64,000 bases of DNA from Clostridia bacterium (GCA_030527165.1 JAUNBH010000002.1:22243-86242); one strand, 5' to 3'. Shown: positions 1 to 64,000, counted from the stretch's first letter. The notes: generated by a model not told the origin, from the sequence alone. Translations and numbers: made by a program.

Positions 1-464
1 GCGACCTAACTGTGGAGCAGATAGCCGCCATATATACCGGGGAGATAGTCAACTGGAGCGCGTTGGGCGGAGCAGATGCGCAGATAGTGGTCATAGGCCG
101 CGAAGCCGGCAGCGGCACGCGCGACGGTTTTGAGAGCATAACCGGCACCGAGGATAGCTGCGTGTACAGGCAGGAGCTCGCATCCACGGGCGACGTCGTG
201 TCGACGGTTTCCGCAAATCCGGCGGCGATAGGCTATTGTTCACTCGCGTCCGTGAAATCCAACGTGGCGGCGGTCAGCGTTGACGGCACGGCCCCGAGCG
301 AGGGAGCGGTGCAATCGGGCGAGTATGCGCTCAAGCGTCCGTACATGCTGATAACGCGCTCCGGCGAGGAGTTGTCGGCGCACGCGGCGCTGTTCATGCA
401 GTTTGCGACGTCCGGCGAGGCTTCGGGCATAATATCCGCGCAGGGCGCGATTCCGGTGGCATGA
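1..464 (+). CDS. pstS: Phosphate ABC transporter substrate-binding protein PstS, C-terminal part (5' end lies outside the window)
   Basis: The frame is open to the left edge (…DLTVEQIAAIYTGEIVNWS…GSGTRDGF…AIGYCSLA). It has a PstS-like PBP sequence and sits directly upstream of pstC-pstA-pstB-phoU. Confidence 0.8.
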   Translation, partial: DLTVEQIAAIYTGEIVNWSALGGADAQIVVIGREAGSGTRDGFESITGTEDSCVYRQELASTGDVVSTVSANPAAIGYCSLASVKSNVAAVSVDGTAPSEGAVQSGEYALKRPYMLITRSGEELSAHAALFMQFATSGEASGIISAQGAIPVA

Positions 465-495
465 GGGCGGCGCACGTTTGCGGCGGAGGTGAAGC

Positions 496-1386
496 ATGAA
501 GGCTAAGGCGGGTGCAAAGAGAGCGGTTGAGGACATTGTGCACGGCGTGTTCCTGTTCTTGGGGCTCGTCGCCGTCGGCTTCGTGCTCCTGATAACGGTC
601 TACCTGGTGGTATCCGGCCTGCCCGCGATATGCGAGATAGGCCTCGCAGAGTTCCTGTTCGGCGATGAGTGGCTGCCGACTGCGTCTGCGCGGTCACCGG
701 AGTACGGCATATTGCCCTTTATACTGACGTCGGTGTACGGCACTGCGGGTGCGATTGCCATAGGCGTGCCGGTTGGCGTCCTGACGGCCGTGTTCCTGTC
801 GAAGCTCGCACCGCGCCGGTTGAGGCGGGCTGTCGAACCCGCCATAGGGCTGCTCGCGGGGATACCCTCCGTCGTGTACGGTCTCGTGGGAATGCTGCTG
901 CTGGTACCGGCCATACGCGTGGCGTTCGACATACCTGACGGCTCTGGGCTGTTGGCGGCGATAATCGTGCTGGCAGTTATGATACTGCCGTCGATAATCA
1001 AGGTTTCAATGACTGCGCTGGACGCGGTGCCGAGGGAATACGAGGACGCCTCGCTGGCGCTGGGCGCGACTTCCGTAGAGACATACTTCAGGGTATCCGT
1101 CCCCGCCGCGAAGAGCGGTATAGCCGCGTCGGTGGTGCTCGGCGTGGGCAGGGCGATAGGCGAGGCCATGGCGGTCATGATGGTGTCGGGCAACTCGCCG
1201 AACATGCCTTCGCTCTTTCAGAGCGTGCGATTCCTGACGACGGCGGTGGCGGGCGAAATGGCATATGCGGAAGGTCTGCACAGGCAGGCGCTGTTCTCCA
1301 TAGCGCTGGTGCTGTTCTTGTTCATAATGCTCATAAATGCCACGCTGAATTTCGTGCTCAAGCGCAAAAAGGAGGGCAGCCGATGA
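496..1386 (+). CDS. pstC: Phosphate ABC transporter permease PstC
   Basis: Polytopic membrane protein with an EAA-like loop (…GRAIGEAMAV…). Its position and order in the pst operon fit, and its stop overlaps the next start (ATGA at 1383). Confidence 0.85.
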   Translation: MKAKAGAKRAVEDIVHGVFLFLGLVAVGFVLLITVYLVVSGLPAICEIGLAEFLFGDEWLPTASARSPEYGILPFILTSVYGTAGAIAIGVPVGVLTAVFLSKLAPRRLRRAVEPAIGLLAGIPSVVYGLVGMLLLVPAIRVAFDIPDGSGLLAAIIVLAVMILPSIIKVSMTALDAVPREYEDASLALGATSVETYFRVSVPAAKSGIAASVVLGVGRAIGEAMAVMMVSGNSPNMPSLFQSVRFLTTAVAGEMAYAEGLHRQALFSIALVLFLFIMLINATLNFVLKRKKEGSR

Positions 1387-2243
1387 ACTCGAAACGGATA
1401 TCACTAAAGCGCAGCGCGTACGGCTTCGCCATGAAGGCGCTCATGACGGGTGCGGCCGTAATAACGGTAGGACTGCTGTTGCTCATAGTTGCGTATGTGC
1501 TATACAGGGGTTTGCCGGGCATAACCTGGGAGCTGCTGTCCACCTCGCCGAGTTACCTTACCGACAGGATAGGAATACTCCCCGATATACTCAACACGCT
1601 CTATGTAATAATAGCAGCGGTGGTTATAGTGCTGCCGCTGGGCGTGGGCGCGGCAATATATCTCAACGAGTACGCCAGGAACAGGCGGATAGTGGCGATG
1701 ATAGAGTTTGCGACGGAAACGCTCGCCGGCATACCGTCCATAATCTATGGTCTGGTGGGAATGCTGTTGTTCTGTCAGTTTATGGGCCTCGGCACATCGC
1801 TCTTGGCGGGCGCTCTCACGCTGTCTGTAATGAACCTGCCGACTATAATCAGGACGACGCAGGAGAGCCTAAAGACCGTGCCGCAGAGCTACCGCGAGGG
1901 CGCCTTCGGGCTCGGCGCGGGGAAGTGGCGCGTAATCCGTACGGTAGTGCTTCCCGGCGCGCGGGACGGCATCGTGGCGGGCTGCATACTGTCCATAGGC
2001 AGGATAATGGGCGAGTCGGCGGCGCTGCTGTTTACGGCGGGTTTCGCCCACACGTTAAACGGATTTTTCAGCGGACTGTCGAGTTCGGGAGCGACGCTCA
2101 CCGTAGCGCTTTACGTCTACGCAAAGGAGCATGGGGAATTTGAAGTGGCGTTCGCCATCGCGGCGATACTGATGATAATGACGCTGGCGATAAACCTATT
2201 GGCTTCGCATGCGTCAAAGCGCCTTGGAAGGAGAGAGCTATGA
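1383..2243 (+). CDS. pstA: Phosphate ABC transporter permease PstA
   Basis: Second permease of the operon (…[17 protein letters not shown]…). It overlaps both neighbouring genes by 4 nt. Confidence 0.85.
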
Positions 2244-2992
2244 GCATAATCAAGGTTGAAGGACTTAATCTCTGGTACGGGCAGACGCAGGCGCTGCGCG
2301 ATGTGACGATAGACCTGCCCGCCAACAACATAATCGCGCTGATAGGGCCGTCCGGCTGCGGGAAATCAACATTCCTAAAGACGCTCAACCGCATGAACGA
2401 CCTGATAGAGGGCGTGCGAATCGAGGGCAAAGTCGAATACGGCGGCGCGAGCATATTCGACCCGTCTCGCGACGTCACCGAGCTCAGGCGCGACATAGGC
2501 ATGGTATTTCAAAAGCCCAACCCGTTTCCCATGAGCGTGTACGACAACGTGGCGTACGGGCCGAGGACACACGGCGTGACGGCAAAGGCGAGGTTGGACG
2601 ACATAGTGGAGCGCTCACTGAAGGATGCGGCTATCTGGGATGAGGTAAAGGACAGGCTCAAGAAATCCGCGCTCAGCCTGTCCGGCGGTCAGCAGCAGAG
2701 GCTGTGCATAGCCCGTGCGCTCGCCGTGGAGCCCAAGGTGCTGCTGATGGATGAGCCCACGAGCGCACTCGACCCGATATCCACATCGAAAATAGAGGAC
2801 CTTGCGCTTGAACTCAAGAAGAAATACACTATAGTGGTAGTGACGCACAACATGCAGCAGGCGCTGAGAATATCGGACAAGACGGCCTTCTTCCTGCTGG
2901 GGGAGTTGATAGAGTATGACGACACCGAGCGGTTGTTCTCGCAGCCGCGGGAAAAGCGCACGGAGGACTACATAACGGGGAGGTTTGGGTGA
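2240..2992 (+). CDS. pstB: Phosphate ABC transporter ATP-binding protein PstB
   Basis: Walker [10 protein letters not shown], signature LSGGQQQRL and Walker [12 protein letters not shown] are present, and the C-terminus …EDYITGRFG is typical of PstB. Confidence 0.92.
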
Positions 2993-3642
2993 TGAGAAAC
3001 AGGCTTGACAGGCAGCTTTCGCAGCTCAACAGGGAGCTGATAACCATGGGTTCCATGTGCGAGGAAGTCATTTCGCTGGCGGCGAGCGCGCTGGTCAACG
3101 GCGATTTGAGCATTGCGCGGCGTGTGGCGCCGCTCGAGCGCGATATAGACCAGAAGGAGCGGGATATAGAGGCCCTGTGCCTGAAGCTGCTGCTGCAGCA
3201 GCAGCCTGTGGCGCACGACCTCCGGCAAATATCTGCGGCGCTCAAGATGATAACGGACATGGAGCGCATAGGCGACCAGGCGGCGGACATAGCCGAGATA
3301 ATAGAGTTTGTAAGCGCGCGGCAGAGCGAGCAGTGCAGGCACATAGGCGGCATGGCGGACGCGACCATGCGCATGGTGACCGAGAGCGTGGATGCGTACG
3401 TCAAGCGCGACCTGGAACTGGCGCGAAAGGTGATAGCGGACGATGACGCAGTGGACGACCTGTTTCTCAAGGTCAAGGGCGAGCTGATAGACATAGTTGC
3501 GCGGAATCCCGAGGAGGGCGAGTATGCGCTGGATCTGCTCATGATAGCGAAGTACTTCGAGCGCATTGGCGATCACGCGGTCAACCTGGCGGAGTGGGTA
3601 GTATTCTCTGTTACGGGCGCGCATGTAGGGGGCGAAGCATGA
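2989..3642 (+). CDS. phoU: Phosphate signalling complex protein PhoU
   Basis: Duplicated PhoU helical repeats with (E/D)xxxD motifs ([13 protein letters not shown] / [13 protein letters not shown]). It follows pstB. Confidence 0.9.
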
Positions 3643-4319
3643 TTTACTGCGTAGAAGACGATGCCGGCGTGCGCGAGATGGAGGTGTACACGCTGCGTTC
3701 CATGGGCTTCGAGGCAGACGGCTTTGCCGATGGGGAGGCGTTTTTCGCCGCGTTGGGCGTGCGCCTGCCGGAGTTGGTATTGTTGGATGTGATGCTCCCG
3801 GGCGAGGATGGCGTATCCCTGCTCAAGAGGCTAAAGAGCCATCAGGCGACCCGGTCCATACCCGTGATAATGGCCACAGCGCGCGGCGCGGAGTACGAGA
3901 AGGTGCAGAGCCTCGACTTAGGTGCGGACGATTACCTCGTAAAGCCCTTCGGAATGATGGAAATGGTATCCCGTGTGCGGGCAGTGCTCAGGCGCAGTGC
4001 CGCCGCGCCGCGCGACGTGTTGCGCGCGGGCGGCATAGAGCTCGATGCGGAGCGGCACATGGTGCGAGCTCTGGGCGAACGCGTCGAACTGACTCTCAAG
4101 GAGTATGAATTGCTGCGCGCGCTGATGGCGCGCGAGGGAATGGTATTCACGCGGGACGCGCTGCTCAAGGAGGTATGGGGTGTGGATTATTGCGGCGAAT
4201 CACGTACGGTGGATGTCCACATACGCACCTTGAGGCAGAAGCTGGGCAAGTGCGGCGAGCAGATAATGACGGTGCGCGGAGTGGGCTACAAGCTGGAGAG
4301 CGAAGGCTATGACGAGTAG
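3639..4319 (+). CDS. OmpR/PhoB-family response regulator (PhoP/PhoB-like)
   Basis: Receiver domain (…LVLLDVMLPGEDG…, …DDYLVKPF…) plus a winged-helix C-terminus (…RTVDVHIRTLRQKL…VRGVGYKL). I chose the ATG at 3639, which overlaps the phoU stop (ATGA), over the track start at 3594. Confidence 0.85.
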   Translation: MIYCVEDDAGVREMEVYTLRSMGFEADGFADGEAFFAALGVRLPELVLLDVMLPGEDGVSLLKRLKSHQATRSIPVIMATARGAEYEKVQSLDLGADDYLVKPFGMMEMVSRVRAVLRRSAAAPRDVLRAGGIELDAERHMVRALGERVELTLKEYELLRALMAREGMVFTRDALLKEVWGVDYCGESRTVDVHIRTLRQKLGKCGEQIMTVRGVGYKLESEGYDE

Positions 4320-5967
4320 GGTGTTCAAATCCATACTGCTGGCGACTGTAATTGTGCTCGCGGCAAGTTTTATCATTGTTGCCGGAATACTCAGCGAGTA
4401 CTTCTTTGTGTCGCAGGAGAGGCAGCTTTCTACCGAGCTGGAACTCGCGGCGAGAGGGGTCGAGCTGCAGGGCATGGAGTACTTGAGTGAGCTGGATGCG
4501 GAGGGCTGCAGGCTGACGCTCATAGCCGCCGACGGGACGGTGCTGTACGACACCGACGCGGACGCCGCACAGATGGAGAACCATTCCGAGCGGGAGGAGT
4601 TCATAGAGGCGCTTGCGGCGGGCGTGGGCGAGGGCAGGCGCGTGTCCTCCACCATGGCTTCCGAAACGATATATCGAGCGAAGCGGTTGGGGGACGGTTC
4701 TGTGCTGCGAATAGCCGTCACGCGCAATTCGGGCGCCGCGATAGCGCTGGGAATGCTTCAGCCCTTGGTCGTAGTGCTCGCGGTGGCGATAATCCTGAGC
4801 GCCTGCCTGGCGAGCAGCTTTTCCAAGCGCGTCGTCGCGCCGCTCAATGAAATAGACCTGGACAACCCGCTGGATGCGGACGTGTACAAGGAGTTGTCGC
4901 CCCTGCTGGTGCGGATAGAGCGGCAGCACAGGCAGATAGAGGCGCAGGTGTCGGAGCTGGAGCGCAAGCGGCGCGAGCTGAACATGGTCACGGAGAACAT
5001 GAGCCAGGGCCTGCTGCTGCTCAACGGCGCGGGCGAGGTAATAAGCATAAATACCGCCGCCGCGGCAATATTCGGTGTGACGGCGAACTGCCTGGGCGGG
5101 GATGTGTTGGAAGTGGACAGGAGCTCCGGCGTGCGGCGCATAGTGACGGAAGCGCTCGCCGGCAGGCATGCGGAGTGCATACACGAGCTCAACTCGACGC
5201 CATATCAAATATCCGCCAGCCCGGTGACTTCAGAGGGCAGCGTGACGGGCGTAGTGCTGTTGGTTGTAGACATAACCGAGAAGGAGCGGGCGGAGAAGCT
5301 GCGCCGCGAGTTCTCCGCCAACGTATCCCACGAGCTAAAGACGCCGCTGCATACCGTAATGGGCACGGCCGAGATAATTGAGAATGGCCTGGCGCGACCG
5401 GAGGACGTAGCGCGCTTTGCGGGCCGCATACGCACGGAGGCAGCGCGGCTTGTGAACCTCATAGACGACATAATCCGCCTGTCGCGGCTCGACGAGGGAG
5501 TTGCGCCCGCAATGGAGAGCGTAGACCTGGCTGCAGTCGCCCGTGAGACGCTTGCGGCGCTCGTCCCGCAGGCGGAGGAGAAGGGCGTGGAACTGCGAAG
5601 CTCGCTCGCCTCCGTGCAGACGCGCGGGGAGCGCAGGCTTATCATGGAGATTGCGCACAACCTGTGCGACAATGCCATTAAGTACAATCGCCCCGGCGGA
5701 AGCGTAGATGTGCGCGTGAGGGACGATGGTGGATGCGCGGTGCTCGAGGTGAGCGATACGGGCATAGGCATACCCGAGGAGCACAGGCAGCGCGTGTTCG
5801 AGCGTTTTTACAGGGTAGACAAGAGTCACTCGCGGGACACCGGCGGCACGGGGCTGGGGCTGTCAATAGTTAAACATGCCGCCATGGTATTGGGCGCGCA
5901 GGTAGAGTTGCGCAGCGAAGTGGGGCAGGGCACCGCGGTAATCGTTCGCTTCCCGCATGAGGCTTGA
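4309..5967 (+). CDS. Sensor histidine kinase (PhoR-like)
   Basis: N-terminal TM segments, H-box SHELKTPL, N-box DNAIKYN, and G-boxes DTGIGI / GGTGLGLSIV. It overlaps the end of the regulator gene. Confidence 0.85.
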   Translation: MTSRVFKSILLATVIVLAASFIIVAGILSEYFFVSQERQLSTELELAARGVELQGMEYLSELDAEGCRLTLIAADGTVLYDTDADAAQMENHSEREEFIEALAAGVGEGRRVSSTMASETIYRAKRLGDGSVLRIAVTRNSGAAIALGMLQPLVVVLAVAIILSACLASSFSKRVVAPLNEIDLDNPLDADVYKELSPLLVRIERQHRQIEAQVSELERKRRELNMVTENMSQGLLLLNGAGEVISINTAAAAIFGVTANCLGGDVLEVDRSSGVRRIVTEALAGRHAECIHELNSTPYQISASPVTSEGSVTGVVLLVVDITEKERAEKLRREFSANVSHELKTPLHTVMGTAEIIENGLARPEDVARFAGRIRTEAARLVNLIDDIIRLSRLDEGVAPAMESVDLAAVARETLAALVPQAEEKGVELRSSLASVQTRGERRLIMEIAHNLCDNAIKYNRPGGSVDVRVRDDGGCAVLEVSDTGIGIPEEHRQRVFERFYRVDKSHSRDTGGTGLGLSIVKHAAMVLGAQVELRSEVGQGTAVIVRFPHEA

Positions 5968-5990
5968 CGCCTCGGGGAGGCTAATGCTAA

Positions 5991-6027
5991 ACACCGGACG
6001 AAGGTATCTCTTTCGTCCGGTGTTTCT
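5991..6027. terminator. Intrinsic terminator between the convergent pho and pyr operons, possibly bidirectional
   Basis: A 12-bp perfect stem ACACCGGACGAA / TTCGTCCGGTGT with a 9-nt loop, flanked by AA…TT and followed by TTCT. Confidence 0.7.
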
Positions 6028-6127
6028 ACGCCATACGGGGATTCCGCGTGAAGTCCTGTCGACAAGCGGGGAAGTGCGCCTTCATGCGACCGCGGCAAAC
6101 GACTGGAGCGTTACCTGCGCTGTAGGG

Positions 6128-6712
6128 CTATTTCAGCGGGAGCTTTCGGCTGCCGGGCTTGACGAGCGGCAGCTTGCCGTCACGGCAAAGCGGGCAGTCG
6201 TCCGCGTCGTATGTGGATATGTTGAGCTTCACTGCGCTGTACACGGGGAATGGCAGCTCGCAGTCGTCGCCGCGCCTGTCGGCGATGCAGGCTACCGCCA
6301 CCACTTCCGCTCCCATGGACTCGAGTAGGCGCACAGTCTCCATGGTGGACTTACCCGTGGTCACGACGTCCTCCGATATGAGTATGCGATCGGAACTGTC
6401 AACGCCGAATCCCCTTCTAAGCTGCATCTCGCCGTCGACGCGCTCTGTGAATATGCTCTCGATGCCGAGTTGGCGCGCGAGCTCATATGAAACGACTATA
6501 CCACCCATGGCGGGGCCGCATACCTTGCTGACGCCAAGTGCGCGCAGCGCTTCCGCCACGTCGCGCAGCGCCTCCGCCGCCATGTCCGGATACCTTAGCA
6601 GCTTTGCACATTGGCAGTAGCCGCCGCTGTGCCTGCCGCTCGAGAGCAAAAAGTGCCCCTCCAAAAACGCCTCGCTGCGCTTCAGCAGCTCAAGTGTTCT
6701 CTCCTGTGACAT
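6128..6712 (-). CDS. pyrE: Orotate phosphoribosyltransferase
   Basis: PRPP-binding loop ILISEDVVTTGKS. It is the last gene of the pyr string. Confidence 0.9.
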   Translation of the reverse strand: MSQERTLELLKRSEAFLEGHFLLSSGRHSGGYCQCAKLLRYPDMAAEALRDVAEALRALGVSKVCGPAMGGIVVSYELARQLGIESIFTERVDGEMQLRRGFGVDSSDRILISEDVVTTGKSTMETVRLLESMGAEVVAVACIADRRGDDCELPFPVYSAVKLNISTYDADDCPLCRDGKLPLVKPGSRKLPLK

Positions 6713-6722
6713 ACAGACCTCC

Positions 6723-7628
6723 TTATACTATTCCGCATATTTCGCCTATGTTGCTCAGGCGGTTGCGCACGCAGTAGTCGCGCAAGCCGTCAATTATCCG
6801 CGCTACGCAGGTGTAGTCCGAGAATATCGCCGCGCCCACCTGGACGGCGCGCGCGCCCGCCATGATGAAGGCCAGCGCGTCCTCGCAGGAGGCTATGCCG
6901 CCCATCCCGATGACGGGTATGTCGACCGAGTGCGCCACCTGATGCACCAGCCTCAGCGCAATTGGCCGTATTGCCGGCCCGGAGAGTCCGGCGTACACGT
7001 TGTCAAAGAAGGGTTTGCGTGCATTTAGGTCTATCGCCATGCCGAGGAATGTGTTTACGAGCGAGAGCGCATCTGCACCGGCTGACGCGCATGCCCGCGC
7101 GACCGCAACGACGTCGGGCGCGTTTGGCGTCAGCTTGACGACGAGCGGAAAACGCGTTATGTCCTTAACTTTACGGGTTACGTCAAACGCGTCATGCACA
7201 TTCATGCCAAACGCCATGCCGCCCTGCCGGACATTGGGGCAGGAGATGTTGAGCTCGAGCAAATCTATATCGGCGTCGTTTAGCAGCCGTGCGCCCTCCG
7301 TGTAGTCTTGCTCGCAGTGCCCGCCCAGGTTGGCTATAACGGCGCAGCCGTGCGAACGCATCTGCGCGCAGTCGACTTCGACGAAGTGCTTTACACCGTT
7401 GTTTTGCAACCCTATGCTGTTGAGCATGCCGGAGGGGGTTTCGCATATCCGCTCGCCGCGATTGCCTGCGCTGCCGGAGAGCGTCAATCCCTTGCCCGCA
7501 ATGCCGCCCAGTATGGACACGTCGAACAGCTCGTTGTACTCCGCGCCGTAGCCGAATACGCCCGAGGCGGCGATTACGGGGTTCTTGAGCTCTACGCCGC
7601 ATATGTTCGTCAGCAGCGGGTTATTCAT
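6723..7628 (-). CDS. pyrD: Dihydroorotate dehydrogenase, class 1B catalytic subunit
   Basis: MNNPLLTNICGVELKNPVIAASG…NISCPN…GIGGI pattern. I set the start at the ATG at 7628, which overlaps the pyrK stop. The 42-codon upstream extension in the track is Arg/Ala-rich noise. Confidence 0.88.
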   Translation of the reverse strand: MNNPLLTNICGVELKNPVIAASGVFGYGAEYNELFDVSILGGIAGKGLTLSGSAGNRGERICETPSGMLNSIGLQNNGVKHFVEVDCAQMRSHGCAVIANLGGHCEQDYTEGARLLNDADIDLLELNISCPNVRQGGMAFGMNVHDAFDVTRKVKDITRFPLVVKLTPNAPDVVAVARACASAGADALSLVNTFLGMAIDLNARKPFFDNVYAGLSGPAIRPIALRLVHQVAHSVDIPVIGMGGIASCEDALAFIMAGARAVQVGAAIFSDYTCVARIIDGLRDYCVRNRLSNIGEICGIV

Positions 7629-8340
7629 GGTACACCTCCCGAGAGTCGAACACGGGGCCGTCCTTACACGCCCTCTGCGGGCCGCTGCCGGTGTGGCACA
7701 CGCAGCCGAGGCACGCGCCCACGCCGCACGCCATGCGCTTGTCGAGGGACACATAGAGTAGCGCGCCGCGCTCGCTCGCGCGCCTGTGCGCGTCCGCCAT
7801 CATGGGGTCGGGGCCGCAGGCGATATAGGTCGCGTCGAGAGTGTAGTTGACGTCGGCGGTTATAAACCCGCCTATATTCAGCACGGTAGAGTCCGACACG
7901 TGCCGCATGGCCTCCGCCATGAACTCGGCGGAGGGACACTCGCGCGAAAAGCCTATATACGCGTCAATGCGCCTGTCCGGCATCCTCTCCCGGAGCCTGC
8001 GGGCGTAGTAGTACAGCGGTGCCGCGCCGGCAGCTCCGCCTATGAGCACTACATCCCCGTCGACGTCGGGGAAGCCGTTGCCAAACGGCCCCGTAACGTC
8101 TATGTGCGCACCCACTGCCGCGCGGCTCAGCATGCGCGTGCCCTCGCCAACTATGTCTATGTAGTAGCGCACGCGGTCGCCCTCTGCGTCGAATATGCTT
8201 ATCGGCCTGCCCAGGAACGGCGCGGTGGAGGCGCCGGGCTTTATCATGTAGAACTGACCCGGCGCGCCCGGAGTAACGCCGCTAAGCTCCAGGAGGAACG
8301 TAGATGCGTCGAGTATGCGTACTTCGCTTATTACAGCCAC
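7621..8340 (-). CDS. pyrK: Dihydroorotate dehydrogenase electron-transfer subunit (FAD/2Fe-2S)
   Basis: C-terminal 2Fe-2S ligands CGVGACLGCVC and a ferredoxin-reductase-like body. I set the start at the GTG at 8340, which overlaps the pyrF stop. Confidence 0.85.
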   Translation of the reverse strand: MAVISEVRILDASTFLLELSGVTPGAPGQFYMIKPGASTAPFLGRPISIFDAEGDRVRYYIDIVGEGTRMLSRAAVGAHIDVTGPFGNGFPDVDGDVVLIGGAAGAAPLYYYARRLRERMPDRRIDAYIGFSRECPSAEFMAEAMRHVSDSTVLNIGGFITADVNYTLDATYIACGPDPMMADAHRRASERGALLYVSLDKRMACGVGACLGCVCHTGSGPQRACKDGPVFDSREVYHE

Positions 8341-9182
8341 GCAGCTATGTCCTCCTTCATCCGCACCACGGCGGCCCTGGCGTGCTCCGCGAAATCCGCG
8401 CCCTCCGCCTTGCCCTTGTGGGCGGTGATGATTCCCCTGGACGAATTGACTACGCCGCAAATGCCGTGCCTAAAGAACTGAGCTATGTCCTTCCCCGTGC
8501 CGCCCTGCGCCCCGTAGCCGGGTATCAGGAAGAAGGTGTTCGGCATCAGTTTGCGTATGACGTCGAATTGCTCGGGATATGTGCAGCCCACTACCGCGCC
8601 TATTGCGGAGTAGCCGCTCTCGCCTATGTACGGCGCGCCCCAGCGCGAAACGGCGCTCGCCACCTCCTCGTAGAGCGCGCCGGCTTCGGTGCGCTTATCC
8701 TGAAAGTCGACGCTGGAGGCGTTGGACGTCTTTACGAGTACGAAGAGTCCCTTGCCGCGCTCCAGATACGGGTAGTACGGTGAAACCGCATCCTCGCCCA
8801 TGTAGGCGTTAACTGTCATTATGTCGGTCTCAAAGTCGCCGGTAAAGTGGCCCTGCGCGTACTCCGCGGCGGTGGAGGATATGTCGCCGCGCTTGACGTC
8901 GGATATTACCACCGCGCCCTTGCCGCGAGCGTAGGCGACGGTGCGCGCAAACGCACGCAGTCCGGCGAGGCCCAACGCCTCATAGCAGGCTATCTGCACC
9001 TTAAAGCAGCCTGCGATGTCCGCGGTGGCGTCGATTATCCGCGTGTTAAACTCAAGCAGTTTGTCTTCAAGGCTCATGTCGCCGTCCTTGAGGTATTGCG
9101 GCAGGTAGCCGTACCTCGTGTCGAGACCGACGCAAACAGGGCTCTTGTCGAGCGCGTTTCTATACAGTTTGTCCATAATCAT
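8331..9182 (-). CDS. pyrF: Orotidine-5'-phosphate decarboxylase (long, type 2 form)
   Basis: …VCVGLDTRY…VISDVKRGDI…VNAYMG… pattern, and its position in the pyr operon. Confidence 0.85.
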   Translation of the reverse strand: MIMDKLYRNALDKSPVCVGLDTRYGYLPQYLKDGDMSLEDKLLEFNTRIIDATADIAGCFKVQIACYEALGLAGLRAFARTVAYARGKGAVVISDVKRGDISSTAAEYAQGHFTGDFETDIMTVNAYMGEDAVSPYYPYLERGKGLFVLVKTSNASSVDFQDKRTEAGALYEEVASAVSRWGAPYIGESGYSAIGAVVGCTYPEQFDVIRKLMPNTFFLIPGYGAQGGTGKDIAQFFRHGICGVVNSSRGIITAHKGKAEGADFAEHARAAVVRMKEDIAAWL

Positions 9183-10326
9183 AGCGTATTTCTCCTTCCA
9201 CTATCGTCATGAGCGCTTTGCCGCGCAGTTGCGCCCCGCCAAAGGGCGTATTGCGGGAGCGCGACAGCATGTGTTCGGGTTCGAGCTCCCATTGGGCGTC
9301 GGGATCGAAAACCACGACGTCGGCGTTGCAGCCAGCGGCGAGCCTGCCGCCGTTCACGTTGAGCCTTAGCGAGGGGTTGTACGCGCCGAGACGGCTCAGC
9401 AGGCTCAATGAAAGCCCCGCCTCTGCGAATTTCGTCCAGTACATGCTCAGCGCGTATTCTATGTTTGATATGCCGGCGAGACCGTCCAGCTTGTCCTGCG
9501 GCGTGTGCGGCGCGTGGTCCGTAGCCAGGCAGTCAACAGTGCCGTCCGCTATTCCCGCGAGCAGCGCCTCGGTATCCGCCTTGGTGCGCAGCGGGGGGTT
9601 GACTCTGTATGGAGAGTCGCAGCCGAACAGGTGATGAGGCGTAACCTCGCACGTCAGCTTCAGTCCGGAGCGCTTGGCGGCGCGAATCATGTCCACGGTC
9701 TCCGCGCGGCTTATGTGACCGACGTGGAGATCTCCTCCGACGCGCTCGAGCAGGCGCAAGTCGCGCTCGACCGTCCTGCGCTCCGGCTGGCAGTGAGTGC
9801 TTATGAAGAAGCCGTACTCAGCCGAGTCCATGAGCAGCCGTTCCATGAACGCGTCGTCGAATATGGTGTTGCCGTCGTTTGAGAGCACCGGCGTAACTTC
9901 GCTCAGGGCGGCGCGGTCTGTCGGCTGGACGTCGCTCAATCCATGCCCTGCCGCCGCAGCCTGAAACAGTCTGCACAGGCGCAGCTCAGAGGCCTTCTCG
10001 ATGTTCTTAAGCACCTGCGCAGGGCTCGTAATCACGGGAGCCGTGTTCGCCATGGCGGTGAGAGTCGCGTACCCTCCGGCGAGGGCGGCGCGCATTCCGG
10101 TCTCCATCGTCTCCTTGGCGGGAAAACCGGGGTCTCGGAGGTGGCAGTGCAAGTCGCACAGCGCGGGCATGACGACCATACCCCGCGCGTCAATTACACT
10201 GTCGAAGCCATCGGCGCGAATGTCGCCGCCGACTTGGGCAATGCGTCCGTCGGCAATGGAGACGGAGCCGCGCGCATCCGAAAACGCGTCCACAAGCCGG
10301 GCGTTTGTTATGAGCAGGCTGCTCAC
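9160..10326 (-). CDS. pyrC: Dihydroorotase
   Basis: Metal-binding HCHLRDPG motif and the …ATDHAPH… motif. It overlaps the pyrF start. Confidence 0.88.
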   Translation of the reverse strand: MSSLLITNARLVDAFSDARGSVSIADGRIAQVGGDIRADGFDSVIDARGMVVMPALCDLHCHLRDPGFPAKETMETGMRAALAGGYATLTAMANTAPVITSPAQVLKNIEKASELRLCRLFQAAAAGHGLSDVQPTDRAALSEVTPVLSNDGNTIFDDAFMERLLMDSAEYGFFISTHCQPERRTVERDLRLLERVGGDLHVGHISRAETVDMIRAAKRSGLKLTCEVTPHHLFGCDSPYRVNPPLRTKADTEALLAGIADGTVDCLATDHAPHTPQDKLDGLAGISNIEYALSMYWTKFAEAGLSLSLLSRLGAYNPSLRLNVNGGRLAAGCNADVVVFDPDAQWELEPEHMLSRSRNTPFGGAQLRGKALMTIVEGEIRYDYGQTV

Positions 10327-10745
10327 AGCCGCGTCCTCGCCTCGCAGTACTCGCAGGCGTATTCCTTTTTAGCTTCGTCCACCAGGTCGAAAGTCACGCT
10401 GTCTATGTGCTCGATATTGGATATACAGCGCGGATTCTTGCACGTCAGTATGCCCTCGACCCGCTGCGGGAGCGTGGGCTTCGTCTTATCCACGCACACT
10501 CCGTCCTGGATGTAGGACACAGTGATTCCCGGGTCGATCAGGCCGAGCACTGTGAAGTCCAACGGCAGGTCAGTCTCAATCTTTATGAGGTCTTTTTTAC
10601 CAAGCTTGCTGCTCTGTACGTTGCGCATCAGCACTACCACGTCGTCGAGCGTGTCGAGGTGCAGCTGCCGGAACAGCTTATAACCGTATCCGGCGGTTAT
10701 GTGGTCTATGACGATTCCCTTCTTCAGCTTAGATACGTTGATCAT
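10323..10745 (-). CDS. pyrI: Aspartate carbamoyltransferase regulatory subunit
   Basis: Zn-domain cysteines CKNPRC…CEYC and an N-terminal allosteric domain. It is adjacent to pyrB. Confidence 0.88.
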   Translation of the reverse strand: MINVSKLKKGIVIDHITAGYGYKLFRQLHLDTLDDVVVLMRNVQSSKLGKKDLIKIETDLPLDFTVLGLIDPGITVSYIQDGVCVDKTKPTLPQRVEGILTCKNPRCISNIEHIDSVTFDLVDEAKKEYACEYCEARTRL

Positions 10746-10761
10746 TTTGCAACCTCCTGAT

Positions 10762-11679
10762 TCATAGGTTAAGCAGCTTCATTATGAGCGCCATGCGTAT
10801 GAACATGCCGAAACGAACCTGCTCGAAGTACTTGGCGCGCGGGTCGGAGTCGACTTCCGTGGCTATCTCGTTCACTCTGGGGAGCGGGTGCATGACTATC
10901 ATATCGGGCTTGGCGCACTGCATCTTGGCGGCGGTCAGTATGAAGTAGTCCTTGAGCCGCAGGTACTCCTCCTCGCTTACGAAGCGCTCGCGCTGTACGC
11001 GGGACATGTAGAGTATGTCGAGCTGAGGCATGGAGCCCTCCAGGTCGGACGTTTCGCAGAACTCCACGCCGTGTTTGGATATGGTCTCCTTGACGTAAGC
11101 GGGCATTGAGAGCTCGTCCGGCGATATGAACACAAACCGATTGCGCGGGAAACGCGCGAGGCAGGTGACCAGGGAGTGTATGGTGCGGCCGAATTTGAGG
11201 TCTCCGCACACGCCCACGGAGAGGTTGTCCAGCCTGCCGACACAGCTCATTATGGTCAACAGGTCTGTGAGCGTCTGAGTGGGATGCTGATGTCCGCCGT
11301 CGCCGGCGTTTATAACGGGGCAGTCCGCAAACTTGCTCATGAGGCGCGCAGTGCCCTCCTTGGGGTGTCGGACTACTATGATGTCCGCGTACTGGGACAC
11401 GGTCTTCGCGCTGTCGGCTATCGTCTCGCCTTTGGCAGTGCTCGAGGTGCTGGGGTCGGAGAAGCCTATGACCTGTCCGCCCAGCCGGAGCATGGCGGAG
11501 TCAAACGAGAACTTCGTTCGCGTCGACGGCTCATAAAATAAGCTGGCGAGTATCTTCCCGTCAGCTACATGTTTGAAATTGTCCGGCGACGAAATAATCT
11601 TTTGAGCGTCAGCCACGAGTTCATACAACTCGTCAACCGAGAAGTCGCTTGGATCGATGAGATTCCTGAATCTTGGCAC
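10762..11679 (-). CDS. pyrB: Aspartate carbamoyltransferase catalytic subunit
   Basis: [14 protein letters not shown] and HPLPR motifs. I set the start at the GTG at 11679, preceded by GAGGGGGA. The upstream Cys-rich extension to 11778 is rejected. Confidence 0.9.
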
Positions 11680-11710
11680 TTTCAAATCCCCCTCAGCGTA
11701 TTGGGCGCAC

Positions 11711-11778
11711 CCACAACAAAACCAGGTTTGGGCGCAAACCTTAACGAATATTAGACCACATGTGCAGTCATTTGTCAA
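11711..11778 (-). promoter_or_regulatory. Candidate pyr promoter plus a promoter-proximal terminator-like hairpin (possible attenuator)
   Basis: Read on the minus strand: TTGACA (11778-11773), a 17-nt spacer, then TCTAAT/TAATAT. This is followed by hairpin AGGTTTG-CGCC-CAAACCT (11741-11724) and GGTTTTGTTG. Confidence 0.4.
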
Positions 11779-11879
11779 ACTAAATATCAGTGTGCGTGTT
11801 TTGCCGCGGAGCTCGAGGCGCCATTGACGCGGCGGCCAAAGCGTGGTACCTTCAATGTACTGCCGGGGGAGGTGACAGA

Positions 11880-12266
11880 ATGCTTGCGAACGATGTGATA
11901 GATGCTCTGCTGCTGGGATTTGCCCACGTCGAGAAGGACTACAAGCGCGAGTGGGGCTGGTGGCGTTACAGGTTGGACGGCAAGCTCTTTGCCGCGCTGC
12001 TCACGTTGCCAGAGGGTTACAAAGGGTACAGAGCGGGGCGCGTATTGACGCTCAAGTGCGACCCTGCGGAGCTGCCGCACCTGTTGGAGACGTATCCGTG
12101 CATCACACCGGGCTTCTATTGCGACAAGCGCAATTATGCCACCATATACCTGGATGAAGCGGAGGAGACGGTGCCCGCGGGCCTGGTGGAGGCGCTGTGC
12201 GCGGACGCATACAGGCTTGCCGTGGCGCGACTGACGAAGAAGAGGCGGCGCGAATTGGGAATATGA
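11880..12266 (+). CDS. MmcQ/YjbR-family protein
   Basis: …LDGKLFAAL…LTLKCDP…[18 protein letters not shown]…LTKKRRREL matches my recollection of the YjbR fold family. The ATG at 11880 lies behind GGGGAGGTG. Confidence 0.6.
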
Positions 12267-12307
12267 CACGGGCGGCGCGCTTTTGGAGCGCCGCGCTCGA
12301 AAAACGC

Positions 12308-12336
12308 TTGACATTGGGCGGGGCAGGCTGCATAAT
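12308..12336 (+). promoter_or_regulatory. Sigma-A-type promoter for the riboswitch-ATPase transcript
   Basis: TTGACA (12308-12313), a 17-nt spacer, then CATAAT (12331-12336). Confidence 0.6.
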
Positions 12337-12345
12337 ATGATGGTA

Positions 12346-12428
12346 ATAAGGGAGTAGTCGGCGCACGGCGTTGCAGGTCAACAGTACAGAACTATGTTCT
12401 TGGCTCTGCATGAAACGACAAGACTTAT
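12346..12428 (+). promoter_or_regulatory. Candidate yybP-ykoY (Mn2+) riboswitch aptamer
   Basis: 5' AUAAG-GGAGUAG resembles the conserved GGGGAGUAG loop. The 3' …ACGACAAGAC-CUUAU resembles the conserved …AGCAAGACC… segment. AUAAG/CUUAU can form P1. A terminator follows and the downstream gene is a P-type ATPase, a known context for this class. At 83 nt the aptamer is short for the family. Confidence 0.55.
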
Positions 12429-12456
12429 CTGTGTGCGCGATAGGACTGCTCGATGG

Positions 12457-12483
12457 CTCTGTCGTGCACGGCAGGGTTTTTTT
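12457..12483 (+). terminator. Leader terminator (putative riboswitch expression platform)
   Basis: An 8-bp stem CTCTGTCG/CGGCAGGG with two G-U pairs and loop TGCA, followed by T7. It lies 35 nt upstream of the ATPase start. Confidence 0.65.
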
Positions 12484-12517
12484 GGTACCATGAAAGACTG
12501 ATGAAAGGTGGGCGAAC

Positions 12518-15160
12518 ATGAAGGAATACCTGACGGAGCTGGGCGAAGTATTGGAGGCGCAGGGCTCTACCTCGCTGGGGCTGAGCGCGTCGGAGGCGCA
12601 GCGGCGCGCGGAGTTGTACGGCGCGAACAAGCTGAAGGAGGGCAAGCGCACCACTGTGCTCCAGCGCTTCCTCAAGGAATTGGCGAACCCCATGATAATC
12701 ATTTTGATAGTGGCGGCGCTCGTGTCCGGCATTACCGCGATATACGCCGACGAATCGCTGGCGGACGTCATCATAATCATGGCGGTAGTAATAATCAACG
12801 CGGTTCTGGGCGTAGTGCAGGAGAGCAAGGCGGAGAAAGCCATCAAGGCGCTCCAGGACATTGCCGCGGCGACCTCCAAGGTGCTGCGCGACGGCAGGCA
12901 GCTGACTATACGCAGCGAGGAGCTCGTTCCGGGCGACATAATCGTACTGGAGGCGGGTGACGCCGTTCCCGCGGATGCGCGCATAATCGAGTGCGCGAGC
13001 ATGAAGGTGGAGGAAGCGGCGTTAACGGGCGAGTCCGTGCCGGTCAACAAGACGGCGGACGCGCTCGACCTGGGCGAGGCGGCGGACGTGCCGCTCGGCG
13101 ACCGCAGGAACATGGTGTACATGGGCAGTACGCTGGTGTACGGGCGCGGCAAGGCGGTCGTAGTCGCCACGGGTATGGACACCGAGATGGGCAAAATAGC
13201 GGAGGCGATATCCAACGCCAAGGAGGAGGCGACGCCGCTGCAGCGGAAGCTCAACGGCTTGAGCAAAGTGCTCACTTTCTTGGTAATCGGCGTGTGCGCA
13301 GTCATATTCGCCATCGACGTGCTGCGCATATATCCTGACGTATCCGGCGCGGCGCTGCTGGACACCTTCATGATTGCGGTCAGCCTGGCGGTCGCGGCCA
13401 TACCGGAGGGCTTGGCGGCGGTCGTGACGATAGTGCTCTCCATCGGCGTTACCAACATGTCGCGGCGCAACGCCGTGATAAGGCGCCTGACCGCCGTGGA
13501 AACGCTCGGCTGCACGCAGGTTATCTGTTCTGACAAGACGGGCACGCTTACCCAGAATAAGATGACTGTGGTAGAGCACAGCGGAGACGTAGACGCGCTC
13601 GCCGTGGCCATGGCGCTGTGCAGCGACGCGAAGCTCTCGCCGGAGGGCGGCGCGATAGGCGAGCCGACGGAATGCGCACTCGTAAACGACGCCCACGCGC
13701 TGGGTGTGCTCGAGGGGCTTAAATACGAACGCATAGGCGAAGCGCCGTTTGATTCCATGCGCAAGATGATGTCAACCGTGTGTGAGATGGGCGACGGGAG
13801 CATAGTGCAGTACACGAAGGGCGCGCCCGATGAAGTGCTCAAGCGCTGCACTCACGCCCTCATACGGGGCGAGGTGACGCCGCTTACCGATGCGCTGCGA
13901 GCCGAGATACTCGAGTCAAACCGGGCGATGGCGAACAAGGCGTTGCGCGTGTTGTGCGCTGCGAGCAAGCCGCATGACCGCGCTCCCGAGTCCTATGACT
14001 ACCAGTACTTGGAGCGCGATTTGTGCTATTTGGGATTGTCGGGCATGATAGACCCCATACGCCCGGAGGTCAGGGCGGCGATAGAGCAGTGCCGGCGCGC
14101 GGGCATACGCCCCATAATGATAACGGGCGACCACAGGGACACCGCGGTGGCGATAGCGAAGCAGCTCGGCATGATAGAGAGCGAAGCGGAAGCGATATCG
14201 GGCACTGCGCTCGACTCCATGAGCGACGAGGAGCTGCTTGAGAACATAGAGCGCTACTCCGTGTACGCGAGGGTGCAGCCGGAGCACAAGGTCAGGATAG
14301 TCAGCGCGTGGAAAGCGCGCGAGCTGATAACCGCAATGACCGGGGACGGCGTGAACGACGCGCCCTCCATCAAGATTGCGGATATAGGCGTGGGCATGGG
14401 CATAACCGGCACGGACGTGACTAAAAACGTGGCGGACATGGTGCTCACAGACGATAACTTTGCGACAATAGTGTCCGCGGTTGAGGAAGGCAGGCGCATA
14501 TACGCGAATATACGGAAATGCGTCCAGTTCCTGCTCTCGTCCAACCTGGCGGAGGTGCTCAGCATATTCGTATCGACGCTCATGGGATTCACGATACTGC
14601 GTCCGGCGCACTTGCTGTGGATAAATCTCATAACGGACTGCTTCCCCGCGCTTGCGCTCGGAATGGAGCCCAACGAGGCGGATTCCATGGCGACGCCGCC
14701 CCGGAGCTCCCGCGAGGGCATATTCGCGGGCGGTGTAGGCGTGAGCATAGGCGTGCAGGGCGTTATGATAACCGCGCTGACGCTCTTGTCCTACTTCATA
14801 GGCCACTTCGTAGAGTTCGGCAGATGGGAGATAGTCGACAGCGCCGACGGCATGACGATGGCATTCCTTACGCTGTCGCTCGTGCAGATAGCCCACTCAT
14901 TCAACATGCGGTCGCAGCGCGGGTCGCTGTTTACGCTGCCGAGGGGCAACAAGTGGCTGATAGGCTCTGCGGCGGTGTCGCTGCTGTGCACGGTAGCCGT
15001 AGTATACGTTCCGTTCCTCGCCGCGGCATTCGGCTTTGAGGCGGTGTCGCTCGCCGAGTTTGCGATCGCGAGCGGGCTTGCACTGACCATAATACCCCTC
15101 GTCGAGCTGATGAAGCTGGTGCGCCGGGCGCTGGCGAAGCGCACGCGCCGCTTGGCGTAA
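12518..15160 (+). CDS. P-type cation-transporting ATPase (type II, Ca2+/Mn2+-ATPase-like)
   Basis: Phosphorylation site CSDKTGTLT, IPEGL in M4, MITGDH and TGDGVNDAP motifs, and ten predicted TM segments. Confidence 0.9.
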   Translation: MKEYLTELGEVLEAQGSTSLGLSASEAQRRAELYGANKLKEGKRTTVLQRFLKELANPMIIILIVAALVSGITAIYADESLADVIIIMAVVIINAVLGVVQESKAEKAIKALQDIAAATSKVLRDGRQLTIRSEELVPGDIIVLEAGDAVPADARIIECASMKVEEAALTGESVPVNKTADALDLGEAADVPLGDRRNMVYMGSTLVYGRGKAVVVATGMDTEMGKIAEAISNAKEEATPLQRKLNGLSKVLTFLVIGVCAVIFAIDVLRIYPDVSGAALLDTFMIAVSLAVAAIPEGLAAVVTIVLSIGVTNMSRRNAVIRRLTAVETLGCTQVICSDKTGTLTQNKMTVVEHSGDVDALAVAMALCSDAKLSPEGGAIGEPTECALVNDAHALGVLEGLKYERIGEAPFDSMRKMMSTVCEMGDGSIVQYTKGAPDEVLKRCTHALIRGEVTPLTDALRAEILESNRAMANKALRVLCAASKPHDRAPESYDYQYLERDLCYLGLSGMIDPIRPEVRAAIEQCRRAGIRPIMITGDHRDTAVAIAKQLGMIESEAEAISGTALDSMSDEELLENIERYSVYARVQPEHKVRIVSAWKARELITAMTGDGVNDAPSIKIADIGVGMGITGTDVTKNVADMVLTDDNFATIVSAVEEGRRIYANIRKCVQFLLSSNLAEVLSIFVSTLMGFTILRPAHLLWINLITDCFPALALGMEPNEADSMATPPRSSREGIFAGGVGVSIGVQGVMITALTLLSYFIGHFVEFGRWEIVDSADGMTMAFLTLSLVQIAHSFNMRSQRGSLFTLPRGNKWLIGSAAVSLLCTVAVVYVPFLAAAFGFEAVSLAEFAIASGLALTIIPLVELMKLVRRALAKRTRRLA

Positions 15161-15181
15161 CCCGATAGCGCGCAGTTTGAA

Positions 15182-15221
15182 GGAGCGGCGCAGCCTTAGG
15201 GCTGCGCCGCTCCCATTTTCC
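15182..15221. terminator. Intrinsic terminator between the convergent ATPase and CDF genes
   Basis: A 14-bp perfect stem GGAGCGGCGCAGCC/GGCTGCGCCGCTCC with loop TTAG, followed by CATTTTCC. Confidence 0.75.
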
Positions 15222-15255
15222 GGCTGAAAGGCGCGCTTCGCGCTCGCCTTGCGCA

Positions 15256-16425
15256 TTATATAAACGGTCGGTCTATTTGAATGACGGCGTAATACTCGTG
15301 ACCGTCCAGCGCGCGTACTATGCGCGCTATGTCCGATTCCACCTGCGCGTCCGCAGATTTGCAGCCGTGCGGCACCACCACATCGAATATGAGGTTGGTG
15401 TGGGTGGGGCCCGCTACCACGCGAAAGTCGTGTATGCTCATGGCGGGGTCGTATTGGGTCACAGCCTGCGCCACGCGCGCCTTTAGCGCTTTGACGTTGT
15501 CGTCGTCCACGGCCACCGGATCCATGTGGATGACCGCGTGGCAGCGGAGCTCTTGGACAAGTCTTCGCTCTATGTTGTCTATCAGGTCATGCGAGGCCAT
15601 TATGTCGGCGTCCTGCGGGACCTCCGCGTGGAGCGATACCATGCGCCTGCCGGGGCCGTAGTCGTGCACTATGAGGTCATGTATGCCAACGACCCCGTCA
15701 TATGACATAACTATATCATGCACGCTCGTCACAAACGCGCCGTCCGGGGCCTGCCCGAGCAGCGGGGCGGCGGTCTCGATTGCAGAGCGTATGCCCGCGT
15801 AGAATATGAAGCCCGACACGACGAGGCCCGCGTACCCGTCTATGTTCACGGAGAACAGCCTGCTGACTATCATGGACAGCAGCGCAGCGAACGTGGCTAT
15901 GCAGTCGCTGAGACTGTCTATGGAGGTAGCTGCCATTGCCGTCGAGTTGATACGCTTGCCTATGTTGCGGTTGTAGACCGCCATGTAGAGTTTGACGAGT
16001 ATGGAAACGACGAGTATCGCCACCGCGGCGAAATTAAACTCCACTTCGGCGGGCGACACGATCTTTTCAATGGACGAGCGCGCCAGTTCAAATCCCATAA
16101 AGAGTATTATCATGGATACCACGAGCCCGCATATGTACTCCATGCGCCCGTGGCCGAAGGGATGTCCGCCGTCGGGCTTTTTGCTTGCGATTTTGAACGA
16201 GACCAAAGTCACGACCGACGAGCCCGCGTCAGAGAGGTTGTTCAGCGCGTCGGCGGTAACGGCTATGGAGCCGCTCCAAGCCCCTGCAAACAGCTTTGCG
16301 GCGGCAAGCAGCGTGTTGAGAAAGACGCCAATGGCGCCACACAGCGTGCCGTACGCGTCGCGCACCGCCGGATCCGAATAGTTGTCCCTGTTTTTGATGA
16401 ACAGTTTCGAGAGCAAGTTTATCAT
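15256..16425 (-). CDS. Cation diffusion facilitator (CDF) family metal exporter
   Basis: Six TM segments, with …AVTADALNNLSDAGSS… and …DSLSD… metal-site motifs and a C-terminal cytoplasmic domain. Confidence 0.85.
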   Translation of the reverse strand: MINLLSKLFIKNRDNYSDPAVRDAYGTLCGAIGVFLNTLLAAAKLFAGAWSGSIAVTADALNNLSDAGSSVVTLVSFKIASKKPDGGHPFGHGRMEYICGLVVSMIILFMGFELARSSIEKIVSPAEVEFNFAAVAILVVSILVKLYMAVYNRNIGKRINSTAMAATSIDSLSDCIATFAALLSMIVSRLFSVNIDGYAGLVVSGFIFYAGIRSAIETAAPLLGQAPDGAFVTSVHDIVMSYDGVVGIHDLIVHDYGPGRRMVSLHAEVPQDADIMASHDLIDNIERRLVQELRCHAVIHMDPVAVDDDNVKALKARVAQAVTQYDPAMSIHDFRVVAGPTHTNLIFDVVVPHGCKSADAQVESDIARIVRALDGHEYYAVIQIDRPFI

Positions 16426-16457
16426 GTTGAGAGCACCGCCTTGTTTGTTAGGATACT

Positions 16458-16486
16458 ATTATATGACAATGGGCGCCGCATATCAA
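16458..16486 (-). promoter_or_regulatory. Sigma-A-type promoter for the CDF gene
   Basis: Minus strand: TTGATA (16486-16481), a 17-nt spacer, then TATAAT (16463-16458). Confidence 0.6.
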
Positions 16487-16548
16487 ACATTGCCAAATCG
16501 GGTGACAGCCGTGCGAAAGCGTGGTATCATCCGAATAGAGGTGCGAAC

Positions 16549-16881
16549 ATGGAAAACACATTTGAACTAATATACGCCGTAGTGCGGCGCATACCGCGGG
16601 GGCGCGTCGCGACATACGGCCAGGTAGCGGCATTGGCGGGGAATCCGCGTTGGTCGCGCGTGGTCGGCTATGCGCTGCATGTAAACCCGTATCCCGGAGA
16701 GATACCGTGCCACCGGGTAGTCAATCGCTTTGGAGAGATGTCGAGGGCGTTCGCCTTTGGCGGGGTGCAGGTGCAGGAGCAGCTACTCATGGACGAGGGG
16801 GTAGAGGTGCGCGGCGGCAGGGTGGATCTGGAGCGCTACCGTTGGTTTTGCGCGCCCGGGGATTTGGGCGGCGAGCGCTGA
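16549..16881 (+). CDS. MGMT-family protein (methylated-DNA-protein-cysteine methyltransferase DNA-binding domain only)
   Basis: …GRVATYGQVA…PCHRVV… active-site motif. The ATG at 16549 lies behind AGAGGTG. The 277-codon upstream extension in the track is antisense to the CDF gene and is rejected. Confidence 0.8.
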   Translation: MENTFELIYAVVRRIPRGRVATYGQVAALAGNPRWSRVVGYALHVNPYPGEIPCHRVVNRFGEMSRAFAFGGVQVQEQLLMDEGVEVRGGRVDLERYRWFCAPGDLGGER

Positions 16882-17027
16882 GTAAAATCCGCATTTATAT
16901 TTTGCAACAAAACTCGTGCATTTACGGGGACTATAATGTATAATTATAGTCGGTGGGCTGTGTAAATGCTGTTATGTGCCATTTTATTATCATTGCACGC
17001 CGCCAAATCTGCATGGAGGCATAGTGG

Positions 17028-17903
17028 ATGGAAAAACGAAAAAAGCGCTGGGGCGACCGCAAAGACGGTCGTTGGTTGCGTGACATCGATGCGATGCACA
17101 TTGTAAACGCATATGTTCAGCCGAACAGGGCGGACAATGAGGCGTTCATCAGCGAGCGAATTGACCTGACCGAGATCAATGCATACCTTGCCAAGAAGAA
17201 CGCGGGCGATGTTAGGGGGCTGCCCTACACCGTGTTCCACGTCATAGCCGCCGCATTGGCGAAGACCGTGTGCCTGCGCCCCAAGATGAACCGTTTTGTA
17301 CAGGACAGGCGCGTCTATCAGAGGGACACGATAACGCTGTCGTTCGTCATCAAGAAGCGCTTCAACGATGAAGCTGAGGAGGCGCTCGCGTTCATACAGT
17401 GCGACGAGCACACTACTCTCGACACGCTGCACGACGAGCTCGTCAGGCAGGTGACGACGTTTAGGAGCGAGAGCAAGGACAACACGACCGACATGATGGA
17501 GTCGCTCAAGAAAATACCGCGGCCCATACTGTCGTTTTTGATGTGGATACTGACGAAGCTCGACAGGAAGGGCAAAATGCCGGACTTCTTGAGCAAGACG
17601 GATCCGCTGTACGCAACCGTGTTCATATCCAACTTGGGTTCGATAGGCCTCAAGTGCGGATACCACCACCTGTCGAATTGGGGCACAAATTCGGTGTTTG
17701 TGGTGATAGGAGAGAAACAGCTCATGCCGTTCTACGATGCGGACGGGAATGTTGAGATGCGGGAGGCGCTTAACCTTGGGCTGACCATCGACGAGAGGAT
17801 TGCCGACGGCTACTACTACTCAAAAACCGTTAAGCTGCTGAAGCATCTGCTGCACAACCCCGAACTGTTGGAACAGGAAGCGAGTATGGAGGTATCGATA
17901 TGA
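17028..17903 (+). CDS. Stand-alone 2-oxoacid-dehydrogenase E2 / CAT-like acyltransferase catalytic-domain protein (no lipoyl domain)
   Basis: The C-terminal …LGLTIDERIADGYYYSKTVKLLKHLLHNPELL aligns by eye with the E2 motif …DHRxxDG…P..LL. Its stop overlaps the next start (ATGA). Confidence 0.6.
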   Translation: MEKRKKRWGDRKDGRWLRDIDAMHIVNAYVQPNRADNEAFISERIDLTEINAYLAKKNAGDVRGLPYTVFHVIAAALAKTVCLRPKMNRFVQDRRVYQRDTITLSFVIKKRFNDEAEEALAFIQCDEHTTLDTLHDELVRQVTTFRSESKDNTTDMMESLKKIPRPILSFLMWILTKLDRKGKMPDFLSKTDPLYATVFISNLGSIGLKCGYHHLSNWGTNSVFVVIGEKQLMPFYDADGNVEMREALNLGLTIDERIADGYYYSKTVKLLKHLLHNPELLEQEASMEVSI

Positions 17904-19615
17904 ACGCGACGAGCATAAGGACCCCTTGGGTGAACTACTGCGGGGATGTCCCGCTGAAACTTGAGTATTCAAAGCGGTCGTTGAGCGGCGAGGTGTTTGC
18001 AACAGCCGCCAGGTATCCGGATTACACCGCGTACGAATTCCTGGGCAGCGCTACGACTTACAGGGATGCGGCGAAGGAAATAAAGCGCTGTGCGCGAGCC
18101 CTCGTAAAGCTCGGTATCAAGCCCGGGGAAAAGGTGACGGTCTGCATGCCCAACACACCTCAGGCGATAAGCATGTTCTACGCAATAAACGCCATAGGCG
18201 CGATAGCAAACATGGTGCATCCGCTGTCGTCGGAGCGCGAGATAGCGTTCTACATAAACGACTCGCAGAGCGTCGCCGCGCTGACGCTGGACAGGTTTTA
18301 CGGCAAATTCGAAGCGATACGCGCCGACGCGCCCACGCTCAAGCACCTGATAATCACGAGCATAGGGGACGCGCTCTCGCCCATAATGAAGGTGGGCTAC
18401 ACGCTTACGCAGGGGCGAAAGGTCAAAAAGGTGCCCAAAGATGCCGACATAGTGAAGTGGAATGCCTTCATGAAGACCGGAGATGACGAGAGCGTTGCGC
18501 TGCCGCCGGAGCGGCCGGCTACTGATCCCGCCGTGGTGCTTTACAGCGGCGGCACGACCGGCGTAACGAAGGGCATACTGCTGTCAAATCTCAATTTCAA
18601 TGCCTTGGGCGCGCAGATAGTGGCGACCAACCCAATGTTCTCGCCCGGGGACAAAATGCTGGCGATAATGCCCATGTTCCACGGCTTCGGACTGGGGGTA
18701 AGCATACACTCCATGCTCGTAAACGGCGGCCAGTGCATACTCGTACCGCAGTTCACGCCCAAGACCTACGCGCAGCTGTTGGCGAAGCACAAGCCCAACT
18801 TCATAGCGGGCGTGCCCACCCTGTTTGAGGCCCTTCTGAGGATAGACGGGCTGGAAAAGCTCGACCTGTCCTGTCTCAAGGGCGTGTTCTCGGGAGGCGA
18901 CTCGCTCTCTGCGGAGCTCAAGAAGCGCTTTGACGCGTTCCTCGTGGCGCACAACGCCTCGGTGGAAGTGAGGGAGGGTTATGGCACTACGGAGTGCGTT
19001 ACCGCGAGCTGTCTGACGCCGTATCACATGTCCCGCGAGGGCAGCATAGGCATTCCGTTCCCGGATACCTACTACAAGATAGTCAAGGTAGGTACCACGA
19101 GCGAGGTCGAGTACGGGGTAGAGGGCGAGATATGCCTCACCGGGCCGACGATGATGATAGAGTACGTCAACCAGCCGGAAGAGACGGCGAACACGCTCAA
19201 GCTGCATTCGGACGGCATGACATGGGTGCACACGGGAGACTTGGGCGTAATGGACGGCGACGGTTTCATATACTTCCGCCAGCGCATCAAGCGGATGATA
19301 ATCACCAGCGGCTACAACGTATACCCCTCGCAGATCGAGAACATACTGGAGGCGCACGAGAGCGTGCATCTCAGCTGCGTGATCGGCATAAAAGACCCGT
19401 ACAAGATTCAGAAGGTCAAGGCGTTCATAGTGCTCAAGCCGGGCTACTCCCCCTCGGACGAGGTGAAGGAGAGCATACTCGCTTACTGCCGCAAGAACAT
19501 AGCGAAGTACGCAATGCCCTACGACATAGAGTTCAGGGACGAGCTGCCCAAGACTTTGGTCGGCAAGGTGGCGTACAGGGTTCTCGAGGAGGAGGAAGCC
19601 GTAAAGGCGGGATGA
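17900..19615 (+). CDS. AMP-binding enzyme (long-chain acyl-CoA synthetase-like)
   Basis: AMP-binding signature LYSGGTTGVTKG, plus GYGTTE, TGDLG and a C-terminal …GKVAYRVL lysine. Confidence 0.88.
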   Translation: MNATSIRTPWVNYCGDVPLKLEYSKRSLSGEVFATAARYPDYTAYEFLGSATTYRDAAKEIKRCARALVKLGIKPGEKVTVCMPNTPQAISMFYAINAIGAIANMVHPLSSEREIAFYINDSQSVAALTLDRFYGKFEAIRADAPTLKHLIITSIGDALSPIMKVGYTLTQGRKVKKVPKDADIVKWNAFMKTGDDESVALPPERPATDPAVVLYSGGTTGVTKGILLSNLNFNALGAQIVATNPMFSPGDKMLAIMPMFHGFGLGVSIHSMLVNGGQCILVPQFTPKTYAQLLAKHKPNFIAGVPTLFEALLRIDGLEKLDLSCLKGVFSGGDSLSAELKKRFDAFLVAHNASVEVREGYGTTECVTASCLTPYHMSREGSIGIPFPDTYYKIVKVGTTSEVEYGVEGEICLTGPTMMIEYVNQPEETANTLKLHSDGMTWVHTGDLGVMDGDGFIYFRQRIKRMIITSGYNVYPSQIENILEAHESVHLSCVIGIKDPYKIQKVKAFIVLKPGYSPSDEVKESILAYCRKNIAKYAMPYDIEFRDELPKTLVGKVAYRVLEEEEAVKAG

Positions 19616-19667
19616 GCGCGGGCGGCGCATGCCGCATAACCGAATAGCATCGCTTTTGCACAGTGTG

Positions 19668-19699
19668 ACGGCGCGGCCTCGCGGAGGCGGCGCCGTTTT
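19668..19699 (+). terminator. Intrinsic terminator after the acyl-CoA ligase gene
   Basis: A 13-position stem (12 pairs, one mismatch) ACGGCGCGGCCTC / GAGGCGGCGCCGT with loop GCG, followed by TTTT. Confidence 0.7.
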
Positions 19700-20202
19700 C
19701 ACATCTGCAGCTGCCCGCGGTCGCTTCTGCCGGCAATGCGTCACAGCTTGCGGGGGCAGTCAGAGGGGCGGAGCTGCTTTTCGCTGCCGGGCTTCGCATA
19801 AAGCGCGTCGGCCTTGCAGAAGTCACCTTTGCGCACGCCCTGCAGACATTCAGCCTTGACGCTCCAAACCGGGCCGCGGCACACGCAATGTGATCGGGGA
19901 GGCCGTTATCATCTGTTTTCAAGAGAACATTTACCAAAGGGTCTTTTTGCGAATTGCTACACTTTCTTGTCGGGCAGCTTTGCCACTCCATCAGAGGGGT
20001 GAACTGAGCCAAAAAGGAGCACCCTCGGAAAGCGCACGACTGCCGATAGGCAGTACCACCGCCGGCTTTGCCGGTGGTGAGTAAGTGCGCCCTTTATGGG
20101 ATAAAAACTACACAGGCATTGTAATCGGGATGACACTTCGCTATAAGTGTTATAGAATAGAGGGGCAGACAAATTGGAATCTATCAAAGGAGGGTGTGCT
20201 AT

Positions 20203-20649
20203 ATGCAATTTTATGACACCGATTTTTTACGAAACGATGAAATTAAATTAGTCGTCAAGCAATTAGCTGATGCAAACCCAAGTAGAAATTGGGTGCCTGC
20301 GTATCATTTTCTGATATGCAATTTACAGGGAGATATAATGGGCAAATGTGATTTGCGGATTGGATATACGGACGGACTTTACTATGGTGGGCATATAGGA
20401 TATGCCATTAAAGAGGAATATAGAGGGCATCATTATGCTGCGAAAGCGTGTAAGCTCCTATTCTCCTTAGCACAAACGCACGATATGCGTTATTTGTATA
20501 TCACCTGTAACCCCGATAATTTGGCATCTCGGAAAACTTGTGAGTATCTGCAAGGAAGTTTTCTTGGTATAGCGGAATTGCCCGAAGATAGTGATATGCG
20601 TATAAATGATGGTGAAACACAGAAGTGTGTTTTCAAGTTTACTCTATAA
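20203..20649 (+). CDS. GNAT-family N-acetyltransferase (in a low-GC islet)
   Basis: …IGYAIKEEYRGHHYAAKACKLLF… acetyl-CoA-binding core. The ATG at 20203 is 10 nt after AGGAGG. Local GC is visibly lower than the flanks. Confidence 0.7.
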   Translation: MQFYDTDFLRNDEIKLVVKQLADANPSRNWVPAYHFLICNLQGDIMGKCDLRIGYTDGLYYGGHIGYAIKEEYRGHHYAAKACKLLFSLAQTHDMRYLYITCNPDNLASRKTCEYLQGSFLGIAELPEDSDMRINDGETQKCVFKFTL

Positions 20650-20916
20650 GTCCCAGTTTGTCATACTAATGGATAATATGATTGGAGCGACAGCACTTTG
20701 GGCTGTTGCTCCCTTGCTGCTATCCCGTTCAATCCACCTCCATTTCGACTGCATACATTCACCACAAATGAGCCGCCAGTCACTTTGTATTAGGTGGCAG
20801 AAACTACCCTTTACATAGTACTCTAATGTGTTGCTGCTTTATTAAATGTCGCCGTTTGTGTTATTATTGTAGCGTAACGAGGATTGTACGAAGAATAAAC
20901 TCAGGAGGGATTCAGC

Positions 20917-21777
20917 ATGAAGCAGGTATGGGCGATTCTTCTCGCCGCACTCATGGCGCTTTCGCTCGCCGCTTGCGGCGGAGGCGGCGCGGACACGCCG
21001 GAGGGAGCGGAATATGACGCGGAGTTTACGATATACGTCAACGGCTCGGACGAGTGGACGCCTTTCGAGGGCAAGAGCGGTGTGGCGTTTGACTACTCCG
21101 GCAGTGTGATTTCCATGACCAGCGACGCCACGACGGTCAGCTTTACGGGAAAGCAAGTGGGCGAGGCGGTCATAACCGCCGCGGTTGAAGGCGAACAGAG
21201 CCGCGCTCTCGTGCGCGTGCGGGCGATGGAGCCGGATGAGGACGAGATCCGGATTGATTACAACTACGACCCGCCGCAGGACAATTTCTGCATAGAGATA
21301 AGGTACTACGAGGCTGGGGAGACGTACAATGACATCTATGCGAAAATCGGCGCGGAGGAGGCGGGCATATACGGGTACACCGGTTGGCAGGAGTTCTATA
21401 ACATTACTACGGGCGAGTACTACACGGTTGTAGACGGCATGTGGTATGACGATGTCCTCTGGGGTTTCGATTCGTTTGCGGACATGGGGCATAATCCGCC
21501 GATAACCGAGTTTAACGAGTTTGTGGCGGCGCTGCGCCAGATGGGCTTTGACAACGGCAAGCTTGCGGATTTCTACGTGGGAACGGAGATAGTCTGCGGC
21601 GTCGAGTGCTGGGTGTTTGACACCGACGGCTGGAACGGGCAGTACGTCAAGTACTGGGTGGATCCCGCTAACGGCTGCGCGCTGAAGAAAGCGGGCACGA
21701 CCACCGATGCAGTGTACGAGGTAGTAAGATACGAGCTCGACTACACGGAGTGGGACGAGTTCTTTATACCAGGTTAA
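20917..21777 (+). CDS. Lipoprotein of unknown function
   Basis: Signal peptide with lipobox LSLAAC|GGGG and a strong RBS AGGAGGG. I recognise no motif in the mature part. Confidence 0.7.
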   Translation: MKQVWAILLAALMALSLAACGGGGADTPEGAEYDAEFTIYVNGSDEWTPFEGKSGVAFDYSGSVISMTSDATTVSFTGKQVGEAVITAAVEGEQSRALVRVRAMEPDEDEIRIDYNYDPPQDNFCIEIRYYEAGETYNDIYAKIGAEEAGIYGYTGWQEFYNITTGEYYTVVDGMWYDDVLWGFDSFADMGHNPPITEFNEFVAALRQMGFDNGKLADFYVGTEIVCGVECWVFDTDGWNGQYVKYWVDPANGCALKKAGTTTDAVYEVVRYELDYTEWDEFFIPG

Positions 21778-21793
21778 GGCGCGGCCACATGGC

Positions 21794-21833
21794 AAAAGCC
21801 GCCTCCCTCGCGCGCGCGAGGGAGGCGGCTTTT
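21794..21833. terminator. Bidirectional intrinsic terminator
   Basis: A perfect 40-nt palindrome AAAAGCCGCCTCCCTCGCGC/GCGCGAGGGAGGCGGCTTTT, with A4/T4 flanks, between convergent genes. Confidence 0.85.
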
Positions 21834-21848
21834 ATACGGCGCAGGGCG

Positions 21849-23633
21849 CTACACGAGCCAGCCGGATTGCGCGTCCCACATCTCGCGGTAGAGGCCGCGC
21901 TCATCCGCGAGCAGCTCCTCGTGGGAGCCGACTTGCACTATGGCGCCGTCGTTCATGACGGCAATCCTGTCTGCTATGCGGCACGAGCCGAGCCTGTGAG
22001 TGATTATGATAGCGGTCTTGTCCCGCGCCACTTCGATGAACTTCCGGTATACGAGAGACTCCTCGATCGGGTCTATGGCGGCGGTGGGCTCGTCGAGTAT
22101 TATCAGCTCATGCTGCCTGTACAGGCCGCGGGCGATAGCCACGCGCTGCCACTGCCCGCCGGATATGTCCACGCCCCCGAACTCTTTGGAGAGCAGCGTG
22201 TCCGCGCCGTCAGGGAAGGAGTCTCCGTTTACGTCCACATTGCCGTCACGCAGCGCCTCGTCTATGGGCGCGTCGGAGTGCGTATCGCCGAGCCGTATGT
22301 TCCTCTCGAGCGTCATTTTGTATTTCCCGTAGTCCTGGAACACTGCGGATGTGTTTGCGAATAGCGATTTCGGGTCTATGACTGACGTGGGCGTTCCCGA
22401 GAACAGTACCTCGCCCTGGGTGGGAGTGAATATTCCGGTGATGAGCTTGACGAGCGTGCTCTTGCCTGCGCCGTTGAGCCCGACTATGGCGAGCGTTTCA
22501 CGCGGCGCTATGTCGAGGTTGACATCGTGCAGACAGTCCCGCTCCGAACCGGGGTAGCGGAAGCACACGCCGCGCAGCGCTATGCCGTCGGAGGCGTCCG
22601 CGTGCGCGTCGCCCTCGCGCTCGGGCGCATCGAGAAGCGTTATCACGTTGGCGGCGAGCGAGCGCTCCTCCATCACCTGGCCGAGGTTTTGCTGCACCAT
22701 TTCCTGAATCAGGTCGAACATGCTGCTTATGGACGTAAATACGACTGCGAACTCGCCCACGCGGATGGCGCCCTCCTGAAGTGCGACCACCAGCAGGTAC
22801 GTCATCAGCGCGTACGCCGCTATGGTAAGCAGCTGTATGCTCATCTCCGCCAGGCCCGCCTTGCGGTGCGTCTTCCAGGTGAGTTTGTTCAGCGCAGCCA
22901 CGGATTCCGAGTACAGCCGCCGGAAGAAGCCGAAGCAGCCCAGCAGGCGCGTCTCCTTGAAGAACTCTATGTGTCCCGCAAAGCGCTCGTAATAGTCTAC
23001 CTTGCGGCGCATCGGTGCGGAGGCGCTTTCGAGGTCGGCGAAGAACTTCACCTTGACCAGCTGGGCGGTAATTACCGGCACGAACACCACGAGCGGCATT
23101 ATCGCCAGTATGGGCTTGAGTGAGTAGAGGTACGCCGTCATGCCGATTATTCCAGGGATGTAGCCGAACACGACGAGCAAAAGTATGCTTATGAGCGCAC
23201 TCGCGACAAAGGCTCCGTTTTCCGCCTTGTTAAGCGCGTCCAGCGTCTCGGGCATCTCAAACCTGATCGTAGGCAGCTTGCTCGCCTTGTCCTGGAGCTT
23301 CAGCAGTATGCCGTGGCTGGAGCGGCGCATCAGATCCCCCATATAGAGGTTGACGACGCTATTGAGCAGCGGCGTGGCGACTATTACCGCCAGTACCACG
23401 CCAAGCCACACTATCGACATAACGTAGCTGCCGGAGGTTATAGCTGCTTCCACGGAGTTAAACAGCTGCGCCGTGGCGAAGGTCATGACCACTTCGAGCG
23501 TGAGCAGCGTGAACGAGCTCAGCATGGCGAGCGCATACCTTCCGCCCAGGCCCTTGAAGGCGAGCGGCGCTATGCGTGAGACCAGCTTGAAGAGCGACAT
23601 AGGGGCGCCGTTTTTCTTACTCATATGTACCAA
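21849..23633 (-). CDS. ABC exporter, fused permease/ATPase (heterodimer partner B)
   Basis: N-terminal six-TM domain, Walker A GLNGAGKST, signature ISGGQWQRVA and Walker B IILDEPTAAID. Confidence 0.88.
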   Translation of the reverse strand: MVHMSKKNGAPMSLFKLVSRIAPLAFKGLGGRYALAMLSSFTLLTLEVVMTFATAQLFNSVEAAITSGSYVMSIVWLGVVLAVIVATPLLNSVVNLYMGDLMRRSSHGILLKLQDKASKLPTIRFEMPETLDALNKAENGAFVASALISILLLVVFGYIPGIIGMTAYLYSLKPILAIMPLVVFVPVITAQLVKVKFFADLESASAPMRRKVDYYERFAGHIEFFKETRLLGCFGFFRRLYSESVAALNKLTWKTHRKAGLAEMSIQLLTIAAYALMTYLLVVALQEGAIRVGEFAVVFTSISSMFDLIQEMVQQNLGQVMEERSLAANVITLLDAPEREGDAHADASDGIALRGVCFRYPGSERDCLHDVNLDIAPRETLAIVGLNGAGKSTLVKLITGIFTPTQGEVLFSGTPTSVIDPKSLFANTSAVFQDYGKYKMTLERNIRLGDTHSDAPIDEALRDGNVDVNGDSFPDGADTLLSKEFGGVDISGGQWQRVAIARGLYRQHELIILDEPTAAIDPIEESLVYRKFIEVARDKTAIIITHRLGSCRIADRIAVMNDGAIVQVGSHEELLADERGLYREMWDAQSGWLV

Positions 23634-25411
23634 CTCCTTTGACTCTCAAACATGGTGGCGTAAAGACCGTTCAACGCCATCAGCTCATCAAAACTCCCGC
23701 TTTCCACGACCTTGCCGCCGTCCAATACGAATATCGTATCCGCGAGCTTAGTCGAACCCAGGCGGTGGCTTATGAGCACCGTCGTATGTCCGCTGCTAAT
23801 AGTGCGGAAGTTCTCGTAGACTTCGCTCTCGGCTATGGGGTCGAGCGCCGCCGTGGGTTCGTCGAGTATCTTCACCTGCGCCGGACTGATTATGCAGCGC
23901 GCCATGGCTATGCGCTGCCACTCGCCTCCGGACACGTCCACGCCGTTCTCCTCGAGCTTGCCTATGTGCGCATCAAGCCCGTTTTTCTCTATCAGCTCGT
24001 CGAGCCCCGCGCTGTGGGCGGCTTCGAGCACGGCGGCTTCGTCTGCTCGCTCGTCTCCGAGCGCTATGTTTTCCTTAAACGATATGTGGTAGCGCGCAAA
24101 GTCCTGGAACACGCACGCGAAGTACGCCTTTAGCTGTGCGGGGGTGTACTCGCGCAGCTCCACGCCGTTTAGGAGTATCTGCCCCTCGTACTCCCGGTAT
24201 AACCCCGTCACGAGTTTGGTTATGGTGGTCTTGCCCGCGCCGTTGGCGCCGACAAACGCATAGTGCCCGCCGCGCCGCATGGTAAAAGACAGTCCGTTTA
24301 GCACGGGGTGTTCGCCCGTGGGATATGTAAAGCGCACGTCGCGGAACTCCAGGCTCTCGAAGGGCGCAATGTCCCTGTCGGGAGCGGCGCTCGTGCTGTC
24401 GTCGGAGGGCATGTGTACATACCGCGTGAGATCCTGCATGTACTTATTGCATTCGGCCGCTATGCGGATGTTGTTTATCAGCGTCCAGCGCATAAGGCTT
24501 ATTACGGTCGCCAGCGCGTTAAACAGTCCTATGAACATGCCGAAAGAAATCGCCCCTGACAGCGCTGGTATGAGCAGCAGCCCCATGCACGCCGCGCTCA
24601 CCGCGCCCACGACTATGCTGTTCATGTTCATGCTTGCAAAGGCGGCCTTGTGCGCCTTGAACTCCTTGTCCAGCATGTGATTGCTCTGCTGCCGGTAATC
24701 CTCGCGCACCGCGTCCGTGTAGCCGAATACCGTGCGCTCTGCCGCAGTCTCGCGGAATGTCAGCACTTCGTTGAGATAGGTAGTCTTTCTGTATTCATTG
24801 GACACGTCCGCGAATGCGTCGTAGTTCTTCTCGCCGCTCTTCATGGAGAGCAGCACGAGTGGCACGAGCGCGACGCATATGAGCAGCGCCACCCACCAGA
24901 CTTGCGCGGCTATTAACGTGGTGACGCTGATTATAGTCACCGCGGCGGATATGAGCAGCACCAATGCGCTGGCGTATGTAGCCATGGCGGCTTCGGGCGA
25001 CTTGTACTCATTGGGCGTGTTCAGCCGGCGCATAACGTCCCAGTCGTCGGAGTTCTCGATGCACTTGTAGTCGAGGCGCGCCCGCCTGTCCAGCAGCGCC
25101 GTGCGGAATCGCAGCCGCAGGTCGTTTTGAAACAGCGTCCGCAGCAGCGTGAGCAGCTTTGGTTGGAACAGCGAGTACGCAATGGTCAGCAGCAACAGCA
25201 GCAGCGGCTCGAATATCAGCTCAAACGCCGCTTCGCCCTGCGCGGCCGCGATTGCCGCGTCCACAAACTGCGCCGTAAGCGTCACAGATACTGCCGGTAT
25301 AAACGCCTTGCCGAGCGTCAGCAGCGTGCGCAGCGGGAATATGACGGGCGAGCAACGCAGCGAAATGCCTATGCAGTCCAGTACCGTGTATTTACGGGTT
25401 CTAAGTTTCAA
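23621..25411 (-). CDS. ABC exporter, fused permease/ATPase (heterodimer partner A)
   Basis: Walker A GANGAGKTT, signature VSGGEWQRIA and Walker B ILDEPTAALD. I set the start at the TTG at 25411, 4 nt after GGAGGTG. The 117-codon upstream extension runs through a GC-rich hairpin tract and is rejected. Confidence 0.85.
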   Translation of the reverse strand: MKLRTRKYTVLDCIGISLRCSPVIFPLRTLLTLGKAFIPAVSVTLTAQFVDAAIAAAQGEAAFELIFEPLLLLLLTIAYSLFQPKLLTLLRTLFQNDLRLRFRTALLDRRARLDYKCIENSDDWDVMRRLNTPNEYKSPEAAMATYASALVLLISAAVTIISVTTLIAAQVWWVALLICVALVPLVLLSMKSGEKNYDAFADVSNEYRKTTYLNEVLTFRETAAERTVFGYTDAVREDYRQQSNHMLDKEFKAHKAAFASMNMNSIVVGAVSAACMGLLLIPALSGAISFGMFIGLFNALATVISLMRWTLINNIRIAAECNKYMQDLTRYVHMPSDDSTSAAPDRDIAPFESLEFRDVRFTYPTGEHPVLNGLSFTMRRGGHYAFVGANGAGKTTITKLVTGLYREYEGQILLNGVELREYTPAQLKAYFACVFQDFARYHISFKENIALGDERADEAAVLEAAHSAGLDELIEKNGLDAHIGKLEENGVDVSGGEWQRIAMARCIISPAQVKILDEPTAALDPIAESEVYENFRTISSGHTTVLISHRLGSTKLADTIFVLDGGKVVESGSFDELMALNGLYATMFESQRSWYI

Positions 25412-25543
25412 TCCGCACCTCCGGTGTATTTTTCGCTCGATTGTAGCATTGCAGGCATATGGCGCGCAAGCAAACCCGGGTTGCGTGCCGTTTGCGGCCG
25501 GCAACTTTGGGTTGCGCGCCCCCGCCCACCCACCCACAAGGTA

Positions 25544-25670
25544 GCTTCCCGCTACCGCGGGAAGCCTCAGGCGCGGCGGAACGGCTGCGCCGTTCCGCGG
25601 GCGCACTGCGCGCGCCCGCCCGCGCGCTGACGCGCGCGCCGCGCCCGTCGCCACCCCCTCGCGGGGGCGA
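25544..25670. repeat. Array of four GC-rich perfect hairpins in a non-coding spacer
   Basis: GCTTCCCGC-tacc-GCGGGAAGC (25544-25565); GCGGAACGGC-tgc-GCCGTTCCGC (25576-25598); CGCGCGC-tgac-GCGCGCG (25621-25638); CCCCC-tcgc-GGGGG (25654-25667). Confidence 0.6.
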
Positions 25671-25898
25671 ACGGCCATCCGCAGCCGATGCGAAAAAGAG
25701 CGAGATTTGTCGATAATTTGCGGGTTTTTTCCATGCCGCAAAAGTGGCGTGTAAAGCGACATTTTTAGTCCTCGTGTGCGCTTGAAATTGTTAGTTAACT
25801 GCGGTAACCTAAAAACTCTAAATTCTTAAATTCAAACGCTGAAACGCCGTGGCGAGTATTTTTTGCGGCAGGCGGCGGGAATAGGAGCGCAAGAGAAT

Positions 25899-26507
25899 AT
25901 GGAGCCGCGGCGCAGAACCGGATTCAAGGTCGTATACGCTTTCATCAGCGCTTTTATCACATGTGTTGTGGTGCTGTTGGCGATTCTGTTGGTGGGCGTG
26001 CGCCTGGTGGGGCTGCAGCCCTTTGCGGTGCTCTCCGGCAGCATGGAGCCGGAGTATCCTACCGGCTCGCTGATATATGTGCGCGAGTGCGCCGCTGCCG
26101 ACGTGCAGGTGGGCGACCCCATCACGTTCGTGCTAAACGAGGATCTGGTGATAGCCACCCACCGCGTGATAGCCATAGACGCAGAGAACCAGCATTTCTA
26201 CACCAAGGGTGACGCCAACGACTCCGCGGACGGCGCGCCCGTACACTTCAACAATCTCATAGGCGTGCCGGTAATGTTCGTGCCATACATGGGGTATGTC
26301 GCGGATTTCGTGACCAACCCGCCGGGGCTGTACATAACCATTTGCGTGGGCGTACTGCTGCTGCTGTGGGTTTTTGTGCCGGACATAGTCAAGAAGCTGG
26401 ATGCGAAGGAAAAGGCGGCGCAGACCGTCGGCGAGCAGGCGGCGCAGGAGGCCTCCGCAGCGGACGCGGCGGAGCCGGCAGAGGACGATATATCGCCAAA
26501 GGGCTGA
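25899..26507 (+). CDS. sipW: Signal peptidase I, SipW-like (ER/archaeal type)
   Basis: N-terminal TM, catalytic-Ser box LSGSMEP, …VIATHRVI… (His box) and …YTKGDANDSADG…, then a C-terminal TM followed by an acidic tail. The start is uncertain (ATG 25899 versus TTG 25863). Confidence 0.8.
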   Translation: MEPRRRTGFKVVYAFISAFITCVVVLLAILLVGVRLVGLQPFAVLSGSMEPEYPTGSLIYVRECAAADVQVGDPITFVLNEDLVIATHRVIAIDAENQHFYTKGDANDSADGAPVHFNNLIGVPVMFVPYMGYVADFVTNPPGLYITICVGVLLLLWVFVPDIVKKLDAKEKAAQTVGEQAAQEASAADAAEPAEDDISPKG

Positions 26508-26538
26508 TATATAAACGTAGAAAGAGGAGGAACACAAA

Positions 26539-27189
26539 ATGAAGAAGAGAACAGCGGTTATGCTCATCGCGCTCGTCGCGGTGATAGGAATCGCAGCAGG
26601 CGGAACGCTGGCATACCTGACTTCCCAGGAAACTGTCACAAACACGTTCACCGTCGGTGACGTCGATGTTACGCTCGATGAAGCCAAGGTCGATGCATAC
26701 GGTGTAGTGCTTACAGGCGAAGAAGCTGCCCGCGTAAAGGCAAACGAATACAAGCTCATCCCTGGTCACAAGTACGCCAAGGATCCCACAGTGCATGTTC
26801 AGCCTGGCAGCGAGGCGAGCTACATCTTCATAAGAGTGGACAACGGCATAGCGGACATTGAAGCTCCTACTGTAGAAGGTGGTTACCAGAACATTGCCGC
26901 TCAGATAGCGGACAATCGGTGGACGGCGCTCACGGGCGTTGATGGCGTCTACTATAAGCAGGTCAATGCCAACACTGGAACTACTGCAGTGGACTACCAG
27001 GTATTTGGTGAGTTCGCTATCGACGAGGATGTAAGGCACCCGAAGCCTGATCCGGCTGAAGAAGGAGTCTTCTACCTTGCGGATTATGCTGACGCCGAAA
27101 TCGTCGTCACGGCCTACGTCATCCAGGCGGAAGGGTTTGATACTGCAGCAGACGCTTGGACAGCAGGATGGCAAGGCGGTTGGTCTTAA
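26539..27189 (+). CDS. TasA/camelysin-like secreted protein with SipW-cognate signal peptide (paralogue 1; candidate major fibre subunit)
   Basis: MKKR…IAAGGTLAYLTSQETVTNTFTVGDVDVTLDE is comparable to B. subtilis TasA …GGGTWAAFND…FASGTLDL. The C-terminal strand is …VTAYVIQAEGF…. RBS GAGGAGG. It is the first gene after sipW. Confidence 0.75.
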   Translation: MKKRTAVMLIALVAVIGIAAGGTLAYLTSQETVTNTFTVGDVDVTLDEAKVDAYGVVLTGEEAARVKANEYKLIPGHKYAKDPTVHVQPGSEASYIFIRVDNGIADIEAPTVEGGYQNIAAQIADNRWTALTGVDGVYYKQVNANTGTTAVDYQVFGEFAIDEDVRHPKPDPAEEGVFYLADYADAEIVVTAYVIQAEGFDTAADAWTAGWQGGWS

Positions 27190-27338
27190 TCACAGCCGTA
27201 ACTTCGCTCGCTGAGCGAACACACAAACACACAAACACACTGATCCAAACCTGCGCGACAGTTGCCTGCCGCGCAGCGCAGGCATAGGCCTGCCAAACCA
27301 TAACACCAAAACAAACAACAAAAAGGAGAAATGCAACA

Positions 27339-28172
27339 ATGAAGAAGAAGCTAATAGCAATCAGCTTGGCAGTCGCGATTCTCGCGGTAACGGCGATAGG
27401 CGTTTCAATCGCTTACTTCACGGATACCGATAACGAGACCAACACCTTCACCATGGGCAATGTCATTATTGATTTGATAGAGCAGCAGAGGGACGAAGAA
27501 GGTACTGCGTTGGAGACTTTTGAACAGGATAAGTTCCTGGTACCCATCGTGGGTAGCGCGCAGGATCCTGCTGATGCGAATGGTCTGCCGACCGCCGCTA
27601 ACTATGTTGACAAGGTCGTCACCGTAGAGAACACGGGTTCTTTGGACGCGTATGTCCGCGCCTACTTCGCTATACCAGCCGTATTGGATAATACAACTGA
27701 CGCCGGTTTGAACATACTCCACTTCAACTTTGGAACCAGGCCGGCAGAGGCAGACGACAATGATCAGAACAATGACGGCTGGGTGTCCACAGGCGCGAAT
27801 GACAGGTGGATATGGCAGAACGCTGACGGCAGCTGGAAGTCCTTCGATACGACTATCGACGGCATACTGTACAACGTATACTATGCTGACTATTATCAGA
27901 CTCTTGCTCCGGAAGCTACCACAGAGCGGTTTGTAAATGGCGTGTACCTCGATGCCAACGTTATTAACATTGGACAAAACGCAGATGGTACTTCTTTCAT
28001 AACCATCAAGAGGCCCGGTGCTACGACTGAGACTGTTGTGCAGCTGGGATTTGACATCGGAGACGGTGTAAGCTGCCCCGTGTTCGCAATAGCCTGCCAG
28101 GCGGCCGGTTTTGCAACTGCTGAGGAGGCGTTTACCGCGTCCTTTGGCGCAAACTACAACCCCTGGGCGTAA
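27339..28172 (+). CDS. TasA/camelysin-like secreted protein with SipW-cognate signal peptide (paralogue 2)
   Basis: MKKK…AIGVSIAYFTDTDNETNTFTMGNVIIDLIE, the …VENTGSLDAYVRAYFAIP… core, and C-terminal …FAIACQAAGF…. Confidence 0.75.
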   Translation: MKKKLIAISLAVAILAVTAIGVSIAYFTDTDNETNTFTMGNVIIDLIEQQRDEEGTALETFEQDKFLVPIVGSAQDPADANGLPTAANYVDKVVTVENTGSLDAYVRAYFAIPAVLDNTTDAGLNILHFNFGTRPAEADDNDQNNDGWVSTGANDRWIWQNADGSWKSFDTTIDGILYNVYYADYYQTLAPEATTERFVNGVYLDANVINIGQNADGTSFITIKRPGATTETVVQLGFDIGDGVSCPVFAIACQAAGFATAEEAFTASFGANYNPWA

Positions 28173-28325
28173 TATATGCGGCTCTTACGCTGCCTAACCC
28201 CACGCGGGTTGCGCAGCGCTACCCGAGCAGGAACGGGCGCACAGTCTGCGGGGGAGACCCCGCGGGCCGCGCGCCCGCCGGTGAACACACCGGGTGCAAT
28301 CTGATTTAGGAGGAAAGAGTACAAC

Positions 28326-28883
28326 ATGAAGAAGAAACTCATAATAATCGCCTCCGTAGTGTGCTGTATCGCCCTGGCTGCGACCGGCACCATTGCGTAC
28401 TTCACGGCGGAGGATACCGCCCAGAACAGGATAACCACGGGCGATGTAGCCATAGAGGTAGAGGAGCTGGATGCGGACGGCGATCCGTTTGTAGACGTCA
28501 TAGACGTGATGCCGGGCGACTCGGTAACCAAGATAGCTCAGGTCAGGAACACCGGCAGCAATGCCGTGTGGGTGCGCGTAAGCGTCGAGCTGGCGATAGA
28601 GCTTGCCGAGGGTATCGAGGGCACGCCGGACACGAGTCTCGTTACGCTCGATTACAACACGACGGACTGGACTCTTGGCACTGACGGCTATTACTACTAC
28701 AACAGCATACTCGAGCCCGGCGAAGTGACCGAGCCGCTGTTTACAACGGTGACGTTTGACCTGGAGGACATGGGCAACATGTACATGAATGCGACGGCGG
28801 TCATAGACGTCTACGCATACGCAACGCAGGCCGCGAACAACGGCGCTACCGTATTTGAGGCTCAGGGCTGGCCCGAACCGTAA
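28326..28883 (+). CDS. TasA/camelysin-like secreted protein with SipW-cognate signal peptide (paralogue 3)
   Basis: MKKK…AATGTIAYFTAEDTAQNRITTGDVAIEVEE, then …VMPGDSVTKIAQVRNTGSNAVWVRVSVE… and …YAYATQAANNG…. Confidence 0.75.
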   Translation: MKKKLIIIASVVCCIALAATGTIAYFTAEDTAQNRITTGDVAIEVEELDADGDPFVDVIDVMPGDSVTKIAQVRNTGSNAVWVRVSVELAIELAEGIEGTPDTSLVTLDYNTTDWTLGTDGYYYYNSILEPGEVTEPLFTTVTFDLEDMGNMYMNATAVIDVYAYATQAANNGATVFEAQGWPEP

Positions 28884-36186: not shown

Positions 36187-39100
36187 ATGGGTTTTCTGGA
36201 CACAATACTTGGAACGTCAAGTGCGAGCAGGATCAAGAAGCTGATGCCCAAGCTAAAGGCGATAAACGCCCTGGAGCCCTCCATGCAGGCGCTGTCGGAC
36301 GAGGAGTTGGCGGCAAAGACGGAGGAATTCCGGGGCAGGCTGCGCGCGGGTGCGACGCTCGACGACATATTGCCGGAGGCGTTTGCGGTCGTCAGGGAGG
36401 CGGCGGTACGCACCGTGGGGATGCGTCACTTCGACGTACAGATACTCGGCGGCATAGTGCTTCACAATGGCCAAATATCCGAGATGAAGACGGGCGAAGG
36501 CAAGACGCTCGTGGAAACTCTGCCGGCGTATCTCAACGCGCTCGAGGGCAAGGGCGTGCACATAGTCACGGTAAACGAATACCTGGTGCAGCGCGACGCC
36601 GCGTGGATGGGACGCGTGTTCACATTCCTCGGCCTAACGGTCGGCACGATAGTGCGGGGGCAGACTCGCAACGTCAAGCGGGAGCAGTACCGCTGCGACG
36701 TCATATACAGCACCAGCAGCGAGCTGGGCTTCGACTACCTGCGCGACAATATGGCGGTGTACATAGAGGATACTGTTCAGCGCGAGCCGAACTACGCGAT
36801 AGTGGACGAAGTGGACTCCGTGCTCATAGACGAGGCGCGAACGCCGCTCATCATATCCGGCAGCGGCAAGCCCGTCTCCGCGCCGTGCCGCAAGGCAAAC
36901 GACTTTGTGCGCACGCTTGAGCGCGGGGACGATGTGGACGAGAACGCCTCCAAGATAGAAGCCGTACTGATGCAGCAGGCGCCCAAGGAGAGCGGCGACT
37001 ACATGGTGGACGTAAAGGACAGGCGCGTTTCGCTGACGCAGCGCGGCATGAAGAAGGCGGAGGATTTTTACGGCATAGGCGACCTGTACGGTACGGAGGG
37101 CGTCACCGATCCCGGCGACGAGTTCGACGTGGCGGAGGCGAGCTCCAAGGAGGAGGAGTACTCCGAGATAAAGCACTTCATAATGCAGGCGCTGATAGCG
37201 AAGGCGCTGTACGAGCGCGATGTGGATTATGTCGTCAAAGACGGCGAAGTAATAATCGTGGACGAATCCACGGGCCGCCTCATGATAGGCAGGCGCTACT
37301 CCGACGGTTTGCACCAGGCGATAGAGGCGAAGGAGGGCGTCGCGATACGCAATGAGAACCGCACCGTGGCGTCCATAACCATACAGAACTACTTCCGCAT
37401 GTACAAGAAGCTGGGCGGCATGACCGGAACGGCAAAGACGGAGGAGCCGGAGTTCCAGGCGATATACGACCTGGACGTAATAGAGATACCCACCAATAAG
37501 CCCAACGTCAGGACAGACCACAACGACGTGATAGTCATAAAGGAAGAGATAAAGTTCAACCTCATAGTCGAGGAGATACTGCGCGCCCACCAAAAGGGGC
37601 AGCCTGTGCTCGTCGGCACCGCTTCAGTCGAGAAGAGCGAGCTGCTCAGCAGTATGCTCGCAAAGCGCAAGCTGCCGCACAACGTGCTTAACGCGACGCG
37701 GCACGAGCGCGAGGCGGAGATAATCGCCCAGGCGGGCGCGCCGGGCGCGATAACCATAGCGACCAACATGGCGGGGCGCGGAACGGACATACTCCTGGGG
37801 GGAAACCCCGGGTTCCTGGCTAAGACCAAGCTGCTGAAGAGCAAGGATAAGCGCGGCAAGGATTTTGACGAGGAGACGATAGAGAAGGCGATAGAGCTGC
37901 TGGACGTATCCCGTGACACGGGCAGGCGGCTGGAGGCGCGGGAGCTCTATGCAGAGCTCTACGCGGAGGCAAAGACGGAGACGGAGCGCAAGCGCGCCGA
38001 AGTGCTCAAGGCGGGCGGCCTGTACGTAATAGGTACGGAGCGCCATGAATCCAGGCGCATAGATAATCAGCTGCGTGGCCGCGCGGGACGCCAGGGAGAC
38101 CCGGGTGAGAGCCGGTTCTTCATATCTCTGGAGGACTCCATTATGAAGCGCTTTGGCAAGGTCAGAGAGCTCGTGGAGCGCTTTGGCAGCTATGGGGACG
38201 AGGTGGTGCTCGACATGAAGATGCTGAGCAAGCGCGTCGAGTCCACGCAGAAGAACGTCGAGGCGTACTACTTTGAGGTGCGCAAGAACGTGCTCAAGTA
38301 CGACACCGTGATGAACGAGCAGCGCGAGATAATCTACAAGCAGAGGCGCGAAATACTGGAAGGAAAAGTCATCACCGATGCGATAGAGAACATGGTGCGC
38401 GAGGGCATAAAGTCGCGCATTGAGGCGCATTGTCCGGCGCACGCGCAGCGCGGCGAATGGGATGTGGCGGCGCTCGTGCGGGAGTTGACGCAGCTTACAT
38501 ACGCCAAGCCAATGCAGGCCTTCGTGACGCAAGCCGAGTTTGAGGACATAGAGCGCCAGGCGAGGCAGGCGGCGGACAAGTTCATGTTGGAGCAGCTGCC
38601 CAAGGCGCTGGAAGCGCGCAGCGCGAAGCTCGAGGAGATACGCGCCGTGAAGGACGTCGCAAAGCGGGTTAAGCTCGAGAACACCGTTCCGACGCCCGCG
38701 GAGCTGACAAAGACCGTGCAGAACGACTCCATGAAGTTCTATGCGGGCGTGATAGTAGGCGCTATACAGGCGTTGGCGACTTCAAAGCTGTCAAAACTGT
38801 CGCGCGGCGAGCTCGAGGAGCGCATAGAGCGCACGCTCGTAGCGCAGTACGAGCTGCTGCGCAAATCGTACGCTGAAGCGGGCGGCAACCCCGATGAGCG
38901 CGAGCGCTGCATACTGCTCAACGCCATCGACGAGAACTGGAGCGAGCACATAGACGCCATGCACCAGCTCAGGGACGGCATAGGGCTCAGGGCTATAGGG
39001 CACAAGGACCCGTACAACGAGTACAGGAACGAGTGCTTCGACATGTACAATCAGATGCTCGAGCAGGTGCGTGAGCTGACCATCAAGAGCCTCTACAACA

Positions 39101-39279
39101 CGCGGATATCCGAGCCCAAGCGCCGCGTGACGTTCAGGATAAGCGACGGGGTGCCGGGCGGCGAGGCAAAGCGGCCCGTGACGATGCGGCGAGCGGTCAA
39201 AAAGGTGGGCAAGAACGATCCATGCCCCTGCGGCAGCGGCAAAAAGTACAAGTACTGCTGCGGACGCAAGGACGACTAA
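36187..39279 (+). CDS. secA: Preprotein translocase ATPase SecA
   Basis: [11 protein letters not shown]… start, DEAD-like motor motifs (…MKTGEGKTL…, …[20 protein letters not shown]…, …[10 protein letters not shown]…) and a C-terminal zinc motif [14 protein letters not shown]. The track's 87-codon upstream extension overlaps the DUF4846 gene and is rejected. Confidence 0.95.
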
Positions 39280-39309
39280 TACATAAAAGCACGGAAGGGA
39301 AGTGAACGA

Positions 39310-40411
39310 ATGGTACAGTTGGACGAATACCGTCAGCAGCTCGCGGCCATAATCGAAACGCTGAAAAAGGCAGGTGAATCCCTTTGACCTCGCCGGGTTG
39401 AGGGCTGAACGGGAGTCGCTCGAGGCGAAGATGAGCGAACCGGAGTTTTGGAACGACGTAGACGGCGCGAACAAGGTCAATCAGCGCATAAAGGCCGTAA
39501 ACGGCAAGCTGGAGAAGTACGCTGCGCTGTCTGCGCGCGCATCGGATGTAGAGACGCTCATAGAGATGGCGGAGGAAGAGGAAGACGACTCCATGGCGGG
39601 CGAGATCGCCGCCGAATGCGCTGCGCTCAAAGCGGACGTAGACGCGCTGGAGCTCGAGACGCTGCTCAAGGGCGATTACGATTCGAGCAACGCCGTGCTC
39701 TCGCTGCACGCGGGCGCGGGCGGCACCGAGGCGCAGGACTGGGTGAGCATGCTCTACCGCATGTACACGCGCTACTGCGACGCAAAGGGCTTTTCGGTGA
39801 AGGTGCTGGACATGCTCGACGGCGAGGAAGCGGGCATAAAGAGCGTGGTGTTTGAGGTGGACGGCGACAATGCGTACGGCTATCTCAAGGCCGAGAAGGG
39901 CGTACACAGGTTAGTCAGGATTTCGCCGTTTGACTCCTCCGGCAGGAGGCATACCTCATTTGCTTCACTGGATGTGACGCCCATACTGGATGACGACAGG
40001 GGGGATATTGAAGTGGACCCCGACGACCTGCGCGTTGACACATACCGCTCCAGCGGCGCGGGCGGGCAGCACGTCAACAAGACGTCGTCCGCTATAAGGA
40101 TCACGCACCTGCCCACGGGTATAGTAGTGCAGTGTCAGAACGAGCGCAGCCAGATACAGAACAGGGAAACTGCGATGCGCATGCTTAAGGGAAAGCTGCT
40201 CGAGCTGCAGGAGCGTCAGCGCATGGAGCAGATGGCTCAGATAAAGGGAGAAATGAAGAAAATAGAATGGGGCAGCCAGATCCGGTCGTATGTATTCCAA
40301 CCCTACACGATGGTAAAGGACCATCGCACGGGGGCGGAGAACGGCAATATACAGGCGGTGATGGACGGGGATATTAGTATGTTTATCAATGCGTTTTTGG
40401 TGCAGTCGTAA
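39310..40411 (+). CDS. prfB: Peptide chain release factor 2, expressed through a programmed +1 frameshift
   Basis: Frame 0 runs ATG 39310 … CTT TGA (stop at 39385-39387) and continues in +1 from GAC at 39386. The product has SPF (…RISPFDSSGRR…) and GGQ (…SGAGGQHVN…) motifs. Confidence 0.92.
39382..39388 (+). promoter_or_regulatory. RF2 autoregulatory +1 frameshift site CTT TGA C
   Basis: An exact CUU UGA C heptamer with an SD-like CAGGTGA 4 nt upstream. Confidence 0.9.
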
Positions 40412-41301
40412 TGGTAACTGAGAAGGCGAGGCGGGTTCGCAGGCTGATAGAGCGGCTAAAACCCGTAACCAACTCCCTGAGCGTGCCTCTGGAGCGCCTG
40501 GGGCAGGACGTGTTGGGGAAGGTCAGGCCGGTGCCGGAGGGCATATCGTTCGTGGAGGCCAACGTGGGCGAAATGCCCGCCGAGTGGGTACTGCACGCGA
40601 GAGCGCCGGCAGGGAAGGCGCTGTTCTATGTGCACGGCGGCGCGTATTTCAGCGGCTCTTTGGTGAGCAACAGGCTGCTGTCGGTACAGATAGCGTCCAC
40701 GGTTGAGGTCAATACATTCTCGTTTCAGTACAGGCTTGCACCGGAATACCCGTTCCCCGCGGCGCTGGAAGACTCTGAGACTGCGTATTCGAGGCTGTTG
40801 GAAAGCTATGACAGCAAGGACGTGGTCTTCATAGGAGAGAGTGCGGGCGGAGGGCTATTGGTGGCGCTGGCGCTTAAGCTGCGCGACGAGGGCAGGCCGC
40901 TGCCGGCGGGCATGGTGTGCATGTCGCCGTGGACGGATTTGACGCTGTCCGGGAAGTCATACGAGACGAATATAGATGCAGACATAATGCTCACGCGTGA
41001 TAAGCTGGCCCGTGCGGCGTGGGAGTACGCACCGCTCGACCCGGCTAACCCCTACGTGTCGCCCGCATTTGGTGCGATGCACGACATGCCTCCTACGTTG
41101 ATACAGGTGGGCTCCTGCGAGCTGCTGCTCGACGATGCGCGCATGCTCTCAGACGCCATGGCGGACGCGGACGTGGACGTACGCCTCGAGGAGTGGGGGG
41201 AGATGTGGCACGCGTGGCAGGCGCTCGACATACCGGAGGCGTACAGGGCGATGCGCAGTGTAAAGGACTTTGTTGACGCCAGGCTGGGCAGGGGAGAATG
41301 A
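40411..41301 (+). CDS. Alpha/beta-hydrolase (HSL/esterase-lipase family)
   Basis: Oxyanion motif HGGAYF and nucleophile elbow GESAGG. The ATG overlaps the prfB stop (TAATG). Confidence 0.8.
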   Translation: MVTEKARRVRRLIERLKPVTNSLSVPLERLGQDVLGKVRPVPEGISFVEANVGEMPAEWVLHARAPAGKALFYVHGGAYFSGSLVSNRLLSVQIASTVEVNTFSFQYRLAPEYPFPAALEDSETAYSRLLESYDSKDVVFIGESAGGGLLVALALKLRDEGRPLPAGMVCMSPWTDLTLSGKSYETNIDADIMLTRDKLARAAWEYAPLDPANPYVSPAFGAMHDMPPTLIQVGSCELLLDDARMLSDAMADADVDVRLEEWGEMWHAWQALDIPEAYRAMRSVKDFVDARLGRGE

Positions 41302-42554
41302 GCGACTACAACTGGTTTAGGCTGGATAATGCCGCCAAGATATATCCTGTGATACAGACGGAGCGCTGGTCTCCGATTTTCCGCATGACGGCTATCATGA
41401 AGGAACCGGTGAGCCGAGAACTGCTTCAGCGCGCGCTCGATTCGCTGAGCGAGCGCTTTCCGAGCTTCTATGTGCGGATACGCACGGGCATGTTTTGGTA
41501 TTACCTGGAGAGGCTGAGCGCAGCGCCGCGCGTGGAGGACGACGTAATAAATCCGTGCGGCGCCATGACGAAGGGGGAACCGCTCTTCAGGGTGCGCTGC
41601 CATGAGAACCGGATAAGCCTTGAGATGCACCATGTCGTGACCGACGGCACGGGCGGACTGACGTTTTTCAAGACGCTGTTGGCGCAGTATCTGCGCATGG
41701 CAGGGCACGATATCCCCTGCGACAGGGGCGTGCTCGATCCGACAGACAGGCCCGACGACGAGGAACTGGAGGACGCCTTCATGCGCTTCAGCGAGATGAA
41801 GATACTGCCTCCGCGAATGGAGCAGCGCGCGTACAAGATACGCGGCACGCGGCTTCCAATGGACTTCATGCGAATAACCACGGGCACGATGCGCGCGAGC
41901 GAGGTGCACGCCGCCGCCAAGCGCCACGGCGCCACGGTGACGGAATTTTTGACCGCTCTGCTGCTCCAGTGCGTGTACAAGATACAGTTAGCGGACGGCC
42001 ACCCTCAGCGCCCTGTCAAGGTGAGCGTACCAGTGAATCTCAGGAGGTATTACGGCACGCGCACGCTGAGGAATTTCTCCCAGTATCTCAACCCCGGAAT
42101 AGACCCGCAGTACGGCGAGTTTACATTCGAGGAAATACTGTCGCAGGTACATCATTACATGCGGCTGATGTACACGGAGAAGAATCTGAACGCGCGGATA
42201 AGCAAGAATGTGGCCGACGAGAAGAATGTCGTGCTGCGTTTCGTCCCGCTGTTTGTAAAGAACGCCGCAATATTCTTCGAGTGGTCGCGCATAGGTGAGA
42301 ACCTGTTCTCAACTACTCTGTCGAACATGGGCGTGGTAGACATGCCGGACGAGTTGGCGCAGCATATAGAGCGTATGGACTTCGCGCTGCACACCGCCAG
42401 GCGGAATAAGTGCGAATGCGCGGTGCTGACGTTTGGGGACACAATGTCGCTGAGCTTTTCATCCACCATAAGCGAGAGATATCTGGAGCGGCTGTTCTTC
42501 ACGGCGCTCGTCAAGAATTCCATACATGTGCTCGTGGAATCAAACGAATTATAG
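41298..42554 (+). CDS. Condensation-domain-like acyltransferase (HHxxxDG; alcohol acetyltransferase/PapA5-like)
   Basis: N-terminal …WFRLDNAAKIYP… and catalytic motif HHVVTDGTGG. The start overlaps the hydrolase stop (ATGA). Confidence 0.7.
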   Translation: MSDYNWFRLDNAAKIYPVIQTERWSPIFRMTAIMKEPVSRELLQRALDSLSERFPSFYVRIRTGMFWYYLERLSAAPRVEDDVINPCGAMTKGEPLFRVRCHENRISLEMHHVVTDGTGGLTFFKTLLAQYLRMAGHDIPCDRGVLDPTDRPDDEELEDAFMRFSEMKILPPRMEQRAYKIRGTRLPMDFMRITTGTMRASEVHAAAKRHGATVTEFLTALLLQCVYKIQLADGHPQRPVKVSVPVNLRRYYGTRTLRNFSQYLNPGIDPQYGEFTFEEILSQVHHYMRLMYTEKNLNARISKNVADEKNVVLRFVPLFVKNAAIFFEWSRIGENLFSTTLSNMGVVDMPDELAQHIERMDFALHTARRNKCECAVLTFGDTMSLSFSSTISERYLERLFFTALVKNSIHVLVESNEL

Positions 42555-42565
42555 GGGGGACTGTT

Positions 42566-43273
42566 ATGTCATATTGCGTCAATTGCGGGGTAGAGCTTGA
42601 AAAGAGCCTCGAGATATGCCCCCTGTGCCGGACGGAGGTGGTCAACCCCCGTGAGCCCGTGCGCTCTGACGTCATAAGGCCGTATTCCCGGCATCTGGAC
42701 AAGGTTGCCAGAAAAGTACAGCGCAGGACGGTGGCGGGAGTGTTCACCGTGCTGCTGACACTGGCGGGTGGCATATGCGTCATAACCGACGGCGTGTATG
42801 GCGGCGGGCTCACATGGTCGCTCTATGTGCTCGCGTCCATATTGCTTGCCATGCTGGTGGTCGTGCTGCCCGTCTACCCGTTAAACTGGCATCCGCTGTT
42901 TTTCGTGGTAATAGACTGCCTCGCGCTTACACTGTTCATGTATGTGCTCAATGAGCTCGTGGGCGGTGCGCAGTGGTTCTCGACGCTCGCCCTGCCGCTG
43001 ATATTGCTGATTATGGCGGTCGGAGCCATAAACGTATCCGTGATAGACAGCGGCAAGCTCACCAAGCTGCTCATTGCGGCGTGTATCGTGGGTTCCATGG
43101 GGGTCTGCACACTGGGCGTCGAGATAGTGATAGACCTCTATCTGTCCGCAGACGTGGGTTTGTCGTGGTCGTGGCTCGTGTTCGCCCCCTGCGTGGCGAT
43201 AGCCGCGATACTCATCATCATGGACAGCAACAAGCGCGTAAAGAATCTCATGCGCAGGCGGCTGCACTATTGA
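42566..43273 (+). CDS. Zinc-ribbon N-terminal domain fused to a polytopic membrane protein, function unknown
   Basis: MSYCVNCGVELEKSLEICPLCRTEV (CxxC…CxxC) followed by about six hydrophobic segments. The ATG at 42566 lies behind GGGGGGA. Confidence 0.65.
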   Translation: MSYCVNCGVELEKSLEICPLCRTEVVNPREPVRSDVIRPYSRHLDKVARKVQRRTVAGVFTVLLTLAGGICVITDGVYGGGLTWSLYVLASILLAMLVVVLPVYPLNWHPLFFVVIDCLALTLFMYVLNELVGGAQWFSTLALPLILLIMAVGAINVSVIDSGKLTKLLIAACIVGSMGVCTLGVEIVIDLYLSADVGLSWSWLVFAPCVAIAAILIIMDSNKRVKNLMRRRLHY

Positions 43274-43287
43274 AGAGGGGAAAGCCG

Positions 43288-44202
43288 ATGCGGTTGCTGC
43301 TCAATGTAATCAAGGGATTCGTAACCGGGATGGCGGTAATGATACCCGGCGTAAGCGCTGGCTCTATGGCGATGAGCATGGGCATGTACAGTGCGGTACT
43401 GACGCTTGTATCCGGCAAAGAGCCGGAGCGCAAGCAAACGCTTCCCGCACTCATCCCGTACGGAGCGGGCATACTGCTGGGAATAGTGGCGTTCGCATTC
43501 TTGCTTATGGCGCTGCTTACGCGCTTTCCGCTGCAGACGGCGATGGTATTCGTGGGACTCATACTGGGCGGCGTACCGGCGTTGACGCGCACTGTGAAGG
43601 GCACGAGGTTCCGGCTCTCGCACGCCGCGGCGTTTCTGACGGCATTGGCAGCCATGGTGCTGCTGCTTGTTTTCAGCGGCGGCGCAGACAACGCGAACAC
43701 TCTCGAGCCATCGGTGATCAACTTTGTAATCGCCATGGCGCTGGGTTTTGTCGCTGCGGCGACGATGGTGATACCGGGTATAAGCGGCAGCGCCGTAATG
43801 CTCATAGCGGGCTACTACTACGAAGTTACTAACTCCATAAAAGAGCTGACCGAAGGAGTCGTTACGCTAAACGGCGGCATGGTTTGGGAGAGCGCGTTTG
43901 TGCTCGTTCCCTTTGCGCTGGGCGCCGTAGCGGGCGTGGTGCTGGCGTCAAAGCTCATAAGGCGGCTGCTGGAGCGGGTACCGGTGACGACTTGTTGGGC
44001 GCTCATAGCGCTAATGGCGGCATCGCCCGCAGCCGTGCTGCTGAAGATCGAGGTAGACTATGCCGCCGTCACATGGGTGGGGTACGCGGTTGCGGTGCTG
44101 TGCCTTGCGGCGGGCTTCGCCGTGGCGTACTTCCTGAGCAGGGAAGGCAAAAGCGGCGCCGCCAAACGGCTCACGCCCTCCGTCAAAGGCGGCGAGGCGT
44201 AG
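43288..44202 (+). CDS. DUF368-family membrane protein (polyprenyl-phosphate transporter family)
   Basis: Duplicated signature …VMIPGVSAGS… / …MVIPGISGSAVMLIAGYY…, with about eight TM segments. Confidence 0.75.
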   Translation: MRLLLNVIKGFVTGMAVMIPGVSAGSMAMSMGMYSAVLTLVSGKEPERKQTLPALIPYGAGILLGIVAFAFLLMALLTRFPLQTAMVFVGLILGGVPALTRTVKGTRFRLSHAAAFLTALAAMVLLLVFSGGADNANTLEPSVINFVIAMALGFVAAATMVIPGISGSAVMLIAGYYYEVTNSIKELTEGVVTLNGGMVWESAFVLVPFALGAVAGVVLASKLIRRLLERVPVTTCWALIALMAASPAAVLLKIEVDYAAVTWVGYAVAVLCLAAGFAVAYFLSREGKSGAAKRLTPSVKGGEA

Positions 44203-44246
44203 ATAAGCAGGAGTATATGGTGCGGGCGCGCTGTGATGCGCGCGCT

Positions 44247-45251
44247 TTACACTTCTTCTATATCGCTTACGAGCGATTCCGCAAATTCAAATCGCAGCAG
44301 CTTCGCGCGGTAGAGCCCATCGCCTTCGGGCAGGCATAGTCCCAGCGTGGTGGAGTCCTCCACCCCTATGGGCAAAGCCGCGTACTCAAAGCCGCCGCAC
44401 AGTTCCCGTATAGCGTCGACGGTTTCGTCTGAGCGCATATCCGGAGTTAACAGCGAGAGCGCCTCTACGTACAGCCCCTCTCGCGCGGCTTCGCAGAGCG
44501 CTATGGCGATATTCGCCCGCGAGTTCAGCGGCGCAGCACTGTGTGAAAAGAAGCCCCTCTCGTCGGACACCTTGCAAAATACCCCGTTTATGTAGTCGTA
44601 TACGACGCGCCTTTCGTGCTGCCTGGATGTCTGCAGGCGCGTCAGCGCGAATGGTCGGCCGTCCTCCACGCCCACTGCGTCTCCCTCCAGATCCAGCAGC
44701 GCGGTTTCGTCAGCGTCCATTATCAGCAGCCGTTCGCCCTCGTGGAGCTGTGCATGTACTACCGCCAGCAGCTTGTCGCCCACGTCCAGTGTGCTTATAC
44801 TGCCGCCTATGCCCGCTCCGAGTGCGTACATGGTGGAGCCGTCGCCGCCCTCGCACAGGAGCTTCAGCCCGTGGTCATCGAAGAGCGTCAGGCGCTTGCC
44901 CAAGGGCGAATCCTCCGCTATCGCGAGCTCGCGCGGCCGCGATGCACAGGCGCACTTGAGCGCGTTCAGGCGCAGGCTCACGTCTATCGTCCCATTCGGC
45001 CACACGCAGACCTTGGCGCGCTCCGGCAGCGGGGCGACGGGGCGGGAGTTCTCGACGCACAGCTTGACTGCAGTGGGCAGGCGCGGCGAGTGTCCGGCCT
45101 CCAGCGGGTAAGCGCATATGTAAAACGTCCCGCTGTTGAGTGCGGCATAGGGCAGAAAAGTGTCCGGCGTCGCCTCTCCGACGGGAGCGGCGTTTATCTC
45201 GATGTAGGAGCGCACATCAGTGAGGATGCGCAAGAGCGGCATGGAAAACAA
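44247..45251 (-). CDS. Hypothetical cytoplasmic protein with no recognisable motif
   Basis: A long ORF with ordinary composition, convergent with the DUF368 gene. The start is uncertain. The TTG at 45251, 5 nt after AGGAGGTG, is preferred to ATG 45287 or 45242. Confidence 0.5.
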   Translation of the reverse strand: MFSMPLLRILTDVRSYIEINAAPVGEATPDTFLPYAALNSGTFYICAYPLEAGHSPRLPTAVKLCVENSRPVAPLPERAKVCVWPNGTIDVSLRLNALKCACASRPRELAIAEDSPLGKRLTLFDDHGLKLLCEGGDGSTMYALGAGIGGSISTLDVGDKLLAVVHAQLHEGERLLIMDADETALLDLEGDAVGVEDGRPFALTRLQTSRQHERRVVYDYINGVFCKVSDERGFFSHSAAPLNSRANIAIALCEAAREGLYVEALSLLTPDMRSDETVDAIRELCGGFEYAALPIGVEDSTTLGLCLPEGDGLYRAKLLRFEFAESLVSDIEEV

Positions 45252-45351
45252 ACGGGCACCTCCTATGTTTGCGACAATCGGGCGCATTCGATGCGCCGCG
45301 CCGGCATACTATGAAGCAGGCGGAAACACCGCCGGCATGGGGGGATTGAAT

Positions 45352-45603
45352 ATGACGGATGGTCGCTGCTCAACATTCACGGAATTCAGACATAAGGAAG
45401 TCATCAATATCTGCGACGGAGCACGGCTCGGCTGCGTATGCGACTTCGAGTTCGACTCGGTCACGGGCTGCATAAGCTCTATAATAGTGCCGGGCAGGAG
45501 CAGGCTGTTCGGAATACTTAAGAGCAGCGAAGAAATAGTCATACCGTACTGCAAGATAGTCAAAATAGGCGAGGACGTAATACTGGTGGAAGCGCAGCTC
45601 TAA
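45352..45603 (+). CDS. YlmC/YmxH-family (PRC-barrel) sporulation protein
   Basis: …FRHKEVINICDGARLGCVCDFEFD…IVIPYCKIVKIGEDVILV pattern. RBS GGGGGA. Confidence 0.8.
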   Translation: MTDGRCSTFTEFRHKEVINICDGARLGCVCDFEFDSVTGCISSIIVPGRSRLFGILKSSEEIVIPYCKIVKIGEDVILVEAQL

Positions 45604-45992
45604 TCCTTGGCGGGCAGCATATGGATTATGAGCGCTGTGAGCGTGGCGGCGGCCGTGCCTATCAGCATATCGAGCAGGAACGAGGCGCTTAGCGAGAATT
45701 CCGCGCTCATGAGGCAGTATACCGCGAACGCAAACGCAATGTAGAGCAAACCCGCCGCGCCCGCAAACAACACGCGCCTCCGGCAGTTTGAGCGCATCAC
45801 TGTAATGGCGGCTATGGAGGCGCATACCGCCTTGATGAGCGGTATTGCTATGTACACCGCTGTTTCACCCATTACATTCTGCCAAACGCATAAGGCCGTC
45901 GCCACTATGAGCAGTATGCTCGCCAGCGACGCGAATAGGACTGCCCTTATTACCGCCGGAAGGGGCTTTGATTGTTCTCTTGCCGTTTCCAT
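45600..45992 (-). CDS. Small four-TM membrane protein (TIGR04086/YrzE-like?)
   Basis: Four hydrophobic segments, with the start at METAREQ. The family name rests on memory of the genomic context next to ylmC/yajC only. Confidence 0.4.
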   Translation of the reverse strand: METAREQSKPLPAVIRAVLFASLASILLIVATALCVWQNVMGETAVYIAIPLIKAVCASIAAITVMRSNCRRRVLFAGAAGLLYIAFAFAVYCLMSAEFSLSASFLLDMLIGTAAATLTALIIHMLPAKD

Positions 45993-46088
45993 ACTAACAA
46001 ACACCACCTTTTGCAGTACATATATGCGTTTAACACGCGTTATAGCACAAAAAAACGGCACTTGCGTGCCGTTGCGTGAGCGCGTAAA

Positions 46089-46454
46089 CTACTTTGTAGC
46101 TATTTCGCTGTCCATGGTGTTCTCCACCTCGGAGTCCTCGATGGTGGCGACTGCGCCGCGCGCAATAACCATCCTCAGCTTGTCGGGGCCTACGGCAATG
46201 GTTATCACGTCATCGCGCACAGAGGTTATAGTGCCGTATATGCCGCCGATGGTGCGTATCCTATCGCCGGGCTTGAGCGCCTCGAGCATCTGTTTGACTT
46301 TCTTTTCACGCCTTCTGTTGGGTATGATCATGAGCAGCAGCATGCCGACGATCAGGAGAATCATGAATCCGCCGCCCTCCGTGAAAAAGGAGAGCACTGA
46401 CTGGAAGAAGTTGCTTACTTCCTCGGTGGCGGCCAGAATGGGATATATTGACAT
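46089..46454 (-). CDS. yajC: Preprotein translocase subunit YajC
   Basis: A single TM, then …PNRRREKKVKQMLEALKPGDRIRTIGGIYGTITSV…. Confidence 0.85.
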   Translation of the reverse strand: MSIYPILAATEEVSNFFQSVLSFFTEGGGFMILLIVGMLLLMIIPNRRREKKVKQMLEALKPGDRIRTIGGIYGTITSVRDDVITIAVGPDKLRMVIARGAVATIEDSEVENTMDSEIATK

Positions 46455-46556
46455 ATGTGGGTGTAGCCTCCTTGTTAGAACTAATTCGCCTTACATCATA
46501 TTATAAATAATAGCTTGCGTCAAGCCGAATGCAATTTGTTACAGCTTTTACACAAT

Positions 46557-47432
46557 TCAATACCTGTCAAACGCAAATAGCGGCCGTCTGTGTGCGGCGG
46601 GCGCGTCCGAATCGAGCGAGTCTCGGCGAAGGAGCGCCTCAGCGTTGGGGTTTAGCGGGCATATGACGCTGAACACCTCCTCCCGCGAAGGGAGCGCGCA
46701 CTCGCAGTCGAGCGGCAGCGGAAAAGCCACTCGCGAGTAAGCGCCGGAGAGCCCGCTTAGCAGCCTGCGCACGGAATGGACGTCGCCGCAGAGCTCGTGA
46801 ACGACGGCGCCGTCGCCGTCCTCGTACAGCAGCGCGTATGCGGCGCCCGCCGCTGCGGCGCGCGCACCGGGCAGCGAGAATTCGCGCAGCAGGCTTGCGT
46901 AGGTGGCGGGCGTTCTCACGGCGCCGCCCTGATACTTTGCCATATAGGCGTTGTACGCCCGCTCCATGAGCGCCGCATCCGGCGCGGTGAGGTCGTCCCT
47001 GCCGTCGCGTTCATGAGCCTCCATGATGGCGATTTTCCTGCGGACGAATGGCACATAGCCGTATTTGGCGTAGAAGCGGTGGTCAAACGGTTGGAGCACG
47101 GTGACGTCGAATTCGGCGGTGCGCATCTGTTCAAATGCCGTTGCGAACAGCTCGGACGCGAGGCCGATTCGCCTGAACGCGAGCAGTGTGGCGACGCCGG
47201 ATATGAATCCCATGCGCAGCGTGCAGTCGTGCAGCTGCAGCTCCTGCGGTATTATGTGCATGTTGCTGACTATCATGCCGTCAACGAACGCCGCCAACAC
47301 GAACTCCGGGCGCGTGCGCTCCGCGAAGTAGTACTCGACAAACTCGTCGGAGTCCTCGGGGAAACACGTTCGCCACACCTGGGCAGCCTCGGCGTAGTCA
47401 GAAGCGGCTATGCGCCGTATGACCGCGCTCAT
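46557..47432 (-). CDS. GNAT-family acetyltransferase (Eis-like two-domain form)
   Basis: …ISGVATLLAFRRIGLASELF… acetyl-CoA core, then …LQPFDHRFYAKYGY… The start overlaps the upstream gene stop (ATGA). Confidence 0.65.
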   Translation of the reverse strand: MSAVIRRIAASDYAEAAQVWRTCFPEDSDEFVEYYFAERTRPEFVLAAFVDGMIVSNMHIIPQELQLHDCTLRMGFISGVATLLAFRRIGLASELFATAFEQMRTAEFDVTVLQPFDHRFYAKYGYVPFVRRKIAIMEAHERDGRDDLTAPDAALMERAYNAYMAKYQGGAVRTPATYASLLREFSLPGARAAAAGAAYALLYEDGDGAVVHELCGDVHSVRRLLSGLSGAYSRVAFPLPLDCECALPSREEVFSVICPLNPNAEALLRRDSLDSDAPAAHRRPLFAFDRY

Positions 47433-48325
47433 CGCGTGGGCCTCGCCATGTACTTATCTATCATAAACGCGGGCTGATATGATGATTTCGAGCGCCGCAG
47501 ACCGATTATACCCATGTCCTCCTCGCGGTTTATGTACTGTACGTCGGTGCAGTACTCCCGTGCAAAGCACTGGTTTATCATGGCGTAGCTGCCGGGTATA
47601 GCGTCATCTGCCTTTTCTATGTGCACGACCATCATGCGCTCGCTTATCCTCTGGCCGAGAGAGAACGCCGCCAGCCTTCCGTCTATGCGAATGCCTCCGC
47701 CTACTATCCCGAGCTCGTCCATATGGTCGAACAGCAGGCGTATGGCATCGTACTCGCCCTCCATACCCGGCAGCAGCGCGTCCTTGTTCTGCAGCCACGC
47801 GAGCTGCATTGCGAGCGCATCGTCGCGCATCGCTGCGGTGGCGGGGACGTACTCGTAGTTGGGATAGGCAGACTCGAACTGGTTTATGTGGTTGCGTTTG
47901 GCGTGCAGCCGCTTGCCGGAGAGCGTGATGAGCTTCTGTGCCTCGTATACGTAGTCGCAGTTGTCCAGGTCGAGCGTGAGTTGATAGTCGCCGCAGTATG
48001 TCCGGAACTTGACCTCGATGTCCTCGCTTATTCCCAAAAACAGCGGGTCGATGCCGTTGGCCTCCATGTGACTGCGCGCGGCGTCTACCGCAGCGCGGTA
48101 ATCCGCGCCGGGGTCGAGCGTCAGAGGCGCGTACATGTACGGCGGGTAATCGTCGTACTGCGCGAGTACAAACAGCGCGCCGTCCTGCAGCGCGTAGCGC
48201 AGCTTATTCCCGTGGCCCCAGATGAGCAAGTTCGTGAACGAATAGGTAGAGTTCTCCAGTTTCCAGGCGCGCAGGTAAGGCTCAATGTCCCGCCTCGCGT
48301 CAACGGTTATGGGCAAAAACAGCAT
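47429..48325 (-). CDS. DUF2156-domain protein (MprF C-terminal-domain-like)
   Basis: …YSFTNLLIWGH…LRYA… N-terminus and …INREEDMGIIGLRRSKSSY… C-terminus, as I recall for DUF2156. The ATG at 48325 is 5 nt after GGGAG. Confidence 0.55.
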   Translation of the reverse strand: MLFLPITVDARRDIEPYLRAWKLENSTYSFTNLLIWGHGNKLRYALQDGALFVLAQYDDYPPYMYAPLTLDPGADYRAAVDAARSHMEANGIDPLFLGISEDIEVKFRTYCGDYQLTLDLDNCDYVYEAQKLITLSGKRLHAKRNHINQFESAYPNYEYVPATAAMRDDALAMQLAWLQNKDALLPGMEGEYDAIRLLFDHMDELGIVGGGIRIDGRLAAFSLGQRISERMMVVHIEKADDAIPGSYAMINQCFAREYCTDVQYINREEDMGIIGLRRSKSSYQPAFMIDKYMARPTR

Positions 48326-48382
48326 AAATACTCCCGTAGCTTTTATGCGCATATTCTACCACAGGTGCGCGCGCGAAACAAG

Positions 48383-49090
48383 CTACTGCATGGCGAGGAG
48401 TTCCCTCCTAAGCTGTCGTATAATGCGCTTTTCGAGCCTTGAAATGTAGCTCTGCGATATGCCGAGTATGTCCGCAACTTGCTTCTGAGTGTATTCGCCG
48501 CTGCCAAAGAGGCCAAAGCGCAGCTCCATTATCCGCTTCTCCCTGTCGCCCAACCGCGTCAGCGCGTCGAGCAGCAGCTGTTTATCCACTTCGTCCTCCA
48601 TGCGCTTTGATATCTCATCACCGTCCGTGCCGAGTATGTCGGAGAGCAGCAGTTCATTGCCGTCCCAATCGATGTTCAACGGTTCGTCGATGGAGATTTC
48701 AAGGCGCAGCTTGCTCGTCTTGCGCAGGTGCATGAGTATCTCATTCTCGATGCAGCGTGACGCGTAGGTGGCGAGCTTTATCTTCTTCGTGGCGTCGAAT
48801 GTGTTCACGCCCTTTATAAGCCCGATAGCGCCTATGGACACCAAGTCCTCCATGGCTATGCCCGTGTTCTCAAACTTGCGCGCTATGTACGCCACGAGCC
48901 GGAGGTTGCGCTCAACGAGCGTTTGCCGCACAGAGGTATCGCCATCTATGAGACGCTGCATCAGCGCAGCCTCCTCGTCTTTTGAGAGCGGCGGGGGGAG
49001 AGAGTCCGACGAGGCGACAAAGCCGAGCGTGCGCGCCGCTCTAAAGCGGGCGTACAGGAAGTCGAGCAGGCGAATGAACAGTTTCAGCAT
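48383..49090 (-). CDS. sigE: Sporulation sigma factor SigE (pro-sigma-E)
   Basis: Near-colinear with B. subtilis SigE: …[10 protein letters not shown]…[19 protein letters not shown]…[23 protein letters not shown]…. It has an N-terminal pro-sequence, RBS AAGGAGGA, and lies adjacent to spoIIGA. Confidence 0.92.
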
Positions 49091-49869
49091 GGGGTTTCCT
49101 CCTTGCAATCCGCGTCGAGATCGAGTGGTATGGCTGCAGTGGGTACCAGTGCGCCATCGAGCTTTTGGGTCGTCAGCGCGACATACGCGTCGGCGGGAGT
49201 GCGGCTTCTGCCGCCTATGATGAGCCTCTCGGGGCGAAAGCCGTACAGTACGGCGTTTCCCGCAGGGGTGGCGCAGGGTATGGGCAGCACGGCAAAGCGC
49301 AGCAGCTCGTCGGCGTTCATGATGACCACGCATTTGCCGCTTATGGGCTCGCGGAGCAGGTTTCCGCTGTCGACTATCGCGCGCAGCTCCACTACGACGC
49401 CCTTGTGTTCCACGCGGACGCGCGGGTGCTTAAGCGCGCGCCGCCTCTGTGCGGAGCGGATGCAGCGCGGCAGAAATGCGGCGACAGCGGCGGTACCCAG
49501 CGCGACTCTGACGCTCAGCGGGGCAAGTATCACGCCGTCTTGCACCGAAGCGCCAAAGAACGCGGAGCACGCCACGGCAATTCCGCCGAGGGTGGCGGAC
49601 GCGAGAAACACGCAGAGCGCGCCCGTCAGATACTCCTTTATGCTCCCGAACGGCAGGGCAAGCGCCATTATGAGCAGCAGTAGCAGCTTCAGCGGCGGCA
49701 GCATAAGCCACTCCAGGCATGTCACCGCGAGCGAGGCGTAGAGCGCTCCGGCTGCGGAGAGTGCAAACAGCCGCCAAAACGGGACGCTGCGCCTTGTCAC
49801 CGCAGCTGCGAGACGGAGTATCAGCGCGTCCATGAGCAAGTTGTCCAGGAAGTACAGCTCGATGTACAT
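49084..49869 (-). CDS. spoIIGA: Sigma-E processing peptidase SpoIIGA
   Basis: Five TM segments plus the aspartic-protease motif [11 protein letters not shown]. The start is the ATG at 49869 behind AAAGGAG. The 572-codon upstream extension in the track is antisense noise. Confidence 0.88.
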
Positions 49870-50004
49870 AGGCGCTCCTTTCGCTCCGATATTAACATAT
49901 TCAGAATGTGTATATGTGTAGAACGCGGCCGCAAAAATCGTATTTGAATGGCGAAACGCGCCTAAATGCGCACGCTGCCACATAGTGTTGTTTTGGAGGT
50001 GGCT

Positions 50005-51150
50005 ATGGGAAAGACTGTGTCGAAACTGAGAATTATTGCCTGGGTAATAGCGACGGCGGCGCTGGCGGCGTATGTGGTGCTGGCGCCTTCCATAATAGAG
50101 CGGGGCATGCGCTTCGGAGAGTACGGCGAGAGGTTTCGACGCGAGCGGGAACCATACAGCGGAGAGATAACGGTGTGGCACATAGTGTCGTTCAGGCCGT
50201 ACCTGGGTTCTGCGGGAAACTGGCTGTCCAAGCGGGCGGCGGAGGTGGAGAAGGCGCACTTTGGCGTGTACTTCAACGTCACCGCGATGAGCATAGAGGA
50301 GTGTGCGCTCAAACTGGAAAACGGCGAGTGCGCGGACGTGTACTCGTTTCCGTCCGGTTGGTGCGCACATGCCGCGCTGCACGCGCTGGACGTAGAGCTG
50401 CCGGAGCGCATGTCGCAGGACATGGCGGCGCTCGGACAGGCGGAGGGAGAGCAATATGCCGTTCCGCTGTTTTACAGCGTGTACAGCCTGCTCGTCAACG
50501 CGCGCATAGCCTCCGAGAAGGGCGTGGGGCTCCCCTCGGACGCGGTTACAAGGGCGTTCGTGAGCGAAGCGTGCGACAAACTGGATTTCTCGCTCAAGAG
50601 CGGGCGGGTGTACGGCATGGCGGGAAACGCGGTCGTGGCGGCGCTTTACGGCGCGCACGGGGACATCGCCGGAGTGCGGGCATTCCGCGACGGCGACGCC
50701 TCCATGGCGGTCGCGGACATGCGCTTTGTGGGCGATATGGACAGGTTCAACAAGTCCGGCAAGGGCTTCGAGTTCGCGCTGTACCCGCTTTCGGCGTATA
50801 CCGACCTCGTGCAGTTTATTGGGGTCAACGCCGATGTGGAGGCGGCGAAGCTGCCGTACTGCTTTGAGCTCATAGAGTTGGCGGTATCGGACGGCGCACA
50901 GCTCGCACTGGCGCAGATAGGACTGTTTGGCTCTGTAACGCCGGAAGATGCAACAGTATACGAACAGGAGCATGTTCAGCTGGCGTTTGATGCGGCGCAC
51001 GGCGTGTCCATGGCGAACACGTTCGAGCACTACCGCCGTCGCGATGAAATAAGCCGGCTGGCTGCGCGCGCTCTCGCGGGCGGAGAGGATGATAGCGCCG
51101 CGCTCGCGGATGCGCTTGAGGAACTTGTAAGGGAGCTGAAAATAGAGTAG
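50005..51150 (+). CDS. Membrane-anchored extracytoplasmic protein, solute-binding-protein-like, function unknown
   Basis: An N-terminal TM anchor followed by …EITVWHIV…, typical of the beginning of family-1 SBPs. The ATG at 50005 lies behind GGAGGTG. Confidence 0.5.
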   Translation: MGKTVSKLRIIAWVIATAALAAYVVLAPSIIERGMRFGEYGERFRREREPYSGEITVWHIVSFRPYLGSAGNWLSKRAAEVEKAHFGVYFNVTAMSIEECALKLENGECADVYSFPSGWCAHAALHALDVELPERMSQDMAALGQAEGEQYAVPLFYSVYSLLVNARIASEKGVGLPSDAVTRAFVSEACDKLDFSLKSGRVYGMAGNAVVAALYGAHGDIAGVRAFRDGDASMAVADMRFVGDMDRFNKSGKGFEFALYPLSAYTDLVQFIGVNADVEAAKLPYCFELIELAVSDGAQLALAQIGLFGSVTPEDATVYEQEHVQLAFDAAHGVSMANTFEHYRRRDEISRLAARALAGGEDDSAALADALEELVRELKIE

Positions 51151-51184
51151 AATACTTGTATAGAAGATGCGTGGGGGTAGTGAG

Positions 51185-52075
51185 ATGGATTTCCATCCCT
51201 TGAGGGACGCGCTCGGGGAGCGGCTTCGCTTCGCCGTGCCGATGAGGGAGTACACGTCGTTTCGCATTGGAGGCCCTGCCGCGGCGCTGTACGAGCCGTC
51301 CGATGCAGCGGAGCTCATATGTGCGCTCAATGCCGCGCAGGCGCTGCGGCTGCCGGTGTTCGTCATGGGAAACGGCACCAATCTCCTGGTGAGCGATAAG
51401 GGTATAGACGCGCTGGTCATACGCCTGGGTGAGGCGATGTCGTCCGTCAGCGTGTGCGGCGAGCGAGTGACGGCGGGCGCGGGCGCGCTCATGTCCTCGG
51501 TCGCCAAGCAGAGCGTCGCCGCGGGGCTCATGGGACTGGAGTGCCTGTCGGGCATACCGGGTTCCCTGGGCGGCGCGGTCGCCATGAACGCGGGCGCGTA
51601 CGGCGCGCAGGTCGGCGATTCGGTAACGACCGTGTGGGGCGTAAAGGACGGCGAACTGCGTCAGTTTGACGTGTTTAACGGGGACTTTGGATACAGGTTC
51701 AGTTCCTTCGCGGCGCCCGATGTAATAGTGTGTGCAGTTGAGCTGTCGCTGAAGCGCGACGACGGCACTGCACGGGCGCGTATGGCTGAATGCACGCGGG
51801 CGCGCACGGAGAAACAGCCTCTGGCATATCCGAGCGCGGGGAGCGTGTTCAAGCGTCCCAACGGGAACTTTGCCGGGGCGCTGATAGAGCGCGCAGGGCT
51901 CAAGGGCTTGTCAGTGGGCGGCGCACAGGTCAGCGAGCTGCATGCCGGATTCATAATCAATCGGGGCAACGCGACGTGCGAAGACGTATTGGAGCTCATA
52001 TATCGCGTGCAGAAAGCGGTATTTGACGAGTTTGGCGTGATGTTGGAAACGGAAATCAAGCACATAGGGGGATGA
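51185..52075 (+). CDS. murB: UDP-N-acetylenolpyruvoylglucosamine reductase
   Basis: FAD-binding …FRIGGPA…VMGNGTNLL… and C-terminal …PSAGSVFKRP…GGAQVSELHAGFIIN…. Confidence 0.9.
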   Translation: MDFHPLRDALGERLRFAVPMREYTSFRIGGPAAALYEPSDAAELICALNAAQALRLPVFVMGNGTNLLVSDKGIDALVIRLGEAMSSVSVCGERVTAGAGALMSSVAKQSVAAGLMGLECLSGIPGSLGGAVAMNAGAYGAQVGDSVTTVWGVKDGELRQFDVFNGDFGYRFSSFAAPDVIVCAVELSLKRDDGTARARMAECTRARTEKQPLAYPSAGSVFKRPNGNFAGALIERAGLKGLSVGGAQVSELHAGFIINRGNATCEDVLELIYRVQKAVFDEFGVMLETEIKHIGG

Positions 52076-52078
52076 GCC

Positions 52079-52963
52079 ATGTACATGCTGATAGTGACGG
52101 GTCTGTCGGGTGCGGGGAAGTCAAACGTGCTGCGCGCGCTGGAGGACATGGGGTTTTACTGCGTGGATAACCTCCCCGCCAAGATGACGTCGCAGTTCAT
52201 TGAGCTGTGCCGCAAGAACGTGCCGCCGGTGAGCAAAGCCGCCATAGTAATAGACAGCCGCGAGAGCATATTCAACGGCATGGGCAAGACGGCTATACTC
52301 GACACGCTTAACAGTGAGAATGTGCGCTACGAGGTGTTGTTCCTGGAGTGCAGCGACGAGGTGCTTACGCGCAGGTACAGCGAGACGCGGCGCAGGCATC
52401 CCATGAGCCCGAGCATAGACGAGGGCATGCACATAGAGCGCGAAATGCTCCAGCCGCTCAAGGAGCGCGCCCACTACATAATCGACACGAGCGACCTAAA
52501 GCCCATTGAACTGAAGAAGCGCATACTCGCGCTCCAGATAGGGGAGGCGATGCAGCGCTTCAGGCTGGTCATATCGAGCTTTGGATTCAAGCGCGGCATA
52601 CCTACGGACGCGGATATGGTGTTCGACGTGCGCTTTACGCGGAATCCGTTTTACGAGAAGGAGTTGAGAGGGCTGTCCGGGCTGGACAAGCAGGTGCAGG
52701 ATTACATACTGCGTTCGGATTGCGTGCTGCCGTTTCTCGACTCTGTGGAGGGCACGCTGAGAGCGCTGATACCTCATTACATAGACAACGACAAGCACAG
52801 GCTGATGGTGGCGTTTGGCTGCACGGGCGGCAGGCACCGGTCGGTGTTCGCGGCGCAATCGATGTACGAGCGGCTGAATAAGGACTGGGATGCGATAATC
52901 GTTCACAGGGATTTGGTGGACGAGGCGCACGACATAATCGGACGCTTCGGCAAGGAGGGCTGA
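52079..52963 (+). CDS. rapZ: RNase adapter / P-loop NTPase RapZ (YvcJ)
   Basis: Walker A TGLSGAGKS and …AFGCTGGRHRSV… motif. Confidence 0.9.
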   Translation: MYMLIVTGLSGAGKSNVLRALEDMGFYCVDNLPAKMTSQFIELCRKNVPPVSKAAIVIDSRESIFNGMGKTAILDTLNSENVRYEVLFLECSDEVLTRRYSETRRRHPMSPSIDEGMHIEREMLQPLKERAHYIIDTSDLKPIELKKRILALQIGEAMQRFRLVISSFGFKRGIPTDADMVFDVRFTRNPFYEKELRGLSGLDKQVQDYILRSDCVLPFLDSVEGTLRALIPHYIDNDKHRLMVAFGCTGGRHRSVFAAQSMYERLNKDWDAIIVHRDLVDEAHDIIGRFGKEG

Positions 52964-53895
52964 TGTCTTTCTCATCCGTCGCCAAAGATGAACTCATACG
53001 TCAGCGGCTTCGCGGTGACGACGCGGCGAGCGCCGCCCACACGGCGCTTACGATGACTTCAGGCGGTCTTACGCTGGGGCGCGGCGGCATGGCGGTGCAC
53101 TATACCACCGAGAGCGAATCTGTTGCGAGGTACGTCGAGAAGCTGTCTCGCAGGCTGTACGACGTCGAAGCGTCTGCATTGATGAGCGAAAAGCGCGGCA
53201 GGGGGGCGCGGAGCGTGATTGTGACGCTGCGCGGCTCAGGCTGTGCGGACATAATCGAGGCGTGCGGGCTGATGTCGGTCGGCGAGGGCGACGGCGAGAG
53301 GATCGCGCGCTTTACGCGCAGCGAGAGGTGCCGCATTGCGTTCGTTAGGGGTGCGTTTTTGGGCGCGGGTTCCGTCAGCGACCCTCAAAAGAGCTACCAC
53401 CTTGAGATAGTGTGCCGCAACGAGGCGCTGGGGCGCGAACTCATATCCATACTGTCGGAGCACGGCGTGCGCGCAAAACTGCGAGAGCGCAAAGAAACGC
53501 ATGTCGTGTATGTGAAAGAAGCGGACATGATAAGCGGTGTGCTGGCGCTCATAGGAGCGCACGACGCCGCGCTGCGATTTGAGGAAGTGCGCGCCATTAA
53601 GAGCATCAACAACGACATAAACCGCATAGGGAACTGTGATGTCGCAAACATGCAGAAGACCGCCGAGGCGGCTGCGCTTCAGGCTAAGGGTATAGAGCTC
53701 ATAAGCAGGCGCATGGGGCTGGAGCGCCTGCCGAACGGATTAAGGCAAGTCGCGGAGGCGCGGCTCAACAACAGAGAGGCGTCGCTCAACGACTTGGCGG
53801 TGGAGTTGGGCATAGGCAGGTCTGCGGTCAATTACCGGCTAAGCAAGCTCATGCGCCTGGCGGATGAGCTGAGGAGCAAGTACGGGGAGGAATGA
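52963..53895 (+). CDS. whiA: DNA-binding protein WhiA
   Basis: …FVRGAFLGAGSVSDPQKSYHLE… (degenerate LAGLIDADG scaffold) and a C-terminal HTH …LAVELGIGRSAVNYRLSKL. The start overlaps the rapZ stop. Confidence 0.9.
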   Translation: MSFSSVAKDELIRQRLRGDDAASAAHTALTMTSGGLTLGRGGMAVHYTTESESVARYVEKLSRRLYDVEASALMSEKRGRGARSVIVTLRGSGCADIIEACGLMSVGEGDGERIARFTRSERCRIAFVRGAFLGAGSVSDPQKSYHLEIVCRNEALGRELISILSEHGVRAKLRERKETHVVYVKEADMISGVLALIGAHDAALRFEEVRAIKSINNDINRIGNCDVANMQKTAEAAALQAKGIELISRRMGLERLPNGLRQVAEARLNNREASLNDLAVELGIGRSAVNYRLSKLMRLADELRSKYGEE

Positions 53896-53898
53896 GAG

Positions 53899-56800
53899 TT
53901 GGCTTTTACGCATCTTCATGTGCACACGCAATATAGCCTCCTGGACGGGGCTGCACGGATAACTGACCTGGTAAAAAGGGCTAAGCAGCTTGGAATGACC
54001 GCGCTTGCGATAACGGATCACGGCGCCATGTACGGGGTGATAGATTTCTACAAGGCGTGCGTGGGCGCCGGCATAAAGCCGATTATCGGCATAGAAACAT
54101 ACGTTGCGCCCGGCTCCATGGAGGAGCGGCAGGGCGTGCGTGAGTACGCTCACCTGGTGCTGCTCGCTAAGAATCAGACGGGGTATCACAATCTCATGCA
54201 GCTGACCTCGCTCGCGTTTACGAAGGGCTTTTATTACAAGCCGAGGATAGATTACGAGCTATTGGAGCAATACAGCGAGGGCCTGATATGCCTCTCCGCC
54301 TGTCTGGCGGGCGATATACCGTCGCTGCTGCTCAACGAGCGATATGCGGAGGCGGAGGAGCTCGCCGCGCGGCTTCGCGGCACGTTTGGTGAGGACTTCT
54401 ATATCGAGCTGCAGAACCACGGGCTCGACGAGCAGCGCACAGTCTTGCCGCGGCTCGCAGATTTGGCGCGCAAGCTCGGCATTAAGACCGTAGCGACAAA
54501 CGATGTGCACTACGTCAATCGGGACGACGCGGAGGCGCAGGACATACTGCTGTGCATACAGACGGGCAGGTATGTCGAGGAGACCGACCGTATGCGAATG
54601 GAGGGCGACGAGTTCTACCTCAAGTCCGAGGACGAGATGAGAAAAGCCCTCTACGGATACGGCGAATCGCTCGAAACCACGTGCGAGATAGCTGATAAAT
54701 GCAATGTGGAGATCGTGTTTGGAGAGAGGCGGCTGCCGAACTTCGACGTCCCGGAAGGCTACACGAGCGAGAGCTATTTGCGGAAGCTGTGCGACGACGG
54801 GCTCAGCGCATTGATACCTCAGGCGGGCGAGAGGGAGCGCGAGCGCATGGGCTATGAGCTGTCTGTCATAAACAGCATGGGCTTTGCGGACTACTTTTTG
54901 ATCGTGGCGGATTTCGTAGCTTTTGCGCGGAAAAACGAGATAGTAGTAGGGCCGGGGCGCGGCAGCGGAGTGGGAAGCTTGGTGGCGTACTGTTTGGGCA
55001 TAACGGGTGTAAACCCGCTGGAGTACGGGCTTTTGTTCGAGCGGCTGCTCAATCCGGAGCGCATATCTATGCCTGATATAGACATCGACTTCTGCTTCGA
55101 GCGCAGACAGGAAGTGATAGACTACGTCACCCGCAAGTACGGAAAGGATCACGTTGCGCAGATAATAACATTCGGCACGATGGCAGCAAAGGGCGCGGTT
55201 AAAGACGTGGGGCGCGCACTGCACATGCCGTATGCGGAAGTGGACAGGATAGCAAAGCTCATACCCAACGAGCTCAACATAACGCTCGACAGGGCGTTGG
55301 AGCTGTCCCCGGAGCTGAGGGAGCTGTGCGCCATAGACCCGAGAGTGCGGCGGCTCATAGACCTCAGCAAAAAGCTCGAGGGGTTGCAGCGCCACGCCTC
55401 CACCCACGCGGCGGGCGTGGTGATAGCTTCAAAGCCCATAAGCGAGTATGTACCGCTGCAGGTGAATGACGAGGCGGTGACGACGCAGTTCACTATGAAC
55501 GCACTGGAGGAGCTCGGGCTGCTCAAGATGGATTTTCTCGGGCTGCGCACGCTTACGGTGATACGCGACACGCTGCGCTTTATAGAGGCGAGCGGCAGGC
55601 GGGCGCCGGATATTGAGAAGCTGCCCTTCGACGACCAGGAAGTGTACGCGATGATATCGCAAGGCGACACGGACGGCGTGTTCCAGCTGGAATCGGGAGG
55701 TATGCGCCAGTTCATGACGCGGCTGCGCCCGGACTGCCTGGAGGACTTGATCGCGGGCATATCGCTGTACAGGCCGGGGCCCATGGAACAGATTCCCAAC
55801 TACATAAAGGGCAAGCATGACAGGCAGTCTATAACGTATCTCCACGAGTCGCTCCGCCCGATACTGGAGCCTACATACGGTTGCATGGTGTATCAGGAGC
55901 AGGTCATGCAGATAGTGCGAGACCTTGCGGGCTACTCAATGGGTCGCAGTGACTTGATACGGCGCGCGATGTCGAAGAAGAAGCACGACGTAATGGCGCG
56001 CGAGCGGCGAAACTTCATATACGGGAGCCCGGAGGAGGGCGTGGCGGGGGCCGTGGCGAACGGTGTGCCGGAAGCGGTGGCGAACCGGATATTTGACGAG
56101 ATGATGGACTTCGCCTCGTATGCGTTTAACAAATCACATGCCGCCGCATACGCCGTAGTCGCGTACAGGACGGCGTATTTGAGCCGGTACTATCGCATAG
56201 AGTTTCTAACTGCGCTCATAAACAGCTTTCTGGGCGTGCCGGACAAGGTATCCAAGTACATAAACATAGCGCGTCAGTCGTCGATAGCGCTGCTCGCGCC
56301 GCATGTCAACAGCAGCATGACGCGCTTTACCGTGGAGAACGGGGCTATACGCTTCGGAATGTCCGGCATCAAGAACGTCGGCGAGCGGGCGGTAGACGAC
56401 ATAATAGCGGAGCGAAACCGCGGCGGAAGCTTCAAGAGCATGAGGGATTTTGTGCGCAGGGTGCCCGGAGTAAACAAGCGAATGATAGAGGGGCTTATAA
56501 AGGCGGGCTGCTTTGACGGCTTGGGCGCCAACAGAGCGCAGCTTTTGGCGACATACGAGGGCACGGTGGACGGCGAATCCGGCAGCAGAAAGCTGCGCGA
56601 ATCGGGCCAGCTGTCGCTGTTTGATCTCGGCGGCTTTGCCGACGCGCCGCCGGAGCTGGACTCCCTGCCAAATCAGGAGGAATTCCCTCCGCGGATTCTG
56701 TACACAATGGAGAAAGAAGCGACCGGTGTGTACATAAGCGGCCACCCGCTCATAGAGTTTGAGAAGGAGCTGGCGGGTATGACGGCGGTGAGCGAGCTGA

Positions 56801-57330
56801 CCGCGCATGACGATGACCGCATCTCGATGCTCGATGGCGAAGTAGTGCGCGTTGGAGGCATAATAACGTCAATTAAGAAGAAAGCGACGCGGCTGGGCAA
56901 CGCCATGATGGCATATGTCACGCTTGAGGATATGACGGGGATCATAGAATTGGTGGCATTCCCCGCCGCGCTCGAGCGCTTTGAGCCATTGCTCACCGTC
57001 GACAGCGTGGTATGCGTCACGGGCAAGCTGAATGTGCGGGACGGACAGGGTACAAGTCTGTTGGTGGACGATGTGATCCCGCTGACGCACGTCAAGCGCG
57101 AAGCACGGCTCTACCTGCGCATTGACGCGACTAACGAACGCCACATGCAGGCCGCGTTGAATGTGCTCGGCATGTACAAGGGCGACTGCGAGGTAGTCAT
57201 TCGCAATGAGCTGACGAAGAAGACTTCGCTCGCACCCAAGTCCATGTGCGTCAGCGCCAGTGAGCGCATGCTCGGCCAGCTGCGGGAGTTGCTGGGCAGC
57301 GATAATGTAAAGCTTGTTGTCAAGCAGTAG
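53899..57330 (+). CDS. dnaE: DNA polymerase III alpha subunit (DnaE type)
   Basis: PHP domain FTHLHVHTQYSLLDGA, …GPGRGSGVGS…, …PDIDIDF… and a C-terminal OB fold. TTG start at 53899. Confidence 0.93.
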   Translation: MAFTHLHVHTQYSLLDGAARITDLVKRAKQLGMTALAITDHGAMYGVIDFYKACVGAGIKPIIGIETYVAPGSMEERQGVREYAHLVLLAKNQTGYHNLMQLTSLAFTKGFYYKPRIDYELLEQYSEGLICLSACLAGDIPSLLLNERYAEAEELAARLRGTFGEDFYIELQNHGLDEQRTVLPRLADLARKLGIKTVATNDVHYVNRDDAEAQDILLCIQTGRYVEETDRMRMEGDEFYLKSEDEMRKALYGYGESLETTCEIADKCNVEIVFGERRLPNFDVPEGYTSESYLRKLCDDGLSALIPQAGERERERMGYELSVINSMGFADYFLIVADFVAFARKNEIVVGPGRGSGVGSLVAYCLGITGVNPLEYGLLFERLLNPERISMPDIDIDFCFERRQEVIDYVTRKYGKDHVAQIITFGTMAAKGAVKDVGRALHMPYAEVDRIAKLIPNELNITLDRALELSPELRELCAIDPRVRRLIDLSKKLEGLQRHASTHAAGVVIASKPISEYVPLQVNDEAVTTQFTMNALEELGLLKMDFLGLRTLTVIRDTLRFIEASGRRAPDIEKLPFDDQEVYAMISQGDTDGVFQLESGGMRQFMTRLRPDCLEDLIAGISLYRPGPMEQIPNYIKGKHDRQSITYLHESLRPILEPTYGCMVYQEQVMQIVRDLAGYSMGRSDLIRRAMSKKKHDVMARERRNFIYGSPEEGVAGAVANGVPEAVANRIFDEMMDFASYAFNKSHAAAYAVVAYRTAYLSRYYRIEFLTALINSFLGVPDKVSKYINIARQSSIALLAPHVNSSMTRFTVENGAIRFGMSGIKNVGERAVDDIIAERNRGGSFKSMRDFVRRVPGVNKRMIEGLIKAGCFDGLGANRAQLLATYEGTVDGESGSRKLRESGQLSLFDLGGFADAPPELDSLPNQEEFPPRILYTMEKEATGVYISGHPLIEFEKELAGMTAVSELTAHDDDRISMLDGEVVRVGGIITSIKKKATRLGNAMMAYVTLEDMTGIIELVAFPAALERFEPLLTVDSVVCVTGKLNVRDGQGTSLLVDDVIPLTHVKREARLYLRIDATNERHMQAALNVLGMYKGDCEVVIRNELTKKTSLAPKSMCVSASERMLGQLRELLGSDNVKLVVKQ

Positions 57331-57372
57331 CTGTGATATAATCTCTGGAATTTGTTATATGGGAAGGTTAGC

Positions 57373-58338
57373 ATGAGGAAGATAGGCGTATTGACCAGCG
57401 GAGGCGACACACCGGGCATGAATTCGGCCATAAGGGCGGTGTTTAAGGAGGGCGTAAGGCAAAACCTCAACGTACTCGGCATTTTTCACGGGTACAGGGG
57501 GCTTATCGAGGGCAATATACGCGAGCTGACGCATGCGGACGTTGAGAACATAATGCACAAGGGCGGTACGGTGCTGCGGACGGCGCGAAGCGAGGAATTC
57601 AAGACGGACGACGGACTTAAGCGCGCCTTGTCGATGGCAAAAGCGTACAGCATAGAGGGCCTGGTGGTCATAGGGGGCGACGGCAGCTATCGCGGCGCAA
57701 AGCTCCTCAATGACATGGGTGTGCCGACGATAGGCGTTCCCGGTACGATAGACAACGACATGGGTTACACGGATTACACCATAGGGTTCAACACGGCAGT
57801 CAACACCATAACCAATGAGATTTACAACATAAGGGATACCATGCGTGCACACGACCGCGTGGGAGTGATTGAAGTAATGGGCAGGTACTGCGGCGACATA
57901 GCGCTCTGGGCGGGCGTGGCCGGGGGCGCGGACATGATACTCGTTCCCGAATGCCCACTGCCCTGGGAGGATGCGGCGCAGACACTCTACGAGTACAGGC
58001 TCCGCGGCAAGCTGACGAGCATAGTGGTCATGGCGGAGGGTGCGGGCAAGGCGGAGGAGTTCGCGGCGTTCGTGCGCGAAAAGACGGGTATAGATATAAA
58101 GGCCATCGTGCCGGGATACACGCAGCGCGGCGGCAATCCGGTGGCATATGACAGAATACTGGCTTCGCAGTTGGGCCAGCGCGCGGTCGAATTGCTCTGC
58201 GAAGGGCAGTTTGGGCGTGCTGTGGGCACCAAGCGCAACCAGATAATTGACGTTCCATTGGAGGACGCGATAGGCAGGCTCGACTCATTTGACGAGAAGC
58301 TGTACTACTTCAACAACAACGTATTGGCGAAATTCTGA
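57373..58338 (+). CDS. pfkA: ATP-dependent 6-phosphofructokinase
   Basis: GVLTSGGDTPGMN, IGGDGS, PGTIDND and …GYTQRGG…. Confidence 0.92.
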   Translation: MRKIGVLTSGGDTPGMNSAIRAVFKEGVRQNLNVLGIFHGYRGLIEGNIRELTHADVENIMHKGGTVLRTARSEEFKTDDGLKRALSMAKAYSIEGLVVIGGDGSYRGAKLLNDMGVPTIGVPGTIDNDMGYTDYTIGFNTAVNTITNEIYNIRDTMRAHDRVGVIEVMGRYCGDIALWAGVAGGADMILVPECPLPWEDAAQTLYEYRLRGKLTSIVVMAEGAGKAEEFAAFVREKTGIDIKAIVPGYTQRGGNPVAYDRILASQLGQRAVELLCEGQFGRAVGTKRNQIIDVPLEDAIGRLDSFDEKLYYFNNNVLAKF

Positions 58339-59708
58339 TGAAACTTACGCCTCCGGTGCGGATAAATGATAGCATCGAGCTCGCCGTCGACGCGCTGAGC
58401 TCGGAGGGACACGGCATAGGCAGGGTGGCTGGCTATGCCGTGTTTGTGGAGGGCGCGCTTCCCGGGGAGCGCGTGCTGTGCCGCATTACAAAGGCGGGTT
58501 CCACCTATGCGGAGGCGAAGCTTGTGCGCATACTGGCGCCGTCGGACGCGAGGGTAACGCCCAGGTGCGAACACGCGGGCGTATGCGGCGGATGCGGATT
58601 ACAGCACATGGCATATGAAGCGCAGTTGGCGGCGAAGCGGGAGCGTGTAGTCAGCGCACTGGAGCGCATTGGCGGGATAGAGCGGCCGAACGTCGGCGAG
58701 GTCGTGGGAATGGCAGACGCCTGGCGTTACAGGAACAAGGCGAGCTTTCCCGCGTGCGCAGGTGAGTTCGCGGTAGAGTTGGGCTGCTTCGAGCGCAACA
58801 GCAACCGCGTGATAGGAATTGACGACTGCGCCATACAGTGCGAGCGCAGCTTGGAAGTACTGCGCGCCGTAAGGCGCTGGGCGCGCGAGTGCGCAATTGT
58901 CGCATATGACCCGGTGAGCGGCGGGGGAGAGCTGCGCCATGTGGTGACGCGTACCACCTCATTGGGCGAAACGGCGGTGGTAGTAGTTACCGCGCAAGAG
59001 CTTCGGCAGGGCGAGGCGCTCGTAGCGCGTCTGGTTGCGGATGTGCCCGGCGTGACGTCGGTCGTGAGCAACATAAACCGCGCCCGCTCAAGCGTAATAC
59101 TGGGTGAGCGCTTCCGCACGCTCTACGGCGCGCCATACACGCATGAGCGCATACTCGGCAGTGACTTTGATGTAAGCGCGCCCTCGTTTTTGCAGGTGAA
59201 CCACGCGCAGACGGAGAAGCTGTATGCGCACGCCATGTCGCTCTTGCAGCCGCACGGCGATGAGCTCGTGTACGACGCGTATTGCGGCATAGGCACTCTG
59301 TCTGTCGCCTTGGCGAAGCGAGTCGGTCGCGTAGTAGGCATAGAGTGCGTTGAAGCGGCCGTCGCGGATGCGAGGCGCAACGCGAAGAAGAACGGTGCGG
59401 CAAATGCGGAGTTCTACTGTGGCTTGGTCGAAGAGAAGCTTCCGCAGCTCTTGGCAAAGGGAATGCTCCCTGACGCGATTGTCCTGGATCCTCCGCGAAA
59501 GGGCTGCGAGCGCGCCGCCATAGAAGCGATAGCCTGCAGCTCGGCGCGCAGCATAGTGTACATATCCTGCAACCCATCTACATTGGCGCGCGACTGCAAA
59601 CACCTGCGCCAGGCAGGATACGACATAGTGTGCGCCCAACCCTTTGACATGTTTCCGCATACGACGCACGTCGAATCCGTAATATTGCTCTCACGTGCCG
59701 GCCGGTAA
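58338..59708 (+). CDS. rlmD: 23S rRNA (uracil-5-)-methyltransferase RlmD/RumA family
   Basis: N-terminal TRAM domain, a 4Fe-4S cysteine cluster (C…CGGCGLQH), SAM fold …YCGIGT…, VLDPPRKGC and the catalytic …ISCNPSTLARD. Confidence 0.88.
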   Translation: MKLTPPVRINDSIELAVDALSSEGHGIGRVAGYAVFVEGALPGERVLCRITKAGSTYAEAKLVRILAPSDARVTPRCEHAGVCGGCGLQHMAYEAQLAAKRERVVSALERIGGIERPNVGEVVGMADAWRYRNKASFPACAGEFAVELGCFERNSNRVIGIDDCAIQCERSLEVLRAVRRWARECAIVAYDPVSGGGELRHVVTRTTSLGETAVVVVTAQELRQGEALVARLVADVPGVTSVVSNINRARSSVILGERFRTLYGAPYTHERILGSDFDVSAPSFLQVNHAQTEKLYAHAMSLLQPHGDELVYDAYCGIGTLSVALAKRVGRVVGIECVEAAVADARRNAKKNGAANAEFYCGLVEEKLPQLLAKGMLPDAIVLDPPRKGCERAAIEAIACSSARSIVYISCNPSTLARDCKHLRQAGYDIVCAQPFDMFPHTTHVESVILLSRAGR

Positions 59709-59944
59709 TGTGTAAAGGGGCCGTATTTACGGTTTTCCCAGGCGTTAGTGCGTCAGCTTCAAAGAGCGGATTTGACTACATAAATCGTGCCGACAGAACA
59801 GTCAATCGTTCCAATCGGAATGTTGATGAGCCATTTTGATGTCATTGGGTTGAGTTAGCGATATAGCTGCTTTTGCGGTAGGGCTGAGTTGGTGATTTGG
59901 ATAACGGCGGGTTGTGGCTGTGATTTAGGTGGCGAGGTTAGAAA

Positions 59945-60907
59945 ATGGAACTGTGGGACGCATACAATAAGGACTTAGAAGTGATTAAGGGTATGACACT
60001 CGTTCGCGGGGAGGCGATTCCGAACGGAGTCTATCATCTCGTAAGCGACGTTATCGTCAGACATGCAGATGGCACATATCTCCTAATGCAGCGTGACAGT
60101 GGAAAGCGCTTTGGTGGAATGTGGGAAGCAACAGCCGGAGGTTCAGCCCTGCAAGGAGAAGGCTCTCTTGCCTGCGCCGTAAGAGAGCTGCAGGAGGAAA
60201 CCGGAATCGAGTCTGAAGCCTTGACGGAGATTGGTCGTGTTGTCGACCCGGAAAACCGTACGATTTACGTTGAGTTCATTTGTATGACAGATTGCGATAA
60301 GGACAGCATTGTCCTTCAGGAAAGCGAGACGTCGGCGTTTAGATGGGTCACAAAAGATGAGCTGATTTCCATGAAGAAGGCTGAACTGGTAACAGAGCGG
60401 ATGCATGGATTTATTGGTGAGTTGAGGCCGTCCGATATATCTTATGTCGCCGGCAACGATAAATTCAATTATCGGGTTTGCGGAATCATGATCCATGATG
60501 ACAAGATTCTTGCCATGCATGATGAGCGATCTCCGTACTACTATCTGCCCGGTGGCAGAGTAAAAATGGGTGAAACGGCAGAACAGGCGATTTTGAGAGA
60601 GATCGAGGAGGAATTGGGCATCGCACCGCGCATTATCCGTCCTCTGTGGCTTAATCAAGGCTTCTTTACCGAGGATGTGGATGAGCTGCATTATCATGAA
60701 CTCTGCGTATATTTCCTGCTCGATGCAGATGGTACCGGAGTGCTGGATAAGGGCGAGAAGTTTACTCTCCATGAGAGACATCATACACATGCGTTTGAAT
60801 GGCTGGATTTCGACCGGCTTAAGGACGAATACTTTTATCCGGTTTTCCTGAAAACGGAGATAACCAACCTTCCGGGGAACTTCACCATGCGGACGGAGAT
60901 TGAGTGA
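59945..60907 (+). CDS. Tandem-Nudix hydrolase (two Nudix boxes)
   Basis: Box 1 is GGSALQGEGSLACAVRELQEETGI and box 2 is PGGRVKMGETAEQAILREIEEELGI. It lies in a lower-GC stretch. Confidence 0.8.
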   Translation: MELWDAYNKDLEVIKGMTLVRGEAIPNGVYHLVSDVIVRHADGTYLLMQRDSGKRFGGMWEATAGGSALQGEGSLACAVRELQEETGIESEALTEIGRVVDPENRTIYVEFICMTDCDKDSIVLQESETSAFRWVTKDELISMKKAELVTERMHGFIGELRPSDISYVAGNDKFNYRVCGIMIHDDKILAMHDERSPYYYLPGGRVKMGETAEQAILREIEEELGIAPRIIRPLWLNQGFFTEDVDELHYHELCVYFLLDADGTGVLDKGEKFTLHERHHTHAFEWLDFDRLKDEYFYPVFLKTEITNLPGNFTMRTEIE

Positions 60908-60909
60908 TC

Positions 60910-61347
60910 ATGGAAATCAGATTATACGAAGACGGATACCGGGATGATATTATATTCATGGTTTTACAGGCCAAGGACGCGCTTGGAAGATTACCGAGCA
61001 TCAATGAAGACCTGCTCGATATAAAAACCAATTATTTTGGCCGTGGGGGTGAGTTCTGGATCGCGGTGGATGACAATGACCGTGTGATCGGTTGTGGAGG
61101 ATATTCAATAATCGAAGGTACAAAAGAGGCATATGTCCATCGGCTGTATGTAAAAGCATCCGAGAAACACAAAGGTATCGGTTCTGCGCTTCTCGATGCG
61201 ATAGAGGCGGGAATGCGCATCAGCGGTATTACTGTTGCGAGGGTGCATCTTGGAACCCCACCAGAGCAGTGGTATGAATCCTATTCGTTCTATCCGAAGC
61301 GCGGATACGTTGAGTACAAACCAGGATACATGATGAAGGAGCTTTGA
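60910..61347 (+). CDS. GNAT-family N-acetyltransferase
   Basis: …LYVKASEKHKGIGSALLDAIE… acetyl-CoA-binding core. The start is ATG 60910 or GTG 60904, which overlaps the Nudix stop. Confidence 0.75.
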   Translation: MEIRLYEDGYRDDIIFMVLQAKDALGRLPSINEDLLDIKTNYFGRGGEFWIAVDDNDRVIGCGGYSIIEGTKEAYVHRLYVKASEKHKGIGSALLDAIEAGMRISGITVARVHLGTPPEQWYESYSFYPKRGYVEYKPGYMMKEL

Positions 61348-61422
61348 ATAATAATACCCAATGGCTCCCGCACTGCCACAGGGCGGGGCCGGTGGACGAA
61401 TAAGCCATTTGGGAGGGTGTTT

Positions 61423-61911
61423 GTGGTTATACAGAGAGTGACATTGGATGACGCTCTCGCGATAGGGCGCTTAGTGGCGGATTTCCGAGTTGAGCTCAAC
61501 AGTTATCGCGGGATACGGTCAGAGCCCAACGCCCGCGAGGGCGAAGCGGAAATCGTCGAGTGTTTGAATGCCTCGTATCCGGCATGGGCGGCGGTTGCAG
61601 GCGGAGAGTATGCGGGCTACATTCTGTGCAAGGTAGACGGTTCCTGCGTATGGGTAGAGCATTTGTTCGTGCGCAGAGAGCACAGGCGGAGCGGCGTTGC
61701 CTCGCGGCTGTTTGCGAAGGCGGAGGAACTTGCCGCATCGCACGGAGAGGACACCGTGTTCAACTGCATTCATCCCAACAATTGCGGCGTGATAGCGTTC
61801 CTGAAGAAACACGGATACACGGTGCTCAACCTCATAGAGATAAGAAAACCGTATGCAGCCGAGGCGCTTACGGGGAAAATCAAAGTAGCGGACTGCGAGT
61901 TTGATTATTAG
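61423..61911 (+). CDS. GNAT-family N-acetyltransferase
   Basis: …LFVRREHRRSGVASRLFAKAEE… core. The GTG at 61423, 6 nt after GGGAGG, is preferred to the GTG at 61417. Confidence 0.7.
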   Translation: MVIQRVTLDDALAIGRLVADFRVELNSYRGIRSEPNAREGEAEIVECLNASYPAWAAVAGGEYAGYILCKVDGSCVWVEHLFVRREHRRSGVASRLFAKAEELAASHGEDTVFNCIHPNNCGVIAFLKKHGYTVLNLIEIRKPYAAEALTGKIKVADCEFDY

Positions 61912-62048
61912 GCGAAGCGCCCTGGAGGTACGCTGCGGCGTGTGCCGTCACCAAAACGAACACAAGGTGCTGCGGCGGAGCATTGAAACCGCCGCGCCAT
62001 AAACCCGGCGCATTCGGGTGGAGGGAGCGCCTTTCCGATAAATACGCC

Positions 62049-62774
62049 TTACAGCCCGCCCGCTTTTAGCGCAGCGCGGTCGAGGAATGCGCGTATCTCA
62101 TCCGGCGAGAAGCGGGCAAGGCAGTCTATTATGGACAGCCGCCATTCGTCGCCGTAGCTGATCTCCGCTATGGGCGCCGAGTCCATAAAGCGAAGGTCGA
62201 TGCCCCATGACGCGAACTGCGCCGCGCTGTACAATTCCTCCCCGCCGGGCAGGTTGATGTATGTGGACGCGTTTACCGCCTTGCACAGGTTGAGAATACG
62301 TTCGGTAGCATCGCCTCCCTCGCAGGCGGGCAAAAGCTCAGACGCTGTCGCAAACTCGGTTTTCACACCCAGATAATCGCATATAACGCGCAGCGAGTTG
62401 AGGTTGAAGCGCGCCAAATTCCTGTCCGGAAATGAAAACGCTTCGCGTAGCAGCTCAACGGCGGCGTCGAGATAGGGCGCGCCGGCGTAGCACATGGAGA
62501 GCGTCTTTAGCAGGCGCTCCTGCGCTTCCGTCACGCCGTCGGAGTAGTAAGTGTCACACATGTTGGTCTGCTGCGGCGCGCTGACGACGGGGAACGTAAA
62601 GAAGCCGGCAGCGGACGCGCGCCTGTCGACGATTATGCGGTTTCTGTTCATCCAGCGGCGCTTGACGTATTGCACATTGTCCAGCGATATAAACACATCG
62701 CATGCATTTATGAGTTGGAAATAGCCTATATAGGGAAACAGATAGGGCTGCATAACAGCCGCCGTAACGCCCAT
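62049..62774 (-). CDS. WbqC-family protein
   Basis: …MQPYLFPYIGYFQLINACDVFISLDNVQYVKRRWMNRNRI… is the characteristic WbqC N-terminus. The ATG at 62774 is 4 nt after GGAGGT. Confidence 0.75.
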   Translation of the reverse strand: MGVTAAVMQPYLFPYIGYFQLINACDVFISLDNVQYVKRRWMNRNRIIVDRRASAAGFFTFPVVSAPQQTNMCDTYYSDGVTEAQERLLKTLSMCYAGAPYLDAAVELLREAFSFPDRNLARFNLNSLRVICDYLGVKTEFATASELLPACEGGDATERILNLCKAVNASTYINLPGGEELYSAAQFASWGIDLRFMDSAPIAEISYGDEWRLSIIDCLARFSPDEIRAFLDRAALKAGGL

Positions 62775-62893
62775 TGGAACCTCCGCGGAAGTATTGGTGA
62801 GCATGTGTGCCGCGCAGCCATGCCGCTCTGATTATAGCACACACTGCCCTGATGTCAACGCGCGGCGCACCGTGGGTCAATTCGCGGGATAGC

Positions 62894-63999
62894 TCAGCCC
62901 AGCATCCGCTCCGCCAGCATGTCGAAGTAGGCGGGGCCGTAGGATAGGTATTCCTCGCAAAACGCAATGCGGTCGAATCCGGAACCGGCCGCGCTCCGGC
63001 AGGCGTCGTAGAGCTCGCGGTATTGCGCGTATCCAAGCGCGTACTCGAGTATGTACATGGGATGGTCGACGGCCAACTCGAAAACGTAGTTCGCGTAATC
63101 CCCATACGGCATTCCGAGCTGCGCGAGCGTGTTGAACACAGCGGTCTCATCCCAGCCGTAGGCATTGACGCCTATGCTTGCGATTGCCGGCAGTATCACG
63201 GAGGTGATCATTGAGTTGGTGAAGGCCACGCTGCCCACCCATCTGTCAAAGCTGCTGTTGGTGTAGACGAATTCCTCCGCCGCTTGGGACCAGCCCTCAC
63301 TGTACGCCGTCAGCGGCGCGACACCCGCAAACAGCCCGACGTGGTCGAGATTGCGCTGATAGACGTACTGGTACAAGTGCCCGGGGTAGCCCTCGTGCGC
63401 CAGCGTCAGCAGCAGCGAATTGCTCTCCGCTATGCTCGAAGGATTGAGTATGATGGTATTGTGGTAGGCGTCGTCTATTGGCGGTATGAGGTATGCAGCG
63501 GGGCTTACGAAATCGGCGAGTTCATCTGGTATCAGCACATAATCCACCTCGTGCGCGGGGAGCTCTGGATAAGTGCCCTCGATTAGTTCGCGCAGATAGC
63601 GGATGTTGTCGTCGACGGAGCCGAGCGTGAAGTTTGTAGTAGCGTATTCATCGACGCTGGAGGGGTTTGCGGACATCGCGCGCTGCATATCGCTCATCAG
63701 CTTTGTGTAGCAGTCGTCGAGCAGCGCATACGCTTCGCTCACCGAGAGATTTCCGCAAGACACAATGCGGAGTTCGTTTGCGAAGTAATCCGCCCCGCCC
63801 TCGTAGGCGTGCAGACCCTCGTCAGTCGTCGAGCTGCCCTTGAGAGAGGCGATACAGGCTTCTAAACGCTCATAAGCGGGAAACACGATGTCGAAGACGG
63901 CGTCGAGGTTGCGCTGCTTATACAGCGCGGCTTCGTCGTCCGACAGGAAATCGAGCTCGTCGATTGCAGAGTCAAAAGTGCCTATCAGAAAACAATTCG
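62894..63999 (-). CDS. DUF885-family protein, C-terminal part (5' end lies outside the window)
   Basis: …LTLAHEGYPGHLYQ… (HExxPGH motif of DUF885). The reading frame stays open from the GTG at 63886 to the right edge (…FLSDDEAALYKQRNLDAVFDIVFPAYE…). Confidence 0.7.
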   Translation of the reverse strand, partial: NCFLIGTFDSAIDELDFLSDDEAALYKQRNLDAVFDIVFPAYERLEACIASLKGSSTTDEGLHAYEGGADYFANELRIVSCGNLSVSEAYALLDDCYTKLMSDMQRAMSANPSSVDEYATTNFTLGSVDDNIRYLRELIEGTYPELPAHEVDYVLIPDELADFVSPAAYLIPPIDDAYHNTIILNPSSIAESNSLLLTLAHEGYPGHLYQYVYQRNLDHVGLFAGVAPLTAYSEGWSQAAEEFVYTNSSFDRWVGSVAFTNSMITSVILPAIASIGVNAYGWDETAVFNTLAQLGMPYGDYANYVFELAVDHPMYILEYALGYAQYRELYDACRSAAGSGFDRIAFCEEYLSYGPAYFDMLAERMLG

Positions 64000-64000
64000 C

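Follow-up and report, generated by a model that had tools for sequence, protein, structure and literature searches.

Stand-alone acyltransferases of the condensation fold, which carry an HHxxxDG motif, are represented by PapA5 and the other mycobacterial Pap enzymes. In the sulfolipid-1 system (PapA1/PapA2-Chp1-Sap-MmpL8), an acyltransferase, an alpha/beta-hydrolase-fold enzyme, and a small membrane protein couple lipid acylation to the membrane (PMC3318749). The same fold and catalytic motif are found in the C domains of NRPS and in the free-standing VibH and SgcC5. In yeast, sterol export is controlled by a cycle of acetylation and deacetylation run by Atf2 and Say1, an acyltransferase and an esterase that oppose each other on a single lipophilic alcohol (PMC4076087, citing Tiwari 2007). 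A role as UndP translocases has been reported for DUF368 membrane proteins (PMC9876793; bioRxiv 10.1101/2022.02.03.479048).

The window analyzed here is a stretch of 64,000 nucleotides from a Clostridia bacterium (GCA_030527165.1 JAUNBH010000002.1:22243-86242), in which a first-pass annotation had described four genes behind secA and prfB as one envelope-lipid module. The four open reading frames, their motifs, and their junctions were read in the sequence just as described, and Pfam and NCBIfam profile matches bore out the gene identities (Table 1). The four proteins and the product of the downstream ORF gave no match to the PADLOC anti-phage defence models.

Table 1. Features of the secA to DUF368 region, numbered from the first nucleotide of the window
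Feature	Position	Strand	Remark
Sigma-70-like promoter candidate, TTGTAA-17-TAAAAT with TG	36129..36157	+	consensus match only; upstream of secA
secA	36187..39279	+	upstream context, outside conserved module
prfB (RF2)	39310..40411	+	stop overlaps hydrolase start
HSL-family (family IV, Abhydrolase_3) serine esterase, 296 aa	40411..41301	+	frequent accessory gene
Stand-alone condensation-fold acyltransferase (AT; AATase/PapA5-like), 418 aa	41298..42554	+	core gene 1
DUF6320 zinc-ribbon membrane protein, 235 aa	42566..43273	+	core gene 2
DUF368/VCA0040-like membrane protein, 304 aa (candidate polyprenyl-phosphate translocase)	43288..44202	+	lineage-specific addition

As in the Pap systems, the acyltransferase here is accompanied by a small integral membrane protein and an enzyme of the alpha/beta-hydrolase fold. 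However, the Pap enzymes are at most 15% identical to AT, there are no PKS, FadD, or MmpL genes near the module, Chp1 is cutinase-like whereas the esterase found here belongs to the HSL family, Sap lacks a zinc ribbon and is unrelated to DUF6320, and the hosts of the module, unlike those of the Pap systems, are Clostridia without a mycomembrane. The families of Atf2 (AATase, PF07247) and Say1 (PF10340) are also matched by AT and the esterase, whose genes are linked here, but the AATase match of AT is marginal (23.7 bits versus a cut-off of 22). Furthermore, AT and the esterase are soluble and cytoplasmic, unlike the yeast proteins, and the dedicated zinc-ribbon membrane partner is present in the module and not in yeast. 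A sterol is unlikely to be the general substrate of the module.

Products of the four genes

The AlphaFold model of AT (pLDDT 91.6, pTM 0.92) has a two-lobed chloramphenicol-acetyltransferase-like fold, and on the strength of this model AT can be placed confidently in the condensation-fold (HHxxxDG) superfamily as a putative acyl-transfer enzyme. Foldseek matched the model to NRPS C domains, PapA5, and the BAHD enzyme HCT (E 1e-17 to 1e-14, TM 0.5-0.67), with C domains ranked at the top and PapA5 (1q9j) among the best. The motif in the window reads HHVVTDG; all 28 homologues compared retain H112, D116, and G117, and the first His is often replaced by Phe. The other Pfam scores of AT fell under their cut-offs (PapA_C, 22.7 versus 30 bits; Condensation, 17.2 versus 30.6 bits). 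Among 28 family members, 25 matched AATase and 14 matched PapA_C at E ≤0.1, and none matched the WS/DGAT models PF03007/PF06974 at that threshold. NRPS assembly-line genes (adenylation, thiolation/PCP, thioesterase) were not near AT in any locus examined, which, along with the Condensation score, sets it apart from the NRPS enzymes. The only match of AT to PDB sequences was VibH (E 0.029), and our searches turned up no characterised close relative.

The esterase matched Abhydrolase_3 (PF07859) with an E-value of 1e-48 (166 bits versus a cut-off of 25). It shares with the family IV/HSL GESAG esterases the oxyanion HGG, in HGGAYF, the GESAGG nucleophile elbow, and a Ser/acid/His triad, here Ser144/Glu237/His267 with the acid lying in a G-x-x-E-x-L-x-x-D motif. 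The HGG, G-x-SAGG, E237, and W-H267 elements are at least 90% conserved in 87 esterases, comprising that of the window and 86 from related loci. The protein differs from the GESAG subgroup in scoring under the NCBIfam cut-off (NF058651, 232.5 versus 430 bits), in its Glu237 acid, and in its consistent linkage to AT and DUF6320. It exceeded the cut-off of the Say1_Mug180 model (37.8 versus 21 bits, E 1e-9) and also resembled, though weakly, the LipY and HSL models.

The third protein matched DUF6320 (PF19845; E 1e-8, 35.6 bits versus a cut-off of 29.9) and consists of an N-terminal C4 zinc ribbon (residues 1-27) followed by six transmembrane helices in the model. The four cysteines (C4-x2-C7, C18-x2-C21) are invariant, as is the sequence MSYCVNCGVEL in 33 DUF6320 proteins that are 29-69% identical overall, and no other segment is as conserved as the ribbon (mean top-residue frequency 0.80). 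Synonymous codons vary freely at the ribbon positions, indicating that the constraint acts on the protein. Among the 150 best DUF6320 representatives, profile position 1 aligned with residue 1 in 148, the other two appearing N-terminally truncated; lengths were about 235 aa, and none had extra domains. All but one of 158 DUF6320 genes encode a small residue (Ser, Ala, or Pro) at position 2; in 13 of the 158, Ala, Pro, or Asn takes the place of Ser2. Lysine plus arginine content averaged 5.8, 1.5, 1.7, and 5.5 in the inside segments versus 0.4, 0.4, and 0.6 in the outside segments, a positive-inside pattern that places both predicted ends in the cytoplasm. The conserved membrane residues W84, Y87, W137, P144, E186, W201, and S202 sit toward the outer leaflet. 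We found no solved structural relative of DUF6320 and no recognisable catalytic or transport motif within it, and it may be a scaffold, a transporter, or a sensor. A literature search returned no paper naming DUF6320 and thus no published function, in keeping with the earlier remark that none of the first three genes was known to have a defined substrate in Clostridia.

The DUF368 protein matched PF04018 over residues 14-252 (E 1e-29, 104 bits versus a cut-off of 26). It has this domain in common with the PopT translocases, but its score against the PopT equivalog NF052563 was far under the cut-off (118 versus 400 bits).

Conserved synteny of AT and DUF6320

We compared the loci of the best 80 matches from each of two scans, one of genomes using AT and one of metagenomes using DUF6320, a sample in which distant family members are under-represented. 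The DUF6320 gene directly followed AT on the same strand in all 80 species-genome loci, and reciprocally AT lay directly upstream of DUF6320 in 72 of the 75 informative metagenome loci. Combined, the two genes were adjacent in 152 of 155 informative loci spanning at least three Clostridia orders, with a median gap of 9 nt (149 loci). The pair was kept down to 34% AT identity, including in Lachnospiraceae, and DUF6320 stood without AT at three loci only (L112, L122, and L123). Its cultured carriers include Eisenbergiella, Guopingia tenuis, and Yeguia hominis.

An esterase gene adjoined the pair in 64 of the 95 loci with enough flanking DNA, lying upstream on the same strand in 46, upstream and divergent in 13, and downstream in five. 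Adjacency in three different arrangements suggests that the esterase and the pair are linked by function and not by inherited gene order. No other family recurred beside the pair in more than eight of 79 genome-derived loci. The conserved core is therefore the AT-DUF6320 pair, widespread in Clostridia, which the esterase often joins without being indispensable.

The proposal of a module thus held for the hydrolase, the acyltransferase, and the zinc-ribbon protein, which belong together, but not for a unit of four. A DUF368 gene was next to the pair in none of the best 80 genome loci and in one of the best 80 metagenome loci, and all four genes occurred together outside the window only in L169, its nearest relative (AT 70% identical). 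The one unrelated contig with DUF368 beside the pair (L118) encodes an AT and a DUF368 protein that are 39% and 27% identical to those of the window, a distant and apparently independent co-location. The DUF368 gene is missing at the pair in L002-L007 and L170, which rank next in relatedness to the window.

Transcriptional context and the secA-prfB linkage

Within the window, prfB carries a programmed +1 frameshift at CTT TGA C (about 39382-39388) and overlaps the hydrolase gene by 1 nt (TAATG). The hydrolase and AT genes overlap at ATGA, AT and DUF6320 are separated by 11 nt preceded by GGGGGG, and DUF6320 and DUF368 by 14 nt. Such tight junctions leave no space for a terminator or promoter between the genes. 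Terminator-like sites in the region were all intragenic and not in excess (9 versus 8.2 expected from shuffled sequence), which agrees with the absence of intervening terminators noted earlier, and promoter-like sites numbered 3 versus 5.1 expected by chance. The gene order from secA to DUF368 is the same in L169. From these features, the module is likely to be co-transcribed with secA-prfB in the window genome, as had been suggested, and the promoter candidate before secA is a possible start of the long transcript.

This linkage proved not to be a trait of the module: apart from the window and its closest relatives (L002-L007, L169, and L170), no locus showed it. The prfB genes of L002-L007 are 72-82% identical to that of the window by tblastn, and L169 and L170 have SecA Pfam domains at the equivalent position; with the exception of L169, the prfB-hydrolase gaps in these relatives are roughly 60-340 nt. 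Outside the nearest relatives, the module is found in varied housekeeping contexts. In the window and L169, the cassette has been joined to the end of secA-prfB and DUF368 has been added downstream, an instance of local operon accretion. Upstream of the module, extended -10 sigma-A motifs were present in 26 of 116 loci versus 2.5 in mononucleotide shuffles, a crude null, and sporulation-sigma patterns were not found in the upstream DNA of these 116 loci.

A proposed acylation cycle and its alternatives

We propose, at about even confidence, that the two-gene AT-DUF6320 cassette with its frequent esterase acylates a membrane lipid or alcohol in a reversible cycle. Soluble, cytoplasmic AT would be made in translational coupling with the small membrane protein DUF6320, whose nearly invariant, cytoplasmic N-terminal zinc ribbon would dock AT to the inner surface of the membrane, while the six-helix domain would bind, present, or pass on a lipophilic acceptor. 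The His-Asp dyad of AT would then move an acyl group to a hydroxyl or amine of the acceptor; acyl-CoA would be the most likely donor, since no carrier-protein gene is linked. The esterase, at about two thirds of the loci, would hydrolyse the ester made by AT and so render the cycle reversible, a part that is not universal given that an adjacent esterase is missing in one third of loci. The system would be expressed by vegetative cells. The analysis establishes the gene identities, folds, topology, conservation, and synteny statistics; that the ribbon touches AT, that the chemistry is that of an ester, which acyl donor is used, and that the esterase opposes AT are inferred.

By analogy with Atf2/Say1, the module might instead serve to detoxify or export lipophilic alcohols that are exogenous or come from the host (sterols, bile acids, fatty or short-chain alcohols); DUF6320 would then assist in exporting or sensing the ester. 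The AATase matches across the AT family, the Say1_Mug180 match of the esterase, and the yeast sterol-export precedent (PMC4076087) are consistent with such a role. Gut members of the Christensenellales, Oscillospirales, and Lachnospiraceae make up many of the carriers, and Christensenella makes 3-O-acyl bile acids, a step that a review attributes to unnamed acyltransferases (PMC13602198). However, the module also occurs in fermentation-metagenome records and on other contigs not labelled gut, so that an endogenous substrate fits better; the Say1 match is far weaker than that to generic Abhydrolase_3; and a detoxification cycle, which we regard as unlikely, also agrees poorly with the housekeeping contexts, the sigma-A-like promoters, and the lack of any linked regulator or efflux pump.

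We consider it improbable that all four genes act as one module whose target is a polyprenyl-linked component of the envelope, as when undecaprenol or an UndP-linked intermediate is esterified and de-esterified while DUF368 recycles the carrier. The short 14-nt spacing between DUF6320 and DUF368 in the window, the same order in L169, the co-location in L118, and the translocase role reported for DUF368 proteins would fit this arrangement. Against it, none of the 80 genome loci and only one of the 80 metagenome loci has DUF368 beside the pair, the next-closest relatives lack it there, and the window protein did not reach the PopT cut-off. With DUF368 so rarely beside the pair, the polyprenyl-phosphate role put forward at first falls back on a lineage-specific juxtaposition.

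Mycobacterial Tgs and LipY pair the synthesis of neutral lipids with their mobilisation, and WS/DGAT enzymes have the HHxxxDG fold in common with AT. In a comparable scheme, AT could make wax esters or triacylglycerol at the membrane, the HSL-family lipase could mobilise them, and DUF6320 could provide a membrane nucleation site, in line with the weak resemblance of the esterase to LipY and HSL models. We judge this quite improbable, as none of 28 AT family members matched the WS/DGAT models at E ≤0.1, a third of loci are without the esterase, and storage lipids are not known to be a general trait of these anaerobes.

It is very improbable, in our estimate, that DUF6320 is not a scaffold and is instead a substrate of AT, acylated at its free, Met-processed N-terminus, or a ribbon-based sensor that would sequester or regulate AT in the manner of a zinc-binding anti-sigma factor. 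The start of the ribbon at residue 1, its conservation, and the small residue 2, which allows Met removal, agree with these roles, and the conserved membrane residues lie toward the outer leaflet as in a sensor. However, the replacement of Ser2 in 13 of 158 genes means that O-acylation of Ser2 cannot be universal, we found no precedent, and nothing separates this reading from simple docking. Finally, that the genes are functionally unrelated and simply share the tail of a housekeeping operon is scarcely credible: chance proximity of AT and DUF6320 is refuted by their adjacency in 152 of 155 informative loci from at least three orders, the esterase linkage survives rearrangement, and the notion stands only for DUF368 and secA-prfB, whose adjacency is lineage-specific.

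Returning to the membrane acylation cycle, we tentatively suggest, as a rather speculative extension, that AT-DUF6320 may represent a new kind of membrane-coupled acyltransferase, in which the invariant ribbon would occupy the carrier-protein docking site of AT, and DUF6320, as a six-helix membrane protein of novel fold, would hand over a membrane alcohol, for instance free undecaprenol or a different endogenous lipid. Together with the esterase, the pair would then constitute a reversible lipid-esterification switch widespread in gut Clostridia.

A near-obligate acyltransferase-DUF6320 pair

Our main finding is a cassette composed of an acyltransferase gene and the gene for a DUF6320 membrane protein, with or without an esterase gene, that is widespread in Clostridia and unstudied. 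A profile of the acyltransferase was used to scan GTDB species and matched at least 590 of them, and in 80 of 80 retained loci, these being the best, the DUF6320 gene was located 3' of the acyltransferase gene on the same strand. The reciprocal scan of metagenomes with DUF6320 placed the acyltransferase gene directly 5' in 72 of the 75 loci having sufficient upstream DNA, the exceptions being L112, L122, and L123. The median distance from acyltransferase stop to DUF6320 start is 9 nt (149 loci). The pair was found in Lachnospiraceae (Eisenbergiella) with acyltransferases of 40-41% identity, and still at 34% identity. Its carriers include human-gut Christensenellales, Oscillospirales, and Lachnospiraceae, with Eisenbergiella, Guopingia, and Yeguia among the cultured genera. 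The pairing is near-obligate and translationally coupled, and the linkage is as tight as that between subunits of one complex. Sequence identities of the acyltransferase, DUF6320, and the esterase are correlated over the loci (r 0.45-0.58), a relationship confounded by phylogeny and given no weight here.

Of the 79 genome-derived loci analyzed, at most 8 shared any one neighboring gene family beyond the module, and the Pfam-annotated neighborhoods contained mixed housekeeping genes. No adenylation or carrier-protein genes were found near the module in these annotated contexts, and a nonribosomal peptide synthetase context for the acyltransferase was ruled out because such neighbors are absent. 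In three loci of one low-GC lineage (L112, 427-2065; L163, 7085-8723; L164, 4309-5947), the gene 5' of DUF6320 encodes a GNAT protein of 278 residues, with the GNAT domain C-terminal, instead of the acyltransferase. This protein may be a non-orthologous replacement for the acyltransferase as the partner of DUF6320. Two PLD-type (cardiolipin-synthase-like) genes lie approximately 3 kb downstream in L163.

Among 95 loci flanked by 1.4 kb or more of sequence on both sides, the esterase gene adjoins the pair in 64, and was co-directional and upstream in 46, divergent and upstream in 13, and downstream in 5. That it is kept close despite rearrangement favors a functional connection over simple inheritance of gene order. 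Synteny therefore agrees with the first-pass annotation in treating the hydrolase, acyltransferase, and zinc-ribbon protein as one set, which it had also described as uncharacterized; our literature search found no paper mentioning the DUF6320 family.

Properties of the three proteins and a possible reaction

The acyltransferase is soluble, adopts the condensation fold, and retains both residues of the catalytic dyad. It matched the Pfam AATase family weakly (23.7 bits, cut-off 22), and PapA_C and Condensation also weakly; among 28 homologues, AATase was matched by 25, PapA_C by 14, Condensation by 9, and WS/DGAT by none, so that WS/DGAT membership was rejected. The predicted structure is confident (pLDDT 91.6) and resembles the C domains of nonribosomal peptide synthetases, PapA5, AzeD, and one BAHD transferase (E ~1e-17 to 1e-14), at sequence identities of 16% or less. 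Within the HHxxxDG motif, H112, D116, and G117 were invariant in the 28 homologues. A sequence search of the PDB with the acyltransferase profile returned VibH alone (E 0.029), no fusion to DUF6320 or any other domain was seen among the best 120 homologues, and a literature search on COG4908 returned nothing relevant.

The partner is a polytopic membrane protein of the Pfam family DUF6320 (PF19845), whose best-conserved part is a cytoplasmic zinc ribbon. Clustering at 50% identity gives 3,456 representatives for the family, the best 150 of which were analyzed. These 150 are approximately 235 residues long and bear no extra domains or fusions, to the acyltransferase or otherwise; profile position 1 coincides with residue 1 in 148 of the 150, while the other two appear N-terminally truncated. 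Residues 1-11, MSYCVNCGVEL, were invariant in 33 sequences of 29-69% overall identity. In 158 genes, synonymous codons are used interchangeably at these positions, with all six serine and all four valine codons represented, and the constraint therefore acts on the protein, not the RNA. The structural model (pLDDT 87) consists of a C4 ribbon followed by a basic linker and six helices. Lysine plus arginine averaged 5.8 in the N-linker, 1.5 in loop 2, 1.7 in loop 4, and 5.5 in the C-tail, as compared to 0.4-0.6 in loops 1, 3, and 5, a distribution indicating an N-in/C-in topology. Within the membrane domain, conservation is limited to a few residues (W84, Y87, W137, P144, E186, W201, and S202), which are on the outer-leaflet side. 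A Foldseek search of the PDB with the model revealed no solved relative (best E 1.5).

The hydrolase is a soluble serine esterase of the Abhydrolase_3/HSL family (166 bits) that also passed the Say1_Mug180 cut-off and fell below that of the curated GESAG subfamily. An alignment of 87 copies shows conservation of its intact triad, Ser144/Glu237/His267, and of the HGG motif.

These properties suggest a scheme in which the DUF6320 ribbon would dock the acyltransferase on the inner membrane face, and the membrane domain would present or remove a lipophilic acceptor. Acyl-CoA would be the likely donor, as a carrier gene is not linked, and the esterase may undo the modification made by the acyltransferase. 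The mycobacterial Pap acyltransferase/Chp1/Sap/MmpL8 system, in which several proteins couple lipid acylation to the membrane (PMC3318749), is one of the two closest functional analogues, though not strictly homologous. The same holds for yeast Atf2/Say1, an acetylation-deacetylation cycle (PMC4076087) whose two Pfam families are those matched here.

An ester cycle of the latter kind acting on a xenobiotic, sterol, or bile acid is one rival to this scheme. A review credits unnamed acyltransferases with 3-O-acylation of bile acids in Christensenella (PMC13602198); we rejected identity with a bile-acid 3-O-acyltransferase, since nothing ties the acyltransferase family to that activity and the module also occurs beyond gut samples. 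Alternatively, DUF6320 might itself be the substrate or a sensor, or the module might serve neutral-lipid storage.

DUF368 and the secA-prfB region

The coordinates and junctions of the four open reading frames in the first-pass annotation matched the sequence exactly. The stop of prfB and the start of the hydrolase gene have one base in common (TAATG), an ATGA overlap joins the hydrolase and acyltransferase genes, 11 nt with a GGGGGG Shine-Dalgarno sequence separate the latter from DUF6320, and 14 nt separate DUF6320 from DUF368.

Features of the window in and around the cassette
Feature	Positions	Strand	Remarks
GPR germination protease and DUF4846 protein	34280-36056		5' of secA
sigma-70-like site	36129-36157		just 5' of secA
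secA	36187-39279	+	
prfB	39310-40411	+	+1 frameshift within 39310-39390; first frame, MVQLDEYRQQLAAIIETLKKAGESL, stops at the classical site CTT TGA C; main frame from 39374
esterase	40411-41301	+	Abhydrolase_3
acyltransferase	41298-42554	+	
DUF6320	42566-43273	+	zinc-ribbon membrane protein
DUF368	43288-44202	+	
GC-rich hairpin	44218-44246		GCGGGCGCGC...GCGCGCGC; after DUF368 stop, in the gap where the DUF368 and 346-aa genes converge
346-aa ORF	44247-45287	-	convergent with DUF368 gene
LPG_synthase_C protein and GNAT genes	46557-48352	-	overlapping; ~2.3 kb downstream

Terminator-like matches in the region searched numbered 9, compared to 8.2 in shuffled sequence, and all were within genes. 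For this reason co-transcription from secA to DUF368, which had been proposed earlier, is still the simplest reading of the sequence in this Clostridia MAG. The frameshift of prfB is canonical and programmed. The hairpin following DUF368 (-22.9 kcal/mol) could act as a bidirectional terminator, but it folds no more stably than shuffled sequence (z -0.78) and is missing a clean U-tract, so we make no terminator claim for it. Searches of the entire window against Rfam at gathering thresholds found nothing.

The fourth gene encodes a DUF368/VCA0040-like protein scoring 118 bits against a PopT equivalog cut-off of 400. Its inclusion in a conserved unit is contradicted by synteny, as DUF368 adjoins the pair in 0 of 80 genome loci and 1 of 80 metagenome loci. 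The single case, L118 (1960-2802), is from a distant lineage, with DUF368 directly 3' of the pair and identities to the window's proteins of 39% (acyltransferase) and 27% (DUF368); one co-location in 159 independent loci is too few for significance. DUF368 also lies beside the pair in L169, the closest relative of the window (acyltransferase 70% identical). There, an 85-aa ORF matching FakA-like_M, the fatty-acid kinase middle domain, is found between DUF6320 and DUF368 (8590-8847), where the window has only the 14-nt spacer.

Loci L002-L007 and L170 (acyltransferase 53-58% identical) keep the order secA-prfB-esterase-acyltransferase-DUF6320 with prfB-to-esterase gaps of roughly 60-340 nt, and DUF368 is missing. 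In more distant relatives, the secA-prfB linkage is lost, and so the proposed fusion to secA-prfB is a feature of near relatives only. Association with secA recurs in another arrangement in L025 (Candidatus Avoscillospira; 6884-12126), where the esterase, acyltransferase, and DUF6320 genes are immediately 5' of secA rather than after prfB. As both DUF368 and the secA-prfB linkage are confined to near relatives, L118 apart, the four-gene operon on secA-prfB was built up recently, at the genus level, around a cassette that is itself old and autonomous. The polyprenyl-linked substrate first proposed for the module is an improbable rival reading, as DUF368, and with it the polyprenyl link, is outside the conserved unit.

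Extended -10 sigma-A motifs occur upstream of the module in 26 of 116 non-redundant loci, compared to 2.5 in shuffles, which points to housekeeping-type promoters for the pair. Sporulation-specific expression is unsupported, as SigE, SigK, SigG, and SigF patterns were found in 0 of the 116 upstream regions, but that absence carries little weight because shuffles yield only 0.0-1.1. The GPR germination protease encoded 5' of secA (Peptidase_A25, E 5e-73) indicates that the source organism is probably an endospore former. The accompanying DUF4846 gene is also 5' of secA in L169.

Downstream, the 346-aa ORF matched nothing in Pfam or PADLOC, and PADLOC likewise matched none of the four proteins; L169 has a 335-aa ORF at the equivalent position. 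The LPG_synthase_C protein (307 aa, E 5e-50) is soluble and resembles the MprF C-terminal domain, and the GNAT gene after it encodes an Acetyltransf_9 protein of 291 aa. This gene pair, conserved in L169, may be a further module for aminoacylation or acylation of lipid or envelope.

Significance of the cassette

A condensation-fold acyltransferase and an esterase are known elements; what is new is the dedicated membrane partner, DUF6320. For annotation, the unit for study is the acyltransferase-DUF6320 pair, together with the esterase where present, instead of all four genes, and no polyprenyl-phosphate function should be carried over to it. The pair could reveal how an enzyme that is soluble and of the condensation fold becomes coupled to the membrane when neither a carrier protein nor an MmpL-type transporter takes part, and its product, once defined, would supply a missing step in the membrane or envelope lipid chemistry of Clostridia.
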